DNA from: an uncultured Victivallales bacterium
GTDB taxonomy: Bacteria > Verrucomicrobiota > Kiritimatiellia > UBA8416
Direction: 5' to 3'
Assembly (NCBI GenBank): GCA_964609395.1
Contig: CAZSRU010000003.1
Span: 19,635 to 83,634 of the forward strand
DNA: 64,000 nucleotides
In this document: positions 1 to 64,000 of the stretch, in pieces
Position numbering within the stretch: position 1 is the first letter of the stretch
Layout of the letters: every line of letters starts with the position of its first letter
Notes under the pieces: generated by a model
The model's database searches: none
Seen by the model: only the letters and a program-made list of their open reading frames with translations
What the model was told of the DNA's origin: nothing
Translations under genes and position numbers: made by a program

Positions 1-2
1 AG

Positions 3-1724
3 CTGCACGACGGCCGGGTACACATGGGCGAGGTGACGCGCCGTGAGAGCTACCAGCCGGCGGCATCGGTGATCGATAGCATGCCGGAGTCTATCCAGGA
101 ACGCGCTCGCGCCGAGGTCGCCGCGACAGACGGCTGGGCCAGGCGGCGGCTGGTGCGTACCGGCAACTACGAGCTTAGCGGCGAGCATTTCGACTGGGTC
201 AGCGATTACGAGGTGGCACGGGATGAGTTCCCGGAATGGGCGCTGGTGATCGAACGGGTGACCTGGGGGCGTTTCTATGGCGAACCGGTGGCTTTCGAGC
301 TAGAGCACCGGCTGGAAAAGGCAACGTATGCGGAAGCCCAGGCCTATGCGGGATTGCTGCATCCGGCTGCGGGTCGTGAGATCCGGTTCCGCGTCGGCGA
401 CGCCTTGCTGCCCCCCGAGGCCGTTGACCAGGCTGCGCAGGTGGATGCCTGTATCGAGATCTGGCGCGATCCGGCTGATGTGTGGCGGCAGTTCAGCCAG
501 TATCACGGGGATGTGCGCAAGCGCCTGGTGCAACGGCAACGCCTGGAGAAAGACGACACGGGCAAGGTCAGTCATCAAAGCGAGGCGGCCCGTCTGGAAT
601 TGCGCGAAGCCGAACTGGCGGCTGAAAAGGCCGGGCAGCGCCATGGCCCGGATTCACCGCGTACGTCCGAGGCCCGCCGCCACCTGGAGGCACAGCGTGT
701 CGCGCAGGCAGCGGTTGACGCTGAAAGCCTGGGTGAGTTCCAGCGGATCCGGGCCGAGATCCACGCCTTGAACCAGGAGAATGAACGCTACCGGATGGTG
801 ATGAAAACCACGTCCACGGCGGCAACGCCGGTCAGCTTGTCGGACATCGTACGGGCATATCCGGCCAACCAGTTGAGCCTGGGCGACAAGATCGGCATCT
901 ATTTCTCTCGCTGGGCCGAGTTCCTGGCCGATGATCCGCGCGAGGCCAACATGGAGGGTGGCGTCTGGCCCGCGATCTTCGGGACGGTCGTCATGACTCT
1001 GATCATGAGCATGCTGGTGGTGCCGTTCGGCGTGCTGGCGGCCCTTTACCTGCGCGAGTATGCCAAGGCCGGCCCCATGATCTCGGCCGTCCGTATCGCC
1101 ATTAACAACCTGGCCGGTGTGCCCTCGATTGTCTTTGGCGTCTTCGGCCTGGGATTCTTCTGCTACCTGGTCGGCGGCACGATCGACCAGCTCTTCTTCG
1201 AGGCCAAGCTGCCGAGCCCGACCTTCGGGACCGGCGGCATCATGTGGGCCTCCTTCACGCTGGCACTGCTGACGCTACCCGTGGTGATCGTGGCCACCGA
1301 GGAGGCGCTTTCCGCCGTGCCGAGTTCCATGCGCGAGGGCTCCTACGCCTGCGGGGCCAGCAAGTGGCAGACGATCAAGCGCATCGTGCTGCCGCGGGCG
1401 ATGCCCGGTATCATGACCGGCATGATCCTGGCCATGGCGCGCGGGGCGGGCGAGGTCGCGCCGCTGATGCTCGTCGGTGCGGTCAAGCTGGCCCCCGAAT
1501 TGCCAATCGATAGCGTGTTCCCGTTCCTGCATCCCGAGCGCAGTTTCATGCACCTTGGCTTCCATATCTTCGACCTGGGGTTCCAGAGCCAGAACAGCGA
1601 AGCCGCCAAGCCGATGGTGTTCACCACCACGCTGCTGCTGATTTCGATTGTTGCCGGATTGAACCTTTTCGCCGTCATGATCCGCAACCGCCTTCGCAAG
1701 CGGTTCCAATCATCGGCATTCTAG
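3..1724 (+). CDS. pstA: Phosphate ABC transporter permease PstA with long N-terminal soluble/coiled-coil domain (5' end runs off the window)
   Basis: C-terminal permease motifs (LAGVPSIVFGVFG, EAL..VP...REGSYACGASKW, ARGAGEVAPL). The frame is open to the window edge upstream of the ATG at 24. Directly followed by pstB. Confidence 0.9.
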   Translation: MHDGRVHMGEVTRRESYQPAASVIDSMPESIQERARAEVAATDGWARRRLVRTGNYELSGEHFDWVSDYEVARDEFPEWALVIERVTWGRFYGEPVAFELEHRLEKATYAEAQAYAGLLHPAAGREIRFRVGDALLPPEAVDQAAQVDACIEIWRDPADVWRQFSQYHGDVRKRLVQRQRLEKDDTGKVSHQSEAARLELREAELAAEKAGQRHGPDSPRTSEARRHLEAQRVAQAAVDAESLGEFQRIRAEIHALNQENERYRMVMKTTSTAATPVSLSDIVRAYPANQLSLGDKIGIYFSRWAEFLADDPREANMEGGVWPAIFGTVVMTLIMSMLVVPFGVLAALYLREYAKAGPMISAVRIAINNLAGVPSIVFGVFGLGFFCYLVGGTIDQLFFEAKLPSPTFGTGGIMWASFTLALLTLPVVIVATEEALSAVPSSMREGSYACGASKWQTIKRIVLPRAMPGIMTGMILAMARGAGEVAPLMLVGAVKLAPELPIDSVFPFLHPERSFMHLGFHIFDLGFQSQNSEAAKPMVFTTTLLLISIVAGLNLFAVMIRNRLRKRFQSSAF

Positions 1725-1742
1725 CTTACGGAGGAGTAATAC

Positions 1743-2627
<885 letters not shown>

Positions 2628-2736
2628 TGACGCGGTGGGAATCGGTATCCTGCAATACCCTGCAATTAAAGCAATCCATTCTTTTTGCCTTCTTTTTGCC
2701 GCAGCGGCGAATTGAACTGGTTATTTCCCTGCTTGC

Positions 2737-2745
2737 TGGTAGAAT
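2737..2745 (+). promoter_or_regulatory. Putative extended -10 promoter element (TGgTAGAAT) for mcsA-mcsB-clpC
   Basis: TGGTAGAAT about 50 nt upstream of the mcsA ATG; sequence match only. Confidence 0.45.
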
Positions 2746-2797
2746 ATCCGCTTTACGTTAAAAGTCCCGGTTGTGCCGAGAATTGCGGAGTGGATGG

Positions 2798-3322
2798 ATG
2801 AAGTGTGAGTTTTGTCATGTACACGAGGCCTGTGTCGAGGTCCAGCAGATCACCGACGGCAGCTTGCGCGAGGTGCATATGTGCGCTGGATGCGCTGCCG
2901 CCAAGGGGCTCAAGTCGCCGGTGGATCTGGCGGGACTGCTGATCAGCGGCGGCCTTTTCCCGCTCGGCGGGGACGAGCCGGATCTGGCGGTTCCCGAAAG
3001 CACGGCGGGCTGCCCGGTCTGCCATATGCGGGAGGCGGATTTCCGCAAGACCTCGCGGCTGGGCTGTGCGCATTGCTACGAGACTTTCGCGGTCCTGTTG
3101 AAGCCGATGCTCGAATCCATGCACCGCGCGACGGTCTATGAGGGCAAGCAGCCGGTGCGCGAGGATGTGCGCGGCGAACTCAACGGCCTGAAGGCCAGCC
3201 TGGCCAGGGCCATCCGCGCGGAGGCCTACGAGGAGGCCGCCGGGCTGCGCGACCGCATCCGGGTGCTGGAACTGGCCGATGCCTGCCTGGATGGCGATAC
3301 GCCGGAAGGGGTGCCGGTATGA
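2798..3322 (+). CDS. mcsA: McsA-like protein (four CxxC motifs plus C-terminal UVR domain)
   Basis: CEFC, CAGC, CPVC, CAHC and YEEAAGLRDRI (UVR motif). Precedes mcsB-clpC. Start moved to the ATG at 2798. Confidence 0.92.
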   Translation: MKCEFCHVHEACVEVQQITDGSLREVHMCAGCAAAKGLKSPVDLAGLLISGGLFPLGGDEPDLAVPESTAGCPVCHMREADFRKTSRLGCAHCYETFAVLLKPMLESMHRATVYEGKQPVREDVRGELNGLKASLARAIRAEAYEEAAGLRDRIRVLELADACLDGDTPEGVPV

Positions 3323-4377
3323 GGGCAGGGATGGAAACAAGGCCGCTTGATCTGCCGGTGGCCAGTGCGGCCGGCAAGGTGGTGGTCAGCAGTCGAATAC
3401 GCCTGGCGCGCAACCTGCACGGCAAGGCGTTCCCCGGCTGGGCCGGTGCGCGGGAGCGTCAACGCGTATTCGAGGCCCTGAGCCAGTTGCTGATGGATGA
3501 GGGGCAGCTTGTGAACCCGGTCCTCTTCCAGATTGATGCGCTTGATCCGCTCGAACGCGATATCCTGCGCGAGCGTCATCTGATCAGTGCGGAACTGGCG
3601 GCAGGGGGGGCCGGGACGGGTTGCGTGCATGACGACGCGACCGGCTTGGTGGCGATGATCAACGAGGAGGATCACCTGCGGTTGCAGGCGCTGCGTCCGG
3701 CGCTCGATCTGGAGGGTGCGTGGCAGGCGCTTACACGGCTGGAAGCGGGTCTGGAAAGGCATGTCGCGTATGCCTTCTCGCCCTCGCTGGGGTATCTGAC
3801 AGCCTGTCCCAGCAACGTGGGCACGGGGATGCGCGCGAGTGTGATGCTGCACCTGCCGGGACTGAAGCTGCTGGGTGAGGTCGATCAGGTGGTGCGCGGG
3901 CTCAACCGCATGGGGCTGGCCGTGCGTGGCGCGTTCGGCGAGGGATCGGAGGCGTCCGGTAGCCTGTTCCAGATCTCGAACCAGGCCACGCTGGGGGTCA
4001 GCGAGGACGGCACCCTGCAGCGGATCGCCGGAGTCGTGCAGACGCTGGTGTCGCTAGAAGGCCAGGCGCGTCAGCGCCTGCGTGAACTGCCGATGCCGCG
4101 ACTGCAGGATCATGTCGGCCGCATTTTCGGGGTGTTCTCGCATGCCGCGATGCTGACGGCCGGCGAGGCGATGGATATCCTCTCGGGGTTGATGCTGGGC
4201 ATCGAATCCGGTATGATAACCGGCACCGATGGCGGCAGCCTTGAGGACATGATGTGGACCGTGCAGCCCGGGCATCTTCAGCGGGAGGCTCGGCGGGCGC
4301 TTTCGGTGCTGGAGCGCGATGTGTTCCGGGCCGGCTATCTTCGCGGGGTTTTGAGTAACGTGCAACGAACAGGATAA
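3319..4377 (+). CDS. mcsB: Protein-arginine kinase McsB
   Basis: SSRIRLARN, NEEDHLR, LTACPSNVGTGMRASVMLHLP, FQISNQATLG. Located between mcsA and clpC. Confidence 0.95.
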   Translation: MRAGMETRPLDLPVASAAGKVVVSSRIRLARNLHGKAFPGWAGARERQRVFEALSQLLMDEGQLVNPVLFQIDALDPLERDILRERHLISAELAAGGAGTGCVHDDATGLVAMINEEDHLRLQALRPALDLEGAWQALTRLEAGLERHVAYAFSPSLGYLTACPSNVGTGMRASVMLHLPGLKLLGEVDQVVRGLNRMGLAVRGAFGEGSEASGSLFQISNQATLGVSEDGTLQRIAGVVQTLVSLEGQARQRLRELPMPRLQDHVGRIFGVFSHAAMLTAGEAMDILSGLMLGIESGMITGTDGGSLEDMMWTVQPGHLQREARRALSVLERDVFRAGYLRGVLSNVQRTG

Positions 4378-4379
4378 AC

Positions 4380-6854
4380 ATGAGCAACTTCAATAATTTC
4401 ACACCGCGCGCGCAGCAGGTGATCAACTTGGCGCGCAAGGAATCGGATCGGTTCAACCACCCTTATATCGGCACGGAGCACCTGCTGCTCGGGCTGATCG
4501 TGCTGGGTGAGGGCGTGGCCGTCACCGTGCTCGAGCGCCTGGGTGTCTCGCTGGAGGCCGTGCGGCTCGAGGTCGAGAGCGCGGTCGGCCAGGGACCGCA
4601 GACCAAGGTCGAGGGCAATGTGCCCTTCACCCCGCGCTCGAAGAAGGTCCTGCAACTGGCGCAGGCCGAGGCTCAGGCACTGAACCACACCTATGTCGGC
4701 ACCGAGCATATCCTGCTCGGGCTGCTGCGCGAGGGGGAAGGGGTCGCGGCACGGGTGCTGATGAACCTGAAAGTGGACATCGAGGCGGCGCGCCGGGAGG
4801 TCATGCGCGAGCTGGACCCCAATTTCGAACCGTCCGAGGCCGATGAGGCTGAAGCGGGCGAGGCGCGGCCCAAGGAGATCAAGACACCGGCTCTGAACGC
4901 TTTCGGACGCGACCTGACGGCGCTGGCGCGCGAAGGCAAGCTCGATCCGGTCATCGGCCGCGAGTCCGAGCTGGAGCGGGTTGTGCAGATCCTGTGCCGC
5001 CGCAGCAAGAATAATCCGGTGCTGCTGGGCGAGGCGGGTGTCGGCAAGACGGCCGTGGTCGAGGGCCTGGCGCAGATCGTCGCGGCGGGCAATGTGCCCG
5101 AGAGCATGCGCGACCGCAAGGTGGTGACGCTGGACATGGCGCTGATGGTCGCGGGCACGAAATACCGCGGGCAGTTCGAGGAGCGCATCAAGGCGGTCAT
5201 GGACGAGATCCGGCGGGCCGGCAACATCATCCTGTTCATCGACGAGCTGCACACGATCGTGGGTGCCGGCTCGGCGGAAGGCACGATGGATGCCTCCAAT
5301 ATCATCAAGCCGGCGCTCTCGCGCGGCGAGCTGCAGTGCGTCGGGGCCACGACGCTCGACGAGTACCGCAAGTACATCGAGAAGGATGCCGCCCTTGAAC
5401 GCCGGTTCCAGACCGTGCGGGTGGAGGCCCCGACGGTCGAGCAGACGATCGCGATCCTGCAGGGACTGCGCTCGCGCTACGAGGAGCATCATGGCGTCCG
5501 TTACGATGACGATGCACTGGTGGCGGCGGCGCGGCTTTCCGACCGCTACCTCTCCGGTCGCCATCTGCCGGACAAGGCGATCGACATCATCGACGAGGCG
5601 GGAGCGCGCGTGCAGATCCTCTCCTCGACCCGCTCGCCCGACCTGCGTGTGCGCGAGGCGGAAATCGAGGCGGTGTGCGCGGCCAAGGAGGCGGCGATCA
5701 AGGGGCAGAAGTTCGAGGAGGCGGCCACGCTGCGCGACCAGGAACGCGTGGAACGCGAGAAGCTCGACGCGACGGTGGAGGAATGGAAAGCCTCGCGCGA
5801 CAATGAGTCCCGGCGCGTAACCGAGGACATCATCATGCAGACGGTCTCGAAATGGACTGGCGTGCCGTTGCAGCGGATGGAAGGGCGGGAACTGGCGCGC
5901 ATGCTCAGCATGGAGAAGGATCTCGAGAAAATGGTGATCGGCCAGCAGGAGGCCGTCAGCGCGATCTCGCGGGCGCTGCGCCGCTCGCGTGCCGACCTGA
6001 AGGATCCACGCCGGCCGATCGGCTCGTTCATCTTCCTCGGACCGACCGGGGTGGGCAAGACGATGCTGGCCAAGTCGCTGTCCGAGTTTGTCTTCGGCGA
6101 CCGCGAGGCGCTGATCCAGATCGACATGTCCGAGTACATGGAGAAGTTCAACGTCTCGCGGCTGATCGGGTCGCCGCCGGGCTACGTGGGGCATGACGAG
6201 GGCGGGCAGTTGACCGAGCGCGTGCGCCGCCGTCCCTATTCGGTGGTTCTGTTCGACGAGGTGGAGAAGGCGCATCCGGATGTCATGCACATGCTGCTGC
6301 AGATCCTGGAGGAGGGGCGGTTGACAGACAGTGTCGGTCGCCAGGTGGACTTCCGCAATACCGTGGTGATCCTGACCACCAATCTAGGCCACGGGAACGG
6401 CACGATGGCCGGTGGTCTCGGGTTCGGTGAGGTCACGGAAAATGCCAATTTCGAGCAGCTTCGCAATCGCATGCTCGAGGCGGCCAAGCGCGCCTTCAAG
6501 CCCGAGTTTCTGAACCGGATCGATGAGCTGATCGTGTTCCGTGAACTGACGCTGGAGAATGTGGAGCAGATCCTGGAACTGGAGCTGGACAAGGTTCGTC
6601 AACGCCTGGCGGGTCGCGGCTGGCAATTGCACCTGCTGAAGGACGCCAAGGCGTTCCTGATGACCAAGGGGTTCAACCGCCAGATGGGTGCGCGACCACT
6701 GCGCCGCGCGATCTCGCGCTATCTCGAGGATCCGCTGGCGGAGGCGATCCTGCGGGGCGAGATCAAGGGCGCCGGCGTGATCAACGTCTCCGAGAAGGAA
6801 GGCGCACTGAAATTCGCGCGGCGCGTAAAAGCAGCAAAGGAACCGGCGGCGTAG
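4380..6854 (+). CDS. clpC: ATP-dependent Clp protease ATP-binding subunit ClpC
   Basis: Double Clp-N repeats ([18 protein letters not shown]), [11 protein letters not shown]-like middle domain, [26 protein letters not shown]. Confidence 0.97.
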
Positions 6855-6862
6855 GAAAGACA

Positions 6863-8440
6863 GTGAAACAAAGCACCGATCTCAAGGGTGAATACGCCGA
6901 TTACCTGAGCGACGAATCCCGCCGTACGGGTTGCGCGGACGCGATCATGTTCGCGGAGTGCGAAGCCGATATCGTGGAAGTCCTGCGGCAGGCCGCGGAG
7001 GAGGGGACGCCGGTCACGGTCCAGAGCGGCTTGACCGGGATCACCGGCGGCGCGACGCCCGATGGTGGCTGTATACTCAATGTCAGCCGCATGTCCCGTG
7101 TCCTCGGCATGCGCCATGACCCGGCGGCGGATCGCTACTTCGTGCGGGTGCAGCCGGGATTCACGCTCAAGGCGCTGCACGAGGCCCTCGTGCACGGCGG
7201 CGACTTCGATACGGCGGGCTGGAACGTGGAGTCGCTGGATACGCTGGCGCGCTATCGTCAGGGCACTCCACACGTCTTCCCGCCGGATCTGACCGAGGCG
7301 GGGGCCTGTCTGGCTGGTGTGGTGGCCAATAACGGTTCCGGTGCCCGCACCTTCCGCTATGGCCCCGCGCGCCCGCATGTGTCCGCCCTGCGCGTGGTGC
7401 TGCCGGGAGGCGAGGTGCTGGCGCTCCATCGCGGGGACCATTTCGCACAGGGGCGTGAATTTCATTTTGAATCCGCATCAGGCCGCACATACAGTGGCCG
7501 CTTGCCGACCTACCACATGCCTACAGTCAAGAACGCGGCAGGCATCTATGCCGCCGATGACATGGACCTGATTGATTTGTTCATCGGCTCCGAGGGTGTG
7601 CTGGGCGTTTTTGCCGAACTCGAACTGGCACTGACCCCGCTACCGGCCGTCGCCTGGGGGATGACGGCCTTCCTGCCCTCCGAGGAGGCGGCTCTGACGC
7701 TGGTGGAGCGGGTGCGCGATGACCGGCAGGGGCATGTAGCCGCGATCGAGTTCTTCAGCGCGGAGGCACTGGACCTGCTGCGTGGGCAGCGGGCTGGCAA
7801 TCCGGCGTTTGCCGCGCTGCCGGAGCTGAAGCCGCATTGGCATACCGCTGTCTATGTCGAGTTGCACGGCGACACCGAAGCGGCGGTCGAGCAGGCGATG
7901 ACAGGTCTTTGCGAGGTCTTGGCCGATAGCGGCGGGGATGCCGATGACACATGGCTGGCCACCAGCGCGCGCGCGATCGAGACGTTCAAGGGCGTGCGCC
8001 ATGCGGTGCCCGAGGCGGTGAACCTGCTGATCGGCGAGCGCAAGCGGCAGTATCCGGAGTTGACCAAGCTGGGGACCGATCTGGCGGTACCGGATGCCTG
8101 CCTGCGCACGGTGATGCGGATGTACCATGACGACCTGCGCGCGGCGGGGCTCGAGTATGTGATCTTCGGTCATATCGGCAACAATCATCTGCATGTCAAC
8201 ATCCTGCCGGCGAACCCCGACGACTATCTGCGCGGCAAGGTGCTTTATCTCGACTGGGCGCGTCGTGTCGTCGCCATGGGCGGGACGGTCTCGGCCGAGC
8301 ACGGCATCGGCAAGCTCAAGACGGCGATGCTGGAGATCATGTACGGACCGGAAGCCATCGGGCAGATGCGCGCCGTCAAACGCGTGTTCGATCCACAGAT
8401 GCTGCTCAACCGCGGTACGCTTTTTCCGTATACCGCCTGA
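6863..8440 (+). CDS. FAD-linked oxidoreductase (GlcD/D-lactate dehydrogenase family)
   Basis: QSGLTGITGGATP, FIGSEGVLG, FGHIGNNHLHVNI, SAEHGIGKLK, DPQMLLNRG. Confidence 0.88.
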   Translation: MKQSTDLKGEYADYLSDESRRTGCADAIMFAECEADIVEVLRQAAEEGTPVTVQSGLTGITGGATPDGGCILNVSRMSRVLGMRHDPAADRYFVRVQPGFTLKALHEALVHGGDFDTAGWNVESLDTLARYRQGTPHVFPPDLTEAGACLAGVVANNGSGARTFRYGPARPHVSALRVVLPGGEVLALHRGDHFAQGREFHFESASGRTYSGRLPTYHMPTVKNAAGIYAADDMDLIDLFIGSEGVLGVFAELELALTPLPAVAWGMTAFLPSEEAALTLVERVRDDRQGHVAAIEFFSAEALDLLRGQRAGNPAFAALPELKPHWHTAVYVELHGDTEAAVEQAMTGLCEVLADSGGDADDTWLATSARAIETFKGVRHAVPEAVNLLIGERKRQYPELTKLGTDLAVPDACLRTVMRMYHDDLRAAGLEYVIFGHIGNNHLHVNILPANPDDYLRGKVLYLDWARRVVAMGGTVSAEHGIGKLKTAMLEIMYGPEAIGQMRAVKRVFDPQMLLNRGTLFPYTA

Positions 8441-8453
8441 ATAGGAGGGAACA

Positions 8454-9284
8454 ATGCCGGAACTGCCGGAAGTGGAAACCGTGGTCAGGGGGTTGCGCGA
8501 GGCGGGCGTGTGCGGGCACCGTATCCGCGGTGTGCGCGTGTCCTGGGAGCGGACGCTCTCCGGACTTTCCACGGCGGACTTTACCGCCGGTGTCCGCAAC
8601 CGCCGGATCGAGGCGATCGAGCGGCGGGCCAAATATATCGTCATCCGGCTGCAGTCGGCCTGCTGGCTGCTGGTTCACCTGCGCATGACCGGCAGCCTGA
8701 GTGTCAAGTCTGCCGAAGAACCGCGCGATGCCGCTGAGCGTGCCGCCCTGATCCTGGACGATGGCCGCGAGATCCGCTTCCGCGATACCCGCAAGTTCGG
8801 CCGCTGGATGCTGACCGATGCACCCGACGTGGTACTGGGGCGACTGGGACCGGAGCCGCTTTCTGATGCGTTCACGGCGGCGGTGTTGCGATCAGCCATG
8901 CAGTCGCACAACCGCATGCTCAAGCCCCTGCTGCTGGACCAGCACGTATTAGCCGGACTCGGTAACATCTATGTCGATGAGGCACTCTGGGATGCCCGGC
9001 TGCATCCCTGCCGCCTGTCGCGGTCGCTATCGGCGGCCGACTGCCGTCGCCTGCATGGGTCGATCCGCCGGGTGCTGCAACGCGGCGTGGACGGGATGGG
9101 CACGACCCTCGGGGATGGCATGACCAATTTCTACAGCGTGGCCGGACGGCGCGGCCGCAACCAGGATGCACTCAATGTCTTCCGTCGCCACGGTGAAGCC
9201 TGCCCCCGCTGCGAAGGCACCCTCGAGCGCATCACCGTCGCCCAGCGCAGCACCCACCTCTGCCCGTGCTGCCAGCAGCCATGA
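8454..9284 (+). CDS. mutM: Formamidopyrimidine-DNA glycosylase
   Basis: MPELPEVETV start, HLRMTG, DTRKFG, GLGNIYVDE, C-terminal Zn finger CPRC...CPCCQ. Confidence 0.97.
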   Translation: MPELPEVETVVRGLREAGVCGHRIRGVRVSWERTLSGLSTADFTAGVRNRRIEAIERRAKYIVIRLQSACWLLVHLRMTGSLSVKSAEEPRDAAERAALILDDGREIRFRDTRKFGRWMLTDAPDVVLGRLGPEPLSDAFTAAVLRSAMQSHNRMLKPLLLDQHVLAGLGNIYVDEALWDARLHPCRLSRSLSAADCRRLHGSIRRVLQRGVDGMGTTLGDGMTNFYSVAGRRGRNQDALNVFRRHGEACPRCEGTLERITVAQRSTHLCPCCQQP

Positions 9285-9291
9285 TTGGGGC

Positions 9292-9398
9292 CGAGGGAAT
9301 CGAGGGAATCGAAAAATTCGACGAGGGGACGTCATTCCCGGCGGCGTAGCCGCCTCGATGACAAAATCGATTCTCTCGATTCTTTTCGATTCCCTCGA
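9292..9398. repeat. Nested inverted repeat built of ~9-nt units (CGAGGGAAT) around an inner GGCGGC-GTA-GCCGCC hairpin
   Basis: Left arm 9292-9321 (cgagggaat x2, cgaaaaatt cga). Right arm 9367-9398 (tcgattctc tcgattcttt tcgattccc tcga). Inner gtcat..ggcggc gta gccgcc..atgac at 9331-9362. Lies between convergent mutM and parA. Confidence 0.8.
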
Positions 9399-9428
9399 TC
9401 AATTGCCGTCGCTGGCTCACCCCGCCTG

Positions 9429-10223
9429 CTATACCGCCACCGGGTGCTCGGCCAGCTCGCGGGCGATGACTTCCTTGGCCAGTTCGCGGTAGGCGATCGA
9501 GCCGGTGCAGTGCGGATCGTACTGGATTACCGGGCGTCCGAAGCTGGGGGCCTCGCTGAGACGGATGTTGCGCGGGATGACCGTCTTGTAGACCTTTTCG
9601 CCGAAGTGGCTCTTGACCTCCGCCACGACATCCGGCGAGAGGCGTGTGCGGGCATCGTACATCGTCATCACGATCCCCTGGATGTCGATCATCGGGTTGG
9701 CGCGGCCCTCGCGGAGCTGCTTGATGATATGGGCGATCACGCTCAAGCCCTCCAGCGCGTAGTATTCGCACTGGATCGGCAGCAGCAGGCTGTTGGCCGC
9801 CGTCAGGGCGTTCATGGTCAGCACGCCGAGCGAGGGCGGGCAGTCGATGATGATGAAATCGTAGCCGCCGCCGCGCACGAGCGGCGCGATGGCCATGTTC
9901 AACCCGTGCAGGTAGCCATCCATGCGGGCGACATCGATCTCGGCACCTGCCAAGTCCAGTTCCGAGGGGATGATGTCGACGTTCTCGGCGACGGTCTTCT
10001 GGACGAGCCCGTGGACGGCGCGCTCGCGCAGCAGCACGCGGTAGAGGCTGGTACCGGTCTGGCGGGGCAGGCCCAGCCCGCTGGTGGAGTTGGCCTGCGG
10101 GTCAAGGTCGATCACCAGGACCCGTTTCCCCAGCTCGCCGAGGCAGGCGGCCAGGTTGATGACGGTCGTGGTTTTGCCGACACCGCCTTTCTGGTTCGCG
10201 ACCGCTAGAATGCGTGTTGCCAT
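9429..10223 (-). CDS. parA: ParA/Soj family ATPase
   Basis: VANQKGGVGKTTT, IDLDPQANST, IIDCPPSLG, EYYALEGL, IPRNIRLSEAPSFG. Start taken at MATRIL (10223). Confidence 0.93.
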   Translation of the reverse strand: MATRILAVANQKGGVGKTTTVINLAACLGELGKRVLVIDLDPQANSTSGLGLPRQTGTSLYRVLLRERAVHGLVQKTVAENVDIIPSELDLAGAEIDVARMDGYLHGLNMAIAPLVRGGGYDFIIIDCPPSLGVLTMNALTAANSLLLPIQCEYYALEGLSVIAHIIKQLREGRANPMIDIQGIVMTMYDARTRLSPDVVAEVKSHFGEKVYKTVIPRNIRLSEAPSFGRPVIQYDPHCTGSIAYRELAKEVIARELAEHPVAV

Positions 10224-10252
10224 GATACTGACTCCTGAGGGGGGAAAAGGGT

Positions 10253-10960
10253 TCAATCCTTGGCGTGGGCCTTGACGAGGGCAAAGAAGCGGTCCTCGTA
10301 TTCATGGAAAAGCCCCATGTTGTTGAGCCGAGCCCCGAGCTCCTTGATCTGCGAGGGGTCGCGGTTGGCAGCCTTGAAGGCGGCGTCAATGTCGTTGCGC
10401 ACGCCGCGCGGGACACCGCGTTCCTGCTCGAAGAGCTTGCGGTTCTGCATCTCGCGGATGTTGAACAGCGCGGAAGACTGGATCACTTCCCAGAACAGCC
10501 GCACCAGGCAGACATCCCAGGGATCATCCACGCCAACGACCACCGCGCTCATCGGGTCATTGGCGGCGGCAACGGCCTTTTTTACCCGTTCGACAACGGG
10601 TTCCAGCGCGTCGGTGACGAGATTCTCACGGTAGGATTCCTGCTTGAGGCGGTAGCCATACTGCAGCACGCGGATGTCCTGCTCGTGCTCGCGCAGCCAT
10701 TCGACATACTGGCGCGCCTCGTCGCCGAAGCCTTCCATGGCGGTCTGGGCGTAGGCGTCGGGGGTGATGATCTGCGGGCGGCCAGCCTCGAGTTTGCCCT
10801 CGCGGACGCGGATCTTGCCGGTATCATCCATCAGCTCGCTGATCAGATGGTAGTTCACAATCGTATTGCCGAAAGTCTCCAGGTGGCGCGAGGGCATCAC
10901 CTTGACATCCGTATTATTGACGGCATACCAGAAATTAAAGGAATCGTGCTCTTTTGACAT
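10253..10960 (-). CDS. Hypothetical protein, uncharacterised
   Basis: Clean 235-aa ORF from MSKEHDSF with protein-like composition. It lies directly upstream of, and co-oriented with, parA. No recognisable catalytic motif. Confidence 0.75.
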   Translation of the reverse strand: MSKEHDSFNFWYAVNNTDVKVMPSRHLETFGNTIVNYHLISELMDDTGKIRVREGKLEAGRPQIITPDAYAQTAMEGFGDEARQYVEWLREHEQDIRVLQYGYRLKQESYRENLVTDALEPVVERVKKAVAAANDPMSAVVVGVDDPWDVCLVRLFWEVIQSSALFNIREMQNRKLFEQERGVPRGVRNDIDAAFKAANRDPSQIKELGARLNNMGLFHEYEDRFFALVKAHAKD

Positions 10961-11028
10961 GATCGGGCGAGTATGCCGCATTTTAGCCCGCGTGAGAAGT
11001 CTTTTTCATCCCGCGCGCAAAATTGTCA

Positions 11029-11814
11029 TCAGGGGGTGGCTTCGCGGCGCAGGGTGATGGTCATGAAGAGGGCGAGCAGGGGGTGGACGGGGCGCAGGAG
11101 GTGGCGGTCGGCGAGGGTGGCGGCGGGGTACAGGCAGTCGGGCAGGAGCTGGCGGCAGGTGAACCCGCCGCTGAACAGGTAGCGCAGCGGGGTGTGCCGC
11201 GTGATGGCCTGGATGCGTAGCGCGGGGAAGTCGCGCTCGAACCGCTGCCGGTCGCGGCAGAAGATGATCCACGGCATGGCCTGGTTGCTGGTCGAGAGCG
11301 GTCCGCCGGGGGGCAGGGTCCAGCCGGCCGCCGGGTCGAAGGGCTCGTGGTGGAAACGGGTGTAGATAAAACGGCTGAAGGGCGTGTTGGCGGGTTCGAT
11401 CATCACGACAGTGCCGCCGGGTCGCAGGCAGCGTGTGCATTCGCGGAAAAAGGCGTCCGGGTCGGGAATGTGGTGCAGGGTGTTGATCATGCAGAAGCAG
11501 TCCACGGAGCGGTCGTCAAAGGGCATGTCGGTGGCGCTGAAGCAGAGGTCGAGGCCCGGTACGGGCATGATATCGGAGGTCTGGGCGGCGGGAATGATGT
11601 CCTTGATGAACCCGCCGCCGCTGCCGATCTCGATCACGACCGGTTGCGCCACCGGCGGCAGGCTGTCACGGATGACGGTGTAGTATTCACGGTACAGTTC
11701 GCGCAGGAAACGTTTGCGGCGGATGATCGAGGCATGCAGCAGCGTCGTCGCCGGATCGTCAAGATCGGTATCCTCGTTCTTCTCGGGGGCCAGCAGCCGT
11801 TGTTTCAGTGACAT
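11029..11814 (-). CDS. Class I SAM-dependent methyltransferase
   Basis: VIEIGSGGG motif I, MPFDDRSVD, NTLHHIPD, RCLRPGG. Last gene of the glycan cluster. Confidence 0.88.
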   Translation of the reverse strand: MSLKQRLLAPEKNEDTDLDDPATTLLHASIIRRKRFLRELYREYYTVIRDSLPPVAQPVVIEIGSGGGFIKDIIPAAQTSDIMPVPGLDLCFSATDMPFDDRSVDCFCMINTLHHIPDPDAFFRECTRCLRPGGTVVMIEPANTPFSRFIYTRFHHEPFDPAAGWTLPPGGPLSTSNQAMPWIIFCRDRQRFERDFPALRIQAITRHTPLRYLFSGGFTCRQLLPDCLYPAATLADRHLLRPVHPLLALFMTITLRREATP

Positions 11815-11827
11815 CGTTCCTACTTCT

Positions 11828-14323
11828 TCAGATGAATTTGATCCGCCGGGCGGCGAAGCAGAGCATGCGCAGCAGGATCACCCCGTGCGACCAGCGCGAG
11901 ATATTGGTCTCGCCGTAGCGTCGTTCGCGGTAGCGGATCGGCACTTCCACGATCTTGAGCCCCATGCGCGCGGCCCCGAAGATGAGATCGAAATCGCCGA
12001 ACGGGTCGAAGTCGCCGAAGACATGGCGGTAGCGCGCCAGTTTCTCGTAGTTCCTGCGCGTGAGCACCTTGGTGCCGCAGAGGGTGTCGCGGAACTGCTG
12101 TCCGAGCACGAAGGAGAAGGCGGCGGCGAAGAACTTGTTGCCGATGATGTTGCAGAAGCGCATGGCCTCCTTCTCCATGGGATAGACGAGCCGGCTGCCG
12201 TTGATGAATTCGCCCTTGCCGCCGCGGATGGCGTTGTAGAAGCGCGGTAGGTCTTCCGGCGGGACGGTCATGTCGGCGTCGAGGATCATCAGGATGTCTT
12301 TGGTCGCCATGGCAAACCCCTTGCGCACGGCGTCGCCCTTGCCCTTGCCCTCCTGCTGGCCGGTAAGAATGGTGCGCTCGCCCGCATACTTCTCCGCGAA
12401 GCGCTGGATCGCCCCCCAGGTGTCGTCCGACGAGCCGCCCTCGATGAAGATCAGCTCGTCATCTGGTCCCATCAGCGGCGTGCGCCGGATGATCTCCTCG
12501 ATGTGGCCTTCCTCGTTGCGGGCGGCAACGACCACCGAGACGCTCGGGCGCGCCGGCAGGGCCTCGGGGACCGGCATCGGGCGGACGATGGCGATGTTGA
12601 CGAGATTCAGGTGGCGGATGCCGGGCAGGGCGGAGAAAATGCGGTTGAAGAGCCACGCCAGTCCCGGCACAGGCAGGGGGAAGAGCACGCGGCTCTCGAG
12701 CCGCACGAGCTGGTAGTCGCAGATCAGGAGCATGTTGTCGAGATCCGCGCGGGTGATCCAGTTGTTCTCCGGCAGCTTGCTGCGCCAGCCGAGGGCTGTC
12801 GCCAGTTTCAGCAACGGACGCCAGAGGGTGCTGTAGTAGAGGATCGCCATGCGGGTCTCGGGGGTGGTGAGCGCGCGCAGCTTCTCGAGCAGGCCCTGGA
12901 TATCGCCGTCCTGCTGCAGCGTGCCGTTGAGCAGCACGTAGTCGGGCTTGAAGGCCGTGAGGGCCTCCAGCGTGTCCGCCGGGCGTTTGATGGCCAGGTA
13001 GTCCGGGTACTGGGCACCGATGATGCCGTTGGGCGGGTCGATCTCGGCCACGCGGTCCTCGGGTTGGATATAGAGCGACAGGTAGCGGTGCAGGAGTTTG
13101 TAGAGATAGGCCTTCATCCCGGATTCTCCCTGCGGGCGCTCGGGGACGGTGGCAATGAAGCGTTCCGCCAGTTGGTGGTAGCCCGTGTGTGCCAGCGTCT
13201 TGAGTTCGTCGACACGCGCGGTCCAGGCGGATCGGCGGGTGGTATCGTCCGCCTCCAGGCGGCGGACATGCCCGAGCAGCTTGTCCGGCGAGAAGTCGGC
13301 CAGTTCCAGGATGGATTCAGGGGTGCCCATGAGTTCCATGAAATGGCGCACCTTCGGGGCGTAGGCCAGGCCGATGCTGGGGACGTTCATGGCTGAGGCC
13401 AGTATCAGGGAATGCAGGCGCATCCCGGCGAAGTAGCGCATGCGTCCGGCGACACCCATCAGCTCCCCGGCGCTGTAGCGGTCGTTTCCCAGCACGGTCA
13501 CGCGCTCGCGGTGGCGCATGAAGGTCAGCACGGTCTGGGCATAGGCGACATCCATGATCTGGGTGAGGATCAGCACGATGCGGTAGTCGGTCTCTTCAAC
13601 GAGCTTGTCAATCGCTTCGGCCAGGTGGCGCGTGAAGGATTCGCGGTTGACCCCCTCGCCGTCGCGCAGCCACTGGTCGACATAGCTGTTGATATTGATC
13701 CCCAGCAGCTGGCTGTCGCTCTTGTCCAGCGCGTTCTCGGCCAGGATGGCATCGACTCGCGCAGGCGGGGCGGGCGGGGCGACAAAGGCGGCGTCGGCGA
13801 AGATCTCGATCCGCTCGGCGGGGATGCCGATGGATTCGAGCAGTCGCTTCGAGTCCGCCTCACGTACCCAGAGCGCGTCGCAGCGCTCGCAGACCAGGCG
13901 GGCGAGTCGCTTGCCGAGCGGGGAGTCCAGAGGGCCGATGCCGACCAGGAAGGCGATGACCGGTTTGCGCAGCAGTCGGGCATAGGGGATGACGACAGCC
14001 AGCAAAATCAGGAAGTTGAAGAGCGGGTTGAGCAGCTTGACGTCGAAGATGATCCCGTCGGTGATCAGCACCGCGTCGCAGCGGGCGATGGAACGCAGCG
14101 TGGTCCAGCCGATGAAGCGCAGGCTCAGGTTCCAGGGCATCATCGGCACCGGGCGGACCACGGCCGGGTCGAACCGGCTGGTGAGGTCGCTTGCGCACGG
14201 CACGGGGACCTCGAACGTGGTTCCAGGTGCCGTCGCCAGCACGTTGTGGACAATCGAGGAGAGAATGGCCGCATCACCGGCATTACGGCCCGAATTCGAC
14301 CCCAGTACGCATAGTTTAGCCAT
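11828..14323 (-). CDS. Fusion: polysaccharide pyruvyltransferase-family domain + degenerate methyltransferase-like domain + GT2 glycosyltransferase
   Basis: N-half: GRNAGDAAIL, VGIGPL, WVREADS, GMRLHSLILA, YAPKV. C-half: SVVVAARNEEG, GKGDAVRKG, ILDADMTVPPEDL, DTLCGTK, DFDLIFGA. Start taken at MAKLCVLG. Confidence 0.85.
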   Translation of the reverse strand: MAKLCVLGSNSGRNAGDAAILSSIVHNVLATAPGTTFEVPVPCASDLTSRFDPAVVRPVPMMPWNLSLRFIGWTTLRSIARCDAVLITDGIIFDVKLLNPLFNFLILLAVVIPYARLLRKPVIAFLVGIGPLDSPLGKRLARLVCERCDALWVREADSKRLLESIGIPAERIEIFADAAFVAPPAPPARVDAILAENALDKSDSQLLGININSYVDQWLRDGEGVNRESFTRHLAEAIDKLVEETDYRIVLILTQIMDVAYAQTVLTFMRHRERVTVLGNDRYSAGELMGVAGRMRYFAGMRLHSLILASAMNVPSIGLAYAPKVRHFMELMGTPESILELADFSPDKLLGHVRRLEADDTTRRSAWTARVDELKTLAHTGYHQLAERFIATVPERPQGESGMKAYLYKLLHRYLSLYIQPEDRVAEIDPPNGIIGAQYPDYLAIKRPADTLEALTAFKPDYVLLNGTLQQDGDIQGLLEKLRALTTPETRMAILYYSTLWRPLLKLATALGWRSKLPENNWITRADLDNMLLICDYQLVRLESRVLFPLPVPGLAWLFNRIFSALPGIRHLNLVNIAIVRPMPVPEALPARPSVSVVVAARNEEGHIEEIIRRTPLMGPDDELIFIEGGSSDDTWGAIQRFAEKYAGERTILTGQQEGKGKGDAVRKGFAMATKDILMILDADMTVPPEDLPRFYNAIRGGKGEFINGSRLVYPMEKEAMRFCNIIGNKFFAAAFSFVLGQQFRDTLCGTKVLTRRNYEKLARYRHVFGDFDPFGDFDLIFGAARMGLKIVEVPIRYRERRYGETNISRWSHGVILLRMLCFAARRIKFI

Positions 14324-14340
14324 CACACGCTCCGTTTCGT

Positions 14341-15339
14341 TTAAAGCAGGTTCTCGCTCTTGTACCACTGCGCCGTGCGCCGGATACCCTCCTCGAGGGA
14401 TACTACAGGCTGATAGCCGAGGATGCGTTTGGCCTTTGAGATGTCAAACGCCCGGCTCTTGGTGAAGAAGTCCACCCGTCGCCGGTAGATCGGGGGATTG
14501 ATCCCGAAGGGGATGCAGATACTCTCGACGATCGTTCCCAAGAATTGGACGGGCCAGGCCGGCACATGCAGGCGTGGCGGCGGAACGCCGAGGGTGGAGG
14601 CGATCATGGCGAACAGGGTGTTGAGCGGGACATACGACTCGCCCGCCACGATAAAGACATCGCCATCGGCCTCGCGGGTATCCATCGCGCGCATGAAGCC
14701 TTCCACCAGATCGTCGATGTAGACGGTATGGAACATCGGCTTGCCGCTGCCGAATACGACCAGCCGCCGCTTGGCGATCATGCGGAAGAGCTTGAGCAGC
14801 CGCAGGTCGCCGGGGCCGTAGATCGAGGCGGGGCGGACGACCGTGCCGCGGATTTTCCCGGATCGGAAAGCTTCCAGCGCCGCCTTCTCGCCTGCGACTT
14901 TGCTGCGCTGGTAGATGTCGCCCGGATTGTAGGGGGTCGTCTCGTCGGCCGGTGGATTCTCGATATGCCCGCAGACGCCGATCGTGCTGCAGTGGACGAT
15001 CTTCTCGACTCCCGCCCGGGCGGCGGCCTCGATCAGGTTGATCACGCCCTGGCGGTTGATGAGGTCATACTCGGCGTCCGGTGCATTGGCGCGCCGGAAC
15101 ATGGCGGCGATATTGAATACCGCCCCGCAGCCCGCGACCGCGCGGTCGCAATCCTCGCGGCTGCCGATATCCGACTCGATCACCTCGATCCCCGCCGCCG
15201 CGAGTTCCTGCGTGTCGCGGTTGCCGCCGGGGCGTATCGTGCCCCGGACGCGGAAGCCTTCCGCCGCCAGCCGCATGGCCAGGGCCTTGCCGGTGAAGCC
15301 TGCCGCCCCGGTCACGAGAACCGCCTTGTTCTTATCCAT
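14341..15339 (-). CDS. NAD-dependent epimerase/dehydratase (extended SDR)
   Basis: VLVTGAAGFTG, HCSTIGV, YQRSK (YxxxK), RPASIYGPGD. Start taken at MDKNKAV. Confidence 0.92.
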   Translation of the reverse strand: MDKNKAVLVTGAAGFTGKALAMRLAAEGFRVRGTIRPGGNRDTQELAAAGIEVIESDIGSREDCDRAVAGCGAVFNIAAMFRRANAPDAEYDLINRQGVINLIEAAARAGVEKIVHCSTIGVCGHIENPPADETTPYNPGDIYQRSKVAGEKAALEAFRSGKIRGTVVRPASIYGPGDLRLLKLFRMIAKRRLVVFGSGKPMFHTVYIDDLVEGFMRAMDTREADGDVFIVAGESYVPLNTLFAMIASTLGVPPPRLHVPAWPVQFLGTIVESICIPFGINPPIYRRRVDFFTKSRAFDISKAKRILGYQPVVSLEEGIRRTAQWYKSENLL

Positions 15340-15471
15340 CGTCCTGCCCGTCGTTAAGTTGCTTAAGATGAGCTGGCAACGTACACAACACCGCCCCCGA
15401 AAGTCCAGTATATTCGGGTCATCCGCAATTTCGGGTTCGCCTGAACACGGCAATCTGCTATCGTCTGCGAA

Positions 15472-16830
15472 ATGGCGAACGGAAACCATAATCACCTGAC
15501 AGAGGGGAACCTCTCGCGCGGTATCCTGCGGCTGGCGATCCCGATGCTGGTCAGCTCGCTGCTGCAGAATGCGCAGAGCCTGATCGACCTGTACTGGATC
15601 GGGCGGTTGGGTGCGGATGCGGTGGCGGCACTGGCGATCGGCGGCACGGTCCTGATGATGCTCTTTCCGCTGGTCATGGGAATGGCGGTCGGTACGGTGG
15701 CGATCGTGTCACGCCGCATCGGCGAGGGCGATGCGGTCGGCACCTCCTGCGCCGCTGGTCAGTCGCTGAGCGTGGCCATGGGGCTGGGGCTGGTCGCCGG
15801 TGTTGCCGGCTGGCTGTTTGCCGGCAAGTTCCCCGTCCTTCTAGGTGCCACGCCCGAGGTTGCAGTCCTGGCCGAGGAGTATCTGGAGATCCTGTTCCTG
15901 GGCAGTTTCACGGTCTTCGTCCTGTTCGTGGGCGGGCATTCGATCTTCCAGGCCGCGGGCAACACGGTGATCCCGATGGTCCTGATGATCGCCGCCAACG
16001 TGATCAACCTGGTGCTTGACCCGATCCTGATCTTCGGTCTCTGCGGGGCACCGGCCCTGGGTGTCCGGGGGGCGGCCATCGCCACGGTGATGTCCCAGGC
16101 CATAGCGGCTGGCGGGGCGCTGGTGCTGCTGCGCCGCGGGACCGGCGGTATCCGGCTGCACCCGCGGCACATGCTGCCCCGGCCGGCCATCGCCCTGAGC
16201 ATCCTGCGGATCGGCCTGCCGGGCACCGGCCAGATGCTGGCCCGCAGCCTGATGGCGCTGGTGCTGATGCGGATCGCCGCCACGGCGGGGACCGATGCGA
16301 TTGCCGCCTTCGGTGCAGGCAACCGTCTGCAGCAGTTGATTCTCATGCCGGCCTTCGCGCTCGGGAACGCGGCGGCCACCCTGGTCGGCCAGAACCTAGG
16401 TGCGGGACGCCCCGGCCGCGCGGCGCGCGGCGCGTGGATCGCCACGTGGATGGATGTTGCGCTGATGGTGCTCTTCGGCGGGCTCCTGGCACTCTTCGCG
16501 CCGCTGTTGATGGGGGTATTCACGGTCGATCCGGCTGTCATCACCATCGGGACGGACTTCCTGCGGATCACCTGCGGCTTCTACGTGTTCGTCGCTCCCT
16601 CGATCGTGCTGGGGCGCGCCTTCCAGGGGGCTGGCGATGCCCTCACTCCCATGATCCTGACTCTCGTCAGTCTCTGGGGTATCCAGGTTCCTCTGGCGAT
16701 CGTCCTCAGCCGCGTGATCGAACCCTCCACCCATGGCATCTGGTGGGCCATCGCGATCGCCGTCACCATCCACGGCATCCTCGTCACCCTCTGTTTCCAG
16801 CGCGGCCACTGGAAAAACCGCGTGATCTGA
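15472..16830 (+). CDS. MATE family transporter
   Basis: LAIPMLVSSLLQ, GRLGADAVAA, NLVLDPILIFG..GVRGAAIAT, GQNLGAG. About 12 hydrophobic helices. Confidence 0.92.
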   Translation: MANGNHNHLTEGNLSRGILRLAIPMLVSSLLQNAQSLIDLYWIGRLGADAVAALAIGGTVLMMLFPLVMGMAVGTVAIVSRRIGEGDAVGTSCAAGQSLSVAMGLGLVAGVAGWLFAGKFPVLLGATPEVAVLAEEYLEILFLGSFTVFVLFVGGHSIFQAAGNTVIPMVLMIAANVINLVLDPILIFGLCGAPALGVRGAAIATVMSQAIAAGGALVLLRRGTGGIRLHPRHMLPRPAIALSILRIGLPGTGQMLARSLMALVLMRIAATAGTDAIAAFGAGNRLQQLILMPAFALGNAAATLVGQNLGAGRPGRAARGAWIATWMDVALMVLFGGLLALFAPLLMGVFTVDPAVITIGTDFLRITCGFYVFVAPSIVLGRAFQGAGDALTPMILTLVSLWGIQVPLAIVLSRVIEPSTHGIWWAIAIAVTIHGILVTLCFQRGHWKNRVI

Positions 16831-16847
16831 AAAACATGACCGTGTGA

Positions 16848-16876
16848 TTGACGGGAGCAATCAAGTGCTGTAGATT
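16848..16876 (+). promoter_or_regulatory. Putative sigma70 promoter of the kinase-LRR gene (TTGACG-N17-TAGATT)
   Basis: -35 TTGACG at 16848-16853 and -10 TAGATT at 16871-16876, with a 17-nt spacer. Confidence 0.55.
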
Positions 16877-16983
16877 CAACAGGAATTATTGCATGACCTG
16901 CGGAATTTGGATTTTTCCTGATAAGCTCACGGCTGAGCGCTCTGCGGTGATGCGCTTGAGATTGAACTTTAGGACTGACAAAC

Positions 16984-19900
16984 ATGCCGCCATTGAACAT
17001 TCCTGGATTTGAGATCCTCGAGAAACTCGGCGAAGGCGGGATGGCAACGGTCTGGAAGGCACACCAGCTCTCGCTGGATCGGGTTGTCGCCATCAAGGTG
17101 CTTTCCTCCCGCATGACGAATGATGCGGGGGACGTGCAGCGTTTCCAGGCGGAGGCGCAGCAAGCCGCGAAACTCAAGCACCCGGGTATCATCCAGGTCT
17201 ATGACGCCAACGTCCTCGACGGCGTTTACTATTTCATCATGGAGTACGTGGCTGGCTACACCGTCGGCGAGTGGGTCCGGCGCAAAGGGGTGCTCACGGA
17301 GGCGAATGCGCTGCTGGTGGCCGAGGCTCTGGCTGATGCCCTCGATTATGCCTGGCGGTCGGCAGGCATGATCCACTGCGACATCAAGCCCGATAATGTT
17401 ATGATTGATGGAGACGGTACCCTCAAGCTGGCCGATCTGGGGCTCTCCCGCTCCTTCCGCGGGAAAGACGGCGGTGAGTCGACCGGCGAGATCATGGGCA
17501 CCCCCGCCTATGTCTCGCCGGAGCAGGCCGTGGATGCGCCCGATCTGGATTGCCGCGCCGATATCTACTCGCTAGGTGCCATGCTTTACCATCTTGTGAC
17601 GGGCAAAATGCTCTTCGAAGGGGAATCCGACGAGCGGGTGCTGGAACTGCAGTTGAGCGGGACCATGGCGGATCCGGCGACGCTGAACCCGAAGCTTTCT
17701 CGCCCCATGTGCAGGCTGATCGAGAAGATGCTTTCGAAGGATAAGGTACATCGCCAGGCGGACTGGAGCGCGGTTCGCGCCGACCTGGCGTTGGTGCGTC
17801 GCGGGCGTCCGATTGTTCCGCCGCTGCCGCCGCCAGGGGCGAGCACGGTTGCCCGCGAGGCGCTATCCGAGCCCAGTACGCCCGTCCTTCCTGCCCATCG
17901 CCCCACGCAACGCCCTGGCCTACCCATCGGCCTATGGTTGGCTCTGGGGGTGGTGGGGCTGGCCATTGTTGCCTTTTTCCTCTTCCAGCTCTCATCCCAT
18001 AACCATTCTCCCGGGAGACCGCAGCAAGCCGTCAGCCACACCTCCCCCGAAGCCGTGAAACCGGCTGCACCGCAAGCCGAGCATGTGGCGGCCAAAGAGG
18101 CCTTCGCCAAGGCTGAGCAGCAGGCCCTGCGGCTGCCGTTGGCCTTCGATCAGAACATCGACCTGTTCCGCCGGGTGGTGGACATCGCCCCGCAAAGCCA
18201 GGCCGCCCGCCAGGCGCAAGCGCAAATCAGCCGCCTCGAAGCCTTGCGGCGCACCCGCTGCGGCGAGGTGCTCAACCAACTCCGGGACGCGGCGGCCCCC
18301 TTGCTGGAGACCGGACAATTCGAGCAGGCCTCGCAACAGTATGAAACCTATGCGGGCGAATTGGCGCGCGAGACGTTGGCGAACCGGCAGCGAATCGCCG
18401 ACGATCTGCGCCAGCGCGAAAAACAGGCGCAGGAGCTGCTCCAGCAGCAGGCCCGGCAGGCGCAAAAACAGTACGAGGCGCTGCTCGATGAGATCGTCAA
18501 GACCCTGACGTCCAAGGGGATCGCCGAGGCTGTCGCAACTACCACAATGGCCGAGGACGCCCCGCAGTTGAACTCGAAGAAGGAGGAACTCCATGCCTTG
18601 GTGCAGCTCCTCAATGGGGCCGCACAACTCAAGCGCCGCGTCATGGACTCATTCACCCCTTCTGTCGGCAAGGAAATCGATGTCAGTTTGAATAGCGGAA
18701 CCAAGCGGCTGCTGATCCGGCGCGTCCGGGATGGTGTGGTAGTTGGATCGCAAACCTCGAAAGTCGGACCAAGACAGATGACCGTCGATGTCTCGTTTGA
18801 ATACAAGGACCTCGCCAATAAGGAGATTCTCGCCCGCTTGGGCGCGGATGATGATCCGCAAGTGGCCTTGAAGAAGGGGCTCATGGCCTTGGAGGCCAAG
18901 GCGTACGAGCCCGCACGGCGCTTCTTCAGCAAGACCTCACCGCTGCTGGCCGAACGTCTGGTGGCCGTGGTGGATCAGGTGGAAGTATCCACCGTCGCCG
19001 AAGTTGCGAAAACGGCTTTTCTCAATCTGTGCGCCGGAGCCGGTTGGTCCGTCAATCTCGACGAGCGCACGGAATTTCTGGCAAGGCTCGAACAGGAACA
19101 GTTGCCGGCGACGAAAGGGCCGCAGATCCTGGCCATGGTCGAAAGCTATCGCGCTCAGCACGGCAACAGCAGCTTCGGACGCGAGGTAGCGCCGCTGCTG
19201 GCCGCCATGGAGCAGGCGGCGCAACGCGAGGCGCCCGAGCCCGAACCGCTCATGCCGGCAGCCCCCCCCCGTCCCGTGGTGGATGCCAAACCTGCCGACC
19301 CCCGTCTGATTCAGAACAGCCTGCTGCAATGCAATCCACAGCTTGGCGTCAGCCAGATCGAGATTCTTGCCAATGAGGAGGGGATCGTCCAGGATATCTC
19401 GATCATCTCCGAGGGGCTCGAGGATATCAGTCCCTTGGACGCGGTGCATACGCGCACCCTTGCCTGCAGTGCCGTTAGCAAGTACAACCGGCGTACGGAT
19501 GTGCCCAAGTGCAAGCTCGCCGATCTCTCCCCCCTGAAAGGCGCCGACGGCCTGGAATCGCTGTTTCTAGGACAGGCCCGCGTGCAGGATCTCACGCCGC
19601 TCAAGGGGCTCGCCCTGCGCCAGCTCACCATCCGCAGTTGCCCCGTTGCCGACATCAAAGCCCTGCGCGAACTCCCGTTCCTCGAAACGCTGGAGCTTCG
19701 CGACACCAATGTTCGCGACTTGACGCCCCTCGCCGCGCTGCCTCTTCTCTCCCTGGATATCAGTGCCACGACCATTACGGAACTCAACGTTCTAGCCCGC
19801 TTGCCCCTGCGACACCTGGACATCAGCGACACGCAAATCCTGAATCTGGGTGTTCTCACCGCCATGCCGCTGGAGCGACTGGACTTAAGCGGGACGCGCA

Positions 19901-20532
19901 TCTTTGATTTTTCGCCCCTGCGAAAACTCTCTTTACGCTCGCTGCGCCTCGATAATACACAATTCAAGGACATTTCCTTGATTCGTGCCATGCCCTTGGA
20001 ATACCTTTCGATGGCCAATACGAAAGTCAGCGACATCAGCAGCCTGAAGGGGGGCTCGCTCGTCAATCTCTCGCTGGCCAACTGCACGGTGAGCGACCTG
20101 TCCCCCCTCGCTGGCATGAAACTTAAAGAACTGAATGTCAGTGGCAGTCGCGTCGAGGATGTTTCGGTCCTCGCCAATATGCCCCTTGCCGTGCTGAATC
20201 TTTCCGGCACGCGGGTCCGTGACATTTCCGCGCTGGCCAATATGCCCCTTGCCGTGCTGAATCTTTCCGGCACGCGGGTCCGTGACATTTCCACGCTGGC
20301 CAATATGCCCCTCGTCCGGCTGCAGATCAACAACACAGCCATTAGCGATTTGACTCCGTTGATCGGTTCCCCGATTGAGCATCTGGAGGTAAGGGGCGCC
20401 GAAATCCGCGATTGGACGCCGTTGGCACGCTTGCCATTGCGTTCCATCACCGTGGACGATAGCCACGGCACTGTCCGCCAGGTCCTGCGTCAAATCCCGA
20501 CCTTGAAAACGATCAACGGCGAACCGCTCTAA
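16984..20532 (+). CDS. Hanks-type Ser/Thr kinase - single TM - helical region - C-terminal leucine-rich repeats
   Basis: GEGGMATVWKA, VAIK, IHCDIKPDN, DLG, GTPAYVSPEQ. TM LPIGLWLALGVVGLAIVAFFLF. About 17 21-aa LRRs (LxxLxLxxTxVxDLxPL), ending LRQIPTLKTING. Confidence 0.92.
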   Translation: MPPLNIPGFEILEKLGEGGMATVWKAHQLSLDRVVAIKVLSSRMTNDAGDVQRFQAEAQQAAKLKHPGIIQVYDANVLDGVYYFIMEYVAGYTVGEWVRRKGVLTEANALLVAEALADALDYAWRSAGMIHCDIKPDNVMIDGDGTLKLADLGLSRSFRGKDGGESTGEIMGTPAYVSPEQAVDAPDLDCRADIYSLGAMLYHLVTGKMLFEGESDERVLELQLSGTMADPATLNPKLSRPMCRLIEKMLSKDKVHRQADWSAVRADLALVRRGRPIVPPLPPPGASTVAREALSEPSTPVLPAHRPTQRPGLPIGLWLALGVVGLAIVAFFLFQLSSHNHSPGRPQQAVSHTSPEAVKPAAPQAEHVAAKEAFAKAEQQALRLPLAFDQNIDLFRRVVDIAPQSQAARQAQAQISRLEALRRTRCGEVLNQLRDAAAPLLETGQFEQASQQYETYAGELARETLANRQRIADDLRQREKQAQELLQQQARQAQKQYEALLDEIVKTLTSKGIAEAVATTTMAEDAPQLNSKKEELHALVQLLNGAAQLKRRVMDSFTPSVGKEIDVSLNSGTKRLLIRRVRDGVVVGSQTSKVGPRQMTVDVSFEYKDLANKEILARLGADDDPQVALKKGLMALEAKAYEPARRFFSKTSPLLAERLVAVVDQVEVSTVAEVAKTAFLNLCAGAGWSVNLDERTEFLARLEQEQLPATKGPQILAMVESYRAQHGNSSFGREVAPLLAAMEQAAQREAPEPEPLMPAAPPRPVVDAKPADPRLIQNSLLQCNPQLGVSQIEILANEEGIVQDISIISEGLEDISPLDAVHTRTLACSAVSKYNRRTDVPKCKLADLSPLKGADGLESLFLGQARVQDLTPLKGLALRQLTIRSCPVADIKALRELPFLETLELRDTNVRDLTPLAALPLLSLDISATTITELNVLARLPLRHLDISDTQILNLGVLTAMPLERLDLSGTRIFDFSPLRKLSLRSLRLDNTQFKDISLIRAMPLEYLSMANTKVSDISSLKGGSLVNLSLANCTVSDLSPLAGMKLKELNVSGSRVEDVSVLANMPLAVLNLSGTRVRDISALANMPLAVLNLSGTRVRDISTLANMPLVRLQINNTAISDLTPLIGSPIEHLEVRGAEIRDWTPLARLPLRSITVDDSHGTVRQVLRQIPTLKTINGEPL
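20173..20310 (+). repeat. Near-perfect 63-bp tandem duplication (one 21-aa LRR unit, about 2.2 copies)
   Basis: GCCAATATGCCCCTTGCCGTGCTGAATCTTTCCGGCACGCGGGTCCGTGACATTTCC starts at 20173 and 20236, and GCCAATATGCCC starts again at 20299. Confidence 0.95.
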
Positions 20533-20537
20533 GCCTG

Positions 20538-20639
20538 ATGCACCCCATGGCATTGGCCTGGGACCGCATCCATCCTGACACGTCCGGACATGCCGTTATC
20601 GCGAAATGCTTTCTGGATGCTGTCGGTTGCCAGATGTAA
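20538..20639 (+). pseudogene. 33-codon C-terminal remnant of an SGNH/GDSL hydrolase
   Basis: Translates MHPMALAWDRIHPDTSGHAVIAKCFLDAVGCQM*. This resembles the SGNH block V DxxH motif plus the last helix. No GDS block is visible upstream. Confidence 0.65.
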
Positions 20640-20805
20640 CCGCTGCGCAGAGCCCTGTCAGACTCAACAACAATCACGATCAGCAAGCGCAGCAATTCGC
20701 GGGTTGAACTTTATGTAAATCTTGCTAGGATGTGTGCTCATGGTGTTAATCAAATGACCGGCTGGCCGGTTTTTGCAGGGTTTTGAAAGAGAAGGGCCTT
20801 TTGCC

Positions 20806-21759
20806 ATGGCATGGGAATATTCGGAGAAGACCAAGCAGTTGTTCATGGATGCGGTACACGGGAAGCCGGGCACGCATATGGGCGAGATCGAGAATGCGGA
20901 CGGGCTCGGCGAGCACGGCTCGCTGTCCTGCGGCGACGCGATGCGGTTCACGTTCCGGGTCGAGCGGCATCCGGACGATCCGCGGCAGGACCGGATTGTC
21001 GAGGCGCGGTACCTGACGTTCGGGTGTACCTCTGCTATCGCGGCTTCGGAGGCGCTCTGCATGATGATCGAGGCGGCGAAATGCTCGCCGATCGAGGCGC
21101 TAAGGATCACCAATGCCGATATCGTGACGTTCCTGGGCGGGCTGCCGGAGCAGAAGGTGCATTGTTCGGTGATGGGGGCCGAGGCGCTGGAGGCCGCCGT
21201 CTTCAACTGGGCGCAGAAGCGCGGCGTGGACCTGAAGGCGCTGGGCGTGGATGTGCATGCCGACGAGGTGGACGAGGGCCGCATGGTCTGCAAGTGTTTT
21301 TCCATGACCGAGCCCTATATCCGACGCAAGGTTCAGGAACTTGGCCTGAAGACGATCCCCGAGATCACCAACGCGATCAAGGCGGGCGGGGCCTGCATGG
21401 CTTGTCATCACAAGCCCGGCGGCCTGCAGGATATCCTGAACGATATCTGGGGCACCCCGCAGACTCGGCTGAAGGAGGCGGCGGGGCTGGGCGGGGGCGG
21501 CAGTTCCGGCGAGGCACCCTCGCCGTACCAGCTCGGGCGGCATGTGGACCAGGTGATGGAGAGCGAGATCCGTCCGATGCTGCGCAAGGACGGAGGCGAT
21601 GCGGAGATCGTGGATATCAAGGACTTCGCGGTGTATGTCCGGCTGGCGGGTGCCTGCGCCGGTTGCGCGGGGGCGATGACCACGCTCAAGCTGCTGGTCG
21701 AGAAGACGCTCAAGGAGCAGATCGACGAACGGATCCGCGTGGTGGCGGTCGGACGGTGA
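20806..21759 (+). CDS. nifU: Three-domain NifU-type Fe-S scaffold
   Basis: SCGDAM, FGCTSAIA, KVHCSVMG; BFD-like CKCF...GGACMAC; C-terminal GACAGC. Confidence 0.9.
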   Translation: MAWEYSEKTKQLFMDAVHGKPGTHMGEIENADGLGEHGSLSCGDAMRFTFRVERHPDDPRQDRIVEARYLTFGCTSAIAASEALCMMIEAAKCSPIEALRITNADIVTFLGGLPEQKVHCSVMGAEALEAAVFNWAQKRGVDLKALGVDVHADEVDEGRMVCKCFSMTEPYIRRKVQELGLKTIPEITNAIKAGGACMACHHKPGGLQDILNDIWGTPQTRLKEAAGLGGGGSSGEAPSPYQLGRHVDQVMESEIRPMLRKDGGDAEIVDIKDFAVYVRLAGACAGCAGAMTTLKLLVEKTLKEQIDERIRVVAVGR

Positions 21760-21767
21760 ATGGGGCA

Positions 21768-22973
21768 ATGATGAGCAAGATCATCTATATGGACAACAAC
21801 GCGACGACGTCCGTGGCGCCGGAAGCGTTCGAGGCGATGAGACCGTTCCTCGTCGACCAGTATTTCAATCCCAGCTCCATGTATGAAGCCGCGCGCGGGC
21901 CGGCTCATGCGATCGCGGCGGCGCGGGCGTCTATTGCCGCCTGCCTGGGCGGTGTCTCGCCCGACGAGATCGTCTTCACCGGCTGCGCGACGGAAAGCAA
22001 TAACATGGCGATCTTCGGCGCGATCCGGGCCAATCGGGGGCGGCGGCATATCATCACCACGGCGGTCGAGCATCCCTCGGTGCTGGAGGTTTGCCGCGAG
22101 GCGGCGCGCGAGGGCTGCGAGGTGACCTTTGTCGGGGTGAACCAGCAGGGCGAGATCGATACCACGGAATTCATCCGCGCGCTGCGCCCGGATACGCTGC
22201 TGGTCTCGGTGATGCATGCCAACAACGAGACAGGCGTGATCTTCCCGGTGGCGGATCTGGCACGGCTGACCAAGGAGACGGATCCGGCGATCCTCTTCCA
22301 TACCGATGCCACCCAGACGGTTGGCAAGCTGGATATCGATCTGAAAGGCGAGCTGTCGCAGGTGGACATGCTCGCGTTCTCGGGGCACAAGCTTCACGCC
22401 CCGAAAGGGGTGGGAGCCTTGTACCTGCGGCGCGGCACGGCCTGTCGGCCGTACTTGTGCGGCGGGCACCAGGAGCGCGGCCTGCGGGCCGGCACGGAGA
22501 ATGTCGGCCACATCGTCGCGCTGGCCAAGGCCTGCGAGCTGGCGTTGGACGCCCGGACCGACGAGACCCGCGTGGCGGCGCTGCGCGACCGGCTGCAGGC
22601 GGCGCTGTGCGAGCGTATCCCCTGGCTGGAGGTCAACGGGGCGGGGGCGCCGCGGCTGCCCAACACGCTGAACCTGGCGTGCCACAGTATCGAGGGCGAG
22701 GCCATCCTCTACCAGCTTGACGAATTCGGGATCTGCGCCTCGAGCGGCTCGGCCTGCACATCGGGCTCGCTGGACCCGTCACACGTGCTCAAGGCGATGA
22801 AGGTCCCCTTCACGGCGATGCACGGCTCGGTGCGTTTCAGTCTCAGCCGGTATACGACCGAGGCCGAAGTCGATACGCTGATCGAGGTGTTTCCGGGGAT
22901 CGTACAGCGGTTGCGGCGTCTGTCGCCGTACTGGGACGCGGCCGCCGGACGGCCACAGGAGGTCCGGTCATGA
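21768..22973 (+). CDS. nifS: Cysteine desulfurase (NifS/IscS type)
   Basis: IYMDNNATT, HTDATQ, FSGHKLHAPKG, SSGSACTSGS. This is the C-terminal part of ORF-track entry 20811..22973. Confidence 0.95.
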   Translation: MMSKIIYMDNNATTSVAPEAFEAMRPFLVDQYFNPSSMYEAARGPAHAIAAARASIAACLGGVSPDEIVFTGCATESNNMAIFGAIRANRGRRHIITTAVEHPSVLEVCREAAREGCEVTFVGVNQQGEIDTTEFIRALRPDTLLVSVMHANNETGVIFPVADLARLTKETDPAILFHTDATQTVGKLDIDLKGELSQVDMLAFSGHKLHAPKGVGALYLRRGTACRPYLCGGHQERGLRAGTENVGHIVALAKACELALDARTDETRVAALRDRLQAALCERIPWLEVNGAGAPRLPNTLNLACHSIEGEAILYQLDEFGICASSGSACTSGSLDPSHVLKAMKVPFTAMHGSVRFSLSRYTTEAEVDTLIEVFPGIVQRLRRLSPYWDAAAGRPQEVRS

Positions 22974-24784
22974 GCGACGGTGTCGGCAAGGTCGAGACCC
23001 GTGTGGCGCGGATCGCGTTGCCGCATGAAGGGTTTACGCTGGAGCGTGGCGGCGTGCTCCGTGAGATTGAGATCGCCTACGAGACTTATGGCGACCTGGC
23101 GGAGGACCGGCGCAATGTGATTTTCATCTGCACGGCGCTCTCCGGGGATGCGCATGCTGCCGGGTATCATACCGACCCCGAGAAGGATCCCGGCTGGTGG
23201 GATGCGATGATCGGCCCCGGGCGCGGGATCGATACGCGCTACTACCATGTCGTCTGCGCCAATATCCTCGGCGGTTGCAAGGGCACGACGGGGCCCCGCT
23301 CGAATGATCCGGCGACGGGGAGTCCCTATGGCGCGCGTTTCCCGGAAATGACGGTCGCGGACATAATCGAGACCCATTGCATGCTGCTCGGGCATCTCGG
23401 GATCACACATCTGGCGGCGGTCGTCGGTGGTTCGTTCGGGGGCATGCAGGTGCTGGAATGGGCCGTGCGGCGTCCGGCGATGATGGACCGCTGCGTGTGC
23501 ATCGCCACGGCCGCCTCGCTATCGGCTCAGGCGCTTGCTTTCGACAGCGTGGCACGCAACATGATCACATCCGATCCGGACTGGTGCGATGGCGATTACT
23601 ATGGCAGGGGGGCGGGGCCGGCCAAGGGCCTGGCGCAGGCGCGGCAGCTCGGGCACATCACCTACCTCTCGCAGGATATCATGAAAAGCCGTTTCGGGCG
23701 CGAGCGCCGCGTGGATGGCGGAGAAGAGGAGGGCGGCGTGGGTGCGCCTTCCGAGTTCCAGGTGTCCAGCTACCTGGAGTACCAGGGCATGAAGTTCGTC
23801 AACCGCTTCGATGCGAACTCCTATCTGCGTATCATGCGGGCCATGGATGACTTTGACCTGACGACCCGCTATCCGGGCGGCCTGGAGGAGGCCTTCGCAC
23901 CGGTGGCGGCCAAGATGCTGGTGGTGGCGGTCAGCAGCGACTGGCTGTTCCCGCCCGAACAGTCCAAGGAGATCGCCAACGCGCTGCTGCGGGCTGGCAA
24001 GGCGGTCTCGTACTGCCTGATCGAGGCTCCCTACGGGCATGATGCCTTTCTCGTCGACATCGATAACCTGGTCTCGGTCGTGCATGCCTTTTTGCCGTGG
24101 GTGGGTGCGGACAGGGCGGCCGGGAATGCCGATCCGGCGGGTGTCGCCGTGCCGTCTGTGGCGGCGACGGGGTTGGAGGTCAAGTTCGCGACGGGCGCGG
24201 AGCGCGAGGTGATCGCCCGCATGATCGCGCCTAAGGCGCGCGTCCTGGACATCGGCTGCGGGCATGGCGAGCTGCTGGCGCTGCTGGATGAGCGACGCGG
24301 GGCATCGGGGATCGGCGTGGATATCGATCTGCAACAGGTCGTGCAGGTGATCAACCGGGGTTACGACATCTTCCAGGAGGATATCGACGGGGGCCTGGCC
24401 ATGATCCCCGACGGGGCGTACGACTGCGCGATCCTCAGCGAGACCCTGCAGGTGGTCCAGCGTCCGCGCCTGGTGCTGAACGAGATGCTGCGGGTGGCGC
24501 GCGAGGGGATCGTCAGTTTCCCGAACTTCGGGAATTACGGCCTGATCTGGCAGTTGCTGCGTTCCGGGCGCATGCCCGTCGGCAAGGCGTTGCCGTTCCA
24601 GTGGTACAACACGCCGAACATCCATTTGTTCACCCTGCGCGATTTCGAGTTGCTGTGCCGCGAGGATTCGATCCGGATACTGGAGACCGTCGCCCTCAGC
24701 GACGCTCTCCTCGGGAAAGCCCTGCTGTCGCTGGGGTTGCGCAATCTCGGGGCGGACCGGGTACTGGTGCGGGTGAGTAGGTAA
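22970..24784 (+). CDS. metX: Homoserine O-acyltransferase MetX fused to MetW-type methyltransferase domain
   Basis: ICTALSGDAHAAG, WWDAMIGPG, GGSFGGMQ, SSDWLFPP, YGHDAFL; then VLDIGCGHG, SETLQ, VSFPNFG, WYNTPNIH (MetW). Confidence 0.92.
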   Translation: MSDGVGKVETRVARIALPHEGFTLERGGVLREIEIAYETYGDLAEDRRNVIFICTALSGDAHAAGYHTDPEKDPGWWDAMIGPGRGIDTRYYHVVCANILGGCKGTTGPRSNDPATGSPYGARFPEMTVADIIETHCMLLGHLGITHLAAVVGGSFGGMQVLEWAVRRPAMMDRCVCIATAASLSAQALAFDSVARNMITSDPDWCDGDYYGRGAGPAKGLAQARQLGHITYLSQDIMKSRFGRERRVDGGEEEGGVGAPSEFQVSSYLEYQGMKFVNRFDANSYLRIMRAMDDFDLTTRYPGGLEEAFAPVAAKMLVVAVSSDWLFPPEQSKEIANALLRAGKAVSYCLIEAPYGHDAFLVDIDNLVSVVHAFLPWVGADRAAGNADPAGVAVPSVAATGLEVKFATGAEREVIARMIAPKARVLDIGCGHGELLALLDERRGASGIGVDIDLQQVVQVINRGYDIFQEDIDGGLAMIPDGAYDCAILSETLQVVQRPRLVLNEMLRVAREGIVSFPNFGNYGLIWQLLRSGRMPVGKALPFQWYNTPNIHLFTLRDFELLCREDSIRILETVALSDALLGKALLSLGLRNLGADRVLVRVSR

Positions 24785-24823
24785 AGCAGAAATCAGAAAT
24801 TGGGAAAGTAGAAAGCAGAGATT
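24779..24823 (+). repeat. Heptamer-period intergenic repeat (AAAGCAG/AAATCAG), variant of the GGTAAAGTCGAAA family
   Basis: ggtaaagcagaaatcagaaattgggaaagtagaaagcagag overlapping and following the metX-metW stop codon. Confidence 0.7.
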
Positions 24824-24830
24824 GTTGGTG

Positions 24831-24954
24831 GTAGCCCAGTCGTGCCGCGACTGAGGCAGCGGGGTAGCGCGTGCGGGTACGCAGTCCCCGTGCGTACGCC
24901 AATTAACCGTACGCTGACAACGCGGAAGCCGCGCTCACGGCGTGAGCGGGCTAC
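24831..24954. repeat. REP/REPIN-like doublet with GTAG-headed hairpins in inverted orientation
   Basis: GTAGCC-CAGTCG-tgccg-CGACTG at 24831; inverted CGCTCAC-ggc-GTGAGCG-GGCTAC ending at 24954. Confidence 0.6.
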
Positions 24955-25011
24955 AGGGGGATAGGTGAAGCGGGAAGATTAAGGCGAAAGATTAGCCACG
25001 GAGAGAACGTC

Positions 25012-25986
25012 ATGCAAATGAAAAAAGAGCTGGATGCGATATTGCCGGATGTGATGAAGGGGCTTTCCGCCTGCGAGGGCTGCCCGATTCATTTCAGTGG
25101 CGGTCGGCACGGGCTGACCGTGGCCGGTCAGCAGGCCGTGATCGAGGTGCTTGACGACCTGATCGCCACCTTCTTTCCCGGTTGCCACTTGCGCCGGGCC
25201 ACCGCCGGGGCCTACGGTGCCGAGGCCATGGCATCGCTCGAGAAGACGGCCATGACCCTGCGAGAGCAGGTGCGCCAGGCCTTCGAGTACCAGTGCGCGA
25301 TCAACCAGTGCAAGGAGGATTGCCACAAGTGCGACGAGCGGGCCATCCGGACCGTCGGTGAGTTGATGCGGGCGCTGCCGGAACTGCTGCGCGTGCTGCA
25401 CAAGGATGTCCAGGCCGCCTACGAGGGCGACCCGGCCGCGCGCTCGACGATGGAAGTGGTCATGAGCTACCCCGGCGTGTTCGCCGTGACGGTGCACCGG
25501 ATTGCGCATTGCCTTTACCGCCTCGAGGTGCCGCTGATCCCGCGCATGATGGCCGAGTACGCGCATTCACGGACCGGTATCGACATCCACCCCGGAGCGA
25601 CCATCGGCGAGGGCTTCTTCATCGATCACGGCACCGGGGTTGTGATCGGCGAGACCTGCGAGATCGGTCGCAACGTGAAGCTGTACCAGGGGGTGACGCT
25701 GGGCGCGCTGAGTTTTGTCAAGGACGAGGACGGGCATCTGGTCAAGGGGATCAAGCGCCATCCGAACGTCGAGGATAACGTGGTCATCTATGCCGGCGCG
25801 ACCATCCTCGGTGGCAAGACCACCATCGGTGCCGGAACGGTCATCGGCGGCAACGTCTGGTTGACGCATACCGTCCCGCCCGGCTCCAAAGTCTACAACC
25901 AGCAGCCCAGCCCGCTCATCCGCGAGGTCGATGGAAGCTGGAAGACTTCCGAAGGTCCCTGGAACAACACCGGTGACGGGATTTGA
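25012..25986 (+). CDS. cysE: Serine O-acetyltransferase, long (EpsC-like) form
   Basis: [57 protein letters not shown]. Confidence 0.92.
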
Positions 25987-26021
25987 ACGGCTGTAAGGGT
26001 TTTTGAACACGATTTGCCAGC

Positions 26022-26049
26022 TTGACTTTCGTTCGTTTCATGGTATTCT
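26022..26049 (+). promoter_or_regulatory. Putative sigma70 promoter of rpmH (TTGACT-N16-TATTCT, with extended -10 TG)
   Basis: TTGACT at 26022-26027 and TGgTATTCT at 26041-26049. Confidence 0.6.
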
Positions 26050-26097
26050 AGCGGCTTTTATTGAGGAATTAGTGTTGATTGAAAGAGGATCTCGCTT

Positions 26098-26235
26098 ATG
26101 AAAATGGTGTATCAGCCGTCGAACAAGAAACGCGCCCGTAAAATCGGTTTCCGTGCCCGCATGGCGACGGCCAACGGTCGCAAGGTACTGCAGCGTCGCC
26201 GGCGCAAGGGCCGCGCGCAACTAATCGTTGTTTGA
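26098..26235 (+). CDS. rpmH: 50S ribosomal protein L34 (absent from the ORF track because it is too short)
   Basis: Translates [45 protein letters not shown]. Upstream GAGG SD. Precedes rnpA. Confidence 0.97.
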
Positions 26236-26249
26236 TCGCGTTGTCGGTT

Positions 26250-26645
26250 ATGTCTGTTATCGGACCGTCTTCTGCTGCGCCGCGAGAATCCGCGTCGTTC
26301 AGACGTACGGTCCGATTGCTTTTGAACCGCGACTTCCAGCGGGTCTTCGAGGACGGGCGCTCGATCGCGGGCAAGACCATGGTGATCTGGGTTGCCCCCG
26401 CTGGTGGTGACGGCTCCCGTATGGGGGTAGTGGCCAGCAAGCGGACGTTCCGCCGGGCGGTGGATCGCAACCGCGCCAAACGGCTGATCCGCGAGGCGTT
26501 CCGCAAGGAAAGGCACCGGCTGCTTATCAACGGCGATCTGGTGATCGTGGCGCGGCGACGGGTGCTGGAGGCGGGGGGCGCGGCGGCGCAGGCCGAATTC
26601 GTGAAGCTGGTGCGGGCCCTGGGGATGACGGGAGACAAGGATTAG
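26250..26645 (+). CDS. rnpA: Ribonuclease P protein component
   Basis: RMGVVASKR, RAVDRNRAKRLIREAFR (RNR motif), DLVIVAR. Start uncertain (26232 or 26250). Confidence 0.92.
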   Translation: MSVIGPSSAAPRESASFRRTVRLLLNRDFQRVFEDGRSIAGKTMVIWVAPAGGDGSRMGVVASKRTFRRAVDRNRAKRLIREAFRKERHRLLINGDLVIVARRRVLEAGGAAAQAEFVKLVRALGMTGDKD

Positions 26646-26648
26646 GGT

Positions 26649-26900
26649 ATGCGCGGCTTTGGGCTGTATCGGCTTCCGGTTCTGGTCATCAAGGCCTACA
26701 AGATGTGTGTGTCGCCGTATCTGGGGCGGAATTGCCGGTTCGCGCCGAGCTGTTCATCCTATGCGATCGAGGCTCTGGAGCGGTTTGGCTGCCTCCGGGG
26801 AAGCTGGTTAAGTGTAAAGCGGATTTGCAAATGCCATCCGTTTCATCCGGGCGGATTCGACCCGGTGCCGGATCATGATGATAATCCTATTGGAGAATGA
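26649..26900 (+). CDS. yidD: Membrane protein insertion efficiency factor
   Basis: [31 protein letters not shown]. Confidence 0.95.
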
Positions 26901-26903
26901 AAA

Positions 26904-28694
26904 ATGAACAAGACAGAACGCATTGCGGTAGCGGTGCTGATCGGATTGCTGGTTGCATGGTCGTATTTCGGGCGCCGCCTGATGCCGTCGACTCCTCCTC
27001 CGCCAGTGCCGGCGGAGACCATTGCGGGTGAGGCGACCATTGACGGCGCGACTGCCCCCGCCGCGACCGGTCTGCCTGCCGGGGATGCGCCGGCACCGGC
27101 TCTTTCCGTACCGGGGACGAACGCGGCACCGGTCTCATTGCCTGCGACGGCAGAGATGACGCCGGTCGTCCGGTCCACGGAACCCGTCGTGGTGGAGGTT
27201 ACCAACGCGGTCATGCGCCTGCGTTTCACGTCGTGGGGCGGGGGACTGGCATCGGCGTCGCTCATCGACTTCCGCAGCACGGTGGATGCGGACAGCACTC
27301 CGGTCATCTTTGATTTCGCCGACCGCATCGCCCTGAGTTATACCGGATTGCCGGGGCTCTCGGAGGCGGATGATTTCAGTGTCGAACCGGTTGACGGCAA
27401 TGGTGTTCGTATGTCGCGCCAGGCGGACAGCGGGCTGGTGCTGGAGCGGACCGCCGTGCTGGAAGAGGGCTATGCGTTCACGATTACCGATCGCCTGATC
27501 AATACCGGCTCGACGCCGGTTTCCATTAGCGAGGCCAGCCTGCAGACGGGCTCCATGCGGATCATGGAAGCGGGGCCTGCCATGCGCGGGATGGATTATC
27601 TGGGTGTCGATGCCCTGCGTAGCGGTGATGACAAGATCGAGCGCGTCGGCAAGGCGCTGCCGGGACTTTTCGGGGTGCGGGGCGGTTGCTCGCGGGCGGA
27701 TTTGACCGTGGCACCGATGGCTGCCACGATTGACTTGCCGCTTCCGCTGGCGTGGGTGGCCGTAAAGAACAAGTTCTTCACGCAGATCCTGGCTCCAGTG
27801 GAGGGCGGCACGTCTGCACGCGTGCGGGCGATTCGTGCGGATATACCTGCCGACTTCGCACTGGACACGGTTTCCGCCTCGCTGGCGTTGCCGGCGGCGG
27901 TCATCGAGCCGGGCGCGACTTTTGAGCGGCAGACCCGCTATTATGTCGGCCCGAAAAAATATGCGCAGTTGAAAGCGGAGGGCAATCGCCGCACCGAGAT
28001 CATGGATTTCGGACGGTTCTTCAAGCCGGTCTGCAAAGTGCTGCTGCCGCTGCTCAACGGCATCGAGATGGTGGTGCCGGGCGGATATGGCATGGCGATT
28101 ATCATGCTGACGATCATCGTCAAACTGGTCTTCTGGCCCGTGACCCACAAGGGCACCGAGAGCATGAAGCGGATGCAGAAGCTGCAGCCCGAGATCAAGA
28201 AGCTGCGCGAGCGTTACAAGAGCGATCCGAAGAAGCTACAGGAGAAGCAGATGCTGCTTTACCGCGAGCACAAGGTCAATCCGCTGGCGGGCTGCCTGCC
28301 GATGCTGATCCAGATCCCGGTGTTCATCGGCCTGTTCACCGTGTTGCGCAGTGCCGTGGAGTTGCGGTTCACCCGTTTCCTTTGGATCCGCGACCTGAGC
28401 GAGCCGGAAGGTCTGCTGGTTGGCTTGCTGCCGTTCCCGGCGGGCGGGTTGAACATCCTGCCGCTACTGATGACGGCCACGATGGTGCTGCAGCAGCGCC
28501 TGACCCCGAGCGTAGGCGACCCGCAGCAGCAGAAGATGATGGCCTTCATGCCGGTGATGATGCTCTTCATCTTCTACAACATGCCGTCGGCGCTGGTGCT
28601 GTACTGGACGGTGAGCCAAGTGCTTTCCATCCTGCAGCTCGTGCTGCAGCAGCGCAAGGATCGCCTCACGGCACTGGCTGTTGTTCCGGCTTGA
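26904..28694 (+). CDS. yidC: Membrane protein insertase YidC
   Basis: WVAVKNKFF, YYVGPK, YGMAIIMLTIIVK, NPLAGCLPMLIQIPVFIGL, WIRDLS, PSALVLYWTVS. Confidence 0.96.
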   Translation: MNKTERIAVAVLIGLLVAWSYFGRRLMPSTPPPPVPAETIAGEATIDGATAPAATGLPAGDAPAPALSVPGTNAAPVSLPATAEMTPVVRSTEPVVVEVTNAVMRLRFTSWGGGLASASLIDFRSTVDADSTPVIFDFADRIALSYTGLPGLSEADDFSVEPVDGNGVRMSRQADSGLVLERTAVLEEGYAFTITDRLINTGSTPVSISEASLQTGSMRIMEAGPAMRGMDYLGVDALRSGDDKIERVGKALPGLFGVRGGCSRADLTVAPMAATIDLPLPLAWVAVKNKFFTQILAPVEGGTSARVRAIRADIPADFALDTVSASLALPAAVIEPGATFERQTRYYVGPKKYAQLKAEGNRRTEIMDFGRFFKPVCKVLLPLLNGIEMVVPGGYGMAIIMLTIIVKLVFWPVTHKGTESMKRMQKLQPEIKKLRERYKSDPKKLQEKQMLLYREHKVNPLAGCLPMLIQIPVFIGLFTVLRSAVELRFTRFLWIRDLSEPEGLLVGLLPFPAGGLNILPLLMTATMVLQQRLTPSVGDPQQQKMMAFMPVMMLFIFYNMPSALVLYWTVSQVLSILQLVLQQRKDRLTALAVVPA

Positions 28695-29673
28695 CGTCGC
28701 GCGACATGAGGGCCTCGACCGCCTGAAGCGGAGAGGCACCCTCGTGCAGGATGCGGCAGACCTGTTCGGTGATCGGAACCTCTATACCGTGTTCCGCCGC
28801 CAGTGCTTTGGCATTGGCGGCGTTCCAGACGCCCTCGGCCACCTGCTTCATGCCGCCGGTAATCTGCGCCAGGCTCTCGCCTCGGCCCAGCCGTTCACCG
28901 ACCCCGCGGTTACGGCTGTGCCGGCTGGTGCAGGTCACGATCAGGTCGCCCATGCCGCTGAGGCCGGCGAAGGTCTCCGGCCTGCAGCCGAGCTCGGCTC
29001 CCAGTCGGGAAATCTCGCTCAAGCCGCGCGTGATCAGCGCGGCGCGCGTATTGTCGCCGAACCCGAGTCCGTCGCTGATGCCCACGGCAATGGCGATCAC
29101 GTTCTTCAGTGCCCCCCCGATCTGGACGCCGGTAACGTCGTCGGCGGTATACACCCGGAAACGGCTGTTGTTGAAAACCGCCTGCAGGGCCGCACTATCC
29201 TCCCCGCGTGGCGAGGCCACGACGACAGCGGTCGGGATGCCGCGAGCGACTTCCTCCGCGTGACTCGGACCGGAGAGCGCGGCTGCACAGGGGATACCGA
29301 GACACTCGCGCGCGATTTCCGTCATCGTCCGGTGCGTCTCGCGATCCAGGCCCTTGGTCACGCTGATCACCTGGGCGGACGGGGCGATCAGGCCCTTGAA
29401 GCGGGATGCCACGTCGCGGTAGAACTGCGTGGGGACCGCCATGACGACGACCTCCGCCTCGCGGGTGGCCTCGCCCGCATCCGTGGTCCAGCGTATCCCG
29501 GCCGGCAGCGTGACGCCGGAGAGGTAGGTGCTGTTCATGCCGGTTTCGCGGACCGCGCGGATATTCTCCTCGAACGGTCCCCACACCGTCACCTGATGGC
29601 CGTTCTGCTGTAGCACCATCGCCAGCGCCGTACCCCAGCCGCCATCCCCGATTACCGTTGCCTTGATACCCAT
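28666..29673 (-). CDS. gpsA: NAD(P)H-dependent glycerol-3-phosphate dehydrogenase
   Basis: IGDGGWGTALA, ALSGPSHAEEV, GGALKNVIAIA, GLSGMGDLIVTCTSRHSRN, VAEG. Confidence 0.96.
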   Translation of the reverse strand: MGIKATVIGDGGWGTALAMVLQQNGHQVTVWGPFEENIRAVRETGMNSTYLSGVTLPAGIRWTTDAGEATREAEVVVMAVPTQFYRDVASRFKGLIAPSAQVISVTKGLDRETHRTMTEIARECLGIPCAAALSGPSHAEEVARGIPTAVVVASPRGEDSAALQAVFNNSRFRVYTADDVTGVQIGGALKNVIAIAVGISDGLGFGDNTRAALITRGLSEISRLGAELGCRPETFAGLSGMGDLIVTCTSRHSRNRGVGERLGRGESLAQITGGMKQVAEGVWNAANAKALAAEHGIEVPITEQVCRILHEGASPLQAVEALMSRDVKPEQQPVP

Positions 29674-29800
29674 CACTAACCCCTGTCATAATTCGTTTGT
29701 AAAACCGTATTATCGAAACCCCGTTTGAAATTCCTCATGGATGCGGACTGCACAGTATGGAAAATCGAGCCAAGTCGCAATCCAAAAGGCAACTGATTGC

Positions 29801-29836
29801 GGGTAAAGTCGAAAGTCGAATTTGGGAAAGTCGAAA
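29801..29836 (+). repeat. GGGTAAAGTCGAAA family repeat, copy 1
   Basis: gggtaaagtcgaaagtcgaatttgggaaagtcgaaa. The 14-mer is identical at 40023 and 61205. Confidence 0.85.
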
Positions 29837-29937
29837 TACAACGGGAAGCAGATAAAGCGTATTGTGTACGGGATGGTTGTATTGTAGAGTCGGCGGCGTT
29901 CGGCAGGGGTCCGGCTTGACGCTACAGGAGAACAGCG

Positions 29938-32076
29938 ATGAAACCGATTGACAATGCGAAGGCGCGATTGCTGGGTAAGACGGGGTACCGCTGGAGTTTC
30001 CGGCGGGTGGGCGGGGTTGATCAGGTCCTGCTGCGCAACGGCGAGGATATTGCCAACATCCCGGAGCTGGACCAGAAGCTCTGGCTGGCCCTGGGGATGC
30101 CTACGCGCGGTATCGCGCTGGATCCGCGCACGGCGGATCTGCTGGATACCGATGGCGACGGGCGCATCCGCCCGCCGGAACTGATTGCCGCGATCAAGTG
30201 GTGCGCGACAATCTTCGTGGATCTCGGCTGTATCATCGAGGGCGGCGACCGTGTTGCGCTGGCCAGCATCCGTGACGCCCGCATCCTGGCCGGTACCCGG
30301 CGGATCCTGAATAACCTGGGCCGGGCGGATGCCGAGGCGATTACGCTGAACGATGTCGCCAATCAGGGGGCGATCTTCGCCAACACGCGCTTCAACGGCG
30401 ATGGGGTGGTCCCGCCCGGTTGTGCCGAGGATCCGGCGGTTGCGGCCGCGATCACGGATATCATCAAGACCGGCGGCGGCACGAAGGACCGCAGCGGCAA
30501 GGATGGACTGGATGCTGCCGGACTGGATAAATTCCTGGCGGAGGCGAAGCGCGTCCTGGACTGGTCGCGCCGCGGACGTGAAGAACCCCCAGCCTATCCG
30601 TTGGATCCCGGGGCGACGGCACGGGCCGCGGCCGCGCTCAGTGCCGTTCGGGCCAAGGTCGATGATTACTTTGCGCGCTGCCGGGTGATCGGGTTCGACG
30701 AACGGGCCGCCGCCGTCCTGAACGGGGATGCCGCCGACTACAAACCCTTCAATGGCCAGATGCTGAGCGCCTCGGCATCGGAGTTGTCGGCGCTCCCGCT
30801 GGCGCGGGTGGCCGCGGACGCGGCCTTGCCGCTGGTGGACGGCCTCAACCCTGCCTGGGCGGGGGCGATGGCGATCCTGCGGGATCAGGCGGTCGCGCCG
30901 CTGCTTGGCGGTGATGCCCAGGAATTGAACGCCGAGGGCTGGTCGCGACTACAGGGGGCACTCGCCGCCTACGAGGCCTGGCAGGCGGCGAAACCGGATT
31001 CACCTGTGATGACGCTCGCCGAGGACCGCCTGGAAGCACTGACCGCCCCCGCGCTGGTCGAGGCGATTCGCGGGCTGATTGCCAAGGATGCCTCCCTGAA
31101 GGAGGAGAACGACCAGATCGGCAAGGTCGAGCAGATGATCCGCTTCCATCGCGATCTTTATGAAGTGCTCACCAACTACGTTAACTTCGCCGACTTCTAC
31201 GGTCAGACCTATGCCGTCTTCCAGGCGGGGAGTCTTTACCTGGACGCGCGGGCCTGCCATTTATGCATCGAGGTGACCGATGCGGCGCGGCATGCGGCGA
31301 TGGCGGGGCTTTCCAATGCCTACCTGGTCTACTGCGATATTTCCCGGGCCAGCGAGAAGCGCGGCATTGTGGCCGTGGTGACGGATGGCGATTCGCAGAA
31401 CCTGGGCGTTGGACGCAACGGCGTGTTCTATGACCGCGACGGCAAGGACTGGAGCGCGACGATCACCCGCGTGGTCTCGAACCCGATCAGCATCCGCGAG
31501 GCCTTCTGGCTGCCGTACCGCAAGCTCGTCAGGCTGGTCGAGGAGCAGATCGCCAAGCGGGCGCAGGCGGCCGAGGCCGCCTCCATGGCCCGCATGGATT
31601 CGACGGCATCCACGCTGGCAAGCGCCGACCAGGCAAGGCCGTCCACCGCCATAACCCCGGATGCTCCGAAAAAAATCGAGCTCGGGGCAATCGCCCTGAT
31701 CGGTACGGTGATCGGCGGTCTGAGCGCACTGGTGGCCGGCTTCCTGCAGGTACTCTTCGGGCTTGGCTACTGGCTGCCGCTCGGGTTGCTGGGTGTGATC
31801 TTGCTGATCTCGGGACCCTCCATGCTGCTGGCGGCGATCAAACTCAAGCAGCGCAACCTGGGTCCGATTCTCGATGCCAACGGCTGGGCGATCAACACCC
31901 GGGCGCGGATGAACCCGGCCTTCGGCGCGGCCCTGACAGAGCTGGCCCGCCTGCCTCCCGGCTCGGAGCGGTTCCTTAAGGATCCGTACGCCGCCAAACG
32001 GTTCCGCCCCTGGCGGACCGCCCTGCTGCTGGCCATACTGGCCGGACTGATCTACGTCCGGTGGAGAATGTGTTGA
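29938..32076 (+). CDS. Uncharacterised EF-hand-containing protein with C-terminal transmembrane segments
   Basis: Canonical EF loop DTDGDGRIRPPE at 30145-30180. No signal peptide. Hydrophobic helices near the C-terminus (IALIGTVIGGLSALVAGFL, WLPLGLLGVILLISGPSMLLAAI, and the terminal LLLAILAGLIYV). Confidence 0.75.
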   Translation: MKPIDNAKARLLGKTGYRWSFRRVGGVDQVLLRNGEDIANIPELDQKLWLALGMPTRGIALDPRTADLLDTDGDGRIRPPELIAAIKWCATIFVDLGCIIEGGDRVALASIRDARILAGTRRILNNLGRADAEAITLNDVANQGAIFANTRFNGDGVVPPGCAEDPAVAAAITDIIKTGGGTKDRSGKDGLDAAGLDKFLAEAKRVLDWSRRGREEPPAYPLDPGATARAAAALSAVRAKVDDYFARCRVIGFDERAAAVLNGDAADYKPFNGQMLSASASELSALPLARVAADAALPLVDGLNPAWAGAMAILRDQAVAPLLGGDAQELNAEGWSRLQGALAAYEAWQAAKPDSPVMTLAEDRLEALTAPALVEAIRGLIAKDASLKEENDQIGKVEQMIRFHRDLYEVLTNYVNFADFYGQTYAVFQAGSLYLDARACHLCIEVTDAARHAAMAGLSNAYLVYCDISRASEKRGIVAVVTDGDSQNLGVGRNGVFYDRDGKDWSATITRVVSNPISIREAFWLPYRKLVRLVEEQIAKRAQAAEAASMARMDSTASTLASADQARPSTAITPDAPKKIELGAIALIGTVIGGLSALVAGFLQVLFGLGYWLPLGLLGVILLISGPSMLLAAIKLKQRNLGPILDANGWAINTRARMNPAFGAALTELARLPPGSERFLKDPYAAKRFRPWRTALLLAILAGLIYVRWRMC

Positions 32077-32134
32077 ATTAATATTGAAGAAAGTTGGGTC
32101 GAGAAGCGTTTATAGTTTAAAAGGGAGGAAGACT

Positions 32135-35100
32135 ATGAAGAAGGCGATTGTGTGTGCGTTGCTGTTGCCGTTGCTGTCGTTACGGGCGGCTGATGGGAAT
32201 GATCTGGAATTCATGGAGGCGTTCGCCTGGGGGGATCGCGCGGCCGCCCTCACCCAGCTTGTGCCCGATACCGAGGACTATTTCTTCTACCATTGCCTGA
32301 GCTATCAATTGTCCGGGGATCGCGACGCTTTCCAGAAAACGCTGGATAAATGGGTCTCGCGCAACCGCAACAACTGGAACGAGCGGATGCTTGAAATGCG
32401 TCGTCGGCAGATGCTGCTGGATATGGATCGCTCGCCCGAGGCGGTCTGGGCGTTTCTCAAGCAGGATGCCGGTCTGTCCTTCAACCACCGCGCCCGCCAT
32501 GAGCAGACCAGCCAGCGCCATCCCTCGGTCATCAAGCCGGAACAATACAGCATTGACGCCTTCTGGCGGCAGCACGGGAATTCCGAACTCGATAAACTCA
32601 CCGACCGCGGTCTTGAGCTGCTCCCCGATCCGAATGCCAATCCGGATCAGCGCCGTGCCTTCCTGCGTCGATTGACGCTGCCGGATTATTCCGGTCTGGT
32701 CAAGCTGATCCTGGCCGATCTTGACTATAAGGAGCAAAACGGCAACATCACGGTCTTCGGCCAGATGCCGATCCATGGCAAGCTTACGACCGATCAGTTG
32801 GTGGAGCTTGTTGCGCAGCGTCCGGCACTGCTGCGCGAGGCCGACTATATCAATGCACGGCTGGTGCGGATGCCGCCGCCGGATGCCGACCTGGCGAATG
32901 ATTCCCCTGCTGCCGTGGCGTACCTGGAGAGTCTGTGGGCCTTTGTGGAGCCCCTTGAGCCGATCCATAACTCCCTCAAATCCAATATCCTGTATCAGCT
33001 CCTGTCCCATCAGCGCAAGCTGGGGGTGTACGATGCGGTCCGGTTCCGTGCCTATCTGGACCTACCACGGCAATGGGGCTTCATCCTCCGTGACCGGATG
33101 GCGCGCCTGCAGAAGGAACGGGCCGTGTGGGTGGATGTGAATTACCAGCTCGGCGGATCGATCAGCCTGCCGCCGATCGGGAACGATGAGCCGTTGATTC
33201 GCGAGTTCCTGATCGAACTGCTCAAGGATGCCGAGGATTCGTCGCGCTTCCAGGACATCTTCGAGGCCCGCTGGCTGGATTCGGTTTTCGCCGAAAGCAA
33301 GATCCTGCATGGCGTCGGCACCCCGGCGCAGTGGTCCTCGCGGCTTGGTCCGACAGCTTATCGCTCCCTGCTGGATCGCATTGAACTGGACTTCGCGCCG
33401 CAGAACCCCGCCTACTTCAAGCCGGGACAGCCCGTGGAACTGGCGGTGGACCTCAAGCGGGTGGACCGCCTGCTGGTCAAGGTCTTCGAGATCCAGACGT
33501 TCAATTACTACACCACCCGCCGCGCGGCGATTGACCAGGCCGTGGAGCTTGACGGCATGATCGCCTCGCACGAGCGCACGCTCGAGACGGCGGCCGATCC
33601 GTCGCGCCGCACACGCCACCGGATCGCGCTGCCGGAAATCAAGACGCGCGGCGTCTATGTGGTGGAGCTGATCGGGAATGGCGTCAGTTCGCGGGCCTTG
33701 CTGTATGTCGGCCACCTCGAGGCGATCAGCCAAGTGACTCCGGCGGGACTGGCCGTCATGGTTCTTAATGATGCTGGCGAAACGGTCAAGGACGCGGCCG
33801 TATGGATCGACGAACGCGAGTTCACGGCCAATGACAAGGGGCTGGTGCTGCTGCCGTTCACGGACACTCCGGGCACCCGTTTCGCCGTATTACGCGCCGG
33901 CGATTTCTGCAGTGCGCAGCAGATCGAGTTGCAGGATGAGGAGTATGCATTTTCCGCTGGTATCCATCTCGATCCCCAGAACCTACCGCGCCAGCACCGG
34001 GGAACGCTGATCCTGCGTCCCGATTTCCGCATTCATGGCATACCTATCGACCCGGCGCTGCTGGGAGAGGTCAAGGTCACCCTGACCGCTGTCGATGCCA
34101 AGGGCGTCAGCACGGCCCGCGAGTACAAGGCCACTTTCGCCCGCAATACCGAATGGTCGGAATCCTTTTACGTGCCGGATGCCCTGCGCAGTCTTTCAGT
34201 CGCCGTCGAGGCCAAGCTGAAACGCAAGCGGGATCTTGAGGAAATCACACTGAACGATCAACGGACCGTGGAGCTTAATCCGGCCCGCCGCGGGGATGCG
34301 CTTAGTCAGGTGTTCCTGGTGCCTGCCGCCGATGGATGGCGGCTTGAGGTGCGAGGCCTGACCGGCGAGCCGATCGGGGCGGTTCCCTTGAGTCTGGAAA
34401 TGTATCATCCCGGGTTCAACCATTCCGTGACAATCCATGCCAGCACCGATGCCGCTGGTGTGGTTGCCCTTGGACCGCTGACGGCACTTTCGCGGATTTC
34501 CGTTTCCGGACCGGGGAACCTGCGGTTGGATCGATCTTTGTCGGGGGCGGAGGTGGTGTGGCCTAGCCTACTGCACCTCAAGACGGGCGAAGCTGTCTCC
34601 CTGCCGTATCCTTATGACCGCCAAGCGGATCTGCGCCAGATTTCGCTTTTCAAGCAGCGTGGCGGCGCGGTTCTTGGCGGTGGCACCTCGATAGCTGAGC
34701 GGATTCGAATGATCGGGACGGAGGCGATTCTGTCTGATTGCTCGGCGCTGGTCACGCTCAAGGACGGGGAACTGCGGATCGAAGGCATGGAGCCGGGGCA
34801 ATACGAGCTCGTGGCGCATGAGAACGATCGTCGCATCTGGCTGGAGGTTGCCGAGACCGAGGCCCGTTCCGGGTATCTGCTGGGGAAGACCTCGCGTTGG
34901 CAGCAGACGGGCAATCGCCTGCCTTCAGCGGCCGAGGTGTCGGAAAAGGACGGCAACTTGCACCTGCGCCTGCGCAACGTTACAACCGGCACCCGCGTGG
35001 CGGTACGGGCCGCGCGCTATGTCGATCCGGGATCGGCATTTCCCGAGGGCTATGGCTTCACCTCGCCGGTCAAGCGCGACATGCTGCCTCCCTATGCCCA

Positions 35101-38100
35101 GTATGCCAACGGACGCCGCATCGGCGATGAATACCGCTACGTGCTGGAGCGTCGTTCGCTCGAGAAATTCGCGGGGACCCTGCTTGAGCGTCCCGGCCTG
35201 ATCCTCAATCCGTGGGAGCTGCGTGATACCACGGCCGAGCAGGAACGGCTGAAGGGCGATCAGGCTTATGCGTCCGGACGGCAACAGGTGGCTGCTGATG
35301 CGATGATGGAGGGTGCAGCCATGATGCGCTATGGCGGATCAGTCAGCCGGATGGGCGGGCGTGCCCCCCAGACCGTTGACATCGGGTACGACTTCCTGCC
35401 GCAGGGCAGCCAATGGGTCGTGAACGCCGTGCCTGACACGAATGGCGTGGTCACGATCCCGCTCGGCGACGCACCGGAACATACGGCGCTGGATATCGTC
35501 GTGCTGGACCGGTTCGGGCTCAGCCGGTTCCGGCATCTGAGACCGTACCAGTCCTTTAAACCCACCGATACGCGCCTGCTTAGCGGTATGAAGCCGGACG
35601 AGGCCTTCAGTCGCCAAAAGCGTATCCGGGCGCTGGCCACCGGGGAGAAGGTCACGTTTGCCGACACGGCTACGACACGTTACCGCGCCATCAGCACCCT
35701 GGGGCAGGCCTTTGACCTGCTGCAGGTTCTCAACGGCGATGCCACGGTGCCGGAGTTCGCCTTCCTCAAGAACTGGCCCACCCTGGATGAGGCTGCCAAA
35801 CGCGAAAAGTACGGCAAATACGCCTGCCATGAACTCAACCTCTTCCTGCAGCAACACGATCCGGACTTCTTCAAACGGGTCATCAAGCCTGCCCTGGCCT
35901 GCAAGAAGGACAAGACCTTTGTAGATCGCTGGCTGCTGGACGCGCTGACCGCCGAGGATCTGCGGCTGGATCGCCTGCAGCAGCGCAATGCGCTGGAACT
36001 GGCCTTGCTGGCCAAGCGCGGCGGCGATGCCAGCCAGATGCAGGCGGCCTTGCGGGAGGCGTGGGAACTGCTTCCACCGAACCCGGACGCCTTTGCGCGG
36101 CTCGTTCGTACCGCGTTGCAGTCGGGGGAGCTGGACAAGCCCGTTAGCGGTTTTGGATCTGCGGAAGGCGAAACAATAGACACGGGTGAGGCGGTAAATT
36201 CGCCGGTCATGATGAAGGCAGCCATGGCACCCAGGCCTGCGGCGGCGCGGCGCATGCGTGCAGAGTTGTCCGATTCTATGATGCTGCTGGAAGCTGCCCC
36301 TGCGCCTGCCGCTGAGGCGGCACCAAGCTTTGCGATGGCCGAGCCGATGGCGGATGCGGATAAAAAGGAGGCGGAGGAGACCGTGCTATTCGATATGGAG
36401 GGGGTAGCATTTGGTGGCGAAGAAGTCCGCCTGTACCGAGCCTTGCCGGCGACCAAGGAATGGGCCGAGCAGAACTACTACCGTGTTCGGGCCAAGGATG
36501 ATCTGCCCGCGCGTCTCCCCGCGAATGCGTTCTGGCTGGATGTAGCTGGAGGCAAGGCGCTGTCCGGTAACCTGCTGGAGGCGCATCGCAACCTGACTGA
36601 CGTGATCACCGCCCTGGCGTTCTGCGGACTACCGTTCGAGGCAGAGCCCGTCGCTGAGACGACCGGTACGAACGGCCTGACTCTTGCGGCGGCCTCTCCC
36701 GTGCTGCTGGTCATGGAGCAGGTCCTGCCCGCGCCGGTGGCGGCGGATGACCGTCCGCTGCTGATCTCGCAGCAGTTCTTCCGTCCCGATGACCTCTACC
36801 GCTTTGAGGGCAACGAGCAAATCGAGAAATTCGTTGCGGGTGAATTCGTGCGCCGGGTGGTGTATGGCGGACGCGTCACCCTGACCAACCCCACGGCCTC
36901 GCGCCGGGTGCTCAACGTCCTGCGTCAACTCCCCCTGGGGGCGATCCCGCTGCGTGACGGGGTGATGACCGATGACGGCGTGGTGCGGCTTGAACCGTAC
37001 ACCACCCAGAAGATCGAGTATTTCTTCGTCTTCCCGTTCGCGGGTCAGTTTGCCCAGTTCCCGGCCCAGGCCGCGGCGGGCGAGACCGTGGTGGGCAAGG
37101 CCGAGGCGCGCCAGTTCAACGTGGTGGATGAGCCGACCGAGGTGGACAAGACCTCCTGGGCTTGGATCTCGCAATATGCCCCGGCCGACGACGTGCTGGC
37201 ATTCCTCAAGGCGGAAAACCTGCGGCGGCTGGAGCTTAACGAGATCGCCTGGCGGCTCAAGGATCGCGGCTTCTTCACCCAGGTGACCGATCTGCTGACG
37301 GCACGGGGCCTGTTCCACGACACGACATTCTCGTATGGCATCTTCCACAAGGACGCTGACCGCACCCGCCTCTGGCTGGCCCGCAGCAGCCTGGCTGGGA
37401 GGGTGGGCCCGGTGCTGGATTCCCCGTTGCTGCAGGTCGATCCGGTGGAGTCTAAAGTCTACGAGCATCTGGAATACGATCCACTGGTCAATCCGCGGGT
37501 ACACCAGGTGGGCGAGAAGCACAAGATCCTCAACACGGCGCTCGATGCCCAGTACCGGTCGTTCCTGAGGACGGCGGCCTACCGGGCCAATTGGCCTGCC
37601 AGCGAACGGCTGGGGCTGGTCTATTACCTGCTGCTGCAGGATCGGCTTGCCGAGGGTTTTTCTGAACTGGCGAAGATCGACGACAAGGATCTGTACGACA
37701 AGGTGCAGGTGGATTACCTGCGTGCCTGGGTGGCGCTGCGCCAGCTTGATGTCAAGCGTGCTGCAAAGCTGGCTGAAGCGTACCAGGATTATCCTCTGCC
37801 GCGCTGGCAGGCGCGTTTCCGTGCGCTGACCCAGGCGATTGCCGAAGCGCAGGGGGCGGAAATCGCCGAGCTTGATACACCCAACCGGCAACAGGATCTC
37901 GACCGGCAGGCGGAGCGGACACCGTCCCTGGCGCTCAAGGCCGAGACGGGTAAACTCTGGCTGACGGCGCATCATGTCGGGCAGGTCACGCTGAACCTCT
38001 ACCCGATGGACATCGAGCTGATGTTCAGTCGCAAGCCATTCCTCGCGGAAGGAGCGACGGACTTCGCGGTGATCCGTCCGGCCTTGTCGCAGACGCTCAA

Positions 38101-38494
38101 GATCAAGGCCAACGGCGAGCCGGAAGAGCTGACGCTGCCGGCGGCCTATGCCAAACGCAACCTGATGGTTGAAGTCGTGGGCAAGGGGCGGCGTGCGGCG
38201 ACGGCCTGGTATGCCAACCAGTTGCGTGTGCGCGTGATCCAGGATTATGGGCAGATCGATGTGCGCGGAGCGGCGGATGGGAAACCCTTGCCAACGACGT
38301 ATGTCAAGGTCTTTGCGCGGGGGGCGGACGGACGCGAGCAGTTCTGGAAGGATGGCTACACCGATCTGCGGGGACGCTTCGATTACCTGTCCCGCAATGA
38401 TCGCAAGCCCGAGGAGGCCGTGGAATTCTCCATCCTCGTCCTGCATCCGGAGCTGGGCGCGGAAATCCACAGCGCAACGCCACCGGCGAGGTGA
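32135..38494 (+). CDS. Giant (2119 aa) exported protein, alpha-2-macroglobulin-like architecture (tentative)
   Basis: Signal peptide MKKAIVCALLLPLLSLRA. Segments resemble MG domains (YFKPGQPVELAVDL, GVYVVELIGNG, GKPLPTTYVKV..YTDLRGRF). Low-complexity Ala/Met/Glu segment at about 36180-36420. No CxEQ thioester motif seen. GGGAGG SD. Confidence 0.65.
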   Translation: MKKAIVCALLLPLLSLRAADGNDLEFMEAFAWGDRAAALTQLVPDTEDYFFYHCLSYQLSGDRDAFQKTLDKWVSRNRNNWNERMLEMRRRQMLLDMDRSPEAVWAFLKQDAGLSFNHRARHEQTSQRHPSVIKPEQYSIDAFWRQHGNSELDKLTDRGLELLPDPNANPDQRRAFLRRLTLPDYSGLVKLILADLDYKEQNGNITVFGQMPIHGKLTTDQLVELVAQRPALLREADYINARLVRMPPPDADLANDSPAAVAYLESLWAFVEPLEPIHNSLKSNILYQLLSHQRKLGVYDAVRFRAYLDLPRQWGFILRDRMARLQKERAVWVDVNYQLGGSISLPPIGNDEPLIREFLIELLKDAEDSSRFQDIFEARWLDSVFAESKILHGVGTPAQWSSRLGPTAYRSLLDRIELDFAPQNPAYFKPGQPVELAVDLKRVDRLLVKVFEIQTFNYYTTRRAAIDQAVELDGMIASHERTLETAADPSRRTRHRIALPEIKTRGVYVVELIGNGVSSRALLYVGHLEAISQVTPAGLAVMVLNDAGETVKDAAVWIDEREFTANDKGLVLLPFTDTPGTRFAVLRAGDFCSAQQIELQDEEYAFSAGIHLDPQNLPRQHRGTLILRPDFRIHGIPIDPALLGEVKVTLTAVDAKGVSTAREYKATFARNTEWSESFYVPDALRSLSVAVEAKLKRKRDLEEITLNDQRTVELNPARRGDALSQVFLVPAADGWRLEVRGLTGEPIGAVPLSLEMYHPGFNHSVTIHASTDAAGVVALGPLTALSRISVSGPGNLRLDRSLSGAEVVWPSLLHLKTGEAVSLPYPYDRQADLRQISLFKQRGGAVLGGGTSIAERIRMIGTEAILSDCSALVTLKDGELRIEGMEPGQYELVAHENDRRIWLEVAETEARSGYLLGKTSRWQQTGNRLPSAAEVSEKDGNLHLRLRNVTTGTRVAVRAARYVDPGSAFPEGYGFTSPVKRDMLPPYAQYANGRRIGDEYRYVLERRSLEKFAGTLLERPGLILNPWELRDTTAEQERLKGDQAYASGRQQVAADAMMEGAAMMRYGGSVSRMGGRAPQTVDIGYDFLPQGSQWVVNAVPDTNGVVTIPLGDAPEHTALDIVVLDRFGLSRFRHLRPYQSFKPTDTRLLSGMKPDEAFSRQKRIRALATGEKVTFADTATTRYRAISTLGQAFDLLQVLNGDATVPEFAFLKNWPTLDEAAKREKYGKYACHELNLFLQQHDPDFFKRVIKPALACKKDKTFVDRWLLDALTAEDLRLDRLQQRNALELALLAKRGGDASQMQAALREAWELLPPNPDAFARLVRTALQSGELDKPVSGFGSAEGETIDTGEAVNSPVMMKAAMAPRPAAARRMRAELSDSMMLLEAAPAPAAEAAPSFAMAEPMADADKKEAEETVLFDMEGVAFGGEEVRLYRALPATKEWAEQNYYRVRAKDDLPARLPANAFWLDVAGGKALSGNLLEAHRNLTDVITALAFCGLPFEAEPVAETTGTNGLTLAAASPVLLVMEQVLPAPVAADDRPLLISQQFFRPDDLYRFEGNEQIEKFVAGEFVRRVVYGGRVTLTNPTASRRVLNVLRQLPLGAIPLRDGVMTDDGVVRLEPYTTQKIEYFFVFPFAGQFAQFPAQAAAGETVVGKAEARQFNVVDEPTEVDKTSWAWISQYAPADDVLAFLKAENLRRLELNEIAWRLKDRGFFTQVTDLLTARGLFHDTTFSYGIFHKDADRTRLWLARSSLAGRVGPVLDSPLLQVDPVESKVYEHLEYDPLVNPRVHQVGEKHKILNTALDAQYRSFLRTAAYRANWPASERLGLVYYLLLQDRLAEGFSELAKIDDKDLYDKVQVDYLRAWVALRQLDVKRAAKLAEAYQDYPLPRWQARFRALTQAIAEAQGAEIAELDTPNRQQDLDRQAERTPSLALKAETGKLWLTAHHVGQVTLNLYPMDIELMFSRKPFLAEGATDFAVIRPALSQTLKIKANGEPEELTLPAAYAKRNLMVEVVGKGRRAATAWYANQLRVRVIQDYGQIDVRGAADGKPLPTTYVKVFARGADGREQFWKDGYTDLRGRFDYLSRNDRKPEEAVEFSILVLHPELGAEIHSATPPAR

Positions 38495-38500
38495 CCGGAA

Positions 38501-38590
38501 AATCGTGATCCGTAATCGTCGCCCGTAATCGCTCGCCGGGTCGTATATTGGTCGGTTGACGATAGCGGGCGACGATTACGGATTACGATT
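38501..38590. repeat. 25-bp-arm inverted repeat built from CGATTA-like hexamers
   Basis: AATCGTGATCCGTAATCGTCGCCCG (38501-38525) and CGGGCGACGATTACGGATTACGATT (38566-38590), with one G.T pair. Lies between convergent genes. Confidence 0.9.
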
Positions 38591-38637
38591 AATACCTGGA
38601 GGGCCGGGTTCAACCCCGGCCGCGCGTTGCAAGCCGC

Positions 38638-39909
38638 TCAAATTGCCGTCGCGTTGGCCAGCAGGTAGTTCTCGGCTTCCGCGCTCCAGAGTCCGTTGCT
38701 CGCGGCGACGATCTCGCCGAGTTTGCGGTAGAGCGGGTTGTTGCTGGCCGCCAGGTCATCGAGCGCGGTCAGCGGCATGCTTATACCGGTGTAGACCAGC
38801 TTTTTCCCGCCCGGGATCTTGGGCAGGTTCAGCGTGGTCTCGATCACGGCATCCAGTCCGCCCACGTGGGTGATCATCACCGACGGGTTCAGACGGCCTT
38901 CCGCCATCAGCTTGAGCGACTCGCGCATATCGTCCGTATTGCCGCCGCTGGTGCCGACCACGTGCGTGGCGGCGTAGTGGACATTGTAGAAGTTGAACTC
39001 CGCCTTGAACTCGGGATCCGTCGGGCCGGCGAAGAAGTTCAAGCAGCCGTCGAACGCCAGCAGTTTATCGGCCTGCTCGACGACGGGGCGTACCGGCGCA
39101 TAGACGAACACGTCGTTGAAGCCTTCAGCGCCAGGCGTGAGGGATTTCAGATAGTTGAGGTCCTTGCCCGGCTCGCTGGTGTTGACGTAGACGAGCTTGA
39201 CCCCGTTGGCGGCGGCCTCCTCGACGGTGAAGATCGTCGCGGCCCGGGCGAGGCGCGCGTTGTCGATATCCGTCACGACCAGCAGTCCCGGTTTACGGTC
39301 GGCATGGATCGCGTAATCGATCGCGCCCAGGCCCATGGGGCCGACGCCCGCGAGGATCGCGGTCGCCCCGCCCTCGACGATGCCCATCTCGTGCACATAG
39401 CTGCCCGGTTTTGTATGGTAATTGGCATGATACCCGCCGACGATGCAGGACATCGGCTCCGCCAGTGAACCGTGGAAGAATGCCTCGCCATCGAACGGCA
39501 AAAGGCACTTGAGTTCCATCACGGTGGAGGGGATGACGATGTACTGCGCATCACCGCCGATATAGCGGTATGAATAACCGGGGGCGGAAAGGATACCCAC
39601 CGGACCTTGCGGGTCGTTCAGCGCCGGCTGGATCGAGAATTTATCGCCTTCCTTGAATTGCGAGGCCCATTTCGCGCCGACTTGCACGAGTTCCCCGCAG
39701 AATTCGTGGCCGATGATGATCGGGTTCTCGGCGACATCGCCCGGGATTCGCTTGTGTCGGGTGCCCTGGGAAGCCGCCTTGTAGGACGACATGCAGATGC
39801 TGTCGGACACGATCTTCGCCAGGATCTCGCCATCCTTGATGGCGGGAAGCTCGAATTCCTCGAGCCGTAGGTCTTTTTCGCCGTATAGCCGGATTGCTTT
39901 GGTTTTCAT
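38638..39909 (-). CDS. Medium-chain dehydrogenase/reductase, L-sorbose-1-phosphate reductase (SorE)-like
   Basis: DSICMSSYKA, IIGHEFCG, SLAEPMSC, AGVGPMGLGA, GTSGGNTDDM, THVGGL, IPGGKKLVY. Confidence 0.8.
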   Translation of the reverse strand: MKTKAIRLYGEKDLRLEEFELPAIKDGEILAKIVSDSICMSSYKAASQGTRHKRIPGDVAENPIIIGHEFCGELVQVGAKWASQFKEGDKFSIQPALNDPQGPVGILSAPGYSYRYIGGDAQYIVIPSTVMELKCLLPFDGEAFFHGSLAEPMSCIVGGYHANYHTKPGSYVHEMGIVEGGATAILAGVGPMGLGAIDYAIHADRKPGLLVVTDIDNARLARAATIFTVEEAAANGVKLVYVNTSEPGKDLNYLKSLTPGAEGFNDVFVYAPVRPVVEQADKLLAFDGCLNFFAGPTDPEFKAEFNFYNVHYAATHVVGTSGGNTDDMRESLKLMAEGRLNPSVMITHVGGLDAVIETTLNLPKIPGGKKLVYTGISMPLTALDDLAASNNPLYRKLGEIVAASNGLWSAEAENYLLANATAI

Positions 39910-40022
39910 AAATGGTCTCCTTATATTCGTATTTGTTCTATTAACTTACCAGTCAATATACACACACAGAAGTCCACTGTAAACCACAAAAAACCACATA
40001 AAACAAAACCAGGGGTGGTGGT

Positions 40023-40067
40023 GGGTAAAGTCGAAAGATCGAAATTCAAACAACATCCAACGTCCAA
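40023..40067 (+). repeat. GGGTAAAGTCGAAA family repeat, copy 2, followed by CAACATC/CAACGTC heptamers
   Basis: gggtaaagtcgaaagatcgaaattcaaacaacatccaacgtccaac. Confidence 0.8.
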
Positions 40068-40264
40068 CGGAAGATGGGAGCTTTGGAAGCAAGATGCCCG
40101 CCACCTTGGGGTGGCCTTTCAACCTTTCCATCTGGCTTAAAATGCTGCGTACGGGGTGGAACCCGGCCATGGGTTGTTTTTTGTGTTATCGGTCTGAAAG
40201 TTTTGGCTTCTGTCTTTTGGTTGTTGTCTGTAGTCTATCCCGACATCTTTGAGAAGGGGCGGGA

Positions 40265-41602
40265 ATGTGGGCTCTGTATAATATCTTGTTTGCGATCGGG
40301 TATCTGGTGTTGCTGCCGATGTTCCTGCTGCGGATGCGGCGGCGCGGGGGCTACCGGCAGGACTTCGGAGAGCGGTTCGGCTGCTACACGCCTGCCAAGC
40401 GGGCGGCGTTGGCCACGGGCGGGCGGATATGGGTGCACGCGGTCAGCGTGGGCGAGGCGCTGGTGGCTCTGTCGTTCATCCAGGCGGTACGCGGGACGCG
40501 GCCGGATGCGCGGTTTGTCATCAGTACCACCACTTCCACCGGCCACGCGCTGCTGGCGGCCCGCAAGGCGTCCGATGACCTGCTGATCTATTATCCGCTC
40601 GACTTCCCCTGGATCGCGCGGCGGGTGGCCCGGCTGATCCGCCCTTCGATGCTGGTGCTGACCGAATGCGAGCTCTGGCCGAACCTGCTGCGGGCGCTTG
40701 ACCGGCTGCAGGTGCCCGTGGTGGTGATCAACGGTCGTATATCCGAGTCCTCCTACCGGGGCTATTGCCGGGTGCGGTTGTTCTTCCGCCGGGCGGCGGT
40801 CTGGGTCCGGCATTTCCTGGTGCAGACCGGGACCGATGCGCAGCGGTTGGCCGATCTGGGGGTGCCTGCGGAAAAGCTGACGGTGACGGGGTCGGTCAAG
40901 TTCGACGCGCCGCTGGCGGGGGCCGAGACGGAGGCTCGCGCGTGGGCGATCGTGCAGGCGGCGGGGATGCAGGCGCAAGGGCGGTTCTGGGTGGCGGGGT
41001 CGACCTGGCCCGGCGAGGAAGCAGCCGTGCTGGCGATTTTTAAACGGTTGCGCGAGCGGTTCGGGGAGCTACAGTTGATCCTGGTGCCGCGTCACATGGA
41101 GCGGCGGCAGGAGGTCGTCCAGCAGGTGGAAGCCAGCGGGCTGTCCTATGTCCTGCGCAGTGCCATGCCGTCGGATACCACGACGGTGGCTGCGGCAGAC
41201 GGGGAGGAAGCGCCAGCGGTGCTGGTGGCGGATACGACCGGCGAGCTTTTCGGCTATTACAGCATCGCCACGCTGGTGTTTGTCGGCAAGAGCCTCGGCG
41301 AGAATCATGGCGGCCAGAACCCGATCGAGCCGGCGGCACTCTCGAAGCCTGTGATCGTGGGGCCGAACATGGAGAATTTCGCGGGGGTGATCGACGAGCT
41401 GCTGGCGGCGGAAGCGCTGGTGCAGGTGCCTGACGCGGCGGCTCTGGAGGCGGTTTGCACGCGCCTGCTGGCGGACGACGCCGAACGTACCGCCCTGGGT
41501 GACCGCGCCGGGGCGCTCGTGGCCGCCCGCCGTGGTGGCATGGCGCGCACCGTGGCCGAGGCCCTTGCCTTTGGCCGGATTGCAGGCGGGCTCGCGAATT
41601 AA
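40265..41602 (+). CDS. waaA: 3-deoxy-D-manno-octulosonic acid (Kdo) transferase
   Basis: IWVHAVSVGE, TTTSTG, YYPLD, TECELWPN, VINGRISESS, AGSTWPGEE, LVPRH, DTTGEL, GGQNPIEPA. Confidence 0.95.
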   Translation: MWALYNILFAIGYLVLLPMFLLRMRRRGGYRQDFGERFGCYTPAKRAALATGGRIWVHAVSVGEALVALSFIQAVRGTRPDARFVISTTTSTGHALLAARKASDDLLIYYPLDFPWIARRVARLIRPSMLVLTECELWPNLLRALDRLQVPVVVINGRISESSYRGYCRVRLFFRRAAVWVRHFLVQTGTDAQRLADLGVPAEKLTVTGSVKFDAPLAGAETEARAWAIVQAAGMQAQGRFWVAGSTWPGEEAAVLAIFKRLRERFGELQLILVPRHMERRQEVVQQVEASGLSYVLRSAMPSDTTTVAAADGEEAPAVLVADTTGELFGYYSIATLVFVGKSLGENHGGQNPIEPAALSKPVIVGPNMENFAGVIDELLAAEALVQVPDAAALEAVCTRLLADDAERTALGDRAGALVAARRGGMARTVAEALAFGRIAGGLAN

Positions 41603-41695
41603 CTTTTAAAGACGGGCGATTGCGGGTAAAACAAGAGCGTTTCCAGTGCGTTCCGGTTTTTACTTTCTCAACCCTTTCAGTTTCGAGGAATTATC

Positions 41696-43369
41696 ATGGC
41701 AGGCGAATATGTATTCCAGTTGGAGCGGATCAGCAAGCAGCACGGCGGGACGACGATTCTTGACGACATCACCCTGGCGTTCTTCTTCGGGGCGCGGATC
41801 GGAATGATCGGTGGCAATGGCTCGGGCAAATCGAGCCTGCTGCGGGTGATGGCGGGGGTGGATAGCGATTTCATGGGCGAGCGGATCGTGGCCAAGCGGG
41901 CACGGATCGGGTATCTGGAGCAGGAGCCGCAGCTTGATCTCGGCAAAACGGTGCAGGACATCGTCAACGAGGGCGTGGTCGTGCAGCGGGCCAAGCTGGA
42001 TCGCTACGACGAGATCTGCGGGAAGCTCGGCGACGAGATGACCGAGGCGGAGTCGTCCGCGATGAACGACGAGTTCGACCGTTTGCAGAACGAGATCGAC
42101 AGCGAGGGCCTCTGGGAGCTTGATCACCATGTGGAAATGGCGATGGAGGCCTTGCGCCTGCCGGAGGCCGATACGCCGGTGAAGACGCTTTCCGGTGGCG
42201 AGAAGCGCCGGGTGGCGCTCTGCCGCCTGCTGCTGCAGAATCCGGATGTGCTGCTGCTCGACGAGCCGACCAACCATCTCGATGCCGAGTCCGTCGGCTG
42301 GCTGGAGGAGCATCTCAAGCGCTTCAAGGGTACGCTGATCGTCGTGACGCACGACCGCTATTTCCTGACGAACGTGACCGAGTGGATACTGGAACTGGAT
42401 GCCGGGCGGGCCTTCCCGTACAAGGGCAACTACGAGGCATGGCTTGTGCAGAAGCAGATCCAGTCCGAGCAGCGCGGGAAGACCAACGCCTCACGCCGCA
42501 AGCTTCTCAACGACGAGCTTGAATGGGTGCGCATGAACGCCTCCAGCCGCCTGACCAAGAACAAGGCGCGCCTGAAGCGCTACGAGGAACTAGCCGGTCA
42601 GGAGTTCGACACGCGCGAGGAGGAACTGACCATCCGGATCCCGCACGGGCGGCGCCTGGGCAACCAGGTGGTCGAGGCCAAGGGACTGACCAAGGCGTAT
42701 GGCGACCGCATCATCATGGAGAATGTCAGCTTCACCCTGCCGCCGGGCGGGATTGTCGGCGTGATCGGCGGCAACGGTGCCGGCAAGACCACGCTGTTCC
42801 GCATGATTACCGGCGAGGAGGCCCCCACGGCGGGCTCGCTGGTGATCGGCGCCAGCGTGGATATCGCCTACGTCAGCCAGTTGCGCGACGATCTCTCGCC
42901 GACTCATAACGTATGGGAGGAAATCAGTGGCGGCATGGAAACGATCGAGGTCGGCGGCAAGCTGATGAACAGCCGGGCCTACTGTTCGCGTTTCAATTTC
43001 CGCGGGGCGGACCAGCAGCAGAAGGTGGGTGTGCTCTCCGGCGGCGAACGCAACCGTGTGCACCTGGCGAAGCTGCTCAAGAGCGGTGGCAACCTGCTGC
43101 TGCTGGACGAGCCGTCGAACGATCTGGATATCAACACGCTGCGCTCGCTCGAGGACGGGCTGATCAACTTCGGCGGCTGTGCGGTGGTGATCAGTCATGA
43201 CCGCTGGTTCCTGGACCGGATCGCGACGCACATCCTAGCCTTCGAGGGGGATAGCGAGGTCATCTGGTTCGAGGGCAATTACCAGTCGTTCTGCGATTGG
43301 CGCCGCCGTGAGAAGGGCGATGACTGGCAGCCGCACCGGGTGCGTTACCGGCCCGTGCGGCCGGTGTAG
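41696..43369 (+). CDS. ettA: Energy-dependent translational throttle A (ABC-F)
   Basis: Two ABC domains (GGNGSGKS and GGNGAGKT), LSGGEKRRVALCRLLL, LDEPTNHLDAESV, HDRWFLDRIATHILAFEGD. Confidence 0.93.
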   Translation: MAGEYVFQLERISKQHGGTTILDDITLAFFFGARIGMIGGNGSGKSSLLRVMAGVDSDFMGERIVAKRARIGYLEQEPQLDLGKTVQDIVNEGVVVQRAKLDRYDEICGKLGDEMTEAESSAMNDEFDRLQNEIDSEGLWELDHHVEMAMEALRLPEADTPVKTLSGGEKRRVALCRLLLQNPDVLLLDEPTNHLDAESVGWLEEHLKRFKGTLIVVTHDRYFLTNVTEWILELDAGRAFPYKGNYEAWLVQKQIQSEQRGKTNASRRKLLNDELEWVRMNASSRLTKNKARLKRYEELAGQEFDTREEELTIRIPHGRRLGNQVVEAKGLTKAYGDRIIMENVSFTLPPGGIVGVIGGNGAGKTTLFRMITGEEAPTAGSLVIGASVDIAYVSQLRDDLSPTHNVWEEISGGMETIEVGGKLMNSRAYCSRFNFRGADQQQKVGVLSGGERNRVHLAKLLKSGGNLLLLDEPSNDLDINTLRSLEDGLINFGGCAVVISHDRWFLDRIATHILAFEGDSEVIWFEGNYQSFCDWRRREKGDDWQPHRVRYRPVRPV

Positions 43370-43459
43370 GGAATGGGATCGTTCAAGCGGGTCGTTTAAG
43401 GGTATCCGAGTAAGGGTGGCGTTTAAGTGTGGGGTTAAGTGTGTATGCACGTATTGAAG

Positions 43460-43484
43460 GTCTGCAGTCTGTAGTCTGCAGTCT
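43460..43484 (+). repeat. Tandem heptamer (GTCTGYA) x3.5
   Basis: gtctgca gtctgta gtctgca gtct just upstream of the AAGGAGG SD of the next gene. Confidence 0.85.
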
Positions 43485-43501
43485 TCTATAAGGAGGGCGC
43501 G

Positions 43502-44911
43502 ATGGACATGACGCTGACGTTTCTGGGCGGGGCGGAGAATGTGACGGGATCGAGTCATCTGCTGGAGGCCAACGGGCAGCGGATCCTGGTCGACTGCGGT
43601 TTCTACCAGGAGCGTGCGCTTCTGCACCGCAACTGGGAACCGTTCGCCGTTCCGCCAGCCAGCATTGATGCCGTGGTGCTGACGCATGCCCATCTCGATC
43701 ATTGCGGCCTGCTGCCGAAGCTCGTCAAGGACGGTTTTGCGGGGCCGGTGTACGCGACCGACGCCTCTGCCGATATCGCCGAGATCGTGATGCGCGATGC
43801 CGCCAAGATCCAGGCCGAGGATGCCGCGTTCAAGAAACGCCGTCACGAGCGCGAGGGGCGTGGGAGCCCGTTCGGCTACGAGCCGCTTTTCACCCCCGAG
43901 GATGTCGAACGTGTGTTGCCACTGCTGCAGCGTGTGCGTTATGGCAAGGAGCAGAAGATCGGCACCGGGCTGAATATGACGCTCAACAATGCGGGGCATA
44001 TTCTCGGGTCCGCCTCGGTGTTGCTGGAGGCGACGCGGCACGGCACCTCGAGGCGGGTGCTCTTTTCGGGCGATGTCGGGCGTCCCGGCACGCCGATCCT
44101 GCGCGATTTCGTCCAGACCGAGGAGTCGGCGGACTATGTGTGTATCGAATCCACCTATGGCGACCGAGTCCACAAGCAGTCCGGCAGCATCTCGGAAACC
44201 CTGATCCGCGTGGTGAACGCGGCAGTCAAGGCCGGTGGCAATATCGTGATTCCCAGTTTCGCCATCGAGCGTACCCAGGAACTGTTGTACCGGCTGGGCG
44301 GGTTGCTCGCGAAGAACCTGATCCCTGAAATCCCGGTCTTCGTGGACAGCCCAATGGCGGTGAAGGTGACCGAGGTGTTCAAGCGCCATCCTGAACTGTT
44401 TGATGCCGCGACCATGGAGCGGATCGAGCGCGGTGAGCATCCGTGTGATTTCAAGGGGTTGCGGCTGACTCGGTCGGTCGAGGAATCCAAGGCCATCAAC
44501 AACCGCAGTGGCACGTCGATCATCATCGCGGGATCGGGCATGTGCACCGGCGGCCGGATCAAGCACCACCTGGCGAACAACCTCGGGCGGCCCGAGAGCA
44601 CGATCCTGTTCGTTGGCTACCAGGCTGAAGGGACGCTCGGGCGCCAACTGCTCGAAGGGGCGCACCGGGTGCGGTTGTTCGGGCAGATGCACGATGTCAT
44701 GGCTCGCCTGGAGAAGGTCAACGGCATGAGCGCGCACGCGGACCGCAGCGAGTTGCTCGCGTGGCTGAAGGCCTTGAAGACGCCGCCATCGGAAGTGTTC
44801 GTGATCCACGGCGAGAAAAAGGCGTCCGCGGCGTTTGCCGAGACGGTCACCCGAGAGCTCGGATGGAAGAGCAGCGTGGCAACCTACCAGCGGGAGGTTG
44901 TTCTGGCTTGA
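43502..44911 (+). CDS. MBL-fold beta-CASP metallo-hydrolase (putative RNase)
   Basis: VTGSSHL, DCGFYQ, THAHLDHCG, NAGHILGS, ESTYGDR, GMCTGGRI, SAHAD, HGE. Confidence 0.92.
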   Translation: MDMTLTFLGGAENVTGSSHLLEANGQRILVDCGFYQERALLHRNWEPFAVPPASIDAVVLTHAHLDHCGLLPKLVKDGFAGPVYATDASADIAEIVMRDAAKIQAEDAAFKKRRHEREGRGSPFGYEPLFTPEDVERVLPLLQRVRYGKEQKIGTGLNMTLNNAGHILGSASVLLEATRHGTSRRVLFSGDVGRPGTPILRDFVQTEESADYVCIESTYGDRVHKQSGSISETLIRVVNAAVKAGGNIVIPSFAIERTQELLYRLGGLLAKNLIPEIPVFVDSPMAVKVTEVFKRHPELFDAATMERIERGEHPCDFKGLRLTRSVEESKAINNRSGTSIIIAGSGMCTGGRIKHHLANNLGRPESTILFVGYQAEGTLGRQLLEGAHRVRLFGQMHDVMARLEKVNGMSAHADRSELLAWLKALKTPPSEVFVIHGEKKASAAFAETVTRELGWKSSVATYQREVVLA

Positions 44912-45003
44912 GCTATTTCTGCAGGCTTGCCGTTGGCGTTGAATTCGGGCAGACTACAAAGCTTTTGAAAGTGATTAGATGAACGTGTTTTCAGGATCGG
45001 GTG

Positions 45004-45810
45004 ATGAGCGATACAAGCGATAAAGCGAAAAGCGGCGAGACAGAGTGCATGCTGCGGTTCGAGAACGTGCGTAAGGCGTTCGGACCGGCGCAGGTGCTCG
45101 ACGGGCTGTCGTTTGATATCCGCCAGGGTGAGATCTTCGTGATCCTGGGTCCTTCGGGAACGGGCAAGAGCGTCACTCTCAAGCACATGGTGCGGCTGCT
45201 GACGCCCGATGAGGGCAACATCTACGTCCGGGGCGATTGTGTAAACGCGGCTTCGGGGCGAGACCTCGAACGGATACGCGAACGGTTCGGTTATCTTTTC
45301 CAAGGCGGGGCGCTGCTGGCCTGGATGAGCGTGGGGGAGAATATCGCCCTGCCGCTGCGGGAAAGGACCAGGATGACCGAGGCCGAGATCAAGGCGCGTG
45401 TGGCCGAGGTGCTCGAGATGGTCGAGATGGGCGGTGATGGCGATAAGCGCCCCTCGGAAATCTCGGGGGGCATGCGGAAGCGCGCAGGGCTGGCCAGGGC
45501 GATCGTGACCAGTCCGGAGATCGTCCTCTACGACGAGCCGACATCGGGTCTGGACCCCGTCACCTCGCGCACGATCGATGCGCTGATCGCCCGGTTGCGC
45601 GACGAGCTGAACATTACCAGCGTGGTGGTCACGCATGACCTGCACAGCGCGTTGACAATCGCCAACCGGATTGCCATGCTGCAAGGCGGCAAGATTATTG
45701 AGATATCGACACCGGAAGCGTTCATACGGTCGGAACATCCCGAGGTAAAACGTTTCCTGGAGTCGCAGTTCATCACCACAAGCGGGGTATGGGAGGATAA
45801 GGACATATGA
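45004..45810 (+). CDS. mlaF: MlaF/Mkl-type ABC transporter ATP-binding protein
   Basis: GPSGTGKS, YLFQGGAL, EISGGMRKRAGLARAI, YDEPTSGLDP. Followed by an MCE gene. Start at 45001 or 45004. Confidence 0.85.
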   Translation: MSDTSDKAKSGETECMLRFENVRKAFGPAQVLDGLSFDIRQGEIFVILGPSGTGKSVTLKHMVRLLTPDEGNIYVRGDCVNAASGRDLERIRERFGYLFQGGALLAWMSVGENIALPLRERTRMTEAEIKARVAEVLEMVEMGGDGDKRPSEISGGMRKRAGLARAIVTSPEIVLYDEPTSGLDPVTSRTIDALIARLRDELNITSVVVTHDLHSALTIANRIAMLQGGKIIEISTPEAFIRSEHPEVKRFLESQFITTSGVWEDKDI

Positions 45811-46715
45811 AGAAGGACTGGCGCGAGCGGGAATTGACCATGGAGGTCGTGGTCGGTGCTTTCCTAGTCATGGTATTCCTGGGGCTGGGCTACTTTACGA
45901 TCATTCTCTCGAAAGAGGCGCTTTTCCGGAAGACTTCGGAGATGCAGGTGACGTTTCCGGATGTGATGGGCCTGCGGGTCGGCGACAATGTCGTGGTCCG
46001 AGGGATGCCGATCGGCAAGGTCAAGGCGCTGGAGTTGCTGGATGAGAACGGGGATTGCGCGGGTGTTTGCACGACGCTGTCGCTCGACAAGCCCCTGGTG
46101 ATGCATGACGGGTACATTGCCAGGATCGTGACCACGTCGATCCTGGGCGGGCGGCAGATGCAGATCGACACCGGGCCGTCCGATGCGCCGGTGGTTGAAC
46201 TGGAGCGGTATCGAGGCCAGGCACCGTATGACCTGATGGAGGATGCCGCCGAGATCGTCAATGCCGCACGGGAACAGATCATTGAAGGCAGGGTGTTCGA
46301 GAAAATCAGGAATGTGGCCGACCAGATCGATCAGATCGTGACGCGCGTCAATGCCGGGCAGGGGCTGCTTGGAAAGGTGCTCTCCGATGACGAGACGATC
46401 TACCGCGACCTGCAGGCCAGTGCGGCCTCCCTGCGGGATGTCATGCAGCGCCTGCAGGATGGTGAAGGGGCGATTGGCAAGCTGCTTTCGGGGGACTCTA
46501 CACTCTACAACGATCTGGCGGCGACGATTGAGTCGGCCCGGCAGGTCGCCGAGCGGTTGAGCCGCGGGGAGGGGACGCTGGGACGGCTTCTCGCGGATGA
46601 TTCCCTGTACAATGAGCTTGAGTCCACGGTCGGCGAGGTTCGGGCGGCCGTCGATGACTTCCGTGAGACGGCCCCGGTCACCACATTCTCCAGCATTTTC
46701 TTTGGTGCGTTCTAA
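45807..46715 (+). CDS. mlaD: MlaD/MCE family protein
   Basis: N-terminal TM VVVGAFLVMVFLGLGYFTII, GLRVGDNVVVRGMPIGKV, helical tail with GTLGRLL. Confidence 0.88.
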   Translation: MKKDWRERELTMEVVVGAFLVMVFLGLGYFTIILSKEALFRKTSEMQVTFPDVMGLRVGDNVVVRGMPIGKVKALELLDENGDCAGVCTTLSLDKPLVMHDGYIARIVTTSILGGRQMQIDTGPSDAPVVELERYRGQAPYDLMEDAAEIVNAAREQIIEGRVFEKIRNVADQIDQIVTRVNAGQGLLGKVLSDDETIYRDLQASAASLRDVMQRLQDGEGAIGKLLSGDSTLYNDLAATIESARQVAERLSRGEGTLGRLLADDSLYNELESTVGEVRAAVDDFRETAPVTTFSSIFFGAF

Positions 46716-46990
46716 TGATTGAGAAGAAAGCCATCATACAGAACGCGCAGGGGATCCATTGCCGCCCGTCGGCCATGATCATCCGCTTCGTCAACAGCTA
46801 CGAGGGGGATATCCTGGTGCGCACGGACCGAGGCGCGACCAGCCTGCGCTCGATCCTGGAGTTGATGTCGCTGGAATTGTATCCGGGCTCGGAAGTCACC
46901 ATCCAGGTCAACGGGCCGGACGAGGCCGAATTCTGCCACGACCTGGTCGCCCTTTTCGAGACGCACTTCGATTTCCCCCCGATCGGGTAG
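46715..46990 (+). CDS. HPr family phosphocarrier protein
   Basis: NAQGIHCRPSA (His15 motif), RSILELMSL (Ser46 region), GPDE. The start overlaps the mlaD stop (TAATG). Confidence 0.9.
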   Translation: MIEKKAIIQNAQGIHCRPSAMIIRFVNSYEGDILVRTDRGATSLRSILELMSLELYPGSEVTIQVNGPDEAEFCHDLVALFETHFDFPPIG

Positions 46991-47195
46991 CGCCCACCCG
47001 CATCTAATCCCCCGCTGAATATTGAAAAGGGTGCAAAGGGTTCAGCGTACTGGTATTGCAAGGGTCGGTGGGTGAGAGTCCAAGCGTGTCAATTAAGCCA
47101 CAACTAGCTGTCGAATCGTTGTTTACCGAGAACGTCGCCGTTTTTCCTTGGAGGGAGAGCGTCCTCGCGAGCCGTACCGAGCAAAGGTAATATCG

Positions 47196-47219
47196 GTCGG
47201 GCAAGGGTGCCCGACTTAC
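47196..47219 (-). repeat. REP-like hairpin directly after the dtd stop codon
   Basis: Minus strand reads GTAA-GTCGGGCA-CCCT-TGCCCGAC. The TAA is the dtd stop codon. Confidence 0.65.
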
Positions 47220-47677
47220 GGTAAAGCAGCCGAATCGGACGATAGTTCGATGGTCACCGGGCCGTCGTTGATCAGTTCCACTTGCATGCTGGCCCCGAAC
47301 CGTCCGGTAGCGACCTTGGCGATTCCCGGTTGCCGGGCCAGTTCCGCGACATAGGTGTTGTAAAGCGTTTCGGCGATCGCCGGGTCGCCTGCGCGGATGA
47401 AGCTGGGGCGGTTGCCCTTGCGGGTGTCGGCATAAAGCGTGAACTGCGAGATGACCAGCGCCTCCCCGCCGATGTCCGCAAGCGAGCGGTTCATTCGTCC
47501 TTCGTCGTCCGGGAAAATCCGCAGCGTGGCGCTCCGCTGCGCCAGCTTCAGGGCATCTGTCTGGGTATCGCCCGTGCGCACCCCGACCAGCACGACGAGC
47601 CCTCGGCCGATCTGGCCGATGGTTTCGCCGTCAACCGAGACCGAGCCGCTGGCGGCCCGCTGGATCAGGACTTTCAT
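47216..47677 (-). CDS. dtd: D-aminoacyl-tRNA deacylase
   Basis: MKVLIQRA, IGRGLVVLVGV, SQFTLYAD..KGNRPSF, TGRFGASMQVELINDGPVT. Confidence 0.97.
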   Translation of the reverse strand: MKVLIQRAASGSVSVDGETIGQIGRGLVVLVGVRTGDTQTDALKLAQRSATLRIFPDDEGRMNRSLADIGGEALVISQFTLYADTRKGNRPSFIRAGDPAIAETLYNTYVAELARQPGIAKVATGRFGASMQVELINDGPVTIELSSDSAALP

Positions 47678-47681
47678 GTGT

Positions 47682-48479
47682 CTATTCCTTTACCGGATGG
47701 AAGAGCATGTCGGGGAATGACCCGAACGGGATACCGTTGCGCAGCACGAAGGTGCCGGGGGCATAGTCCGGCGAATCCGGGGTGGCGGTATAGAAGCGGT
47801 TGGTGTTGCCAGAGGCGACAAAAATGCCGTCGCCGCCGATATCCTCGACGCGGCGCGAGCGATAGCGCAGGTAGGTCGGCACATAGATCTCGTCGTGCCC
47901 GCACCAACCGAGGCGATAGCCCCGGTGCAGCAGGCGGCAGGTCTCGCGCGAGTAGCGGGAGAGCGATAGGCAGGCCTTGGTCAGCGGTAGCGGGCGCCGG
48001 CAGAACCAGGGGCGTTTGAAGAGGCGCACCCAGCGACCGCGGCAGTCCAGCGGGCGCTCCTGGATAATGAGCGCCAGCAGATCGGCATCGTTCCGCGAGA
48101 ACGCATCGAAGAAGGTATGCCAGTCGCCGGAGAAACGGACGTCGTACTCCACGCGCCAGAGATGCTCGTACACGGGATGCAACCGTGAGAACTGAATATA
48201 GATCATCGACATGTTACCGGGCACGAGACCGCCGCTCTCGTGACAGGCGGTCATGTCGTAATGCCGGGCGATCTGCTGCACACGGAACAGGAACACCTGC
48301 ACACCTTGCGGAATGCGGGTGTGAAGCGGATTGAGTTCCCAGTCGGCGTGCGAATTGTCGTAGCACAACCAGACGTCGAAACCCGGCGGACAGGTCGCGC
48401 GCAGATGGCGCACCTCGTCCAGCCAGGCTTCGGTCAGGCTGTGCCCTGTCGAGAGTACGGCGGTTCCTGGCGACCTCAT
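47682..48479 (-). CDS. Hypothetical protein, possibly GT-A-like (DUF3405-like)
   Basis: LWRVEYDVRFSGDW, GHDEIYVPT, C-terminal LFHPVK. Family resemblance recognised by eye only. Confidence 0.55.
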   Translation of the reverse strand: MRSPGTAVLSTGHSLTEAWLDEVRHLRATCPPGFDVWLCYDNSHADWELNPLHTRIPQGVQVFLFRVQQIARHYDMTACHESGGLVPGNMSMIYIQFSRLHPVYEHLWRVEYDVRFSGDWHTFFDAFSRNDADLLALIIQERPLDCRGRWVRLFKRPWFCRRPLPLTKACLSLSRYSRETCRLLHRGYRLGWCGHDEIYVPTYLRYRSRRVEDIGGDGIFVASGNTNRFYTATPDSPDYAPGTFVLRNGIPFGSFPDMLFHPVKE

Positions 48480-48481
48480 GC

Positions 48482-48940
48482 CTAGCCGAGGGCGAGGATG
48501 GAGAAGACCATTACGAAGATGGCGACCGTCTCGATGATGCCGAGGGCCGCCAGGTAGTTCGTGAATCCTTCGCCCGTCTCGGCCAGCGCGTCACTGGCGG
48601 CGGCACCGGCGCGGCCCTGCAGCCAGGCCGAGAGACCCAGGCCCATGCCGGCAAGCAAGCCGGCGATGAGCAGTCCCTGCCACGGGTGCCCCGCCTCGAT
48701 CCTCGTCTTCATGGAGAACATCAGCACGATGCCGTAGATGGTCTGCGAAAGCGGGGCGCCGACGAACGTCAGGAGCATGAACGGGGCGGCCTTGCCGTGG
48801 GCATAGCACTTCTTCCATGCACCGATCGATGCCGCCGCCGCCGTGCTCGCGCCGAGCGCCGAACCGAACGCCGCCATCACCAGTGCCGCGATACTCCCCA
48901 CCTGTCCCATAGCCGTGTTGAAACTGATTGCTTCATCCAT
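48482..48940 (-). CDS. ntpK: V-type ATP synthase subunit K (proteolipid)
   Basis: Four-TM proteolipid; GSALG, PLSQTIYG, WLQGRAGAAA, GIIETVAIF. Confidence 0.93.
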   Translation of the reverse strand: MDEAISFNTAMGQVGSIAALVMAAFGSALGASTAAAASIGAWKKCYAHGKAAPFMLLTFVGAPLSQTIYGIVLMFSMKTRIEAGHPWQGLLIAGLLAGMGLGLSAWLQGRAGAAASDALAETGEGFTNYLAALGIIETVAIFVMVFSILALG

Positions 48941-49011
48941 GATCTCTCTCCTTCTGTTTTCGTTTAACCGTTTTGCCTATAACTTTGCCATTTTGTCACA
49001 CTTGTCGGTGG

Positions 49012-49084
49012 ACGACTACGGCGACGACTACGGATTACAATTCGATCTTGCGCATGCGTCAACCGTAGTCGTCGCCGTAGTCGT
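49012..49084. repeat. Perfect 22-bp-arm inverted repeat between V-ATPase I and K genes (CGACTA hexamer family)
   Basis: ACGACTACGGCGACGACTACGG (49012-49033) and CCGTAGTCGTCGCCGTAGTCGT (49063-49084). Confidence 0.92.
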
Positions 49085-49094
49085 TTTCCGATTT

Positions 49095-50876
49095 CTAATC
49101 GCGTGCCAGACCGGCAAACGGCCGGTAGGGGACGCCCTTCCATTCGATGTTCTTGTGCATTGAGAATTCCAGCGTGTTCAGGCGCACCCCGTGTACCAGG
49201 ATCCCGAGTGCGCAGAGGATGATGTTGATCCCGTGCCCCAGCAGCAGGATCAGGGCGAACAGCGGCGCGGTCCAGATATTGTCAATTCCGATGTCCGCCG
49301 CCATGCCGTTGAAGCTCTGCGCCACGGCCAGCGAGGCGATGCCGACGGCGAACAGGCGGATGTAGGAGATGATGTCGACAAAGCAGTTGACGATACTGAG
49401 CGGGAACATCGCATGCTGGATCCAGTCGTTCTTGAAGTCCTTTGGCGAGGTCATGAACAATAGGATCAGGACCAGGCTGGAGATAAATAGCGGCAGGAAA
49501 AATCCTGGGTATGGGCGACCGAGTACCATGTTCTGCGCGGTCAGGTACATCGACCAGACCAGTCCGATCCAGCCGATCTGCGCCAGTGTCTTCACGGCGG
49601 GGGCCAGCGCGATGGCATTCCAGATATGGGCGATGGTCAGATGGACGGCACCGATCAGGAAGCAGAGCGTGATCAGGTTGTTCTGCGAGTCAGCCCCGGT
49701 CAGCCAGCCGATCTGAAGGCGCTGCAGCGGTGCGGGCAGGGCCTGTGGCGCGATCCCGAAATAATTGCCGGTCAGCGCGCCCCAGATGATCGTGCAGACG
49801 CTCAGGATGCCGAAGAGCACGAAGGGGTAGGCGGGGGCTTTCGGCTTCTTCGCGCGGGCGACTAGCGTGGCCAGCAGGAAGATCACGCCATAGCCGGCGT
49901 CGCCGATCAGGATCGCGAAGAAGATACTGAAGAAGATCAGGAACAGTCCGCTGATGTCCGATTCCCGGTAGCCGGGCAGGATCGCCAGCATCTGCATGAC
50001 CGCCTTGATCGGGGTGACCCACTTCGGCATCTTCAGCAGCGTCGGCACGGCATCGTCGGCGTCCGGCTCGTCGATCTTGAGTGCCCAACCGTGATCGGTG
50101 GCGGCACGGCGGATCGCCGGGACGGTGTCGGCGGGGGCGAATCCGCCCAGATAGGCGATACGTCCTTGCCGGCCCATCCCGTCATGCACGGCGGCAAACG
50201 ACTCCACCTCGCGTCGCCGGTGCAGTTCATCCTCGACCAGGTGTTTGCAGGGGGTCAGGGCATGCAGCTCCTGCTTGATGGCCTCGATCTCGCGTTCATG
50301 CCTGCCGATGTCCGCATCCAGCTCGGAAAGCGATTTCACGGGCAGGTGGAACGGGACCGCCTCCAGCGCGAAATCGCCGTGGCCGATGGCGGCCAGGTGG
50401 GTTCCCTTCTTGTCGGTCGAGAGCACGTGCACCTGGACGCCGTCCGGTACGGCAAGCGTTGCCAGGTCGCGAGTGTGATAGAGTTTGACGACGATCCCCT
50501 TCGCGGCCAGTTCGCGGATGCTGGCGGGTGTGAAATCGCCAAACGGCGCCTGTGAATGGCGCGTATGGCGCAGGACATCGAGTTGCTCCGCGAGGTGGGT
50601 GCGTTGCCGGTGCAGGCCCGCCACTTCCTTAATCAGGCCGTCCGCGTCCAGTGCGGTCCTGCAGCAGGGGTGGTGGAACGGCGTTTCAAAGGCATGCAGC
50701 GTCTCGAGTGCCAGCCGGGCGGTTTCCACGGCACCGACGGCCGCTGGTAGGGTCTCGCCGGTCCCCTCCTTTTTCGGGACGACATGCAGGACGCCCAGCT
50801 CGCGCAACTGGTGCAGCGCCTGATGCTTATCTGCCTCCAGGCAGACGATTGAAACCTTTTTCATCGGGGTAATCAT
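49095..50876 (-). CDS. ntpI: V-type ATP synthase subunit I
   Basis: MITPMKKVSI, LGVLHV, VPTLLK, FFAILIGDAGYG, DIISYIRLFAVG, HGVRLNTLEFS. Confidence 0.95.
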   Translation of the reverse strand: MITPMKKVSIVCLEADKHQALHQLRELGVLHVVPKKEGTGETLPAAVGAVETARLALETLHAFETPFHHPCCRTALDADGLIKEVAGLHRQRTHLAEQLDVLRHTRHSQAPFGDFTPASIRELAAKGIVVKLYHTRDLATLAVPDGVQVHVLSTDKKGTHLAAIGHGDFALEAVPFHLPVKSLSELDADIGRHEREIEAIKQELHALTPCKHLVEDELHRRREVESFAAVHDGMGRQGRIAYLGGFAPADTVPAIRRAATDHGWALKIDEPDADDAVPTLLKMPKWVTPIKAVMQMLAILPGYRESDISGLFLIFFSIFFAILIGDAGYGVIFLLATLVARAKKPKAPAYPFVLFGILSVCTIIWGALTGNYFGIAPQALPAPLQRLQIGWLTGADSQNNLITLCFLIGAVHLTIAHIWNAIALAPAVKTLAQIGWIGLVWSMYLTAQNMVLGRPYPGFFLPLFISSLVLILLFMTSPKDFKNDWIQHAMFPLSIVNCFVDIISYIRLFAVGIASLAVAQSFNGMAADIGIDNIWTAPLFALILLLGHGINIILCALGILVHGVRLNTLEFSMHKNIEWKGVPYRPFAGLARD

Positions 50877-51496
50877 GGCCGTGCCTCCGCTGGGGGTTCG
50901 ATGGCGGTTGCAATTGTACGCCTCTTCGCGAGTTTGCCGCGGGCGACGGCGGCGGTCTGTTCATCACCCAGATAGATCTTGATAGTGCGGATATTCTCGC
51001 GGCATTCGGGGATCTTGACCTTTTCAAACAGGTTGACCCGCTGCGCGGTCGTGCGCAATTCCTCGCTGATCAGGCGGCGCTGCTCGTGCAGGATGGTGGT
51101 CTCGGCCCGCAGGCGGATCAGCGCGTCCATCACCTCCTGGGCATCGTCGAGCCAAGGGGGGGTCGTGAACAGGTCGGGTTCGACGCGGTTTAGGGAGATC
51201 GACTGGAGTACCGGGATCGCCACACCGGCGATATTACCCGTGTCGGTCTCGATCTGCCTGAGCGTGACCATCAGTTCCTCCGGCACGGGTTCCGAGAGCA
51301 GCGCCACCCACTGCCTGAGCCCCTGCATGGCGGTATCGAAGGCGACCTGTTTCTCGTCGATGCGGAAGTCGATGATCTGGATCTCGCCCTGGAGCTGCTG
51401 CTTCTTGAGCTGCAGCATCGGCAGGAAGCGCCGGAAGCGGCGCAACGCCTCGTTCTGCGCCTTGAGTTCATTCTTGGTATGTTTGATCTTCGCCAT
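50873..51496 (-). CDS. ntpD: V-type ATP synthase subunit D
   Basis: KIKHTKNELK, LPMLQLKK, NIAGVAIP, ELRTTAQRVNLFEKVKIP. Confidence 0.95.
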   Translation of the reverse strand: MAKIKHTKNELKAQNEALRRFRRFLPMLQLKKQQLQGEIQIIDFRIDEKQVAFDTAMQGLRQWVALLSEPVPEELMVTLRQIETDTGNIAGVAIPVLQSISLNRVEPDLFTTPPWLDDAQEVMDALIRLRAETTILHEQRRLISEELRTTAQRVNLFEKVKIPECRENIRTIKIYLGDEQTAAVARGKLAKRRTIATAIEPPAEARP

Positions 51497-51520
51497 GGGC
51501 AGATGCTCGAATCCGGTTTA

Positions 51521-52855
51521 TCAGGCTTTTGCCGTTTTGCTGTCGGTGGTGATGGCGTCCGGCTTCTTCGGCCAGAACGCATCCAGGATCTTGGAACTGA
51601 TGCCGGTTTCCATCGGCTCGAAGCAATCGGACAGGATCTCCCAGCCGCGGTCAAGGGCATGCTCGAGGGGGATGTTGACGGAAAGATCCATCATTTCCTT
51701 CTCGAACCGCTCCCCGTATTTCAGGAGCTTCTTGTCCCAGTTGCTCATCCGGAAGCCCATGGTCTGCTTCTCGAGGGTTTCGCGATAGCCTGCGAAAAGC
51801 TGGATCATGGTGTCCATGATCGTGCGGTGGTCCGCGCGGGTCTTGCCATTGACCTGCTGCTTGAGACGGCTGAGGGAGCCGAAGGGCTCGATACGACCGC
51901 CGCGCAGGTAGAACTGGCCCTCGGTGATGTAGCCGGTGTTGTCGGGTACCGGGTGGGTCACGTCGTCGCCGGGCATGGTGGTCGCCGCCAGGATCGTGAT
52001 CGAGCCGGCACCGTCGAAGTCGACCGCCTTCTCATAGCGCGAGGCGAGCTGGCTGTAGAGGTCGCCGGGATAACCGCGGTTGGAGGGGATCTGCTCCATG
52101 GTGATGGCGATTTCCTTCATCGCGTCGGCGAAGTTGGTCATGTCCGTCAGCAGCACCAGCACGCGCTTGCCCTCGAGGGCGAACTGTTCCGCCACGGCCA
52201 GGCTGACATCCGGCACGAGCAGGCATTCGACCGTCGGGTCGGCGGCGGTATGCACGAACATCACACTGCGCGAAAGGGCACCGCTCTCCTCAAGCGTATC
52301 GCGGAAATAGAGGTAGTCGTCGTGCTTCAGGCCCATGCTGCCGAGGATGATCACATCGACCTCGGCCTGGAGGGCGATGCGCGCCAGCAGCGCGTTGTAG
52401 GGCTCGCCAGCGCGGGCGAAGATCGGCAGTTTCTGCGATTCGACCAGCGTGTTGAACACGTCGATCATCGGGATACCGGTACGCACCATGTTTCTCGGGA
52501 TGATGCGCTTGGCCGGGTTGACCGAGGGGCCGCCGATATTGACATCGCCGCCGTGCAGGACTGGGCCCTTGTCGCGCGGGACCCCGGTGCCGGTGAAGAC
52601 GCGGCCGAGCAGGGAGTCGCTGAATGGGATCTGCATGGGATGGCCCAGGAAGCGCACCTTCGCATCGGTCGCCACGCCGCGCCCGCCGGCGAAGACCTGA
52701 AGTGAGACCTCGGTGTCGTGCAGGCGGATCACCTGCGCCAGCGAGGTGCCCATGCGGGACGTCACCTCCGCCAGTTCCTTATATTTGACCCCTTCGGCGT
52801 GAAGGGTGATCACATTGCCTGCGATCTTTTCCACGCGGTGATAAAGCTTATGCAT
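51521..52855 (-). CDS. ntpB: V-type ATP synthase subunit B
   Basis: [62 protein letters not shown]. Confidence 0.97.
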
Positions 52856-54584
52856 CGTTCGTGACCTCCGCTACCATCGCCCGAAGTTGTTCTTCCAGCG
52901 CCTTGAATTTCCCGTCCTGCATCGAAACGCCGTTCCAGTCCTTGTGGAGCTGCGTGAGTTTATGAAAGAAATGCCGGGCCTCGTCCTTCTCCTTGAACCG
53001 CATGTCGGCCCGCAGGAACCCGGTCATGACGCCGAACACGTATTTCTGGCGGTCGCCGGGCGTGGCGGCATCCACCTCGTTGAAGGCATTCTGCTGCAGG
53101 TAGGCGGCATCAAGGTATTCCGACTCCAGGTAAAGGATGAAGTCCTCCATGGCGGTGCCTTCCTCGCCGACGACCTTCATCATCTGCCCGGTCTCGGTAC
53201 CGCGCTTGAGCGTGGCCCGGGCAAACTCGACGTCGACGGCATCCACGACGCTCGGGTATTTCGACCAGCTATCGAGCGGATCGATCGCCGGGTAGCGGCG
53301 CGCGTCGGAGCGGGCACGGGAGAGCCCGTGGAAAGCCCCGACGACCTTGAGTGTCGCCTGGGTGACGGGTTCGTCGAAGTTGCCGCCGGCGGGGCTGACC
53401 GTGCCGCCGATCGTGACCGAGCCGATCGAGCCGTCCTTTAGGCGGACGATGCCGCCCCGTTCGTAGAAGGCCGCGATCACGGATTCGAGGTAGGCGGGGA
53501 AGGCCTCCTCGCCGGGGATCTCCTCCAGGCGGCCCGAGGTCTCGCGCAGGGCCTGCGCCCAGCGGGAGGTCGAATCCGCCATCAGCAGCACGTTCAGCCC
53601 CATCTGGCGATAGTAGTCGGCCACGGTGATCCCGGTATAGACCGAGGCCTCGCGGGCGGCCACCGGCATGGAACTGGTGTTGCAGATGATCACGGTCCGT
53701 TCCATCAGGCTCTTGCCGGTGCGCGGGTCGGTCAGCTCCGGGAATTCACGCAGCGTCTCCACCACCTCGCCGGCACGCTCGCCGCAGGCGGCGATGATCA
53801 CGATGTCGACATCCGCGTTGCGGGAGGTAAGCTGCTGGAGCACCGTCTTGCCAGCACCGAAGGGGCCGGGGATGCAGTAGGTGCCGCCACGGGCCACGGG
53901 GAAGAACGTGTCCACCGCGCGGATGGTGGTGACCAGCGGTTCCGCAGGGCGGAGGCGCTCGGCATAGGCGCGGATGGGCATCTTTACGGGCCAGCGCTGC
54001 ATCAGCCTGACTTCGCGGACATCGCCGCGCTCGTTCCTGAGCGTGGCGATGGTGTCCTCGACCGTGTAGTCGCCGGCGTTGGCCACCGAGGCGACTGTGT
54101 AGGTGCCGTCGAACAAGAACGGGACCATGATCCGGTGTTCAAAGATGCCTTCGGGCACGGTGCCGATCGTCTCGCCGGCGGTGAGGGTGTCGCCCACGGC
54201 GACCTTCGGGGTGAAAACCCATTTGCGGTCGCGGGGCAGGGCGTCGAGGTAGATTCCGCGCTGCAGGAAGAAGCCGCATTGTTCCGCCAGACGCGGCAGC
54301 GGGTTCTGCAGCCCGTCAAAGACCTGTGTCAGCAGGCCTGGTCCCAGTTCGGCGGAGAGCATCTCGCCCGTGAACTCGACGATGTCGCCGACGCCGAGGT
54401 CGGTCGTGTCCTCGAAGACCTGCATGTCGGCCAGCCGGCCGCGTACCCGCACCACCTCGCACATCAGGCGCAGGTCGCCGAGGCAGGCGTAGCCGACCTC
54501 GTTCTGGCTGATGGCGCCCTCGAACGCGACGGTCAGCATATTCCCGTTCACGCCGACAATCTTGCCGCTTGTCTGATTCGTCAT
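52848..54584 (-). CDS. ntpA: V-type ATP synthase subunit A
   Basis: [62 protein letters not shown]. Confidence 0.97.
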
Positions 54585-55189
54585 AACTTAGCCTTCATAC
54601 TGACTGCCGCCGGCGGCGGCTGTTGTTTTGCATCAGGGGTGCCGCGACCGTGTGCATCGACGCCGGTCGTGTTCAAAGCGTTGTCGATCCGTTTCAGTGC
54701 CGCTTCCGTGTCCAGTGCCGCCCAGCGCTGCGCGATGCGCAGCTTGACGGCATAGGCCAGCACGACGGTGACGGCGAGCGGATCCAAGCCAGCGAGTTCA
54801 TCCAGGTGGGTCCAGCGCAGGCGGTCGAGCGCCTGTTCTCGGTCAAGAGGGCTCGTCAAATCGAAGGCGCTTTCCACGTCATCCTTGATGTAGGTATCGA
54901 AGCCCTTGTGGGGCCGGATGCTGTCCGCGGCATCGGTCCTGCGTCTTGCCGCCCGTGCGCTGGCCACGGCGTTGCGGAGCTGGATCTCGCGGTCCAGCCA
55001 GAGGGCGGTAAACGGGTGGGCGGGCGCCTCGCCGCCCAAGTCCAGATCTCGGCAGAGCAAGGCGGCAGCCCGTGCATCGGCCGCGCCGAGATATTCCTCG
55101 CAGAGCGCCTGGAATGTTTCCGGCGTGATCGACGGATTCTGCAGGAACGTCAGTGCAGGCAGGCTGGCGATGAGATAGACGCAGTTCAT
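54581..55189 (-). CDS. V-type ATPase subunit C-like protein (DUF2764-like)
   Basis: YLIASLPAL, EIQLRNAVA..RA, EQALDRLRW..LDEL. Position between E and A, as in Chlamydia/Bacteroidetes-type operons. Confidence 0.8.
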   Translation of the reverse strand: MNCVYLIASLPALTFLQNPSITPETFQALCEEYLGAADARAAALLCRDLDLGGEAPAHPFTALWLDREIQLRNAVASARAARRRTDAADSIRPHKGFDTYIKDDVESAFDLTSPLDREQALDRLRWTHLDELAGLDPLAVTVVLAYAVKLRIAQRWAALDTEAALKRIDNALNTTGVDAHGRGTPDAKQQPPPAAVSMKAKL

Positions 55190-55821
55190 TTCGTGGCGGT
55201 TTTCCCCATGTGCTGCAAGGCACCGCTGACGATCCTGGCGAGTTGCGGCCGGAGCAGTTGTCCGATGGCGCCGGTCAGGGCCTCGCCAGTGAAGTCATGT
55301 TGCACACCGCTGTCCTTGAGCGTCACCGTGAAGCCGGAAATAACGCTGCGGCTGCCGCGGATGGTCAGCCCGCCCTTCATTTCCGTAGCGAAGGCCTTCA
55401 TGAAATAGGCGGTGACCGCCTCCTGCTGCGCCTCGCTGAGCAGGACCTCGATGGCCGTGGCCCCTTGCGCATCCGAGTAGGCCCGGATCGCCTCCTGGAT
55501 GAAACCGGGCAGGGCATCGGCATTCATGGCTGCATCCACCTGGCGGGTGACGATCCCCTGCAGGGTCTCGGTGACGGCCTCGCCGACCGAGAGGATCACA
55601 TCCCGCGCGGCCTGGCTGATCGCGTTCTCGCTGCGCTGCTGGAAAAGCCCGCTGTCGGCCTCCGCCTTCGCAAGAAGCGTCTTGGCCTGGTTCTCGGCCT
55701 CGGCCACGATGGCTTTCGCCCTGGCCTTCGCGTCCGCTGTGATCTGTGCCGCTTCCGTCTCGGCCCGGTCGATGCCGTCCTTCTGTATACGGTCCAGTAA
55801 TCCCTGAAGTTCCTCTGCCAT
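55186..55821 (-). CDS. ntpE: V-type ATP synthase subunit E
   Basis: MAEELQGLLDRIQKDGIDRAE, Ala/Glu-rich coiled coil, ISGFTV. Start at 55821 or 55827. Confidence 0.88.
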   Translation of the reverse strand: MAEELQGLLDRIQKDGIDRAETEAAQITADAKARAKAIVAEAENQAKTLLAKAEADSGLFQQRSENAISQAARDVILSVGEAVTETLQGIVTRQVDAAMNADALPGFIQEAIRAYSDAQGATAIEVLLSEAQQEAVTAYFMKAFATEMKGGLTIRGSRSVISGFTVTLKDSGVQHDFTGEALTGAIGQLLRPQLARIVSGALQHMGKTATK

Positions 55822-55834
55822 AATCATTTCCTTT

Positions 55835-56857
55835 CTAAAATACCTCGTCCGGCAGCGGCCCTAGTTCTACCGTGCCCGCTCCCTTGGATTTGGCGACCAC
55901 CAGGTTCTTGCCGAGTGCCCCCAGGATGTCCTGCAGCGTCCGCTTCTGATCCGCGGTGGTCACCAGTGCCAGGGAACCGATGGTCACGTTGATGCCGCCA
56001 TCCCCCTGGCCGACCGCCTGCTCGCTGACCGCGTTAACCAGTTGGCCCAGCTTCCCGCGGATCTCGCTCTCGGTCATGCCTGAAAGGTAGATCACGAACT
56101 CGTCGGCCCCGAAGCGGGCGATCACATCCATCTCGCGTACACAACCCTTGACGATGGTGGCCACCTCCGCGAGCAGGGCGTGGGCCTGGTCGATACCGTG
56201 GGTCTCGATATAGCTGCGGAAGGCCTCGACGGCGATCAGCGCCAGCCCGACCCCGTAGCCATGAGCCCGTGCACGTTGCAGTTCGACGCCGAGAGCCGGG
56301 ATGAATGCCTTGTACTGGAGAACGTGGGTGGCATCGTCGAGCTGCGAGAGTTTCTTGCTGGCCTGGATCAGGTCGAAACGCTCGATCATCGAGCCGATCA
56401 GCATCCCGATCACCTGTAGGTGCAGCAGATCCGATTCGTCGAAGACCGCATGGTCCGCGCGGTCGCAGAAAATGTAGCCGACGCCGCGCTGGTTGCGTAC
56501 CACCGGGGCGATCACGGCCGAGGTGAAATCGTGCTCCAGCTTCAGGCTCTGGTAGACTACGGAATCGCGGTCCACATCATTCAGCAGCAGGGGGCGCTGC
56601 TCGAGCACCACCTGTTCCGCCGTCGGGCTGGGTGCCGCCTTGTGGTACTGTTTGACGTAGGTGTAGCTGATCTGGCGCGAGATCTTGATGCGCAGCTCGC
56701 CGGTGTCCTCGTCGATCAGGATCACGGCGACGCTCTGCGAGGGAAAATAGGATTTCATGCTGTCCATGATGACGTGCAGCCCCTCTTCCAGGGACAATGC
56801 GCCATCCGCCTTGCGCATGACATGCACAAGCCATCCGCCAAGCGATGTTCTGGTCAT
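55835..56857 (-). CDS. GAF domain + degenerate GGDEF domain protein (RxxD I-site retained)
   Basis: GAF features (VILIDEDTGEL, SAVIAPVV..VGYIFCD, FDESDL..L); then VREMDVIARFGADEF. No TM segment seen. Confidence 0.88.
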   Translation of the reverse strand: MTRTSLGGWLVHVMRKADGALSLEEGLHVIMDSMKSYFPSQSVAVILIDEDTGELRIKISRQISYTYVKQYHKAAPSPTAEQVVLEQRPLLLNDVDRDSVVYQSLKLEHDFTSAVIAPVVRNQRGVGYIFCDRADHAVFDESDLLHLQVIGMLIGSMIERFDLIQASKKLSQLDDATHVLQYKAFIPALGVELQRARAHGYGVGLALIAVEAFRSYIETHGIDQAHALLAEVATIVKGCVREMDVIARFGADEFVIYLSGMTESEIRGKLGQLVNAVSEQAVGQGDGGINVTIGSLALVTTADQKRTLQDILGALGKNLVVAKSKGAGTVELGPLPDEVF

Positions 56858-56893
56858 GAATTAATCCTTTCTCGCGTCGTTTTCCTCCATAGG

Positions 56894-56970
56894 TGGTGGG
56901 CGATACAGGACTCGAACCTGTGACCCCTACCATGTCAAGGTAGTGCTCTAACCAACTGAGCTAATCGCCC
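56894..56970 (-). tRNA. tRNA-Val(GAC)
   Basis: Reverse complement GGGCGATTAGCTCAGTTGGTTAGAGCACTACCTTGACATGGTAGGGGTCACAGGTTCGAGTCCTGTATCGCCCACCA. Anticodon stem CTACC/GGTAG, loop TTGACAT, T-arm GGTTCGA, encoded CCA. Confidence 0.98.
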
Positions 56971-57027
56971 GCGGAAGGTTGAACGCCTGTTCCGTAAAGG
57001 AAATGACGTTCTTCAGCGTTGGGCGGG

Positions 57028-57056
57028 ACTATAGCGTTGACGGGGGGCTGTGTCAA
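57028..57056 (-). promoter_or_regulatory. Near-consensus sigma70 promoter for tRNA-Val (TTGACA-N17-TATAGT)
   Basis: Plus-strand tgtcaa at 57051-57056 and actata at 57028-57033, with a 17-nt spacer. Confidence 0.8.
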
Positions 57057-57276
57057 CCCGTTTGCTTTTAATTGCAAAAATAACCGCCGTAACCGCCGTG
57101 CGGTGAAGCAGAAGGCTTGTAGCGCCTGCTGTACGGTTCTATCCATCAAAACGTATTGCGGGGGGCACGACCCCGCTGCGGTGCTGGCACCGAATCGTGC
57201 CATGATGAGAATTCCAGAATTGCGAATTCGGGCTTTCCGCGGTCGGGGCGGGTGTGGTAGAATGCCGGGCGTGAAG

Positions 57277-60200
57277 ATGCGTCGTATAGTGATTCCGGCA
57301 GTGTTACTGGCGGCGGTGATCGGGTGGCGGATCGGATGGCGGCCTTTATGGCAGGCTCGATCAGCGCCAATCCCATCGCCTGCCGCCGGTGTGGAGCAGT
57401 CGGCTGCGGCGGTCCCGGTGGCTCCCCCCGGAGCCGCCTTGCCGCTGGTCCTGCCGCTCAAGGGCGGGCCGTCTCGCGCGCTGTCGGGAGGCGTGCCCTC
57501 GGCAGCCGCCAGTCCGGCCACCGCGCCAGTGGCGGCTGGTGAGACGTATGTACGCGAATACCTGGCGGACGCGACCGGCAAGTTCGGTGTCCTGCGCGTG
57601 GAGGAGCGCTGGCGGCGGACGGCGGATCCGGCGGCGGGCGACCAGTTTCTGGGGCGGACCACGATGGCGGGCGATCATGTGATGGTACAGCTCCGCGAGG
57701 GGCGCACGCAGGCGGATCTTGAAAAAACGCTGCGTCGCCACGGGTTGCGGCTGCGGTCGGTACTGGCGGCTCCGCGCGGGTTCCTGGTGGCGGTCGAGGA
57801 GGCCGATGCCGGGACCGTGCCGTACCTGGTCCGGCTGCTCTCGGACGATCCTTCCGTGGGCATTGCCGAGCCGGATTACGTCTACACCATCAGCGAGACG
57901 CGTCCGGATGATCCCCGGTACGGTTCGCTATGGGGCATGGAAAAGATCGGCATGCCGCGTGTCTGGGATTCCCTCACCGGGACCGGCGGCGTGGTCGTGG
58001 CCGTGTTCGACACCGGCATGGATCTCATGCACCCCGATCTGGCGGCAAACCTCTGGATCAATCCGGGCGAGATCGACGGCAACGGCTTCGATGATGATGG
58101 CAATGTCTATACCGATGACGTCAGCGGCTGGGACTTCTACGATGACGACAACGACCCGAGTGATGCGCAACAGCACGGCACGCATGTCGCGGGCACGGTC
58201 GGTGCGGTCGGCAACAATGGCATTGGTGTGACCGGGGTAGGGTGGAACATCCGTCTGCTGCCGATCAAGTTCTTCGGTTTGAACAGCGCGGGACAGCTTG
58301 AAGGATATGCCTCCGATGCCACGTCGGGCATGTATTACGTGATTGATCTGGCTCGGCGCGGTGTACCGGTGCGCGTGACCAGCCACAGTTGGGGCGGGAC
58401 GAGTGAATCGCTGATGCTCAAGGATGCCTTCCGGATCGCGGGCTTGTACGGCGTCCTGCATGTGGCGGCGGCAGGCAACGGCTACGGGGTCGAGCGGGAC
58501 AACGACCTCTACCCGCATTACCCCGCCAGCTTTGACCTGAACAACGTCGTGGCGGTAGCCAATACCACGGCCAGCGACGGGCTCAGCAGCGGTTCCTACT
58601 ACGGGGCGGCATCCGTGGATCTCGGTGCGCCGGGCGAGAATATCCTGAGTGCGGTGCCGGGCGGGGGCTACGGGACCAAGACCGGTACCTCCATGGCCAC
58701 GCCGCATGTCGCCGGGGCACTGGCCTTGCTGTTCGACCTCTATCCCGGCATGTCCTGGCAGGAGGCGCGCGCACTGCTGTTTGCCGGCGTCGAACCGCTC
58801 GCCTCGCTCAGCGGGCGCTGCACGACCGGCGGACGGCTGGATGTGTACAAACTCTTCGCTCAGATCGACACGCGAATCCTGCACGAACCGTTGCAGAACA
58901 GCGAGACCGGGAACACCGCGTTCCGGGTCGAGGCCCTGCTGCGGCCGGGCGTCTCCTTCGTGGACACCAATCGGGTCCAGGTGCTCTGGAACATGAGCGG
59001 CAGCACCAACACCTTCACGACCAATCTCATGACCCATGCCGGCGGCAACCGGTTCGAGGCCTGGCTGCCGGGCAAGCCCCAGGGCACGGCGATTTACTAC
59101 ATGATCCGCGTGGAAACGCCCGAAGGCGCGGTCTCCACCCATCCGGCAGACGCCCCTGCCTCCCTACACCGGTTTGATATCACCTATCCGGTGCCGCTTT
59201 CCGTGTACGGCTATCCGGGCTACTACGGTGTGGTTTCGCCTGCCTACGGGGCTGGCACCGCCGCCTGGGGGTCGGTGGTCGAGGCCACGGCACCGGCCTT
59301 CACCGTGCCGTCCGGCGGATGGCGTTGGCGCTGCGACGGCTGGGACGGGGCAGGCTCCGTTCCGCTCTCGGGCAGCACGAACCGGGTGGTGTTCGAGATC
59401 CGCGAGCAATCGTACCTGCTGTGGTGGTGGCGCGAACAGGTCGCGCTGACGCAGGTATCGGATCCGCCCGGGATCGTCAACTCGGTGAGCTGGACCGACG
59501 CGGGTGTGGCGGCCGGTACGGGGAAGGCTCCCGAAACCGCGCTGGTCGGTGGCGTGCTGTTCGCCTTTACCGGCTGGGAAATCGATGGCGCCCGATTCCC
59601 GGATCAGTCCGCCCCGTCGCTGAATCCGGCTATCCCGCTGACCCGTCATGTCCCGCAGACGGCCGTGGCCCGTTACCTGCCGGCCAACCAGGATTCGGAT
59701 GGCGATGGCCTGCCCGATTGGTGGGAGCTTTTCTATTTCAATCACCTGTCGCATGACGGAAGCGCCGACCCCGACGGCGACGGGTTCACGAACTCGCGTG
59801 AATTCGCCGATCAATCGAATCCGACCGACGGCTCGTCCGTGCCGGTGGGACCTGTGATCCTGCACGAACCGCTGCCCGCAACGGTCGGTTCGCCGACGCC
59901 CTGGCGGATCGAGGCGTCGATCACGGATCGTGTCGAGGTCGAGATAGCCATCCTGCACTGGCAGCGCAACGGCGGGGCCTGGAACGAGCGGCGAATGGCG
60001 CTGGATGGCGGGCTCTACGTGGCGTCGATTCCCGCGCCCGACACGCCGGGCGATGCGTTCGCGTACCGGATTGAAGCCGTGGACAAAGCCGGGAACGCGA
60101 GCGTCTCCCCGACGTTCGCCTTCACGGTGCGTTACCCGCTGCTCTCGTATGCGCCCGGTTCGGCAACCCTCGCGACCGGCATGGGGGGCTCGGCGGTGCT

Positions 60201-61200
60201 GCGGGTGACGGTGACCAATGCCGGCAATGCCGACCTGGTCTGGCAGACGGCGAATGCACGGCATGACGCGGTTGATGCCGACCCGGCGGGATGGACGCAC
60301 GGCGGTTTGTCGAGCCAGTGGCATGTCTCTACTCGCGAGTCGTACTCCGGGCCCTTCTCCTGGTTCTGTGGCGATGAGCAGGGGGCTGGCTACAACAATT
60401 GGATGGATGCATCGCTCGATACCCCGCCGGTTCTCCTAGGGGGTGATGCGAGGCTGCGCTTCATGCACTGGGCCGAGATGGAATACGACGGCCGCCCCGG
60501 TTTCGCGAACTATTACTGGGATGGCGCGGTCGTCGAGATCTCGCGGAATGGCGGGGTTACTTTCGAGTCGATCGCGCCGGTTGGCGGCTATCCTTACCGG
60601 ATCACCCCCAACGATGACTCTCCCTTCGCGTATCACCGTCCCTGTCTCGGGGGGATGACCGGCGGATGGGAGGCGGTCGAGTTCGATCTGGCGGCTTATG
60701 CCGGCGAGACGGTGCAGGTGCGTTTCCGCTTCGGGACGGACGGTTACGTGACCTCGCGCGGCTGGTTCGTGGATGACATCACCTTCTCGTGGGGAACGCC
60801 CTGGCTGGTGGCACCGGCAGGCGGCAGCGTGGCTGCCGGGACGAGCGCGGTGGTGGAACTGCGGCTGGATGCCGGGGCACTGGCACCGGGGACGTATCGC
60901 GGCGGCTGGACGGCGGTCTGCAACGCGCCGGGATTCGCCTGGTTCGGCGTGCCGGTCACGCTCCAGGTTTCGGCGGAAACCACGATGCGACTGGATACGG
61001 AGGATGCGGGGCAGTTCGTGCTGACCTGGCCCAGCCAGGCAGGGCGGACGTATCACTTGTCGTCCGGGACGGGGCTTGTGGACTGGGCCGGCGTCCCCGG
61101 TTTCACGAACATGCCGGGCCAGACGGGCTTCATGTCCTACACCGGCACGATCGAATCCCTGCCGAAGAAGTTCTACCGCATCCAGGAAACACAGCCGTAG
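57277..61200 (+). CDS. Exported S8 (subtilisin-like) serine peptidase with multiple C-terminal accessory domains
   Basis: N-terminal hydrophobic leader, propeptide (AEPDY), triad FDTG / HGTHVAG / GTSMATPHVAG, DSDGDGLPDWWE and DPDGDGFTN repeats, jelly-roll domain (HWAEME, WDGAVVEIS, VRFRFGTD..GWFVDDI), tail LTWPSQAGRTY..KFYRI. Start may be the GTG at 57271. Confidence 0.9.
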   Translation: MRRIVIPAVLLAAVIGWRIGWRPLWQARSAPIPSPAAGVEQSAAAVPVAPPGAALPLVLPLKGGPSRALSGGVPSAAASPATAPVAAGETYVREYLADATGKFGVLRVEERWRRTADPAAGDQFLGRTTMAGDHVMVQLREGRTQADLEKTLRRHGLRLRSVLAAPRGFLVAVEEADAGTVPYLVRLLSDDPSVGIAEPDYVYTISETRPDDPRYGSLWGMEKIGMPRVWDSLTGTGGVVVAVFDTGMDLMHPDLAANLWINPGEIDGNGFDDDGNVYTDDVSGWDFYDDDNDPSDAQQHGTHVAGTVGAVGNNGIGVTGVGWNIRLLPIKFFGLNSAGQLEGYASDATSGMYYVIDLARRGVPVRVTSHSWGGTSESLMLKDAFRIAGLYGVLHVAAAGNGYGVERDNDLYPHYPASFDLNNVVAVANTTASDGLSSGSYYGAASVDLGAPGENILSAVPGGGYGTKTGTSMATPHVAGALALLFDLYPGMSWQEARALLFAGVEPLASLSGRCTTGGRLDVYKLFAQIDTRILHEPLQNSETGNTAFRVEALLRPGVSFVDTNRVQVLWNMSGSTNTFTTNLMTHAGGNRFEAWLPGKPQGTAIYYMIRVETPEGAVSTHPADAPASLHRFDITYPVPLSVYGYPGYYGVVSPAYGAGTAAWGSVVEATAPAFTVPSGGWRWRCDGWDGAGSVPLSGSTNRVVFEIREQSYLLWWWREQVALTQVSDPPGIVNSVSWTDAGVAAGTGKAPETALVGGVLFAFTGWEIDGARFPDQSAPSLNPAIPLTRHVPQTAVARYLPANQDSDGDGLPDWWELFYFNHLSHDGSADPDGDGFTNSREFADQSNPTDGSSVPVGPVILHEPLPATVGSPTPWRIEASITDRVEVEIAILHWQRNGGAWNERRMALDGGLYVASIPAPDTPGDAFAYRIEAVDKAGNASVSPTFAFTVRYPLLSYAPGSATLATGMGGSAVLRVTVTNAGNADLVWQTANARHDAVDADPAGWTHGGLSSQWHVSTRESYSGPFSWFCGDEQGAGYNNWMDASLDTPPVLLGGDARLRFMHWAEMEYDGRPGFANYYWDGAVVEISRNGGVTFESIAPVGGYPYRITPNDDSPFAYHRPCLGGMTGGWEAVEFDLAAYAGETVQVRFRFGTDGYVTSRGWFVDDITFSWGTPWLVAPAGGSVAAGTSAVVELRLDAGALAPGTYRGGWTAVCNAPGFAWFGVPVTLQVSAETTMRLDTEDAGQFVLTWPSQAGRTYHLSSGTGLVDWAGVPGFTNMPGQTGFMSYTGTIESLPKKFYRIQETQP

Positions 61201-61204
61201 GCTG

Positions 61205-61241
61205 GGGTAAAGTCGAAATTTGGAAAGTCGAAAGTCGAAAT
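61205..61241 (+). repeat. GGGTAAAGTCGAAA family repeat, copy 3
   Basis: gggtaaagtcgaaatttggaaagtcgaaagtcgaaat between the convergent S8 and ligA stop codons. Confidence 0.85.
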
Positions 61242-61256
61242 CGCCAGACCTCCCGC

Positions 61257-63955
<2,699 letters not shown>

Positions 63956-63962
<7 letters not shown>

Positions 63963-64000
63963 CCAACCGTTTTGATGTATTCCTCATCGCACTCGACCCA
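63956..64000 (+). CDS. mazF: MazF/PemK-family toxin, N-terminus only (runs off the window)
   Basis: MVTNRFDVFLIALDP... overlapping the antitoxin stop. This resembles the typical PemK start (RFDVYLVNLDP). Confidence 0.75.

Follow-up and report, generated by a model that had tools for sequence, protein, structure and literature searches.

Transmembrane Hanks-type kinases of bacteria, such as PknB, PknA, Stk1 and StkP, have an N-terminal cytoplasmic kinase, a single transmembrane (TM) helix and an extracytoplasmic sensor. In PknB and StkP the catalytic loop carries the HRD motif and the sensor is of the PASTA type, and the activation loop of PknB contains a pair of threonines. The mycobacterial PknG is soluble and possesses rubredoxin and TPR domains. 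It exemplifies the non-RD Hanks kinases that exist in bacteria (PMC4238996), and its architecture is unrelated to that described below. In plants, the receptors XA21, FLS2 and EFR combine an extracytoplasmic LRR region and one TM helix with a Ser/Thr kinase in which a Cys precedes the catalytic Asp (PMC2553837). Plant LRR receptor kinases belong to the RLK/Pelle-IRAK lineage and are ordered as signal peptide, LRR, TM helix and C-terminal kinase.

In the H1-T6SS of Pseudomonas aeruginosa, PpkA and Fha1 constitute a threonine-phosphorylation switch with a transmembrane Hanks kinase, a periplasmic (vWA) sensor and an FHA component. This switch is alluded to in the report on the Tad-like Kil system of Myxococcus, which has an FHA-fused ATPase and for whose FHA-rich loci an upstream signalling cascade, triggered by contact, has been proposed (PMC8460266). 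The main text of that report does not contain the word "kinase", and no kinase is assigned there to the Kil system (PMC8460266). FHA-fused CpaF is a recognised class (class III CpaF), the FHA domain of which binds phospho-Thr (PMC12019362).

In this study, a receptor-type kinase encoded within a 64-kb stretch of DNA (hereafter the window) was analysed. Like PknB and StkP it has an N-terminal kinase and a single TM helix; it differs from them in carrying HCD instead of HRD, and a novel helical/beta domain followed by LRRs instead of PASTA.

Gene and domain architecture

The features of the gene and its product are collected in Table 1. The N-terminus (MPPLNIPGFE) agrees with that of the orthologues, and comparison with orthologues 87% and 77% identical gave a dN/dS of 0.28-0.30 for the whole coding sequence and 0.09-0.36 for the individual domains. 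The protein is one of a large and uncharacterised family recovered from metagenome bins of Kiritimatiellia, Verrucomicrobiota and Lentisphaerota. Its architecture is beyond chance, since it is common to at least 120 full-length homologues (90 of which were aligned residue by residue) and each domain has a dN/dS within the above range.

Table 1. Coordinates of the receptor kinase gene and of its elements in the window (AF2, structure model).
Feature	Residues (aa)	Position (nt)	Strand	Basis
Sigma-70-like promoter candidate, TTGACG-17-TAGATT		16848..16876	+	9/12 consensus matches
CDS, receptor Ser/Thr kinase, 1182 aa	1-1182	16984..20532, stop codon included	+	ATG start, no internal stops
Hanks-type protein kinase domain, PknB-like	9-258	17008..17757	+	Pfam Pkinase
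Catalytic loop H131-C132-D133, non-RD	131-133	17374..17382	+	sequence; 119/120 homologues HCD
D151-L152-G153 instead of DFG	151-153	17434..17442	+	sequence; 120/120 homologues DLG
Activation segment	154-180	17443..17523	+	alignment, AF2 model
Pro-rich disordered juxtamembrane linker	276-311	17809..17916	+	sequence; pLDDT <50 at aa 295-319
Single TM helix	312-336	17917..17991	+	Kyte-Doolittle 2.6; AF2 helix 318-335
Periplasmic "middle" domain	364-747	18073..19224	+	AF2 pLDDT 95.5, pTM 0.82
Four-strand beta insert inside middle domain	564-605	18673..18798	+	AF2 models
Second Pro-rich disordered linker, middle domain to LRR solenoid	749-767	19228..19284	+	pLDDT <50
LRR solenoid	773-1182	19300..20529	+	Pfam LRR_4, internalin models, AF2
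Tandem duplication of 63-nt (21-aa) LRR unit, 2.2 copies, 98% matches		20173..20312	+	

The gene is located between a MatE gene and nifU/nifS, with genes for a polysaccharide pyruvyl-transferase/GT2 and an epimerase also nearby and yidC further downstream. A promoter candidate within the 153 nt that separate the MatE and kinase genes (2 sites found vs. 1.0 expected, a weak excess) suggests that the kinase gene may be transcribed on its own.

One TM segment is retained in 118/120 homologues (median start at aa 315). The original prediction had placed the helix at about nt 17925-17990, after a Pro-rich linker, in good agreement with the segment found here. No N-terminal signal peptide or hydrophobic segment was found in the kinase protein. 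The positive-inside signal around the helix is weak (2.9 vs. 2.3 K+R, the N-terminal side being greater in 63/120 homologues), and the topology call rests mainly on the requirement of the kinase for cytoplasmic ATP. A cytoplasmic kinase with periplasmic LRRs, as the original prediction had it, is very likely. The domain order that it called inverted is the one usual among bacterial receptor kinases (e.g. PknB).

Kinase domain

The Pfam Pkinase model (PF00069) matches aa 9-258 with 162.5 bits (cutoff 31.7; E 1.6e-47), which confirms the N-terminal Hanks kinase recognised earlier; in the AF2 model, aa 1-275 form one folded domain with the bilobal kinase fold (pLDDT about 90-98). The top Foldseek matches of this domain are PknB and PknA (TM-score of 0.85 and 33-35% identity for PknB), and the best PDB matches, by sequence and by fold, are bacterial PknB (E 8e-45 by sequence), PknA, Stk1, StkP and PknE. 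The NCBIfam model NF033483 (Stk1/PknB PASTA equivalog) scored 268.3 bits, under its cutoff of 450, and aligned with the kinase part alone (aa 9-276). A Pfam search of the ectodomain gave no match to PASTA repeats at E up to 10.

The catalytic set was found and is invariant in the 90 aligned homologues (Gly-rich loop GEGGMA, K38, E57, D133, N138, D151 and SPE178-180), as is K135; T173, E180, D193 and R257 are likewise among the family-invariant kinase residues. The invariance of the whole catalytic set predicts an active kinase. No other part of the protein is as strongly conserved as the kinase domain (mean column identity 0.71; dN/dS 0.09-0.15).

Directly before the catalytic D133 stands a Cys (C132), not an Arg, by which the protein falls into the non-RD class, and C132 is the sole invariant Cys in the family. 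The HCD loop was located correctly by the original prediction (aa 131-133 of the 1182-aa ORF), and the replacement of DFG by DLG, which it also noted, lies at aa 151-153. HCD is evidently under selection. DLG is common to the family and its nearest HRD relatives (31 HRD/DLG kinases) and is therefore an older and wider trait than HCD.

The activation segment is acidic, with D/E at position 168 in 60/90 and at position 169 in 76/90 aligned homologues, and T173 is invariant. At the positions hand-aligned to T171/T173 of PknB, conserved Ser/Thr is absent from the family alignment, in which the kinase differs from PknB. The tip of the segment is disordered in the AF2 model (pLDDT <50 at aa 157-166).

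Ectodomain

A long helical region had been noted after the TM helix. It is real, but it includes a four-strand beta insert, around which long helices are arranged in a middle domain of approximately 385 aa. This domain matched no Pfam family and no PDB relative by sequence or fold (best Foldseek E 0.09, TM <0.2), and the insert showed merely weak local likeness to small Sm/SH3-like barrels (Foldseek, E >1). The middle domain is the ectodomain element common to HCD forms with and without LRRs.

The solenoid comprises a cap helix at its N-terminus and some 17 repeats, each 21-22 aa long (LxxLxLxxTxVxDLxPLxxxP), of the internalin/Roco (SDS22-like) type. LRR_4 was matched with 89 bits by the whole protein (89-104 bits overall; cutoff 27) and in 7 stretches by the C-terminal part alone (E 3.5e-30), the internalin NCBIfam models matched at 1e-25, under their full-length cutoffs, and the nearest solved LRRs are those of Chlorobium tepidum Roco (1.7e-30) and InlA (1.4e-29). 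The AF2 model (pLDDT >90) contains 16 LRR strands with a period of 21-22 aa and a further unit in the low-confidence stretch 1088-1106, which bears out the earlier count of about 17. This extra unit, which is absent from a contig 99.97% identical, is a recent 63-nt duplication.

The 21-22-aa repeat, the conserved Asp/Asn and the LxPL connector are shared with Listeria internalins and C. tepidum Roco. Internalins are secreted or wall-anchored adhesins, whereas here the LRRs form the distal part of a kinase ectodomain; in Roco, a cytoplasmic LRR is joined to Roc-COR, whereas the window protein has only kinase- and LRR-type Pfam families (at E up to 0.1, neither a GTPase nor a COR family was found, and the remaining hit was one weak chance match). 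The plant-specific LRR class has a period of 24 aa; the window LRRs, with a 63-nt unit and strands 21 aa apart, are not of that class. Their dN/dS (0.32-0.36) is akin to that of the middle domain, indicating purifying and not diversifying selection.

Distribution of the HCD motif and of the LRRs

HCD is present in 119/120 family members and DLG in all 120, and every protein with kinase and middle domain in one set of retrieved loci is HCD. The combination of HCD, middle domain and LRR was found in 138 proteins. At least 43 close relatives that retain HCD/DLG as well as both TM helix and middle domain end ahead of any LRR; 3 of these LRR-less genes were verified as complete within their contigs. 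A few HCD/DLG kinases are without the middle domain (L035, L036, L041 and L046). Conversely, these phyla also contain RD kinases whose ectodomain bears LRRs: L034 (HRD/DFG, combining the same middle domain with LRR), L013 (HRD/DFG with LamG and LRR) and P0112. Each locus has a single family member, apart from genome L024, in which the LRR and LRR-less forms lie in tandem; no local expansion was seen, and no additional kinase is encoded in any family-locus flank.

In a neighbour-joining tree without support values, the HCD proteins group as a single clade, to which the HRD/DLG kinase L004 is sister; LRR-bearing and LRR-less forms are interspersed within it, compatible with more than one order of LRR gain and loss. 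Whether HCD is merely the background of kinases in this lineage had been raised as a check, and the answer is twofold: in bins of Kiritimatiellae, Verrucomicrobia and Lentisphaerae, 7/7 kinases from outside the family are HRD, which indicates that kinases of Kiritimatiellia, Verrucomicrobiota and Lentisphaerota do not in general carry HCD, but within the clade it is present regardless of LRRs. The LRR is an optional add-on to the HCD kinase core. We place high confidence in two conclusions: the protein is an active kinase of the receptor type whose LRR is periplasmic, and HCD is a trait of the clade independent of the LRR.

Gene neighbourhood of the family

In 6/9 related lineages (L003, L020, L024, L025, L028 and L109), the kinase gene has a Tad/Flp pilus operon as its neighbour and is coupled to a gene for a Cys-rich partner. 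The partner gene (with CxxC repeats) precedes the kinase gene, tightly spaced or overlapping, in most related lineages, and together with the Tad genes it is the most recurrent neighbour of the family. As in the Kil system, these loci contain Flp pilin, RcpC, TadB/C and a KilF-like CpaF with FHA (1e-15) and T2SSE (6e-65) domains; the Cys-rich partner and the HCD kinase are additions of the PVC loci. They also resemble PpkA-Fha1 in that a Hanks kinase gene stands beside an envelope-spanning machine with an FHA component. The machine, however, is a Tad/Flp pilus and not a T6SS, its motor ATPase itself carries the fused FHA domain, the vWA sensor is replaced by the middle domain with or without LRRs, and no PppA-type phosphatase was seen near the Tad-linked relatives.

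None of these pilus genes was found with the window copy, which adjoins no such machine: Tad, FHA, PP2C and partner genes are all missing from its 64 kb, and the pilus link may not apply to it. The linkage is likewise absent in two other lineages (L027; L017/L110). The window copy carries LRRs, no longer resides at the Tad locus and has lost this linkage.

Alternative explanations

On the view of the original prediction, the protein could be a bacterial counterpart of plant pattern-recognition receptors that arose by convergence, its non-RD loop being functionally coupled to LRR surveillance of foreign or contact-derived molecules. The Cys before the catalytic Asp and the extracytoplasmic LRR are indeed the combination of XA21, FLS2 and EFR (PMC2553837), HCD is strictly conserved in the family, and other kinases of these phyla do not carry it by default. 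However, HCD is found equally in the 43 close relatives without LRRs, and HRD kinases have the same or other LRR ectodomains (L034, L013, P0112), so that the plant-like reading of the pairing is not supported. The kinase is PknB-like and outside RLK/Pelle (no plant RLK or IRAK occurred among the best 60 PDB sequence matches or the best 50 fold matches), its order is kinase, TM helix and ectodomain, the LRRs are of the internalin/Roco class with a 21-aa period and under purifying selection, and the family has not expanded locally. Because HCD marks the whole kinase clade, LRRs present or not, the protein resembles plant immune receptors only superficially, and such an analogue is very improbable. 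Least probable of all is a dead pseudokinase or scaffold, in which HCD and DLG abolish phosphotransfer and the protein serves only to anchor an adhesin-like LRR module to the envelope. Two canonical motifs do deviate and the activation-loop tip is disordered in the model, but K38, E57, D133, K135, N138 and D151 are invariant, the kinase is under the strongest conservation (dN/dS about 0.1), and active kinases with such motifs are found in other families, among them Wee1 and the TGF-beta receptors (DLG) and DYRK (HCD).

A housekeeping envelope or growth regulator analogous to PknB/StkP, with the helical and LRR ectodomain in place of PASTA and unrelated to pili, is unlikely. It would accord with the best NCBIfam and PDB matches (PknB/Stk1/StkP), with a widespread family represented once per locus outside L024, with the housekeeping and envelope genes around the window copy and with the three lineages lacking Tad linkage. 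Against it stand the score of 268 vs. the PknB_PASTA equivalog cutoff of 450, the lack of a PASTA domain and the predominance of Cys-rich partner and Tad genes among the neighbours; no conserved division or cell-wall gene cluster adjoins the family.

Proposed mode of action

We favour, with moderate confidence, an inner-membrane single-pass Hanks-type receptor Ser/Thr kinase of the HCD clade that senses via its ectodomain, a reading built on sequences and structure models. The ectodomain would bind a ligand of the periplasm or envelope, most likely a protein, and its occupancy would alter either the oligomerisation of the kinase or its allosteric state. In HCD, Cys replaces the Arg that normally reads the phosphorylated activation loop; as acidic residues also stand at the positions hand-aligned to the phospho-threonines of PknB, activity would be expected to be independent of activation-loop phosphorylation. 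The kinase would then phosphorylate Thr on cytoplasmic targets read by FHA domains. The contact sensing envisaged by the original prediction has some indirect support, for the kinase family, from the Tad/FHA-CpaF linkage in relatives. Control of Tad pili through FHA-CpaF by the window copy itself is unlikely; for the family, gene adjacency points tentatively to a role of these kinases in controlling Tad pili through FHA-CpaF.

Architecture and relatives of the receptor kinase

The kinase gene encodes an intact protein in which an N-terminal kinase domain is followed by a transmembrane (TM) helix, a middle domain and leucine-rich repeats (LRRs). Translation of window positions 17365-17460 gives GMIHCDIKPDNVMIDGDGTLKLADLGLSRSFR, which contains the non-RD catalytic loop HCD (H131-C132-D133) and the DLG motif. 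The features read directly from the DNA in the original prediction (kinase, HCD, DLG, TM helix, linker, helices and about 17 LRRs) are all present where they had been placed, and an AlphaFold2 model of the full protein, built from 90 homologues, is confident (mean pLDDT 88.5). The positive-inside rule around the TM helix revealed a weak bias only, which was not decisive.

Features of the receptor kinase, its upstream neighbour and the partner and Tad loci of its relatives (window nt or protein aa; L-numbers are contigs with related kinases)
Feature	Position	Strand	Basis or remark
MatE transporter gene	window 15472-16830		upstream of kinase, 153-nt gap
Intact kinase ORF	window 16984-20532	+	1182 aa
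Protein kinase domain	aa 9-258		Pfam, E 1.6e-47
LRR_4 repeats	C-terminal third of protein		Pfam
H-C-D	window 17374-17382 exactly		translated motif
DLG instead of DFG	window 17434-17442		translated motif
Sole strong hydrophobic segment	aa 312-336, window 17917-17991		Pro-rich linker N-terminal to segment
Kinase, then disordered linker	aa 1-275		AlphaFold2 model
TM helix, then disordered stretch	aa 318-335		AlphaFold2 model
Middle region, long helices	aa 364-555		AlphaFold2 model
Middle region, four-strand beta insert	aa 564-605		AlphaFold2 model
Middle region, further helices	aa 612-747		AlphaFold2 model
Pro-rich linker	between helices (to aa 747) and LRR solenoid (from aa 773)		AlphaFold2 model
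LRR solenoid	aa 773-1182		AlphaFold2 model, ~17 repeats of 21-22 aa
Cys-rich partner genes	L003 8967-9857; L020 8952-10004; L024 6154-7299		
Cys-rich partner genes	L025 8775-10004; L028 8897-9994; L109 8824-9993		
Tad/Flp operon	L020 486-8662; L025 226-8456; L028 291-8472; L109 1-8367; L003 1586-8321		

By both sequence and fold, the kinase domain is nearest to mycobacterial PknB and PknA and to Stk1/StkP (for PknB: E 8e-45, TM 0.85, 33-35% identity), and no plant RLK or IRAK was found among its best PDB sequence and fold matches. The score for a PASTA-kinase assignment was well under the NCBIfam cutoff, and the protein has no PASTA repeats. The LRRs (unit of 21 aa) are nearest to those of Chlorobium Roco and Listeria internalin A (~1e-30). 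For the middle domain (aa 364-747), searches of Pfam (E up to 10) and phmmer searches against the PDB returned only noise, with no family or relative. Folded on its own, this domain reached a pLDDT of 95.5 and a pTM of 0.82, and Foldseek comparison of the model with the PDB revealed no significant neighbour (best E 0.09, TM <0.2); as modelled, the middle ectodomain is a new fold. In the literature, no paper on bacterial non-RD LRR kinases or on Kiritimatiellia kinases was found.

Conservation of the family

In a search of 5.8 billion proteins, at least 120 homologues of full length were retrieved, 1030-1217 aa long and with identities of 33-98%. Each of them has Pkinase and LRR_4, and the annotation of the family in databases is only generic ('protein kinase', 'hypothetical protein'). 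Where a source is named, they originate from Kiritimatiellia, Verrucomicrobiota or Lentisphaerae metagenome bins, and the nearest species genomes carry the label 'uncultured Victivallales' (phylum Lentisphaerota). HCD is present in 119 of 120 homologues, DLG in all 120 and a single TM segment in 118; the sole HRD member of the family is protein P0112. Twelve residues are invariant in a 90-sequence alignment (K38, E57, H131, C132, D133, K135, N138, D151, T173, E180, D193 and R257). Compared with orthologues of 87% and 77% identity, the kinase has a dN/dS of 0.09-0.15, the middle domain one of 0.29-0.34 and the LRRs one of 0.32-0.36. Judged by these sequence comparisons, the gene is functional and under purifying selection, and activity is predicted for the kinase of the window protein. 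For the LRRs, diversifying selection was considered and rejected, their domain-wise dN/dS being not above that of the middle domain.

The top matches of the kinase-domain search described below included four giant proteins of ~2450-2600 aa (P0121, P0122, P0124 and P0137), each with 4-6 matched kinase stretches. In two other proteins (P0123 and P0129), HCD+DFG and HRD+DFG kinase domains occur in a single chain.

Distribution of HCD in relation to the LRRs

The original prediction saw in the union of a non-RD kinase with LRRs an echo of plant pattern-recognition receptors, an analogy that competes with HCD being simply the background state of kinases in these phyla. Background kinases were fetched with peptide patterns that left out the catalytic loop, and this small sample (n=7) comprised four non-family kinases of Lentisphaerae bins (L013 and L016, HRD/DFG), two of a Verrucomicrobia bin (L005, HRD/DLG) and one of a Kiritimatiellae bin (L004, HRD/DLG). 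Since all seven carry HRD, HCD is, on this small sample, not a phylum-wide default, and the explanation by lineage background regardless of the sensor, which the original prediction had itself named as a refutation, was rejected. DLG is common to the HCD family and its nearest HRD relatives.

What speaks against the plant analogy is the range of architectures in which HCD occurs. With the kinase domain as the only query, 1.84 billion cluster representatives were searched exhaustively by HMMER, and the matches were scored against separate profiles of the family's kinase, middle and LRR regions. This yielded 138 HCD/DLG proteins with TM, middle domain and LRR (925-1217 aa), 32 with TM whose middle domain breaks off after roughly position 305 of its profile (580-711 aa, most of them 655-690) and 11 with TM that end after the full middle domain (735-809 aa). 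The LRR-less short forms are real genes: those checked (P0132, 669 aa; P0219, 755 aa; P0139, 748 aa) lie wholly inside contigs with downstream genes; in one genome (L024), a 755-aa LRR-less form and a 1142-aa LRR form stand in tandem. A neighbour-joining tree (127 kinase domains, without support values) placed the HCD proteins with the middle domain in one clade, in which LRR and LRR-less forms were mixed, and the HRD/DLG kinase L004 as the sister of this clade. Two HRD kinases with the middle domain (L034 and L043) fell outside this clade. The former (L034 1497-5159; 1221 aa, HRD/DFG) joins an N-terminal Zn_ribbon_8 to the middle domain and LRR of the HCD family, and possibly shows the RD state that this receptor architecture had ancestrally. 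The metagenome scan that yielded L034, L035, L041 and L043 returned mostly short contigs and distant kinases and is unsuited to linkage statistics. Another HRD/DFG kinase (L013) carries Laminin_G_3 and LRR_4. LRRs therefore also accompany RD kinases, in L034, L013 and P0112.

On these sequence data, the R-to-C change belongs to a kinase clade whose defining feature is the kinase-TM-middle-domain core, and the LRR is an optional distal module. Functional coupling of the non-RD state to the LRR was rejected on the distribution of HCD across LRR and LRR-less forms: the data support the receptor topology of the original prediction and a non-RD state that is conserved, and do not support the analogy to plant receptors, HCD being independent of LRR presence. 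Plant pattern-recognition receptors also differ from the bacterial kinase in kinase lineage, LRR class and domain order. The tempting analogy is thus corrected: a non-RD kinase and LRRs in one protein are insufficient alone to mark a pattern-recognition receptor.

Activation loop and C132

The activation loop of the HCD kinases was aligned to PknB by hand, and no conserved Ser/Thr was found at positions matching the PknB phospho-threonines; D or E occupies position 168 in 60 and position 169 in 76 of 90 sequences. Such an acidic loop, with no conserved phospho-acceptor at these positions, fits the general idea that non-RD kinases can do without activation-loop phosphorylation (PMC2553837). C132 is the sole invariant Cys of the family, and a disulfide partner for it was rejected for want of a second invariant Cys. 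At this site, plant non-RD kinases may have C or G, whereas C132 is strictly kept here, and this conservation hints, speculatively, at a role beyond the mere absence of Arg.

Partner gene and Tad locus in related genomes

A common arrangement was found around the HCD kinase in six other lineages (L003, 64% identical, L020, L024, L025, L028 and L109) and was absent in two further ones (L027 and L017/L110). Directly upstream of the kinase lies a homologous partner gene (~300-410 aa). Three loci have a 4-nt overlap between this gene and the kinase start, and in the other three the two genes are 2-7 nt apart. The partner gene's product has 26-32 Cys, 11-13 CxxC motifs and a weak DnaJ_CXXCXGXG match, and belongs to no recognised family; the five full-length copies share an N-terminal hydrophobic segment followed by a zinc-ribbon-like CPxCGYE...CxHC motif. 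In L035 (8897-11149), partner and HCD/DLG kinase (aa 376-635) occupy one 751-aa stop-to-stop frame; this may encode a natural fusion of the two proteins or merely hold two genes in phase.

In the six lineages, the partner-kinase pair is divergent from a flp/tad operon encoding Flp pilin, an RcpC protein, TadB/C, a CpaF ATPase with an N-terminal FHA domain and an unannotated ~480-aa protein (with a weak Tad match in one locus only). No secretin or TadD gene is annotated in the operon parts covered. FHA-fused CpaF proteins are a recognised class, and the FHA domain binds phospho-Thr (PMC12019362); the Tad-like Kil system of Myxococcus likewise has an FHA-fused ATPase, and a contact-triggered signalling cascade has been proposed for it (PMC8460266).

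Genomic neighbourhood in the window

The gap between the MatE and kinase genes contains a promoter-like site. Downstream of the kinase are nifU, nifS and a metX-metW fusion (MetX homoserine acetyltransferase with MetW, 604 aa, 22970-24784, +), with yidC farther off, and upstream, on the opposite strand, are polysaccharide genes. A polysaccharide pyruvyl-transferase and GT2 glycosyltransferase fusion (846 aa) lies at 11828-14368 (-). Screening all six-frame ORFs of the 64 kb with the family kinase profile revealed no second kinase. Neither Pfam searches of ~30 neighbouring genes nor tblastn searches with CpaF, Flp, RcpC and the Cys-rich partner as queries recovered an FHA, PP2C, Tad or partner gene. 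The gene order is kept in the 99.97% identical L111, and L026 (87% protein identity) also has MatE upstream and nifU, nifS and metX-metW downstream.

L111 (JGI contig Ga0207193_1000319, sample 3300020048) is 99.97-99.99% identical to the window over 23 kb, with a sole 63-nt LRR unit differing (window 20173-20312, 1182 aa, versus L111 13187-13276, 1161 aa); this is either strain-level variation in LRR copy number or an assembly artefact in which a near-perfect repeat was collapsed or expanded. An exact look-up of the window protein gave no match because of its extra LRR unit.

In two lineages without Tad linkage (the window; L017, MatE at 14951-16300, with L110, MatE at 7344-8671), a MatE gene recurs no more than two to three genes away from the kinase, and a peptidyl-prolyl isomerase gene (cyclophilin or FKBP) is convergent just downstream in L017, L110 and L023; both recurrences may be coincidence. 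Elsewhere in the window, a McsB-type protein arginine kinase (ATP:guanido phosphotransferase) gene is directly upstream of a ClpC-type AAA+ chaperone gene (3319-6854, +), a pairing best known from Firmicutes and here found in a PVC-group bacterium. A subtilase of 1393 aa (Peptidase_S8), which has an InhA-like MAM domain at its C-terminus, is encoded at 57019-61200 (+), and two adjacent large ORFs have no Pfam match (29938-32076, 712 aa, and 32084-38494, 2136 aa, both +).

Possible role and significance

The ancestral role of the HCD kinase module was probably control of a Tad-type pilus through FHA-CpaF. Going by gene content, the window copy has lost its physical linkage to a Tad locus; it may work in trans, or its targets may be different ones. 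A joint reading, which we consider unlikely, is that an undescribed, PVC-specific HCD sensory module (Cys-rich CxxC-repeat partner, non-RD kinase, new helical/beta ectodomain and optional LRR) gates a Tad/Kil-like pilus via phospho-Thr read by the CpaF-fused FHA domain. The invariant Cys beside the catalytic Asp would then serve as a regulatory switch (e.g. redox- or partner-controlled) in place of activation-loop phosphorylation, and the window copy would still control such a machine in trans or would have been re-deployed. If true, the HCD module would be the missing upstream kinase of FHA-fused Tad ATPases.

Bacterial Hanks-type receptor kinases are well known as a class, of which the kinase described here is a variant; to our knowledge, a ligand or an output is known for only a handful of their ectodomains. 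What is notable is the invariant HCD, the predicted new ectodomain fold and the linkage, in relatives, to Tad, FHA and a Cys-rich partner. The HCD family is large, is kept across three related phyla with a strictly conserved non-RD catalytic loop, and has a periplasmic domain of ~385 aa that is predicted with high confidence and has no structural relative found in the PDB. In most lineages, the kinase has as a neighbour a Tad pilus operon, the motor of which bears a phospho-Thr reader. Together, these features offer a testable route to the questions of what signals to FHA-fused CpaF/KilF ATPases and how bacterial non-RD kinases are regulated.

Follow-up and report, generated by a model that had tools for sequence, protein, structure and literature searches.

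The two neighbouring genes analysed here are probably a lineage-specific juxtaposition of independent genes and not a conserved system. Both lie on the plus strand of the window, that is, of the whole stretch of 64,000 nucleotides that was analysed. The product of gene 1 (29938..32076) is an inner-membrane protein of 712 aa that belongs to a large EF-hand-loop family without a name, as follows from a homolog search and an AlphaFold model. Gene 2 (32135..38494) encodes an exported protein of 2119 aa, assigned by homolog search and fold matching to another large, unnamed family, whose fold is macroglobulin-like. We consider moderately probable the explanation as a whole, in which the juxtaposition is combined with separate proposals for the two products, protease binding for gene 2 and Ca2+ coupling for gene 1. 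Both families are large and undescribed, and the original prediction was right that neither gene has an assigned function.

The layout of the locus is as predicted. The open reading frame of gene 2 starts with MKKAIV within a frame open from a TTG at 32084, and the gpsA gene (28666-29676, minus strand) is divergent and upstream of gene 1. The spacer of 58 nt between the co-oriented genes (32077..32134, plus strand) holds the Shine-Dalgarno box of gene 2, GGGAGG, 6 nt 5' of the ATG. Since no terminator-like or sigma-70-like (promoter-like) sites were found in this gap, a shared transcript is likely here, and the two genes may be on one transcript in this genome simply because they are so close. 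The sole sigma-70-like match near the pair, TTGATA-18-CATAAT with a TG, is upstream of gene 1 (29663..29692, plus strand); it is a consensus match only, and the two such matches in the region equal the number expected from shuffles. The strong downstream hairpin is a long perfect-stem hairpin with an additional GC hairpin, located between convergent genes (38501..38621, no strand assigned), with a folding energy of -82.3 kcal/mol (z = -7.7 against shuffles).

The adjacency of the two genes recurs in only one relative. A sample of 301 genomes from the window's class includes 106 with gene 1 and 75 with gene 2; 40 have both, and the only one of these 40 where they are adjacent is the window's own genome. 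Gene 1 is missing from 35 of the 75 genomes with gene 2, and 66 genomes have gene 1 without gene 2. The presence of the two genes is positively associated within the class, with an odds ratio of 2.8 (p = 3e-4, uncorrected for phylogeny and genome size). Gene 1 was found in none of 80 metagenome loci containing gene 2 (50 of them with at least 2.2 kb upstream), and gene 2 in none of 80 genome loci containing gene 1; no conserved neighbours of either gene were observed across the loci. Close relatives, 80-90% identical in gene 2, show the adjacency in one case only, locus L168 (80%), where gene 1 is kept upstream with a spacer of 309 nt. Elsewhere among them the upstream genes differ: GH2 and sulfatase genes in locus L211 (84%), and a divergent mscL in the same-genus genome G187 (86-90%), whose DNA similarity and synteny with the window start precisely at the gene 2 ATG. 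Two more distant relatives, L169 and L210 (62-64%), have different upstream genes. The phylogenetic ranges differ as well: the gene 1 family is far broader and occurs in many phyla, whereas all occurrences of gene 2 in the phylum sample are in the class of the window's genome. Thus, as regards adjacency, the claim of a two-gene unit failed in the survey of co-occurrence and neighbourhoods that had been suggested along with it.

Homologs of gene 1 form more than 4400 clusters, every one annotated as hypothetical; those with 42-58% identity come from Verrucomicrobiota, Myxococcota, Planctomycetota, Gamma- and Betaproteobacteria and Spirochaetes. Searches against Pfam, NCBIfam, PADLOC and PDB produced no match. 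Residues 70-81 (DTDGDGRIRPPE, D70 to E81; 30145..30180, plus strand) are indeed a textbook EF-hand Ca2+-binding loop of 12 residues, flanked in the AlphaFold model (pLDDT 81.5) by helices 63-69 and 79-92. Positions 1, 3, 5, 6, 8 and 12 are conserved in 46-48 of 48 homologs (D70 and D72 in 48, G75 and I77 in 47, D74 and E81 in 46). This is the arrangement of calmodulin-type proteins of the Pfam EF-hand clan, a canonical loop between two helices. However, gene 1 has a single canonical loop in a 712-aa membrane protein with an otherwise unmatched fold, and scores below the Pfam thresholds (14.3 bits for EF-hand_6, the cut-off being 25). A second loop, NGDG at residues 153-156, has no acid at position 1. 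A small beta domain with modelled strands (residues 431-513; 31228..31476, plus strand) contains C440, C443, H452 and C466, which nearly all homologs retain (46-48 of 48), and this Cys3-His cluster is a possible metal site.

The N-terminus of gene 1 has no signal sequence, and the predicted C-terminal membrane segments were found. Hydropathy and the modelled helices define a transmembrane hairpin (residues 585-634; 31690..31839, plus strand) consisting of the strong hydrophobic helices 585-603 and 616-634. It is followed by the motif with the highest conservation in the family (NLGPILDANGWAIN), which has invariant columns. A C-terminal hydrophobic helix of the model (residues 691-711; 32008..32070, plus strand) is under the hydropathy threshold and is uncertain as a membrane span. 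The hairpin is flanked on both cytoplasmic sides by basic residues, and its two helices are joined by a loop of about 7 residues. The soluble mass of the protein is cytoplasmic, with almost no periplasmic surface, and thus gene 1 is in a poor position to act as the partner of an exported protein. The cytoplasmic N-terminal part of about 560 aa, with its EF-hand loop and Cys3-His cluster, would be held in the membrane by the hairpin, and the protein most likely links cytoplasmic Ca2+, perhaps together with a second metal, to some membrane event. How it would do so is a guess, as no relative of known function was found by fold or sequence.

The gene 2 family comprises 5441 clusters at 50% identity (E <= 0.001). 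Its members are colinear, about 2100 aa long, very constant in length and conserved along the whole length. By sequence, gene 2 has no match in Pfam, NCBIfam, PADLOC or PDB. All its segments are given on the plus strand. By inspection of the sequence, the N-terminus is a probable Sec signal peptide with no lipobox (approximately residues 1-19, MKK, a hydrophobic core and LRA/A; 32135..32191), in agreement with the original prediction, and the family consensus retains it with the ending AxA-Q. The following region, residues 20-430 (32192..33424), is conserved in the family and does not resemble the N-terminal part of the true A2M encoded in the same genome; it had been described initially as helical and TPR-like. 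Residues 431-990 (33425..35104) form an array of MG-like beta-sandwich domains, all-strand and with pLDDT mostly 80-95, as judged from the model, Foldseek and hhalign. The most conserved block of the family alignment, residues 991-1027 (IGDEYRY...RPGLILNPW; 35105..35215), has a mean column identity of 0.76 and low confidence in the partial model.

Two linkers interrupt the downstream part, both recognised from the model and the family alignment. The first, residues 1040-1082 (35252..35380), is hypervariable, Gly/Ala/Met-rich and 32-76 aa long across the family. It is followed in the model by a further beta-sandwich domain (residues ~1085-1185; 35387..35689) and by a compact domain of 11 helices (residues 1189-1329; 35699..36121) with near-invariant Y-A-C-H-E-L (1229-1234) and KKDKTF.D.WLL. 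The second, residues ~1340-1437 (36152..36445), is the predicted unstructured Ala/Met/Glu-rich segment: it is disordered (pLDDT 30-47), hypervariable, without sequence conservation and 70-174 aa long across the family. This segment had been likened to a bait region. A modelled beta-rich region (residues 1440-1630; 36452..37024) comes next, and residues ~1690-1935, beyond the modelled part, are helical. The C-terminus is a two-domain CarboxypepD_reg-like beta module detected with hhalign and Pfam (residues 1936-2119, ending in KDGYTDLRGRFDY; 37940..38494). PF13620 matches 5 of 23 family members, and CarboxypepD_reg is the sole domain detectable in these 23 at the sequence level with Pfam.

The AlphaFold model of gene 2 covers residues 431-1630 (pLDDT 80.3, pTM 0.75), with residues 1-430 and 1631-2119 outside it. 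The best 50 Foldseek matches of this model in PDB are all A2M, C3/C4/C5, TEP1, CD109 or ECAM chains (E from 8e-16 to 1e-9, probability 1.0), so that the expected MG-type folds are present in the modelled part. The global TM-scores to A2M structures are at most 0.25, the best being E. coli ECAM (0.25/0.20). The CxEQ thioester is indeed missing, being found at a conserved position in none of 84 family members, and the Pfam A2M models match none of 23. Both helical regions align to the thioester domain (TED) region of true A2M with hhalign probabilities of 0.1-0.2%; the 11-helix domain was considered as a thioester domain and rejected (0.1%). Thus the modelled part of gene 2 appears to share the A2M beta-domain fold, without a thioester or a recognisable thioester domain.

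The window's genome also encodes a genuine thioester A2M on another contig (G000 contig 23). Like gene 2, it is exported, has MG domains and is of nearly the same length (2117 aa). Profile similarity to it is weak and falls on an N-terminal MG-like pair: hhalign gives 51% for residues 425-685 of gene 2 against A2M residues 401-727, and 70% for residues 1936-2119 against 411-615. BLASTP gives E = 0.035, and the two are separate families in genome searches. Unlike gene 2, the true A2M has the YPYGCTEQ motif and matches Pfam MG2, A2M_BRD, A2M, TED and bMG10. Type I bacterial A2M are represented by E. coli ECAM/YfhM (PDB 5a42 and 4ziq; PMC4498604), also a large exported protein with an MG beta-sandwich array and flexible variable segments. 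However, ECAM is a lipoprotein paired with pbpC, and its CLEQ thioester lies in a TED that is inserted into a CUB domain, whereas gene 2 has no thioester, detectable TED, lipobox or Pfam A2M-family match and carries additional N- and C-terminal regions of about 430 and 500 aa, respectively. As predicted, PBP1c is absent: its C-terminal domain (PF06832) was found nowhere in the assembly. Type II proteins, P. aeruginosa MagD and E. coli YfaS (PMC5764988, PMC3735191), are thioester-less, periplasmic and trap proteases non-covalently, which is the mechanism proposed here for gene 2. MagD has an A2M domain set recognised by Pfam and is encoded in the mag operon, which is conserved and comprises six genes; gene 2 escapes those Pfam models and is solitary, with no conserved neighbour.

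Three other explanations were weighed. The original prediction was an envelope system in which gene 1 acts as a Ca2+ sensor that controls or anchors the thioester-less product of gene 2. The tight co-oriented spacing with no terminator-like site, the adjacency in L168, the weak positive association in the class and the dependence of MagD on the membrane partners MagA, MagB and MagF (PMC5764988) are in its favour. However, the synteny survey largely refutes it: adjacency holds in 1 of 40 genomes with both genes and in 0 of 160 related loci, each gene often occurs without the other, G187 and L211 are close relatives with other neighbours, and the taxonomic ranges diverge. The thioester-less MG-fold protein and the conserved EF-hand stand, whereas the single system and the Ca2+-sensing partner, which would offer almost nothing to the periplasm, are not supported, and we regard this explanation as highly improbable. 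It is also very unlikely that gene 2 is a strongly divergent type II A2M similar to MagD/YfaS with an unrecognisable TED in the unmodelled parts. The Foldseek probability of 1.0 to A2M-superfamily chains including ECAM, the marginal profile matches and the helical region ~1690-1935 outside the model are consistent with it. However, neither helical region resembles a TED, Pfam models that detect the genome's true A2M and type II proteins match none of 23 family members, the profile matches fall on an N-terminal MG-like pair and not on the diagnostic A2M, BRD, TED or MG10 domains, and mag- or yfaS-type operon partners are not adjacent.

The remaining alternative, rather unlikely but deserving more weight, is an envelope structural or binding protein (a surface scaffold, adhesin or glycan-binding protein) not involved in protease control. 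Gene 2 would then consist of Ig-like and CarboxypepD_reg-like sandwiches and helical modules, its A2M likeness reflecting shared domain ancestry only. The lack of TED, thioester and Pfam A2M matches, CarboxypepD_reg as the only detectable domain, the low TM-scores, and the constant length with conservation throughout agree with a scaffold. Neighbours of gene 2 elsewhere are often glycoside hydrolases, sulfatases and esterases, which are abundant genome-wide there. On the other hand, the best 50 fold matches include no generic Ig-array proteins, the two exposed hypervariable segments resemble bait regions, and protease inhibitor genes (ecotin, serpin) occur next to gene 2.

We prefer protease binding or shielding, inferred from the fold resemblance and from the ecotin adjacency in one family. 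Gene 2 would work in the periplasm or on the cell surface and bind or shield proteases non-covalently, similarly to MagD, which traps protease without a thioester (PMC5764988). Its core is the MG-type array broken by the two flexible segments, whose exposed variable parts would be accessible to proteases; a domain in residues 1-430 or 1631-2119 could alter this picture. The sole hint at a function comes from the adjacency of ecotin. The window's genome has no ecotin gene; 16 of the 301 class genomes have one, and 12 of these also carry gene 2 (odds ratio 10.6, Fisher p = 2e-5, uncorrected for phylogeny). In six genomes, all from one sister family, it is the next gene downstream of gene 2, in the same orientation and at a distance of 91-324 nt, and L005 also has ecotin there; being confined to one family, this could be a single event. 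Serpin genes occur in 100 of the 301 genomes, in none of them adjacent to gene 2, and one metagenome locus has a serpin gene directly upstream of it.

The region consists of two co-oriented open frames. Gene 1 (29938-32076, plus strand) encodes a 712-aa inner-membrane protein with an EF-hand loop, and gene 2 (open frame 32084/32135-38494) an exported macroglobulin-like protein, 2119 aa long if the ATG after a GGGAGG Shine-Dalgarno box is taken as the start. The gap between them is 58 nt. In a consensus scan this gap contains no terminator-like or promoter-like site, and the single promoter-like match precedes gene 1. The short gap without a terminator-like site is the sole, indirect indication that the two genes may be co-transcribed. 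The pair is flanked by yidC, divergent gpsA, a convergent MDR-type dehydrogenase, waaA and an ABC-F gene. Gene 2 is followed by a strong hairpin structure (-82.3 kcal/mol, z = -7.7) at 38501-38621, where a long hairpin with about 26 near-perfect base pairs, composed of CGATTA/CGACGA-like hexamers, precedes a GC hairpin without a U-tail. All sequence features listed in the original prediction were found again.

The original prediction joined the two genes into one unit, with a Ca2+-sensing membrane partner and a thioester-less envelope defence or scaffold protein. The survey of co-occurrence and neighbourhood proposed with it does not uphold the unit. Of an even set of 301 genomes from the class, 106 have a homolog of gene 1 and 75 one of gene 2. 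Both genes are present in 40, and of these only the genome of the window itself has them adjacent. Two single-contig genomes have both genes, separated by 0.5 and 2 Mb. In the phylum-level sample gene 1 was found in 68 of 151 genomes and gene 2 in 12, every one from the class of the window. None of the 80 genome loci retrieved with gene 1 contains gene 2 within flanks of 8 kb; conversely, gene 1 is absent from the 80 metagenome loci retrieved with gene 2, 50 of which have at least 2.2 kb of upstream sequence. Clustering of all flanking ORFs in these 80 + 80 loci produced no conserved neighbour of gene 1 and none of gene 2. The sole recurrent neighbour of gene 1 is a gene for a DUF481 outer-membrane beta-barrel (9/80 loci, e.g. 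L012:3547-4506). The presence of the two families in the class is positively associated (odds ratio 2.8, p = 3e-4, ignoring phylogeny and genome size); this does not amount to linkage.

The situation in close relatives is similar. Next to an 80% identical gene 2 (contig L168) gene 1 is kept upstream, at a distance of 309 nt, with another gene beyond it. An 84% identical gene 2 is preceded by GH2 and sulfatase genes. In G187, a genome of the same genus (contig 107; L212:2595), the DNA similarity to the window starts precisely with the ATG of gene 2 (window 32135). Upstream of it lies a divergent mscL, and gene 1 was not found in the assembly. The upstream genes of relatives at 62-64% identity are different again. 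With three different upstream neighbours among four close relatives, the 5' flank of gene 2 is therefore a rearrangement hot spot. Adjacent in one of the 40 co-occurring genomes and in none of the 160 loci, and not adjacent in either G187 or the 84% relative, genes 1 and 2 do not form a unit: they came together by chance in one small lineage, and the proposed system dissolves. The spacers of the window and of L168 (7800-7980) contain a common core CGTTTATAG(G/T)TTAA. The L168 spacer additionally contains some 200 nt with GTAG-headed palindromes, resembling a REP/MITE-like insertion.

Taken on its own, gene 2 represents a large family of strictly colinear proteins of about 2100 aa, with more than 1600 clusters at 90% identity. 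A profile search with the central 1200 residues against 1.84 billion representatives retrieved 5441 clusters at 50% identity (E <= 0.001). Neither the single sequence nor a 49-sequence profile has matches in Pfam, NCBIfam, PADLOC or PDB. The best 150 matches of the profile search are all of the same architecture and provide no bridge to A2M; a search with residues 985-1335 cut out of the protein returned fragments of the same family only. Internal repeats are limited to weak pairs (hhalign probability 21-35%). A putative signal peptide was read from the sequence.

A structural model was built for residues 431-1630 from an 83-sequence alignment (pLDDT 80.3, pTM 0.75). It starts with consecutive all-beta domains (residues 431-990), followed by a low-confidence region (995-1077), a further beta domain (1085-1185), a compact domain of 11 helices and 140 aa (1189-1329), a disordered segment (1340-1437), and beta structure once more (1440-1630). 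Foldseek comparison of the model with PDB yielded 153 matches at E <= 0.001, the best 50 of which are all from the A2M superfamily (A2ML1, A2M, C3, C4, C5, TEP1, CD109 and ECAM, the type I bacterial A2M of E. coli), with E from 8e-16 to 1e-9. ECAM has the best global TM-score. The model thus supports a macroglobulin-like fold with an array of macroglobulin (MG) beta-sandwiches, as the original prediction had read from the beta segments.

The low-confidence region takes in the block that is most conserved in the family, IGDEYRY...RPGLLLNPW (window 35105-35215, residues 991-1027), for which the partial model has pLDDT values below 50. This block probably either packs against the N- or C-terminal parts left out of the model or is a conserved linear motif. 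The variable stretches of the protein are residues 841-870, 1040-1082 and 1333-1437. Flexible segments corresponding to 1040-1082 and 1340-1437 occur in every family member examined; they are 32-76 aa and 70-174 aa long, rich in Gly, Ala and Met, and have essentially zero sequence conservation. They look like a bait region, and equally like a linker.

Among known systems, gene 2 is likest to the bacterial A2Ms, both in its proposed working and in its appearance. However, it is not counted as a member of that family, because four of the six features compared (family models, thioester domain, thioester and genomic partner) are lacking, and one, the MG array, is present; for the sixth, the bait region, the two flexible segments are candidates. 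The A2M-family Pfam models (MG2, A2M, A2M_BRD, TED_complement, bMG) do not match gene 2 at E <= 1, nor any of 23 family members at E <= 0.05; the sole Pfam match is CarboxypepD_reg, in 5 of the 23. The positive control was a genuine thioester A2M from the genome of the window (contig 23:14079-20429; L170:7077-13430, minus strand), which matches seven A2M-family Pfam models, among them MG2, A2M_BRD, A2M, TED_complement and bMG10. It is 2117 aa long, with YPYGCTEQ at residue 1579 and an N-terminal part of about 400-600 aa outside the Pfam coverage, and it lies beside lpxB-like, CHASE2-cyclase and dus genes rather than pbpC. BLASTP of gene 2 against this protein covers one MG domain at E = 0.035. 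Profile-profile comparison of its MG-like pair (401-615) with gene 2 residues 425-685 and 1936-2119 is marginal (probability 51% and 70%, respectively).

In the A2M superfamily the thioester domain is an alpha/alpha toroid inserted in a CUB domain. The only helical domain in the modelled residues 431-1630 of gene 2 is that of 140 aa, and neither of the two helical regions of gene 2 resembles the thioester domain of the genomic A2M (hhalign probability 0.1-0.2%). The thioester motif CxEQ is absent from gene 2, in agreement with the original reading: among 84 family members it occurs in two sporadic cases, at non-homologous positions, and never at a conserved one. The near-invariant Y-A-C-H-E-L (residues 1229-1234) was considered as a relic of the thioester Y-G-C-x-E-Q and rejected; the 140-aa helical domain has no profile similarity to the thioester domain of the genomic A2M (probability 0.1%), and it is H and E, not C, that are invariant. 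There is no partner of the pbpC or mag/yfaS type, as gene 2 is surrounded in the window by gene 1, gpsA and the MDR dehydrogenase, and there is no conserved neighbour in 85 gene 2 loci. The C-terminal domain of PBP1c (PF06832) is absent from the whole assembly, so that the absence of PBP1c noted originally extends beyond the window. A literature search returned papers on type I and type II A2Ms and none on a family of the gene 2 architecture without the thioester domain.

A protease-related function would not demand a thioester. MagD, the type II A2M of P. aeruginosa, has none and traps protease non-covalently (PMC5764988), which makes a similar mechanism plausible for gene 2. The window's gene 2 falls in a well-supported subclade, and in six genomes with gene 2 from this subclade (G044, G080, G188, G195, G212, G254) ecotin is located directly downstream, at 91-324 nt on the same strand. 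Ecotin is rare in the class (16/301 genomes), and 12 of these 16 genomes have gene 2 (odds ratio 10.6, phylogeny ignored). This adjacency supports a protease-related role. On the other hand, all six genomes belong to one taxonomic family, and the adjacency may be traceable to a single ancestral event. The genome of the window has no ecotin. Serpin genes are present in 100 of the 301 class genomes, and in none of the about 30 that also have gene 2 are the two adjacent; a serpin gene immediately precedes a gene 2 homolog in one metagenome locus, L090.

Gene 1 belongs to a family of more than 4400 homolog clusters, every one annotated as hypothetical, and is usually single-copy. Homologs at 42-58% identity were found in Verrucomicrobiota, Kiritimatiellia, Lentisphaerae, Myxococcota, Planctomycetota, Gamma- and Betaproteobacteria, and MAGs of Spirochaetes. 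The model (pLDDT 81.5) consists of a small N-terminal beta unit, a helix-loop-helix at residues 63-92 (helices 63-69 and 79-92) with the EF-hand loop, a helical domain (97-420), a beta domain (431-513), a long helix and a disordered linker, a transmembrane hairpin (585-634), a basic juxtamembrane stretch, and a final hydrophobic helix. Foldseek with the whole model (E <= 0.001) and profile search identified no relatives in PDB; weak Foldseek matches to ClyA-type pore formers and to Tudor domains were dismissed as not credible. Sequence and profile searches of Pfam, NCBIfam, PADLOC and PDB gave nothing beyond a sub-threshold EF-hand match (EF-hand_6, 14.3 bits at a cut-off of 25).

The loop itself (residues 70-81) is conserved in 46-48 of 48 homologs, follows the pattern D-x-[DN]-x-[DN]-G-x-[ILV]-x-x-x-E and is flanked by helices in the model, which bears out its original assignment. 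Gene 1 shares this canonical helix-flanked loop with EF-hand proteins, but not the pairing of EF-hands: the second loop is degenerate, and the EF-hand_7 pair model matches one of the 48 homologs (E = 0.0017). C248, C440, C443, H452 and C466 are also conserved in 46-48 of 48 homologs, with C440 and C443 in all 48. This conservation suggests a metal site in the beta domain (window 31255-31335, residues 440-466) besides the EF-hand. The topology was derived from sequence, hydropathy and the model; since there is no signal peptide and basic residues occur on both cytoplasmic flanks, nearly all of gene 1 is predicted to be cytoplasmic. Such a location fits poorly with a role as partner of the exported gene 2 protein. 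Judged from its parts alone, including the predicted Ca2+ site, gene 1 could be a Ca2+-responsive membrane device.

One possibility, which we put forward tentatively and consider rather improbable as a whole, is that the gene 2 family is a third, so far undescribed bacterial class of macroglobulin-like envelope proteins. These would be proteins of about 230 kDa with extra helical modules, without the thioester domain and thioester, whose hypervariable segments would capture proteases, or shield against them, non-covalently, in some lineages together with a downstream ecotin; independently, gene 1 would be an inner-membrane device of a new kind that responds to Ca2+, with a fold not represented in PDB and a distribution over at least five phyla. 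Both families are large and strongly conserved, have neither a Pfam or NCBIfam name nor a solved relative, and the literature search found no paper on them. With more than 5000 clusters at 50% identity, the gene 2 family shows that bacteria possess an MG array lacking the thioester machinery by which A2M function is defined. If gene 2 binds proteases, the known repertoire of bacterial envelope defences would be wider, and the family would offer a simple model, free of the thioester domain, for target trapping by MG arrays. The 42-58% identity of gene 1 across phyla is unusual conservation for an unstudied protein, and its family bears on the poorly understood Ca2+ signalling of bacteria.

In the class sample, genomes from the taxonomic family of the window (G227, G244, G253) have gene 2 only as a type with 34-36% identity, and the window's type is nearest (51-63%) to genes of other taxonomic families, which indicates either paralog sorting or horizontal transfer. 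A tandem pair of full-length gene 2 homologs on the same strand was found in G228 (contig 133:1735-14266), and G362 also has two copies.

Follow-up and report, generated by a model that had tools for sequence, protein, structure and literature searches.

GAF and GGDEF domains are combined in several described signaling proteins. Dcsbis (PA2771), PadC, LOV-DGC, and the GAF–GGDEF protein Lcd1 of Leptospira are sensor–coiled-coil–GGDEF cyclases, which are active and carry the GG(D/E)EF motif, the β1 aspartate, and the Asn/Asp guanine contacts. PelD, the c-di-GMP receptor for the Pel polysaccharide of Pseudomonas aeruginosa, has a GAF domain and a non-catalytic, degenerate GGDEF domain retaining RxxD; it is membrane-anchored, encoded in the pel operon, and possesses a second Arg in addition to RxxD. 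It is established that a degenerate GGDEF domain can serve as a c-di-GMP receptor if its I-site is intact (PelD, PopA, CdgA), YeaI being another I-site receptor, while FimX and PdeA have GTP-sensing degenerate GGDEF domains, and GdpP, an ATP-binding one. As for ATPases, Trampari and colleagues reportedly found in 2015 that c-di-GMP binds the rotary export ATPases FliI, HrcN, and ClpB2. Such binding provides a precedent for second-messenger action on relatives of the F/V-type catalytic subunits, but it involves the ATPase itself and no GGDEF adaptor. To our knowledge, none of Dcsbis, PadC, LOV-DGC, and Lcd1 is linked to an ATPase operon, and none of PopA, CdgA, YeaI, FimX, PdeA, and GdpP has the stand-alone GAF architecture considered below or an association with a rotary ATPase. 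Little is known about post-transcriptional regulation of bacterial V-type ATPases, and in the literature searched we found no link of GGDEF, c-di-GMP, or GAF signaling to them.

The locus studied here belongs to a stretch of 64,000 nucleotides, referred to as the window, and comprises a gene for a 340-aa protein with a GAF and a degenerate GGDEF domain, followed by the genes of a V-ATPase. Its features are as follows.

57028..57056, minus strand: sigma-70-like promoter TTGACA-17-TATAGT upstream of tRNA-Val, 11/12 matches
56894..56970, minus strand: tRNA-Val (anticodon GAC; ARAGORN and Rfam RF00005, 72 bits), 36 nt upstream of the GAF–GGDEF start codon
56865..56872, minus strand: Shine–Dalgarno sequence AGAAAGGA of the GAF–GGDEF gene, 7 nt ahead of ATG 56857, read from the sequence
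55835..56857, minus strand: coding sequence of the 340-aa GAF/degenerate-GGDEF protein (ORF call, Pfam, NCBIfam, AF2 model)
56381..56797, minus strand: GAF domain, residues 21–159, the best-conserved part over three clades (Pfam GAF_2, E 9e-12)
56345..56437, minus strand: long linker (signaling) helix, residues 141–171 (helix H141-171 of the AF2 model)
55877..56344, minus strand: GGDEF-fold domain, residues 172–327, catalytically degenerate (Pfam GGDEF, E 1e-18)
56126..56137, minus strand: R241-E-M-D244, RxxD I-site-type motif, exactly five residues (VIARF) before GADEF
56096..56110, minus strand: G250-A-D-E-F254 replacing GG(D/E)EF, computed from the ORF start; A251 in 109/109 family members
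55186..55827, minus strand: V-ATPase subunit E, probable true start ATG 55821 (NCBIfam PRK01558, E 2e-39, under the curated cut-off)
54581..55189, minus strand: DUF2764 protein, in the position of subunit C/d in classical V/A operons (Pfam PF10962, E 1e-10)
52848..54584, minus strand: V-ATPase catalytic subunit A (Pfam)
51521..52855, minus strand: V-ATPase subunit B (Pfam)
50873..51496, minus strand: V-ATPase subunit D (Pfam ATP-synt_D, E 7e-36)
49095..50876, minus strand: V-ATPase subunit I (a), conserved in related loci (weak Pfam V_ATPase_I match)
48482..48940, minus strand: V-ATPase subunit K (c-ring proteolipid; Pfam ATP-synt_C)

A preliminary description, made from the same DNA, had proposed that the GAF–GGDEF gene is co-expressed with the V-ATPase, and the arrangement of the transcription unit agrees with this. 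The promoter ahead of tRNA-Val, described there as the only clear one, is indeed the only minus-strand sigma-70-like site in 46900..57300, and no minus-strand terminator-like site was seen from this promoter to the end of the operon; in particular, no promoter-like or terminator-like sites were found between the GAF–GGDEF gene and the gene of subunit E (ntpE). The two genes are separated by 7–13 nt, and the stop codon of the former (TAG, 55837..55835) overlaps, as had been noticed, the Shine–Dalgarno sequence AGAAAGGA preceding the start codon of the latter. Given the spacing from this sequence and the MAEELQ start of two orthologues (L023, L026), subunit E probably starts at ATG 55821 (MAEELQ...) rather than at 55827. 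No riboswitch or other known RNA element was identified in the leader with Rfam at gathering scores. Co-transcription of the GAF–GGDEF gene with those of the V-ATPase is thus almost certain, and this gene, as the first protein-coding one of the unit driven by the tRNA-Val promoter, would be expressed together with the pump.

The domain composition given in the preliminary description, an N-terminal GAF domain followed by GGDEF in a soluble protein, holds as well. The GGDEF fold is recognized concordantly by Pfam (PF00990, 67.9 bits with the cut-off of 23.8), TIGR00254 (60.3 bits, cut-off 37.4), the AF2 model (mean pLDDT 87; GAF, helix 141–171, GGDEF fold), and Foldseek. The sequence and the model, both lacking a hydrophobic N-terminal segment, support a soluble, single-chain protein. 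The best Foldseek match is the GAF–GGDEF cyclase Dcsbis (4zmu, E 3e-17), followed by other coiled-coil sensor cyclases; hence both the predicted secondary structure and the structural match show the GAF–linker–GGDEF sensor architecture of the Dcsbis/Lcd1 type, with the same order of the GAF domain, the long linker helix, and the GGDEF fold. By sequence, the closest solved GAF domain is 5w10 (E 1e-4), which we take to be the cAMP-binding GAF domain of Lcd1; as this is a single weak match, ligand assignment from sequence similarity was dropped. Lcd1 is activated by cAMP, and the degenerate GGDEF domain of FimX senses GTP (PMC8846402). GGDEF domains of FimX are among both the sequence and the structure matches of the window protein. 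As in PopA, CdgA, YeaI, FimX, PdeA, and GdpP, the GGDEF fold would here have been repurposed for ligand binding or interaction, but the guanine-binding residues that GTP sensing requires are replaced.

The family of the window protein is tightly conserved and consists of proteins of about 340 aa from Kiritimatiellota-type PVC MAGs (58–95% identity); alignment columns were counted over 109 proteins, and the state of R241, also over 28 genomes. Unlike the active sensor cyclases, this family has lost the GG(D/E)EF motif, the β1 aspartate, and the guanine contacts, in line with the preliminary description, which had called the GGDEF domain dead on account of GADEF at 56096–56110 (the coordinates, recomputed from the ORF start, are the same) and of altered DxDxFKxxND and TGLxNR motifs. 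In profile alignments to solved cyclases, LIAVEAFRSYIE stands opposite DIDxFKxxND, and THVLQYK, opposite TGLPNR. The position of the metal-binding Asp in strand β1 (D327 of PleD; position 209) is occupied by Ala in the window protein and by Ser or Ala in the family, with Asp in 0/109 members. Among the guanine-contacting positions, that of PleD N335 is Ile, Val, or Leu across the family, whereas all 109 members have His (H226) at that of PleD D344. Ala (A251) likewise invariably replaces the second Gly of GGDEF, the position of PleD R446 is variable, and basal members have SADRL in place of the motif. Since the degenerate motifs are conserved throughout the family, these are not chance features of one sequence, and since the catalytic Asp is found in no member, the family is not a cyclase; the columns thus support a predicted lack of cyclase activity. 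Most of the strongly conserved positions belong to the GAF domain and the linker: out of 41 positions conserved (≥93%) over three clades, 23 fall in residues 1–140, nine in 141–199, and nine in 200–340.

The adjacency to the V-ATPase, observed in the window, recurs in many relatives. In 16 out of 27 informative genomes, the window included and down to 57% identity, the GAF–GGDEF gene is directly upstream of and co-directional with the E–DUF2764–A–B–D–I–K operon, with gaps of about 5–370 nt that are mostly operon-like (the V-clade median is about 40 nt). Three more genomes have the gene nearby: in one (L025) the operon is inverted, so that the two are head-to-head at 172 nt, and in two the distance is 1.5 and 8 kb. 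The outer flanks vary while the junction of the gene and the ATPase persists. In the remaining eight genomes of the same clade the adjacency is lost, the neighbors there being unrelated (fucokinase, amylomaltase, S49 peptidase, PMI). In the intergenic gaps of about 350 nt in two loci (L008, L009), neither a riboswitch or known RNA (Rfam, gathering scores) nor a clear promoter or terminator was found. The suggestion that the gene occupies the usual place of the small G/H stator genes did not survive this comparison, as every related locus has the same seven-gene operon with E first, whether or not the GAF–GGDEF gene precedes it. Seven-gene V-ATPase operons work in other phyla without a gene of this kind, and therefore it does not encode a core subunit. 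Replacement of a missing stator subunit was similarly rejected: only GAF and GGDEF domains were found in the protein, with no homology to the G/H/F or other structural subunits, and in eight related genomes the gene is away from the operon.

Two sister clades, at 28–34% identity, extend the comparison to another type of rotary ATPase. Their genes are located tail-to-tail with the 3′ end of an F1Fo operon in nine out of 22 informative loci of one (the P0125 clade) and in three out of three of the other (the P0131 clade). Since the neighbor is F1Fo there and V-type here, the rotary-ATPase neighborhood spans a switch of the ATPase type, and the ATPase is the sole neighbor common to all three clades. 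As the genes converge in the F-type case, co-transcription does not follow from this adjacency. It lends weight to the idea of a link to rotary ATPases and is silent on c-di-GMP.

Taking this into account, we tentatively favor, with slightly less than even confidence, the reading in which the protein is a non-enzymatic GAF sensor or adaptor, co-expressed with the rotary ATPase and probably functionally tied to it. The soluble and probably dimeric protein would consist of a GAF sensor, a signaling helix of about 30 residues, and a GGDEF fold that does not synthesize c-di-GMP. A small ligand may bind the strongly conserved GAF domain, which would be the primary sensor; the linker helix would pass the signal on to the dead GGDEF domain, serving as an output or interaction module, and the output could act on the activity, assembly, or expression of the ATPase, or else on the energy or ion state that it serves. 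In the window copy, where RxxD is intact, c-di-GMP might be a second input, on which the family as a whole would not depend. Such a protein, co-expressed with the pump and having relatives next to F1Fo, is a concrete and testable candidate for V-ATPase control in an anaerobic PVC lineage that has been little studied, and possibly an example of a signaling gene retained at the rotary ATPase locus during an exchange of the ATPase type. Together, these data hint at an undescribed link between a signaling family and rotary ATPases.

The serious rival is inherited synteny with no functional link, which we consider rather unlikely: the protein would be a conserved general signaling or housekeeping protein keeping an ancestral position, the F1Fo operon having been displaced in situ by the V-type one, and the co-transcription in the window would be an accident of a short gap. 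The unrelated nadC gene is upstream in 17 loci of the P0125 clade, that is, more often than the F-ATPase is adjacent, birA is found in 14 loci of this clade and in four basal V-clade loci, and PFOR is upstream in seven V-clade loci; the synteny with nadC and birA means that inherited gene order can explain part of the pattern. Several independent losses of the adjacency left the gene itself in place, in L023 and L026 accumulated insertions separate the gene from the operon, and the convergence of the F-type adjacency also suits this explanation. On the other hand, neither nadC nor birA occurs in the P0131 clade, leaving the ATPase alone as shared by all three clades; the adjacency has outlived a change of the ATPase type and orientation, as well as the inversion in L025; and most gaps in the V-clade are operon-like. 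By our estimate, it would also be improbable for a V operon acquired horizontally to land by chance beside this very gene, at about one in a few thousand junctions. Among the observations above, the loss of adjacency in eight out of 27 genomes, the retention of nadC exceeding that of the F-ATPase, and the convergence of the F-type adjacency were counted against the proposed role.

A stronger version of the sensor/adaptor reading, unlikely in our view, is that the family is dedicated to the regulation of rotary ATPases in Kiritimatiellota. It would bind the V-type here and the F-type in the sister clades, and pumping or synthesis would be switched by the GAF ligand, as well as by c-di-GMP in proteins with an intact RxxD. 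If so, this would be the first case of control of a prokaryotic V-ATPase by a second messenger or a GAF ligand, and the regulator would have followed the ATPase across the F-to-V replacement.

We regard as distinctly unlikely a PelD-like receptor, where c-di-GMP bound at RxxD of the dead GGDEF domain would let the complex regulate the V-ATPase, an idea close to that of the preliminary description. Its starting point stands, as R-E-M-D (56137..56126) is separated from GADEF by exactly five residues, the canonical spacing. D244 is invariant, R241 is Arg in 90/109 proteins (83%) and in 20/28 genomes, as well as in 26/27 members of the P0125 clade and 3/3 of the P0131 clade, and the co-transcription and conserved adjacency, together with the receptors of this kind mentioned above, also speak in its favor. 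As a requirement of the family, however, RxxD is weakened: R241 is missing in 17% of members and is replaced by Ser, Thr, or Gly in eight out of 28 genomes with the rest of the protein still highly conserved, including five out of 16 V-ATPase-adjacent ones (L008, L009, L018, L019, L022). Loss of this Arg does not correlate with loss of the adjacency to the V-ATPase (five losses with adjacency, three without). The secondary I-site Arg (PleD R390/PelD R402) presumably corresponds to position 272, as aligned by hand with PleD; this column contains Ala, Glu, or Thr, and the neighboring basic residues are not invariant among the 109 members.

The analogy with PelD itself comes down to the domain order, GAF first and then a degenerate GGDEF domain with RxxD. 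The window protein, unlike PelD, has no transmembrane segment, no conserved second Arg, and a long coiled-coil linker; it is encoded in a V-ATPase operon, part of the family dispenses with the RxxD Arg, its fold is that of the Dcsbis-like cyclases, and neither the 47 PDB sequence matches nor the 50 Foldseek matches listed include PelD. Membership in the PelD family, considered separately, is not supported given the absence of N-terminal transmembrane helices and of a pel operon, and of PelD from these matches. There is also no sign of a cyclase-rich lineage: in 868 kb of the window and related loci, a small and biased sample, no other GGDEF ORFs were seen except on an unrelated metagenome contig retrieved by the search (L079). 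In agreement with the preliminary description, the literature searched contained no description of a prokaryotic V-ATPase controlled by c-di-GMP or a GGDEF protein, and nothing relevant was found on degenerate GGDEF proteins with ATP synthase, or on V-type ATPases or diguanylate cyclases in Kiritimatiella. Thus, RxxD alone is no proof of a c-di-GMP receptor; binding of c-di-GMP is possible for the window copy and not required across the family, and these data argue weakly for a c-di-GMP mechanism of ATPase control.

That the protein is still enzymatic, as a diguanylate cyclase with an unusual motif or a nucleotidyl cyclase acting on a different substrate, is extremely improbable: the family does retain D252–E253, R214 (for K332), R248 (for R366), and K323 (for K442), more distant relatives still have DxD and G-x-DE, and source databases label the family “diguanylate cyclase,” but the missing β1 aspartate, the two replaced guanine contacts, the invariant Ala and the basal SADRL in the motif, and NCBIfam cyclase equivalog scores far under the cut-offs (e.g., SiaD, 63 bits vs. 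290) all oppose it. With respect to enzymatic activity, these database labels are therefore wrong.

A minor observation concerns the beginning of the transcription unit. An upstream tRNA-Val is present only in the closest relatives (L001, L002), and the tRNA was rejected as a conserved part of the unit.

In the window, the gene for the 340-aa GAF–GGDEF protein lies on the minus strand between a tRNA gene and the head of a V-ATPase operon, in the following order:

57056..57028, minus strand: sigma-70-like promoter, TTGACA-17-TATAGT
56970..56894, minus strand: tRNA-Val(gac)
56857..55835, minus strand: 340-aa ORF (the GAF–GGDEF gene), preceded by the Shine-Dalgarno sequence AGAAAGGA
55827..55186, minus strand: V-ATPase subunit E

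Downstream of subunit E on the same strand come the genes for a protein with DUF2764 and for subunits A, B, D, I, and K. The 340-aa ORF ends in TAG (55837..55835), a stop codon that shares bases with a second AGAAAGGA, and subunit E probably starts, as do its orthologues, at ATG 55821 (MAEELQ...), 7 nt past this Shine-Dalgarno sequence, rather than at the first ATG, 55827, so that the gap between the two genes is 7–13 nt, depending on the start. On the minus strand, no promoter-like or terminator-like site was seen from the tRNA promoter to the operon end, including the interval between 55835 and subunit E, where such a site would, by the preliminary description, have spoken against its proposal of a PelD-like c-di-GMP receptor co-expressed with, and possibly regulating, the V-ATPase; all its coordinates proved correct, including those of GADEF (56096–56110), REMD (56126–56137), and the stop codon (55835). 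Searches for known RNA elements at the locus yielded only tRNA-Val.

The synteny survey suggested in that description shows that the adjacency is kept in relatives: in 16 of the 27 informative genomes of the family, window included, the gene immediately precedes E-DUF2764-A-B-D-I-K on the same strand, at a distance of about 5–370 nt. In locus L025 the V-ATPase operon (5019–6788) is inverted and stands head-to-head with the GAF–GGDEF gene, the two start codons being 172 nt apart, which is a typical layout for a regulator gene and the genes it controls. A single gene, encoding a TPR-repeat peptidase of the M48 type (HExxH), separates the gene from the operon in L023 (7169–8494), and 8 kb of genes, including such a peptidase (11900–13222), do so in L026; these two loci belong to a basal subclade, and in L043 and L044 a distant relative also has a LemA–M48 pair downstream. 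Eight of the 27 genomes have no V-ATPase within 2–10 kb of the gene, and its neighbors there are unrelated. A rough NJ tree has genomes with the adjacency scattered over the whole clade, which implies ancestral linkage with several independent losses. The outer flanks are not constant: tRNA-Val is present only in the two closest relatives, and pyruvate:ferredoxin oxidoreductase (PFOR) lies upstream in seven other relatives. In L005, the same-strand upstream neighbor is a nifJ-type PFOR (1214 aa; 6260–9901, plus strand), with equivalent positions in L010, L017, L018, L019, L020, and L022. Judging by these loci, PFOR, GAF–GGDEF, V-ATPase was probably the ancestral order of the main clade.

Association with a rotary ATPase extends to sister clades of the family. 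In the P0124/P0125 clade (30–34% identity, also from Verrucomicrobia/Kiritimatiellae MAGs), the gene faces a complete F1Fo operon tail-to-tail: its neighbor is atpC, the last gene of that operon, 18–50 nt away, and at one locus the two genes overlap. The metagenome survey found this arrangement in nine of 22 informative P0125-clade loci; loci of this clade convergent with the F1Fo 3′ end are L036–L039, L058, L062, L064, L065, L072, L075, and L076. In the P0131 clade (28% identity), a pair of small conserved ORFs of about 150 and 140 aa, neither with a Pfam match, comes after the gene and is followed by a convergent F1Fo operon in all three loci (L042, L048, L049). No ATPase neighbor was seen for more distant representatives. 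The rotary ATPase operon is the sole neighbor common to the three clades, across the change of ATPase type and orientation.

Our leading, though tentative, explanation is that a non-catalytic, probably dimeric GAF sensor protein, with a dead GGDEF domain as an output or interaction module, would be made from the V-ATPase transcript and have a functional link with the rotary ATPase, or with the energy or ion state that this enzyme serves. The gene order might instead be simply inherited, with no functional link and an F operon displaced in situ by a V operon. Since unrelated genes share the regional synteny (nadC is next to the gene in 17 P0125-clade loci, and birA occurs in 14 P0125-clade and four basal V-clade loci), this is a genuine rival; we consider it somewhat unlikely, however, as only the ATPase operon persists in all three clades.

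The domains expected from the preliminary description were both detected by Pfam, GAF_2 at residues 21–159 and GGDEF at 172–327, and the protein scores far under the cut-offs of the NCBIfam cyclase equivalogs. The AlphaFold2 model (109 homologues as input, mean pLDDT 87) comprises a GAF domain, a 30-residue helix (141–171), and a GGDEF fold; its top structural match is the GAF–GGDEF cyclase Dcsbis (4zmu), followed by other sensor–coiled-coil–GGDEF cyclases. Two comparisons, profile alignment with solved cyclases and residue counts per column in 109 family members, show that the metal-binding Asp of β1 is replaced by Ser or Ala (Asp in 0/109), the guanine-contacting Asn by Ile, Val, or Leu, the guanine-contacting Asp by an invariant His, and the second Gly of GGDEF by an invariant Ala, and that the C-terminal Arg of cyclases is gone. 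By these substitutions the domain is no diguanylate cyclase, and the GGDEF domain was thus rightly called degenerate; residual enzymatic activity is highly improbable. The closest solved GAF domain by sequence is 5w10 (E 1e-4), which we take to be the cAMP-binding GAF of Lcd1, a Leptospira GAF–GGDEF cyclase, a match that does not identify the ligand of the window GAF domain. Lcd1 is activated by cAMP (PMC8846402). The window protein has the GAF–linker–GGDEF architecture of Dcsbis and Lcd1, but with catalysis lost.

The family, from MAGs labelled Kiritimatiellae, Victivallales, Lentisphaerae, Verrucomicrobia, or PVC, is tight (about 335–342 aa, 58–95% identity); the exhaustive profile search added a tail of stand-alone proteins of equal length and architecture (20–34% identity), in which the second Gly is also substituted (G-x-DE-[FILV]). 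As to control of the V-ATPase by c-di-GMP, the RxxD at canonical spacing stands, and Asp244 is invariant in the family, but Arg241 is present in only 90 of 109 proteins (across 28 genomes, R in 20, S in five, T in two, G in one) and is missing in five of the 16 genomes with a directly adjacent V-ATPase operon, the rest of the protein being highly conserved there; the equivalent of the PleD secondary I-site Arg is not conserved. Over the three clades together, 41 positions reach at least 93% conservation; the GAF domain accounts for 23 of them, the linker and first GGDEF helix for nine, and the GGDEF core for only nine. In a small and biased sample of 868 kb (window and related loci), no other GGDEF-domain ORF was found except on the unrelated metagenome contig L079, retrieved by the search itself. 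Taken together, these data indicate that the conserved function resides mostly in the GAF sensor and signaling helix; binding of c-di-GMP at the I-site is possible for the window copy and cannot be the family-wide mechanism, and a PelD-like receptor controlling the V-ATPase is doubtful. By analogy, the protein may resemble degenerate-GGDEF effectors in function, but the I-site receptor features are absent or partial. Membership in the PelD family is not supported, PelD being among neither the 50 structural matches listed nor the 47 PDB sequence matches.

The literature search found no paper tying GGDEF, c-di-GMP, or GAF signaling to V-ATPases or Kiritimatiellota ATPases. The protein type is familiar; its conserved pairing with operons for V-type and F-type ATPases is, as far as the searched literature shows, undescribed, and puts regulation of a bacterial V-ATPase within experimental reach. 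The c-di-GMP mechanism is doubtful and the functional link tentative, but comparing loci brought out a broader and stronger pattern than the sequence alone could show.

Downstream of subunit K, on the same strand, lie genes for a 265-aa DUF3405-like protein and a D-Tyr-tRNA deacylase (47216–48479, minus strand); with gaps of 1–4 nt from K onward and no terminator-like site, they may share the V-ATPase transcript. The K (c-ring) subunit (48482–48940, minus strand) contains PLSQTIYG, LQG, and IIETVA, which presumably resemble the Na+-binding signature of V-type proteolipids, and the enzyme may translocate Na+. The tRNA-Arg(cct) called by ARAGORN at 34285–34371 (plus strand) was not recovered by the Rfam tRNA model at the gathering score, falls inside a 2136-aa ORF with high GC3 (32084–38494), and is probably a false positive. 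The window also encodes two notably large proteins, a 1182-aa Ser/Thr kinase whose C-terminal part has leucine-rich repeats (16984–20532, plus strand) and a subtilase with an InhA-like MAM domain (1393 aa; 57019–61200, plus strand), whose listed start (TTG, 57019) falls in the tRNA-Val promoter region (57028–57056).
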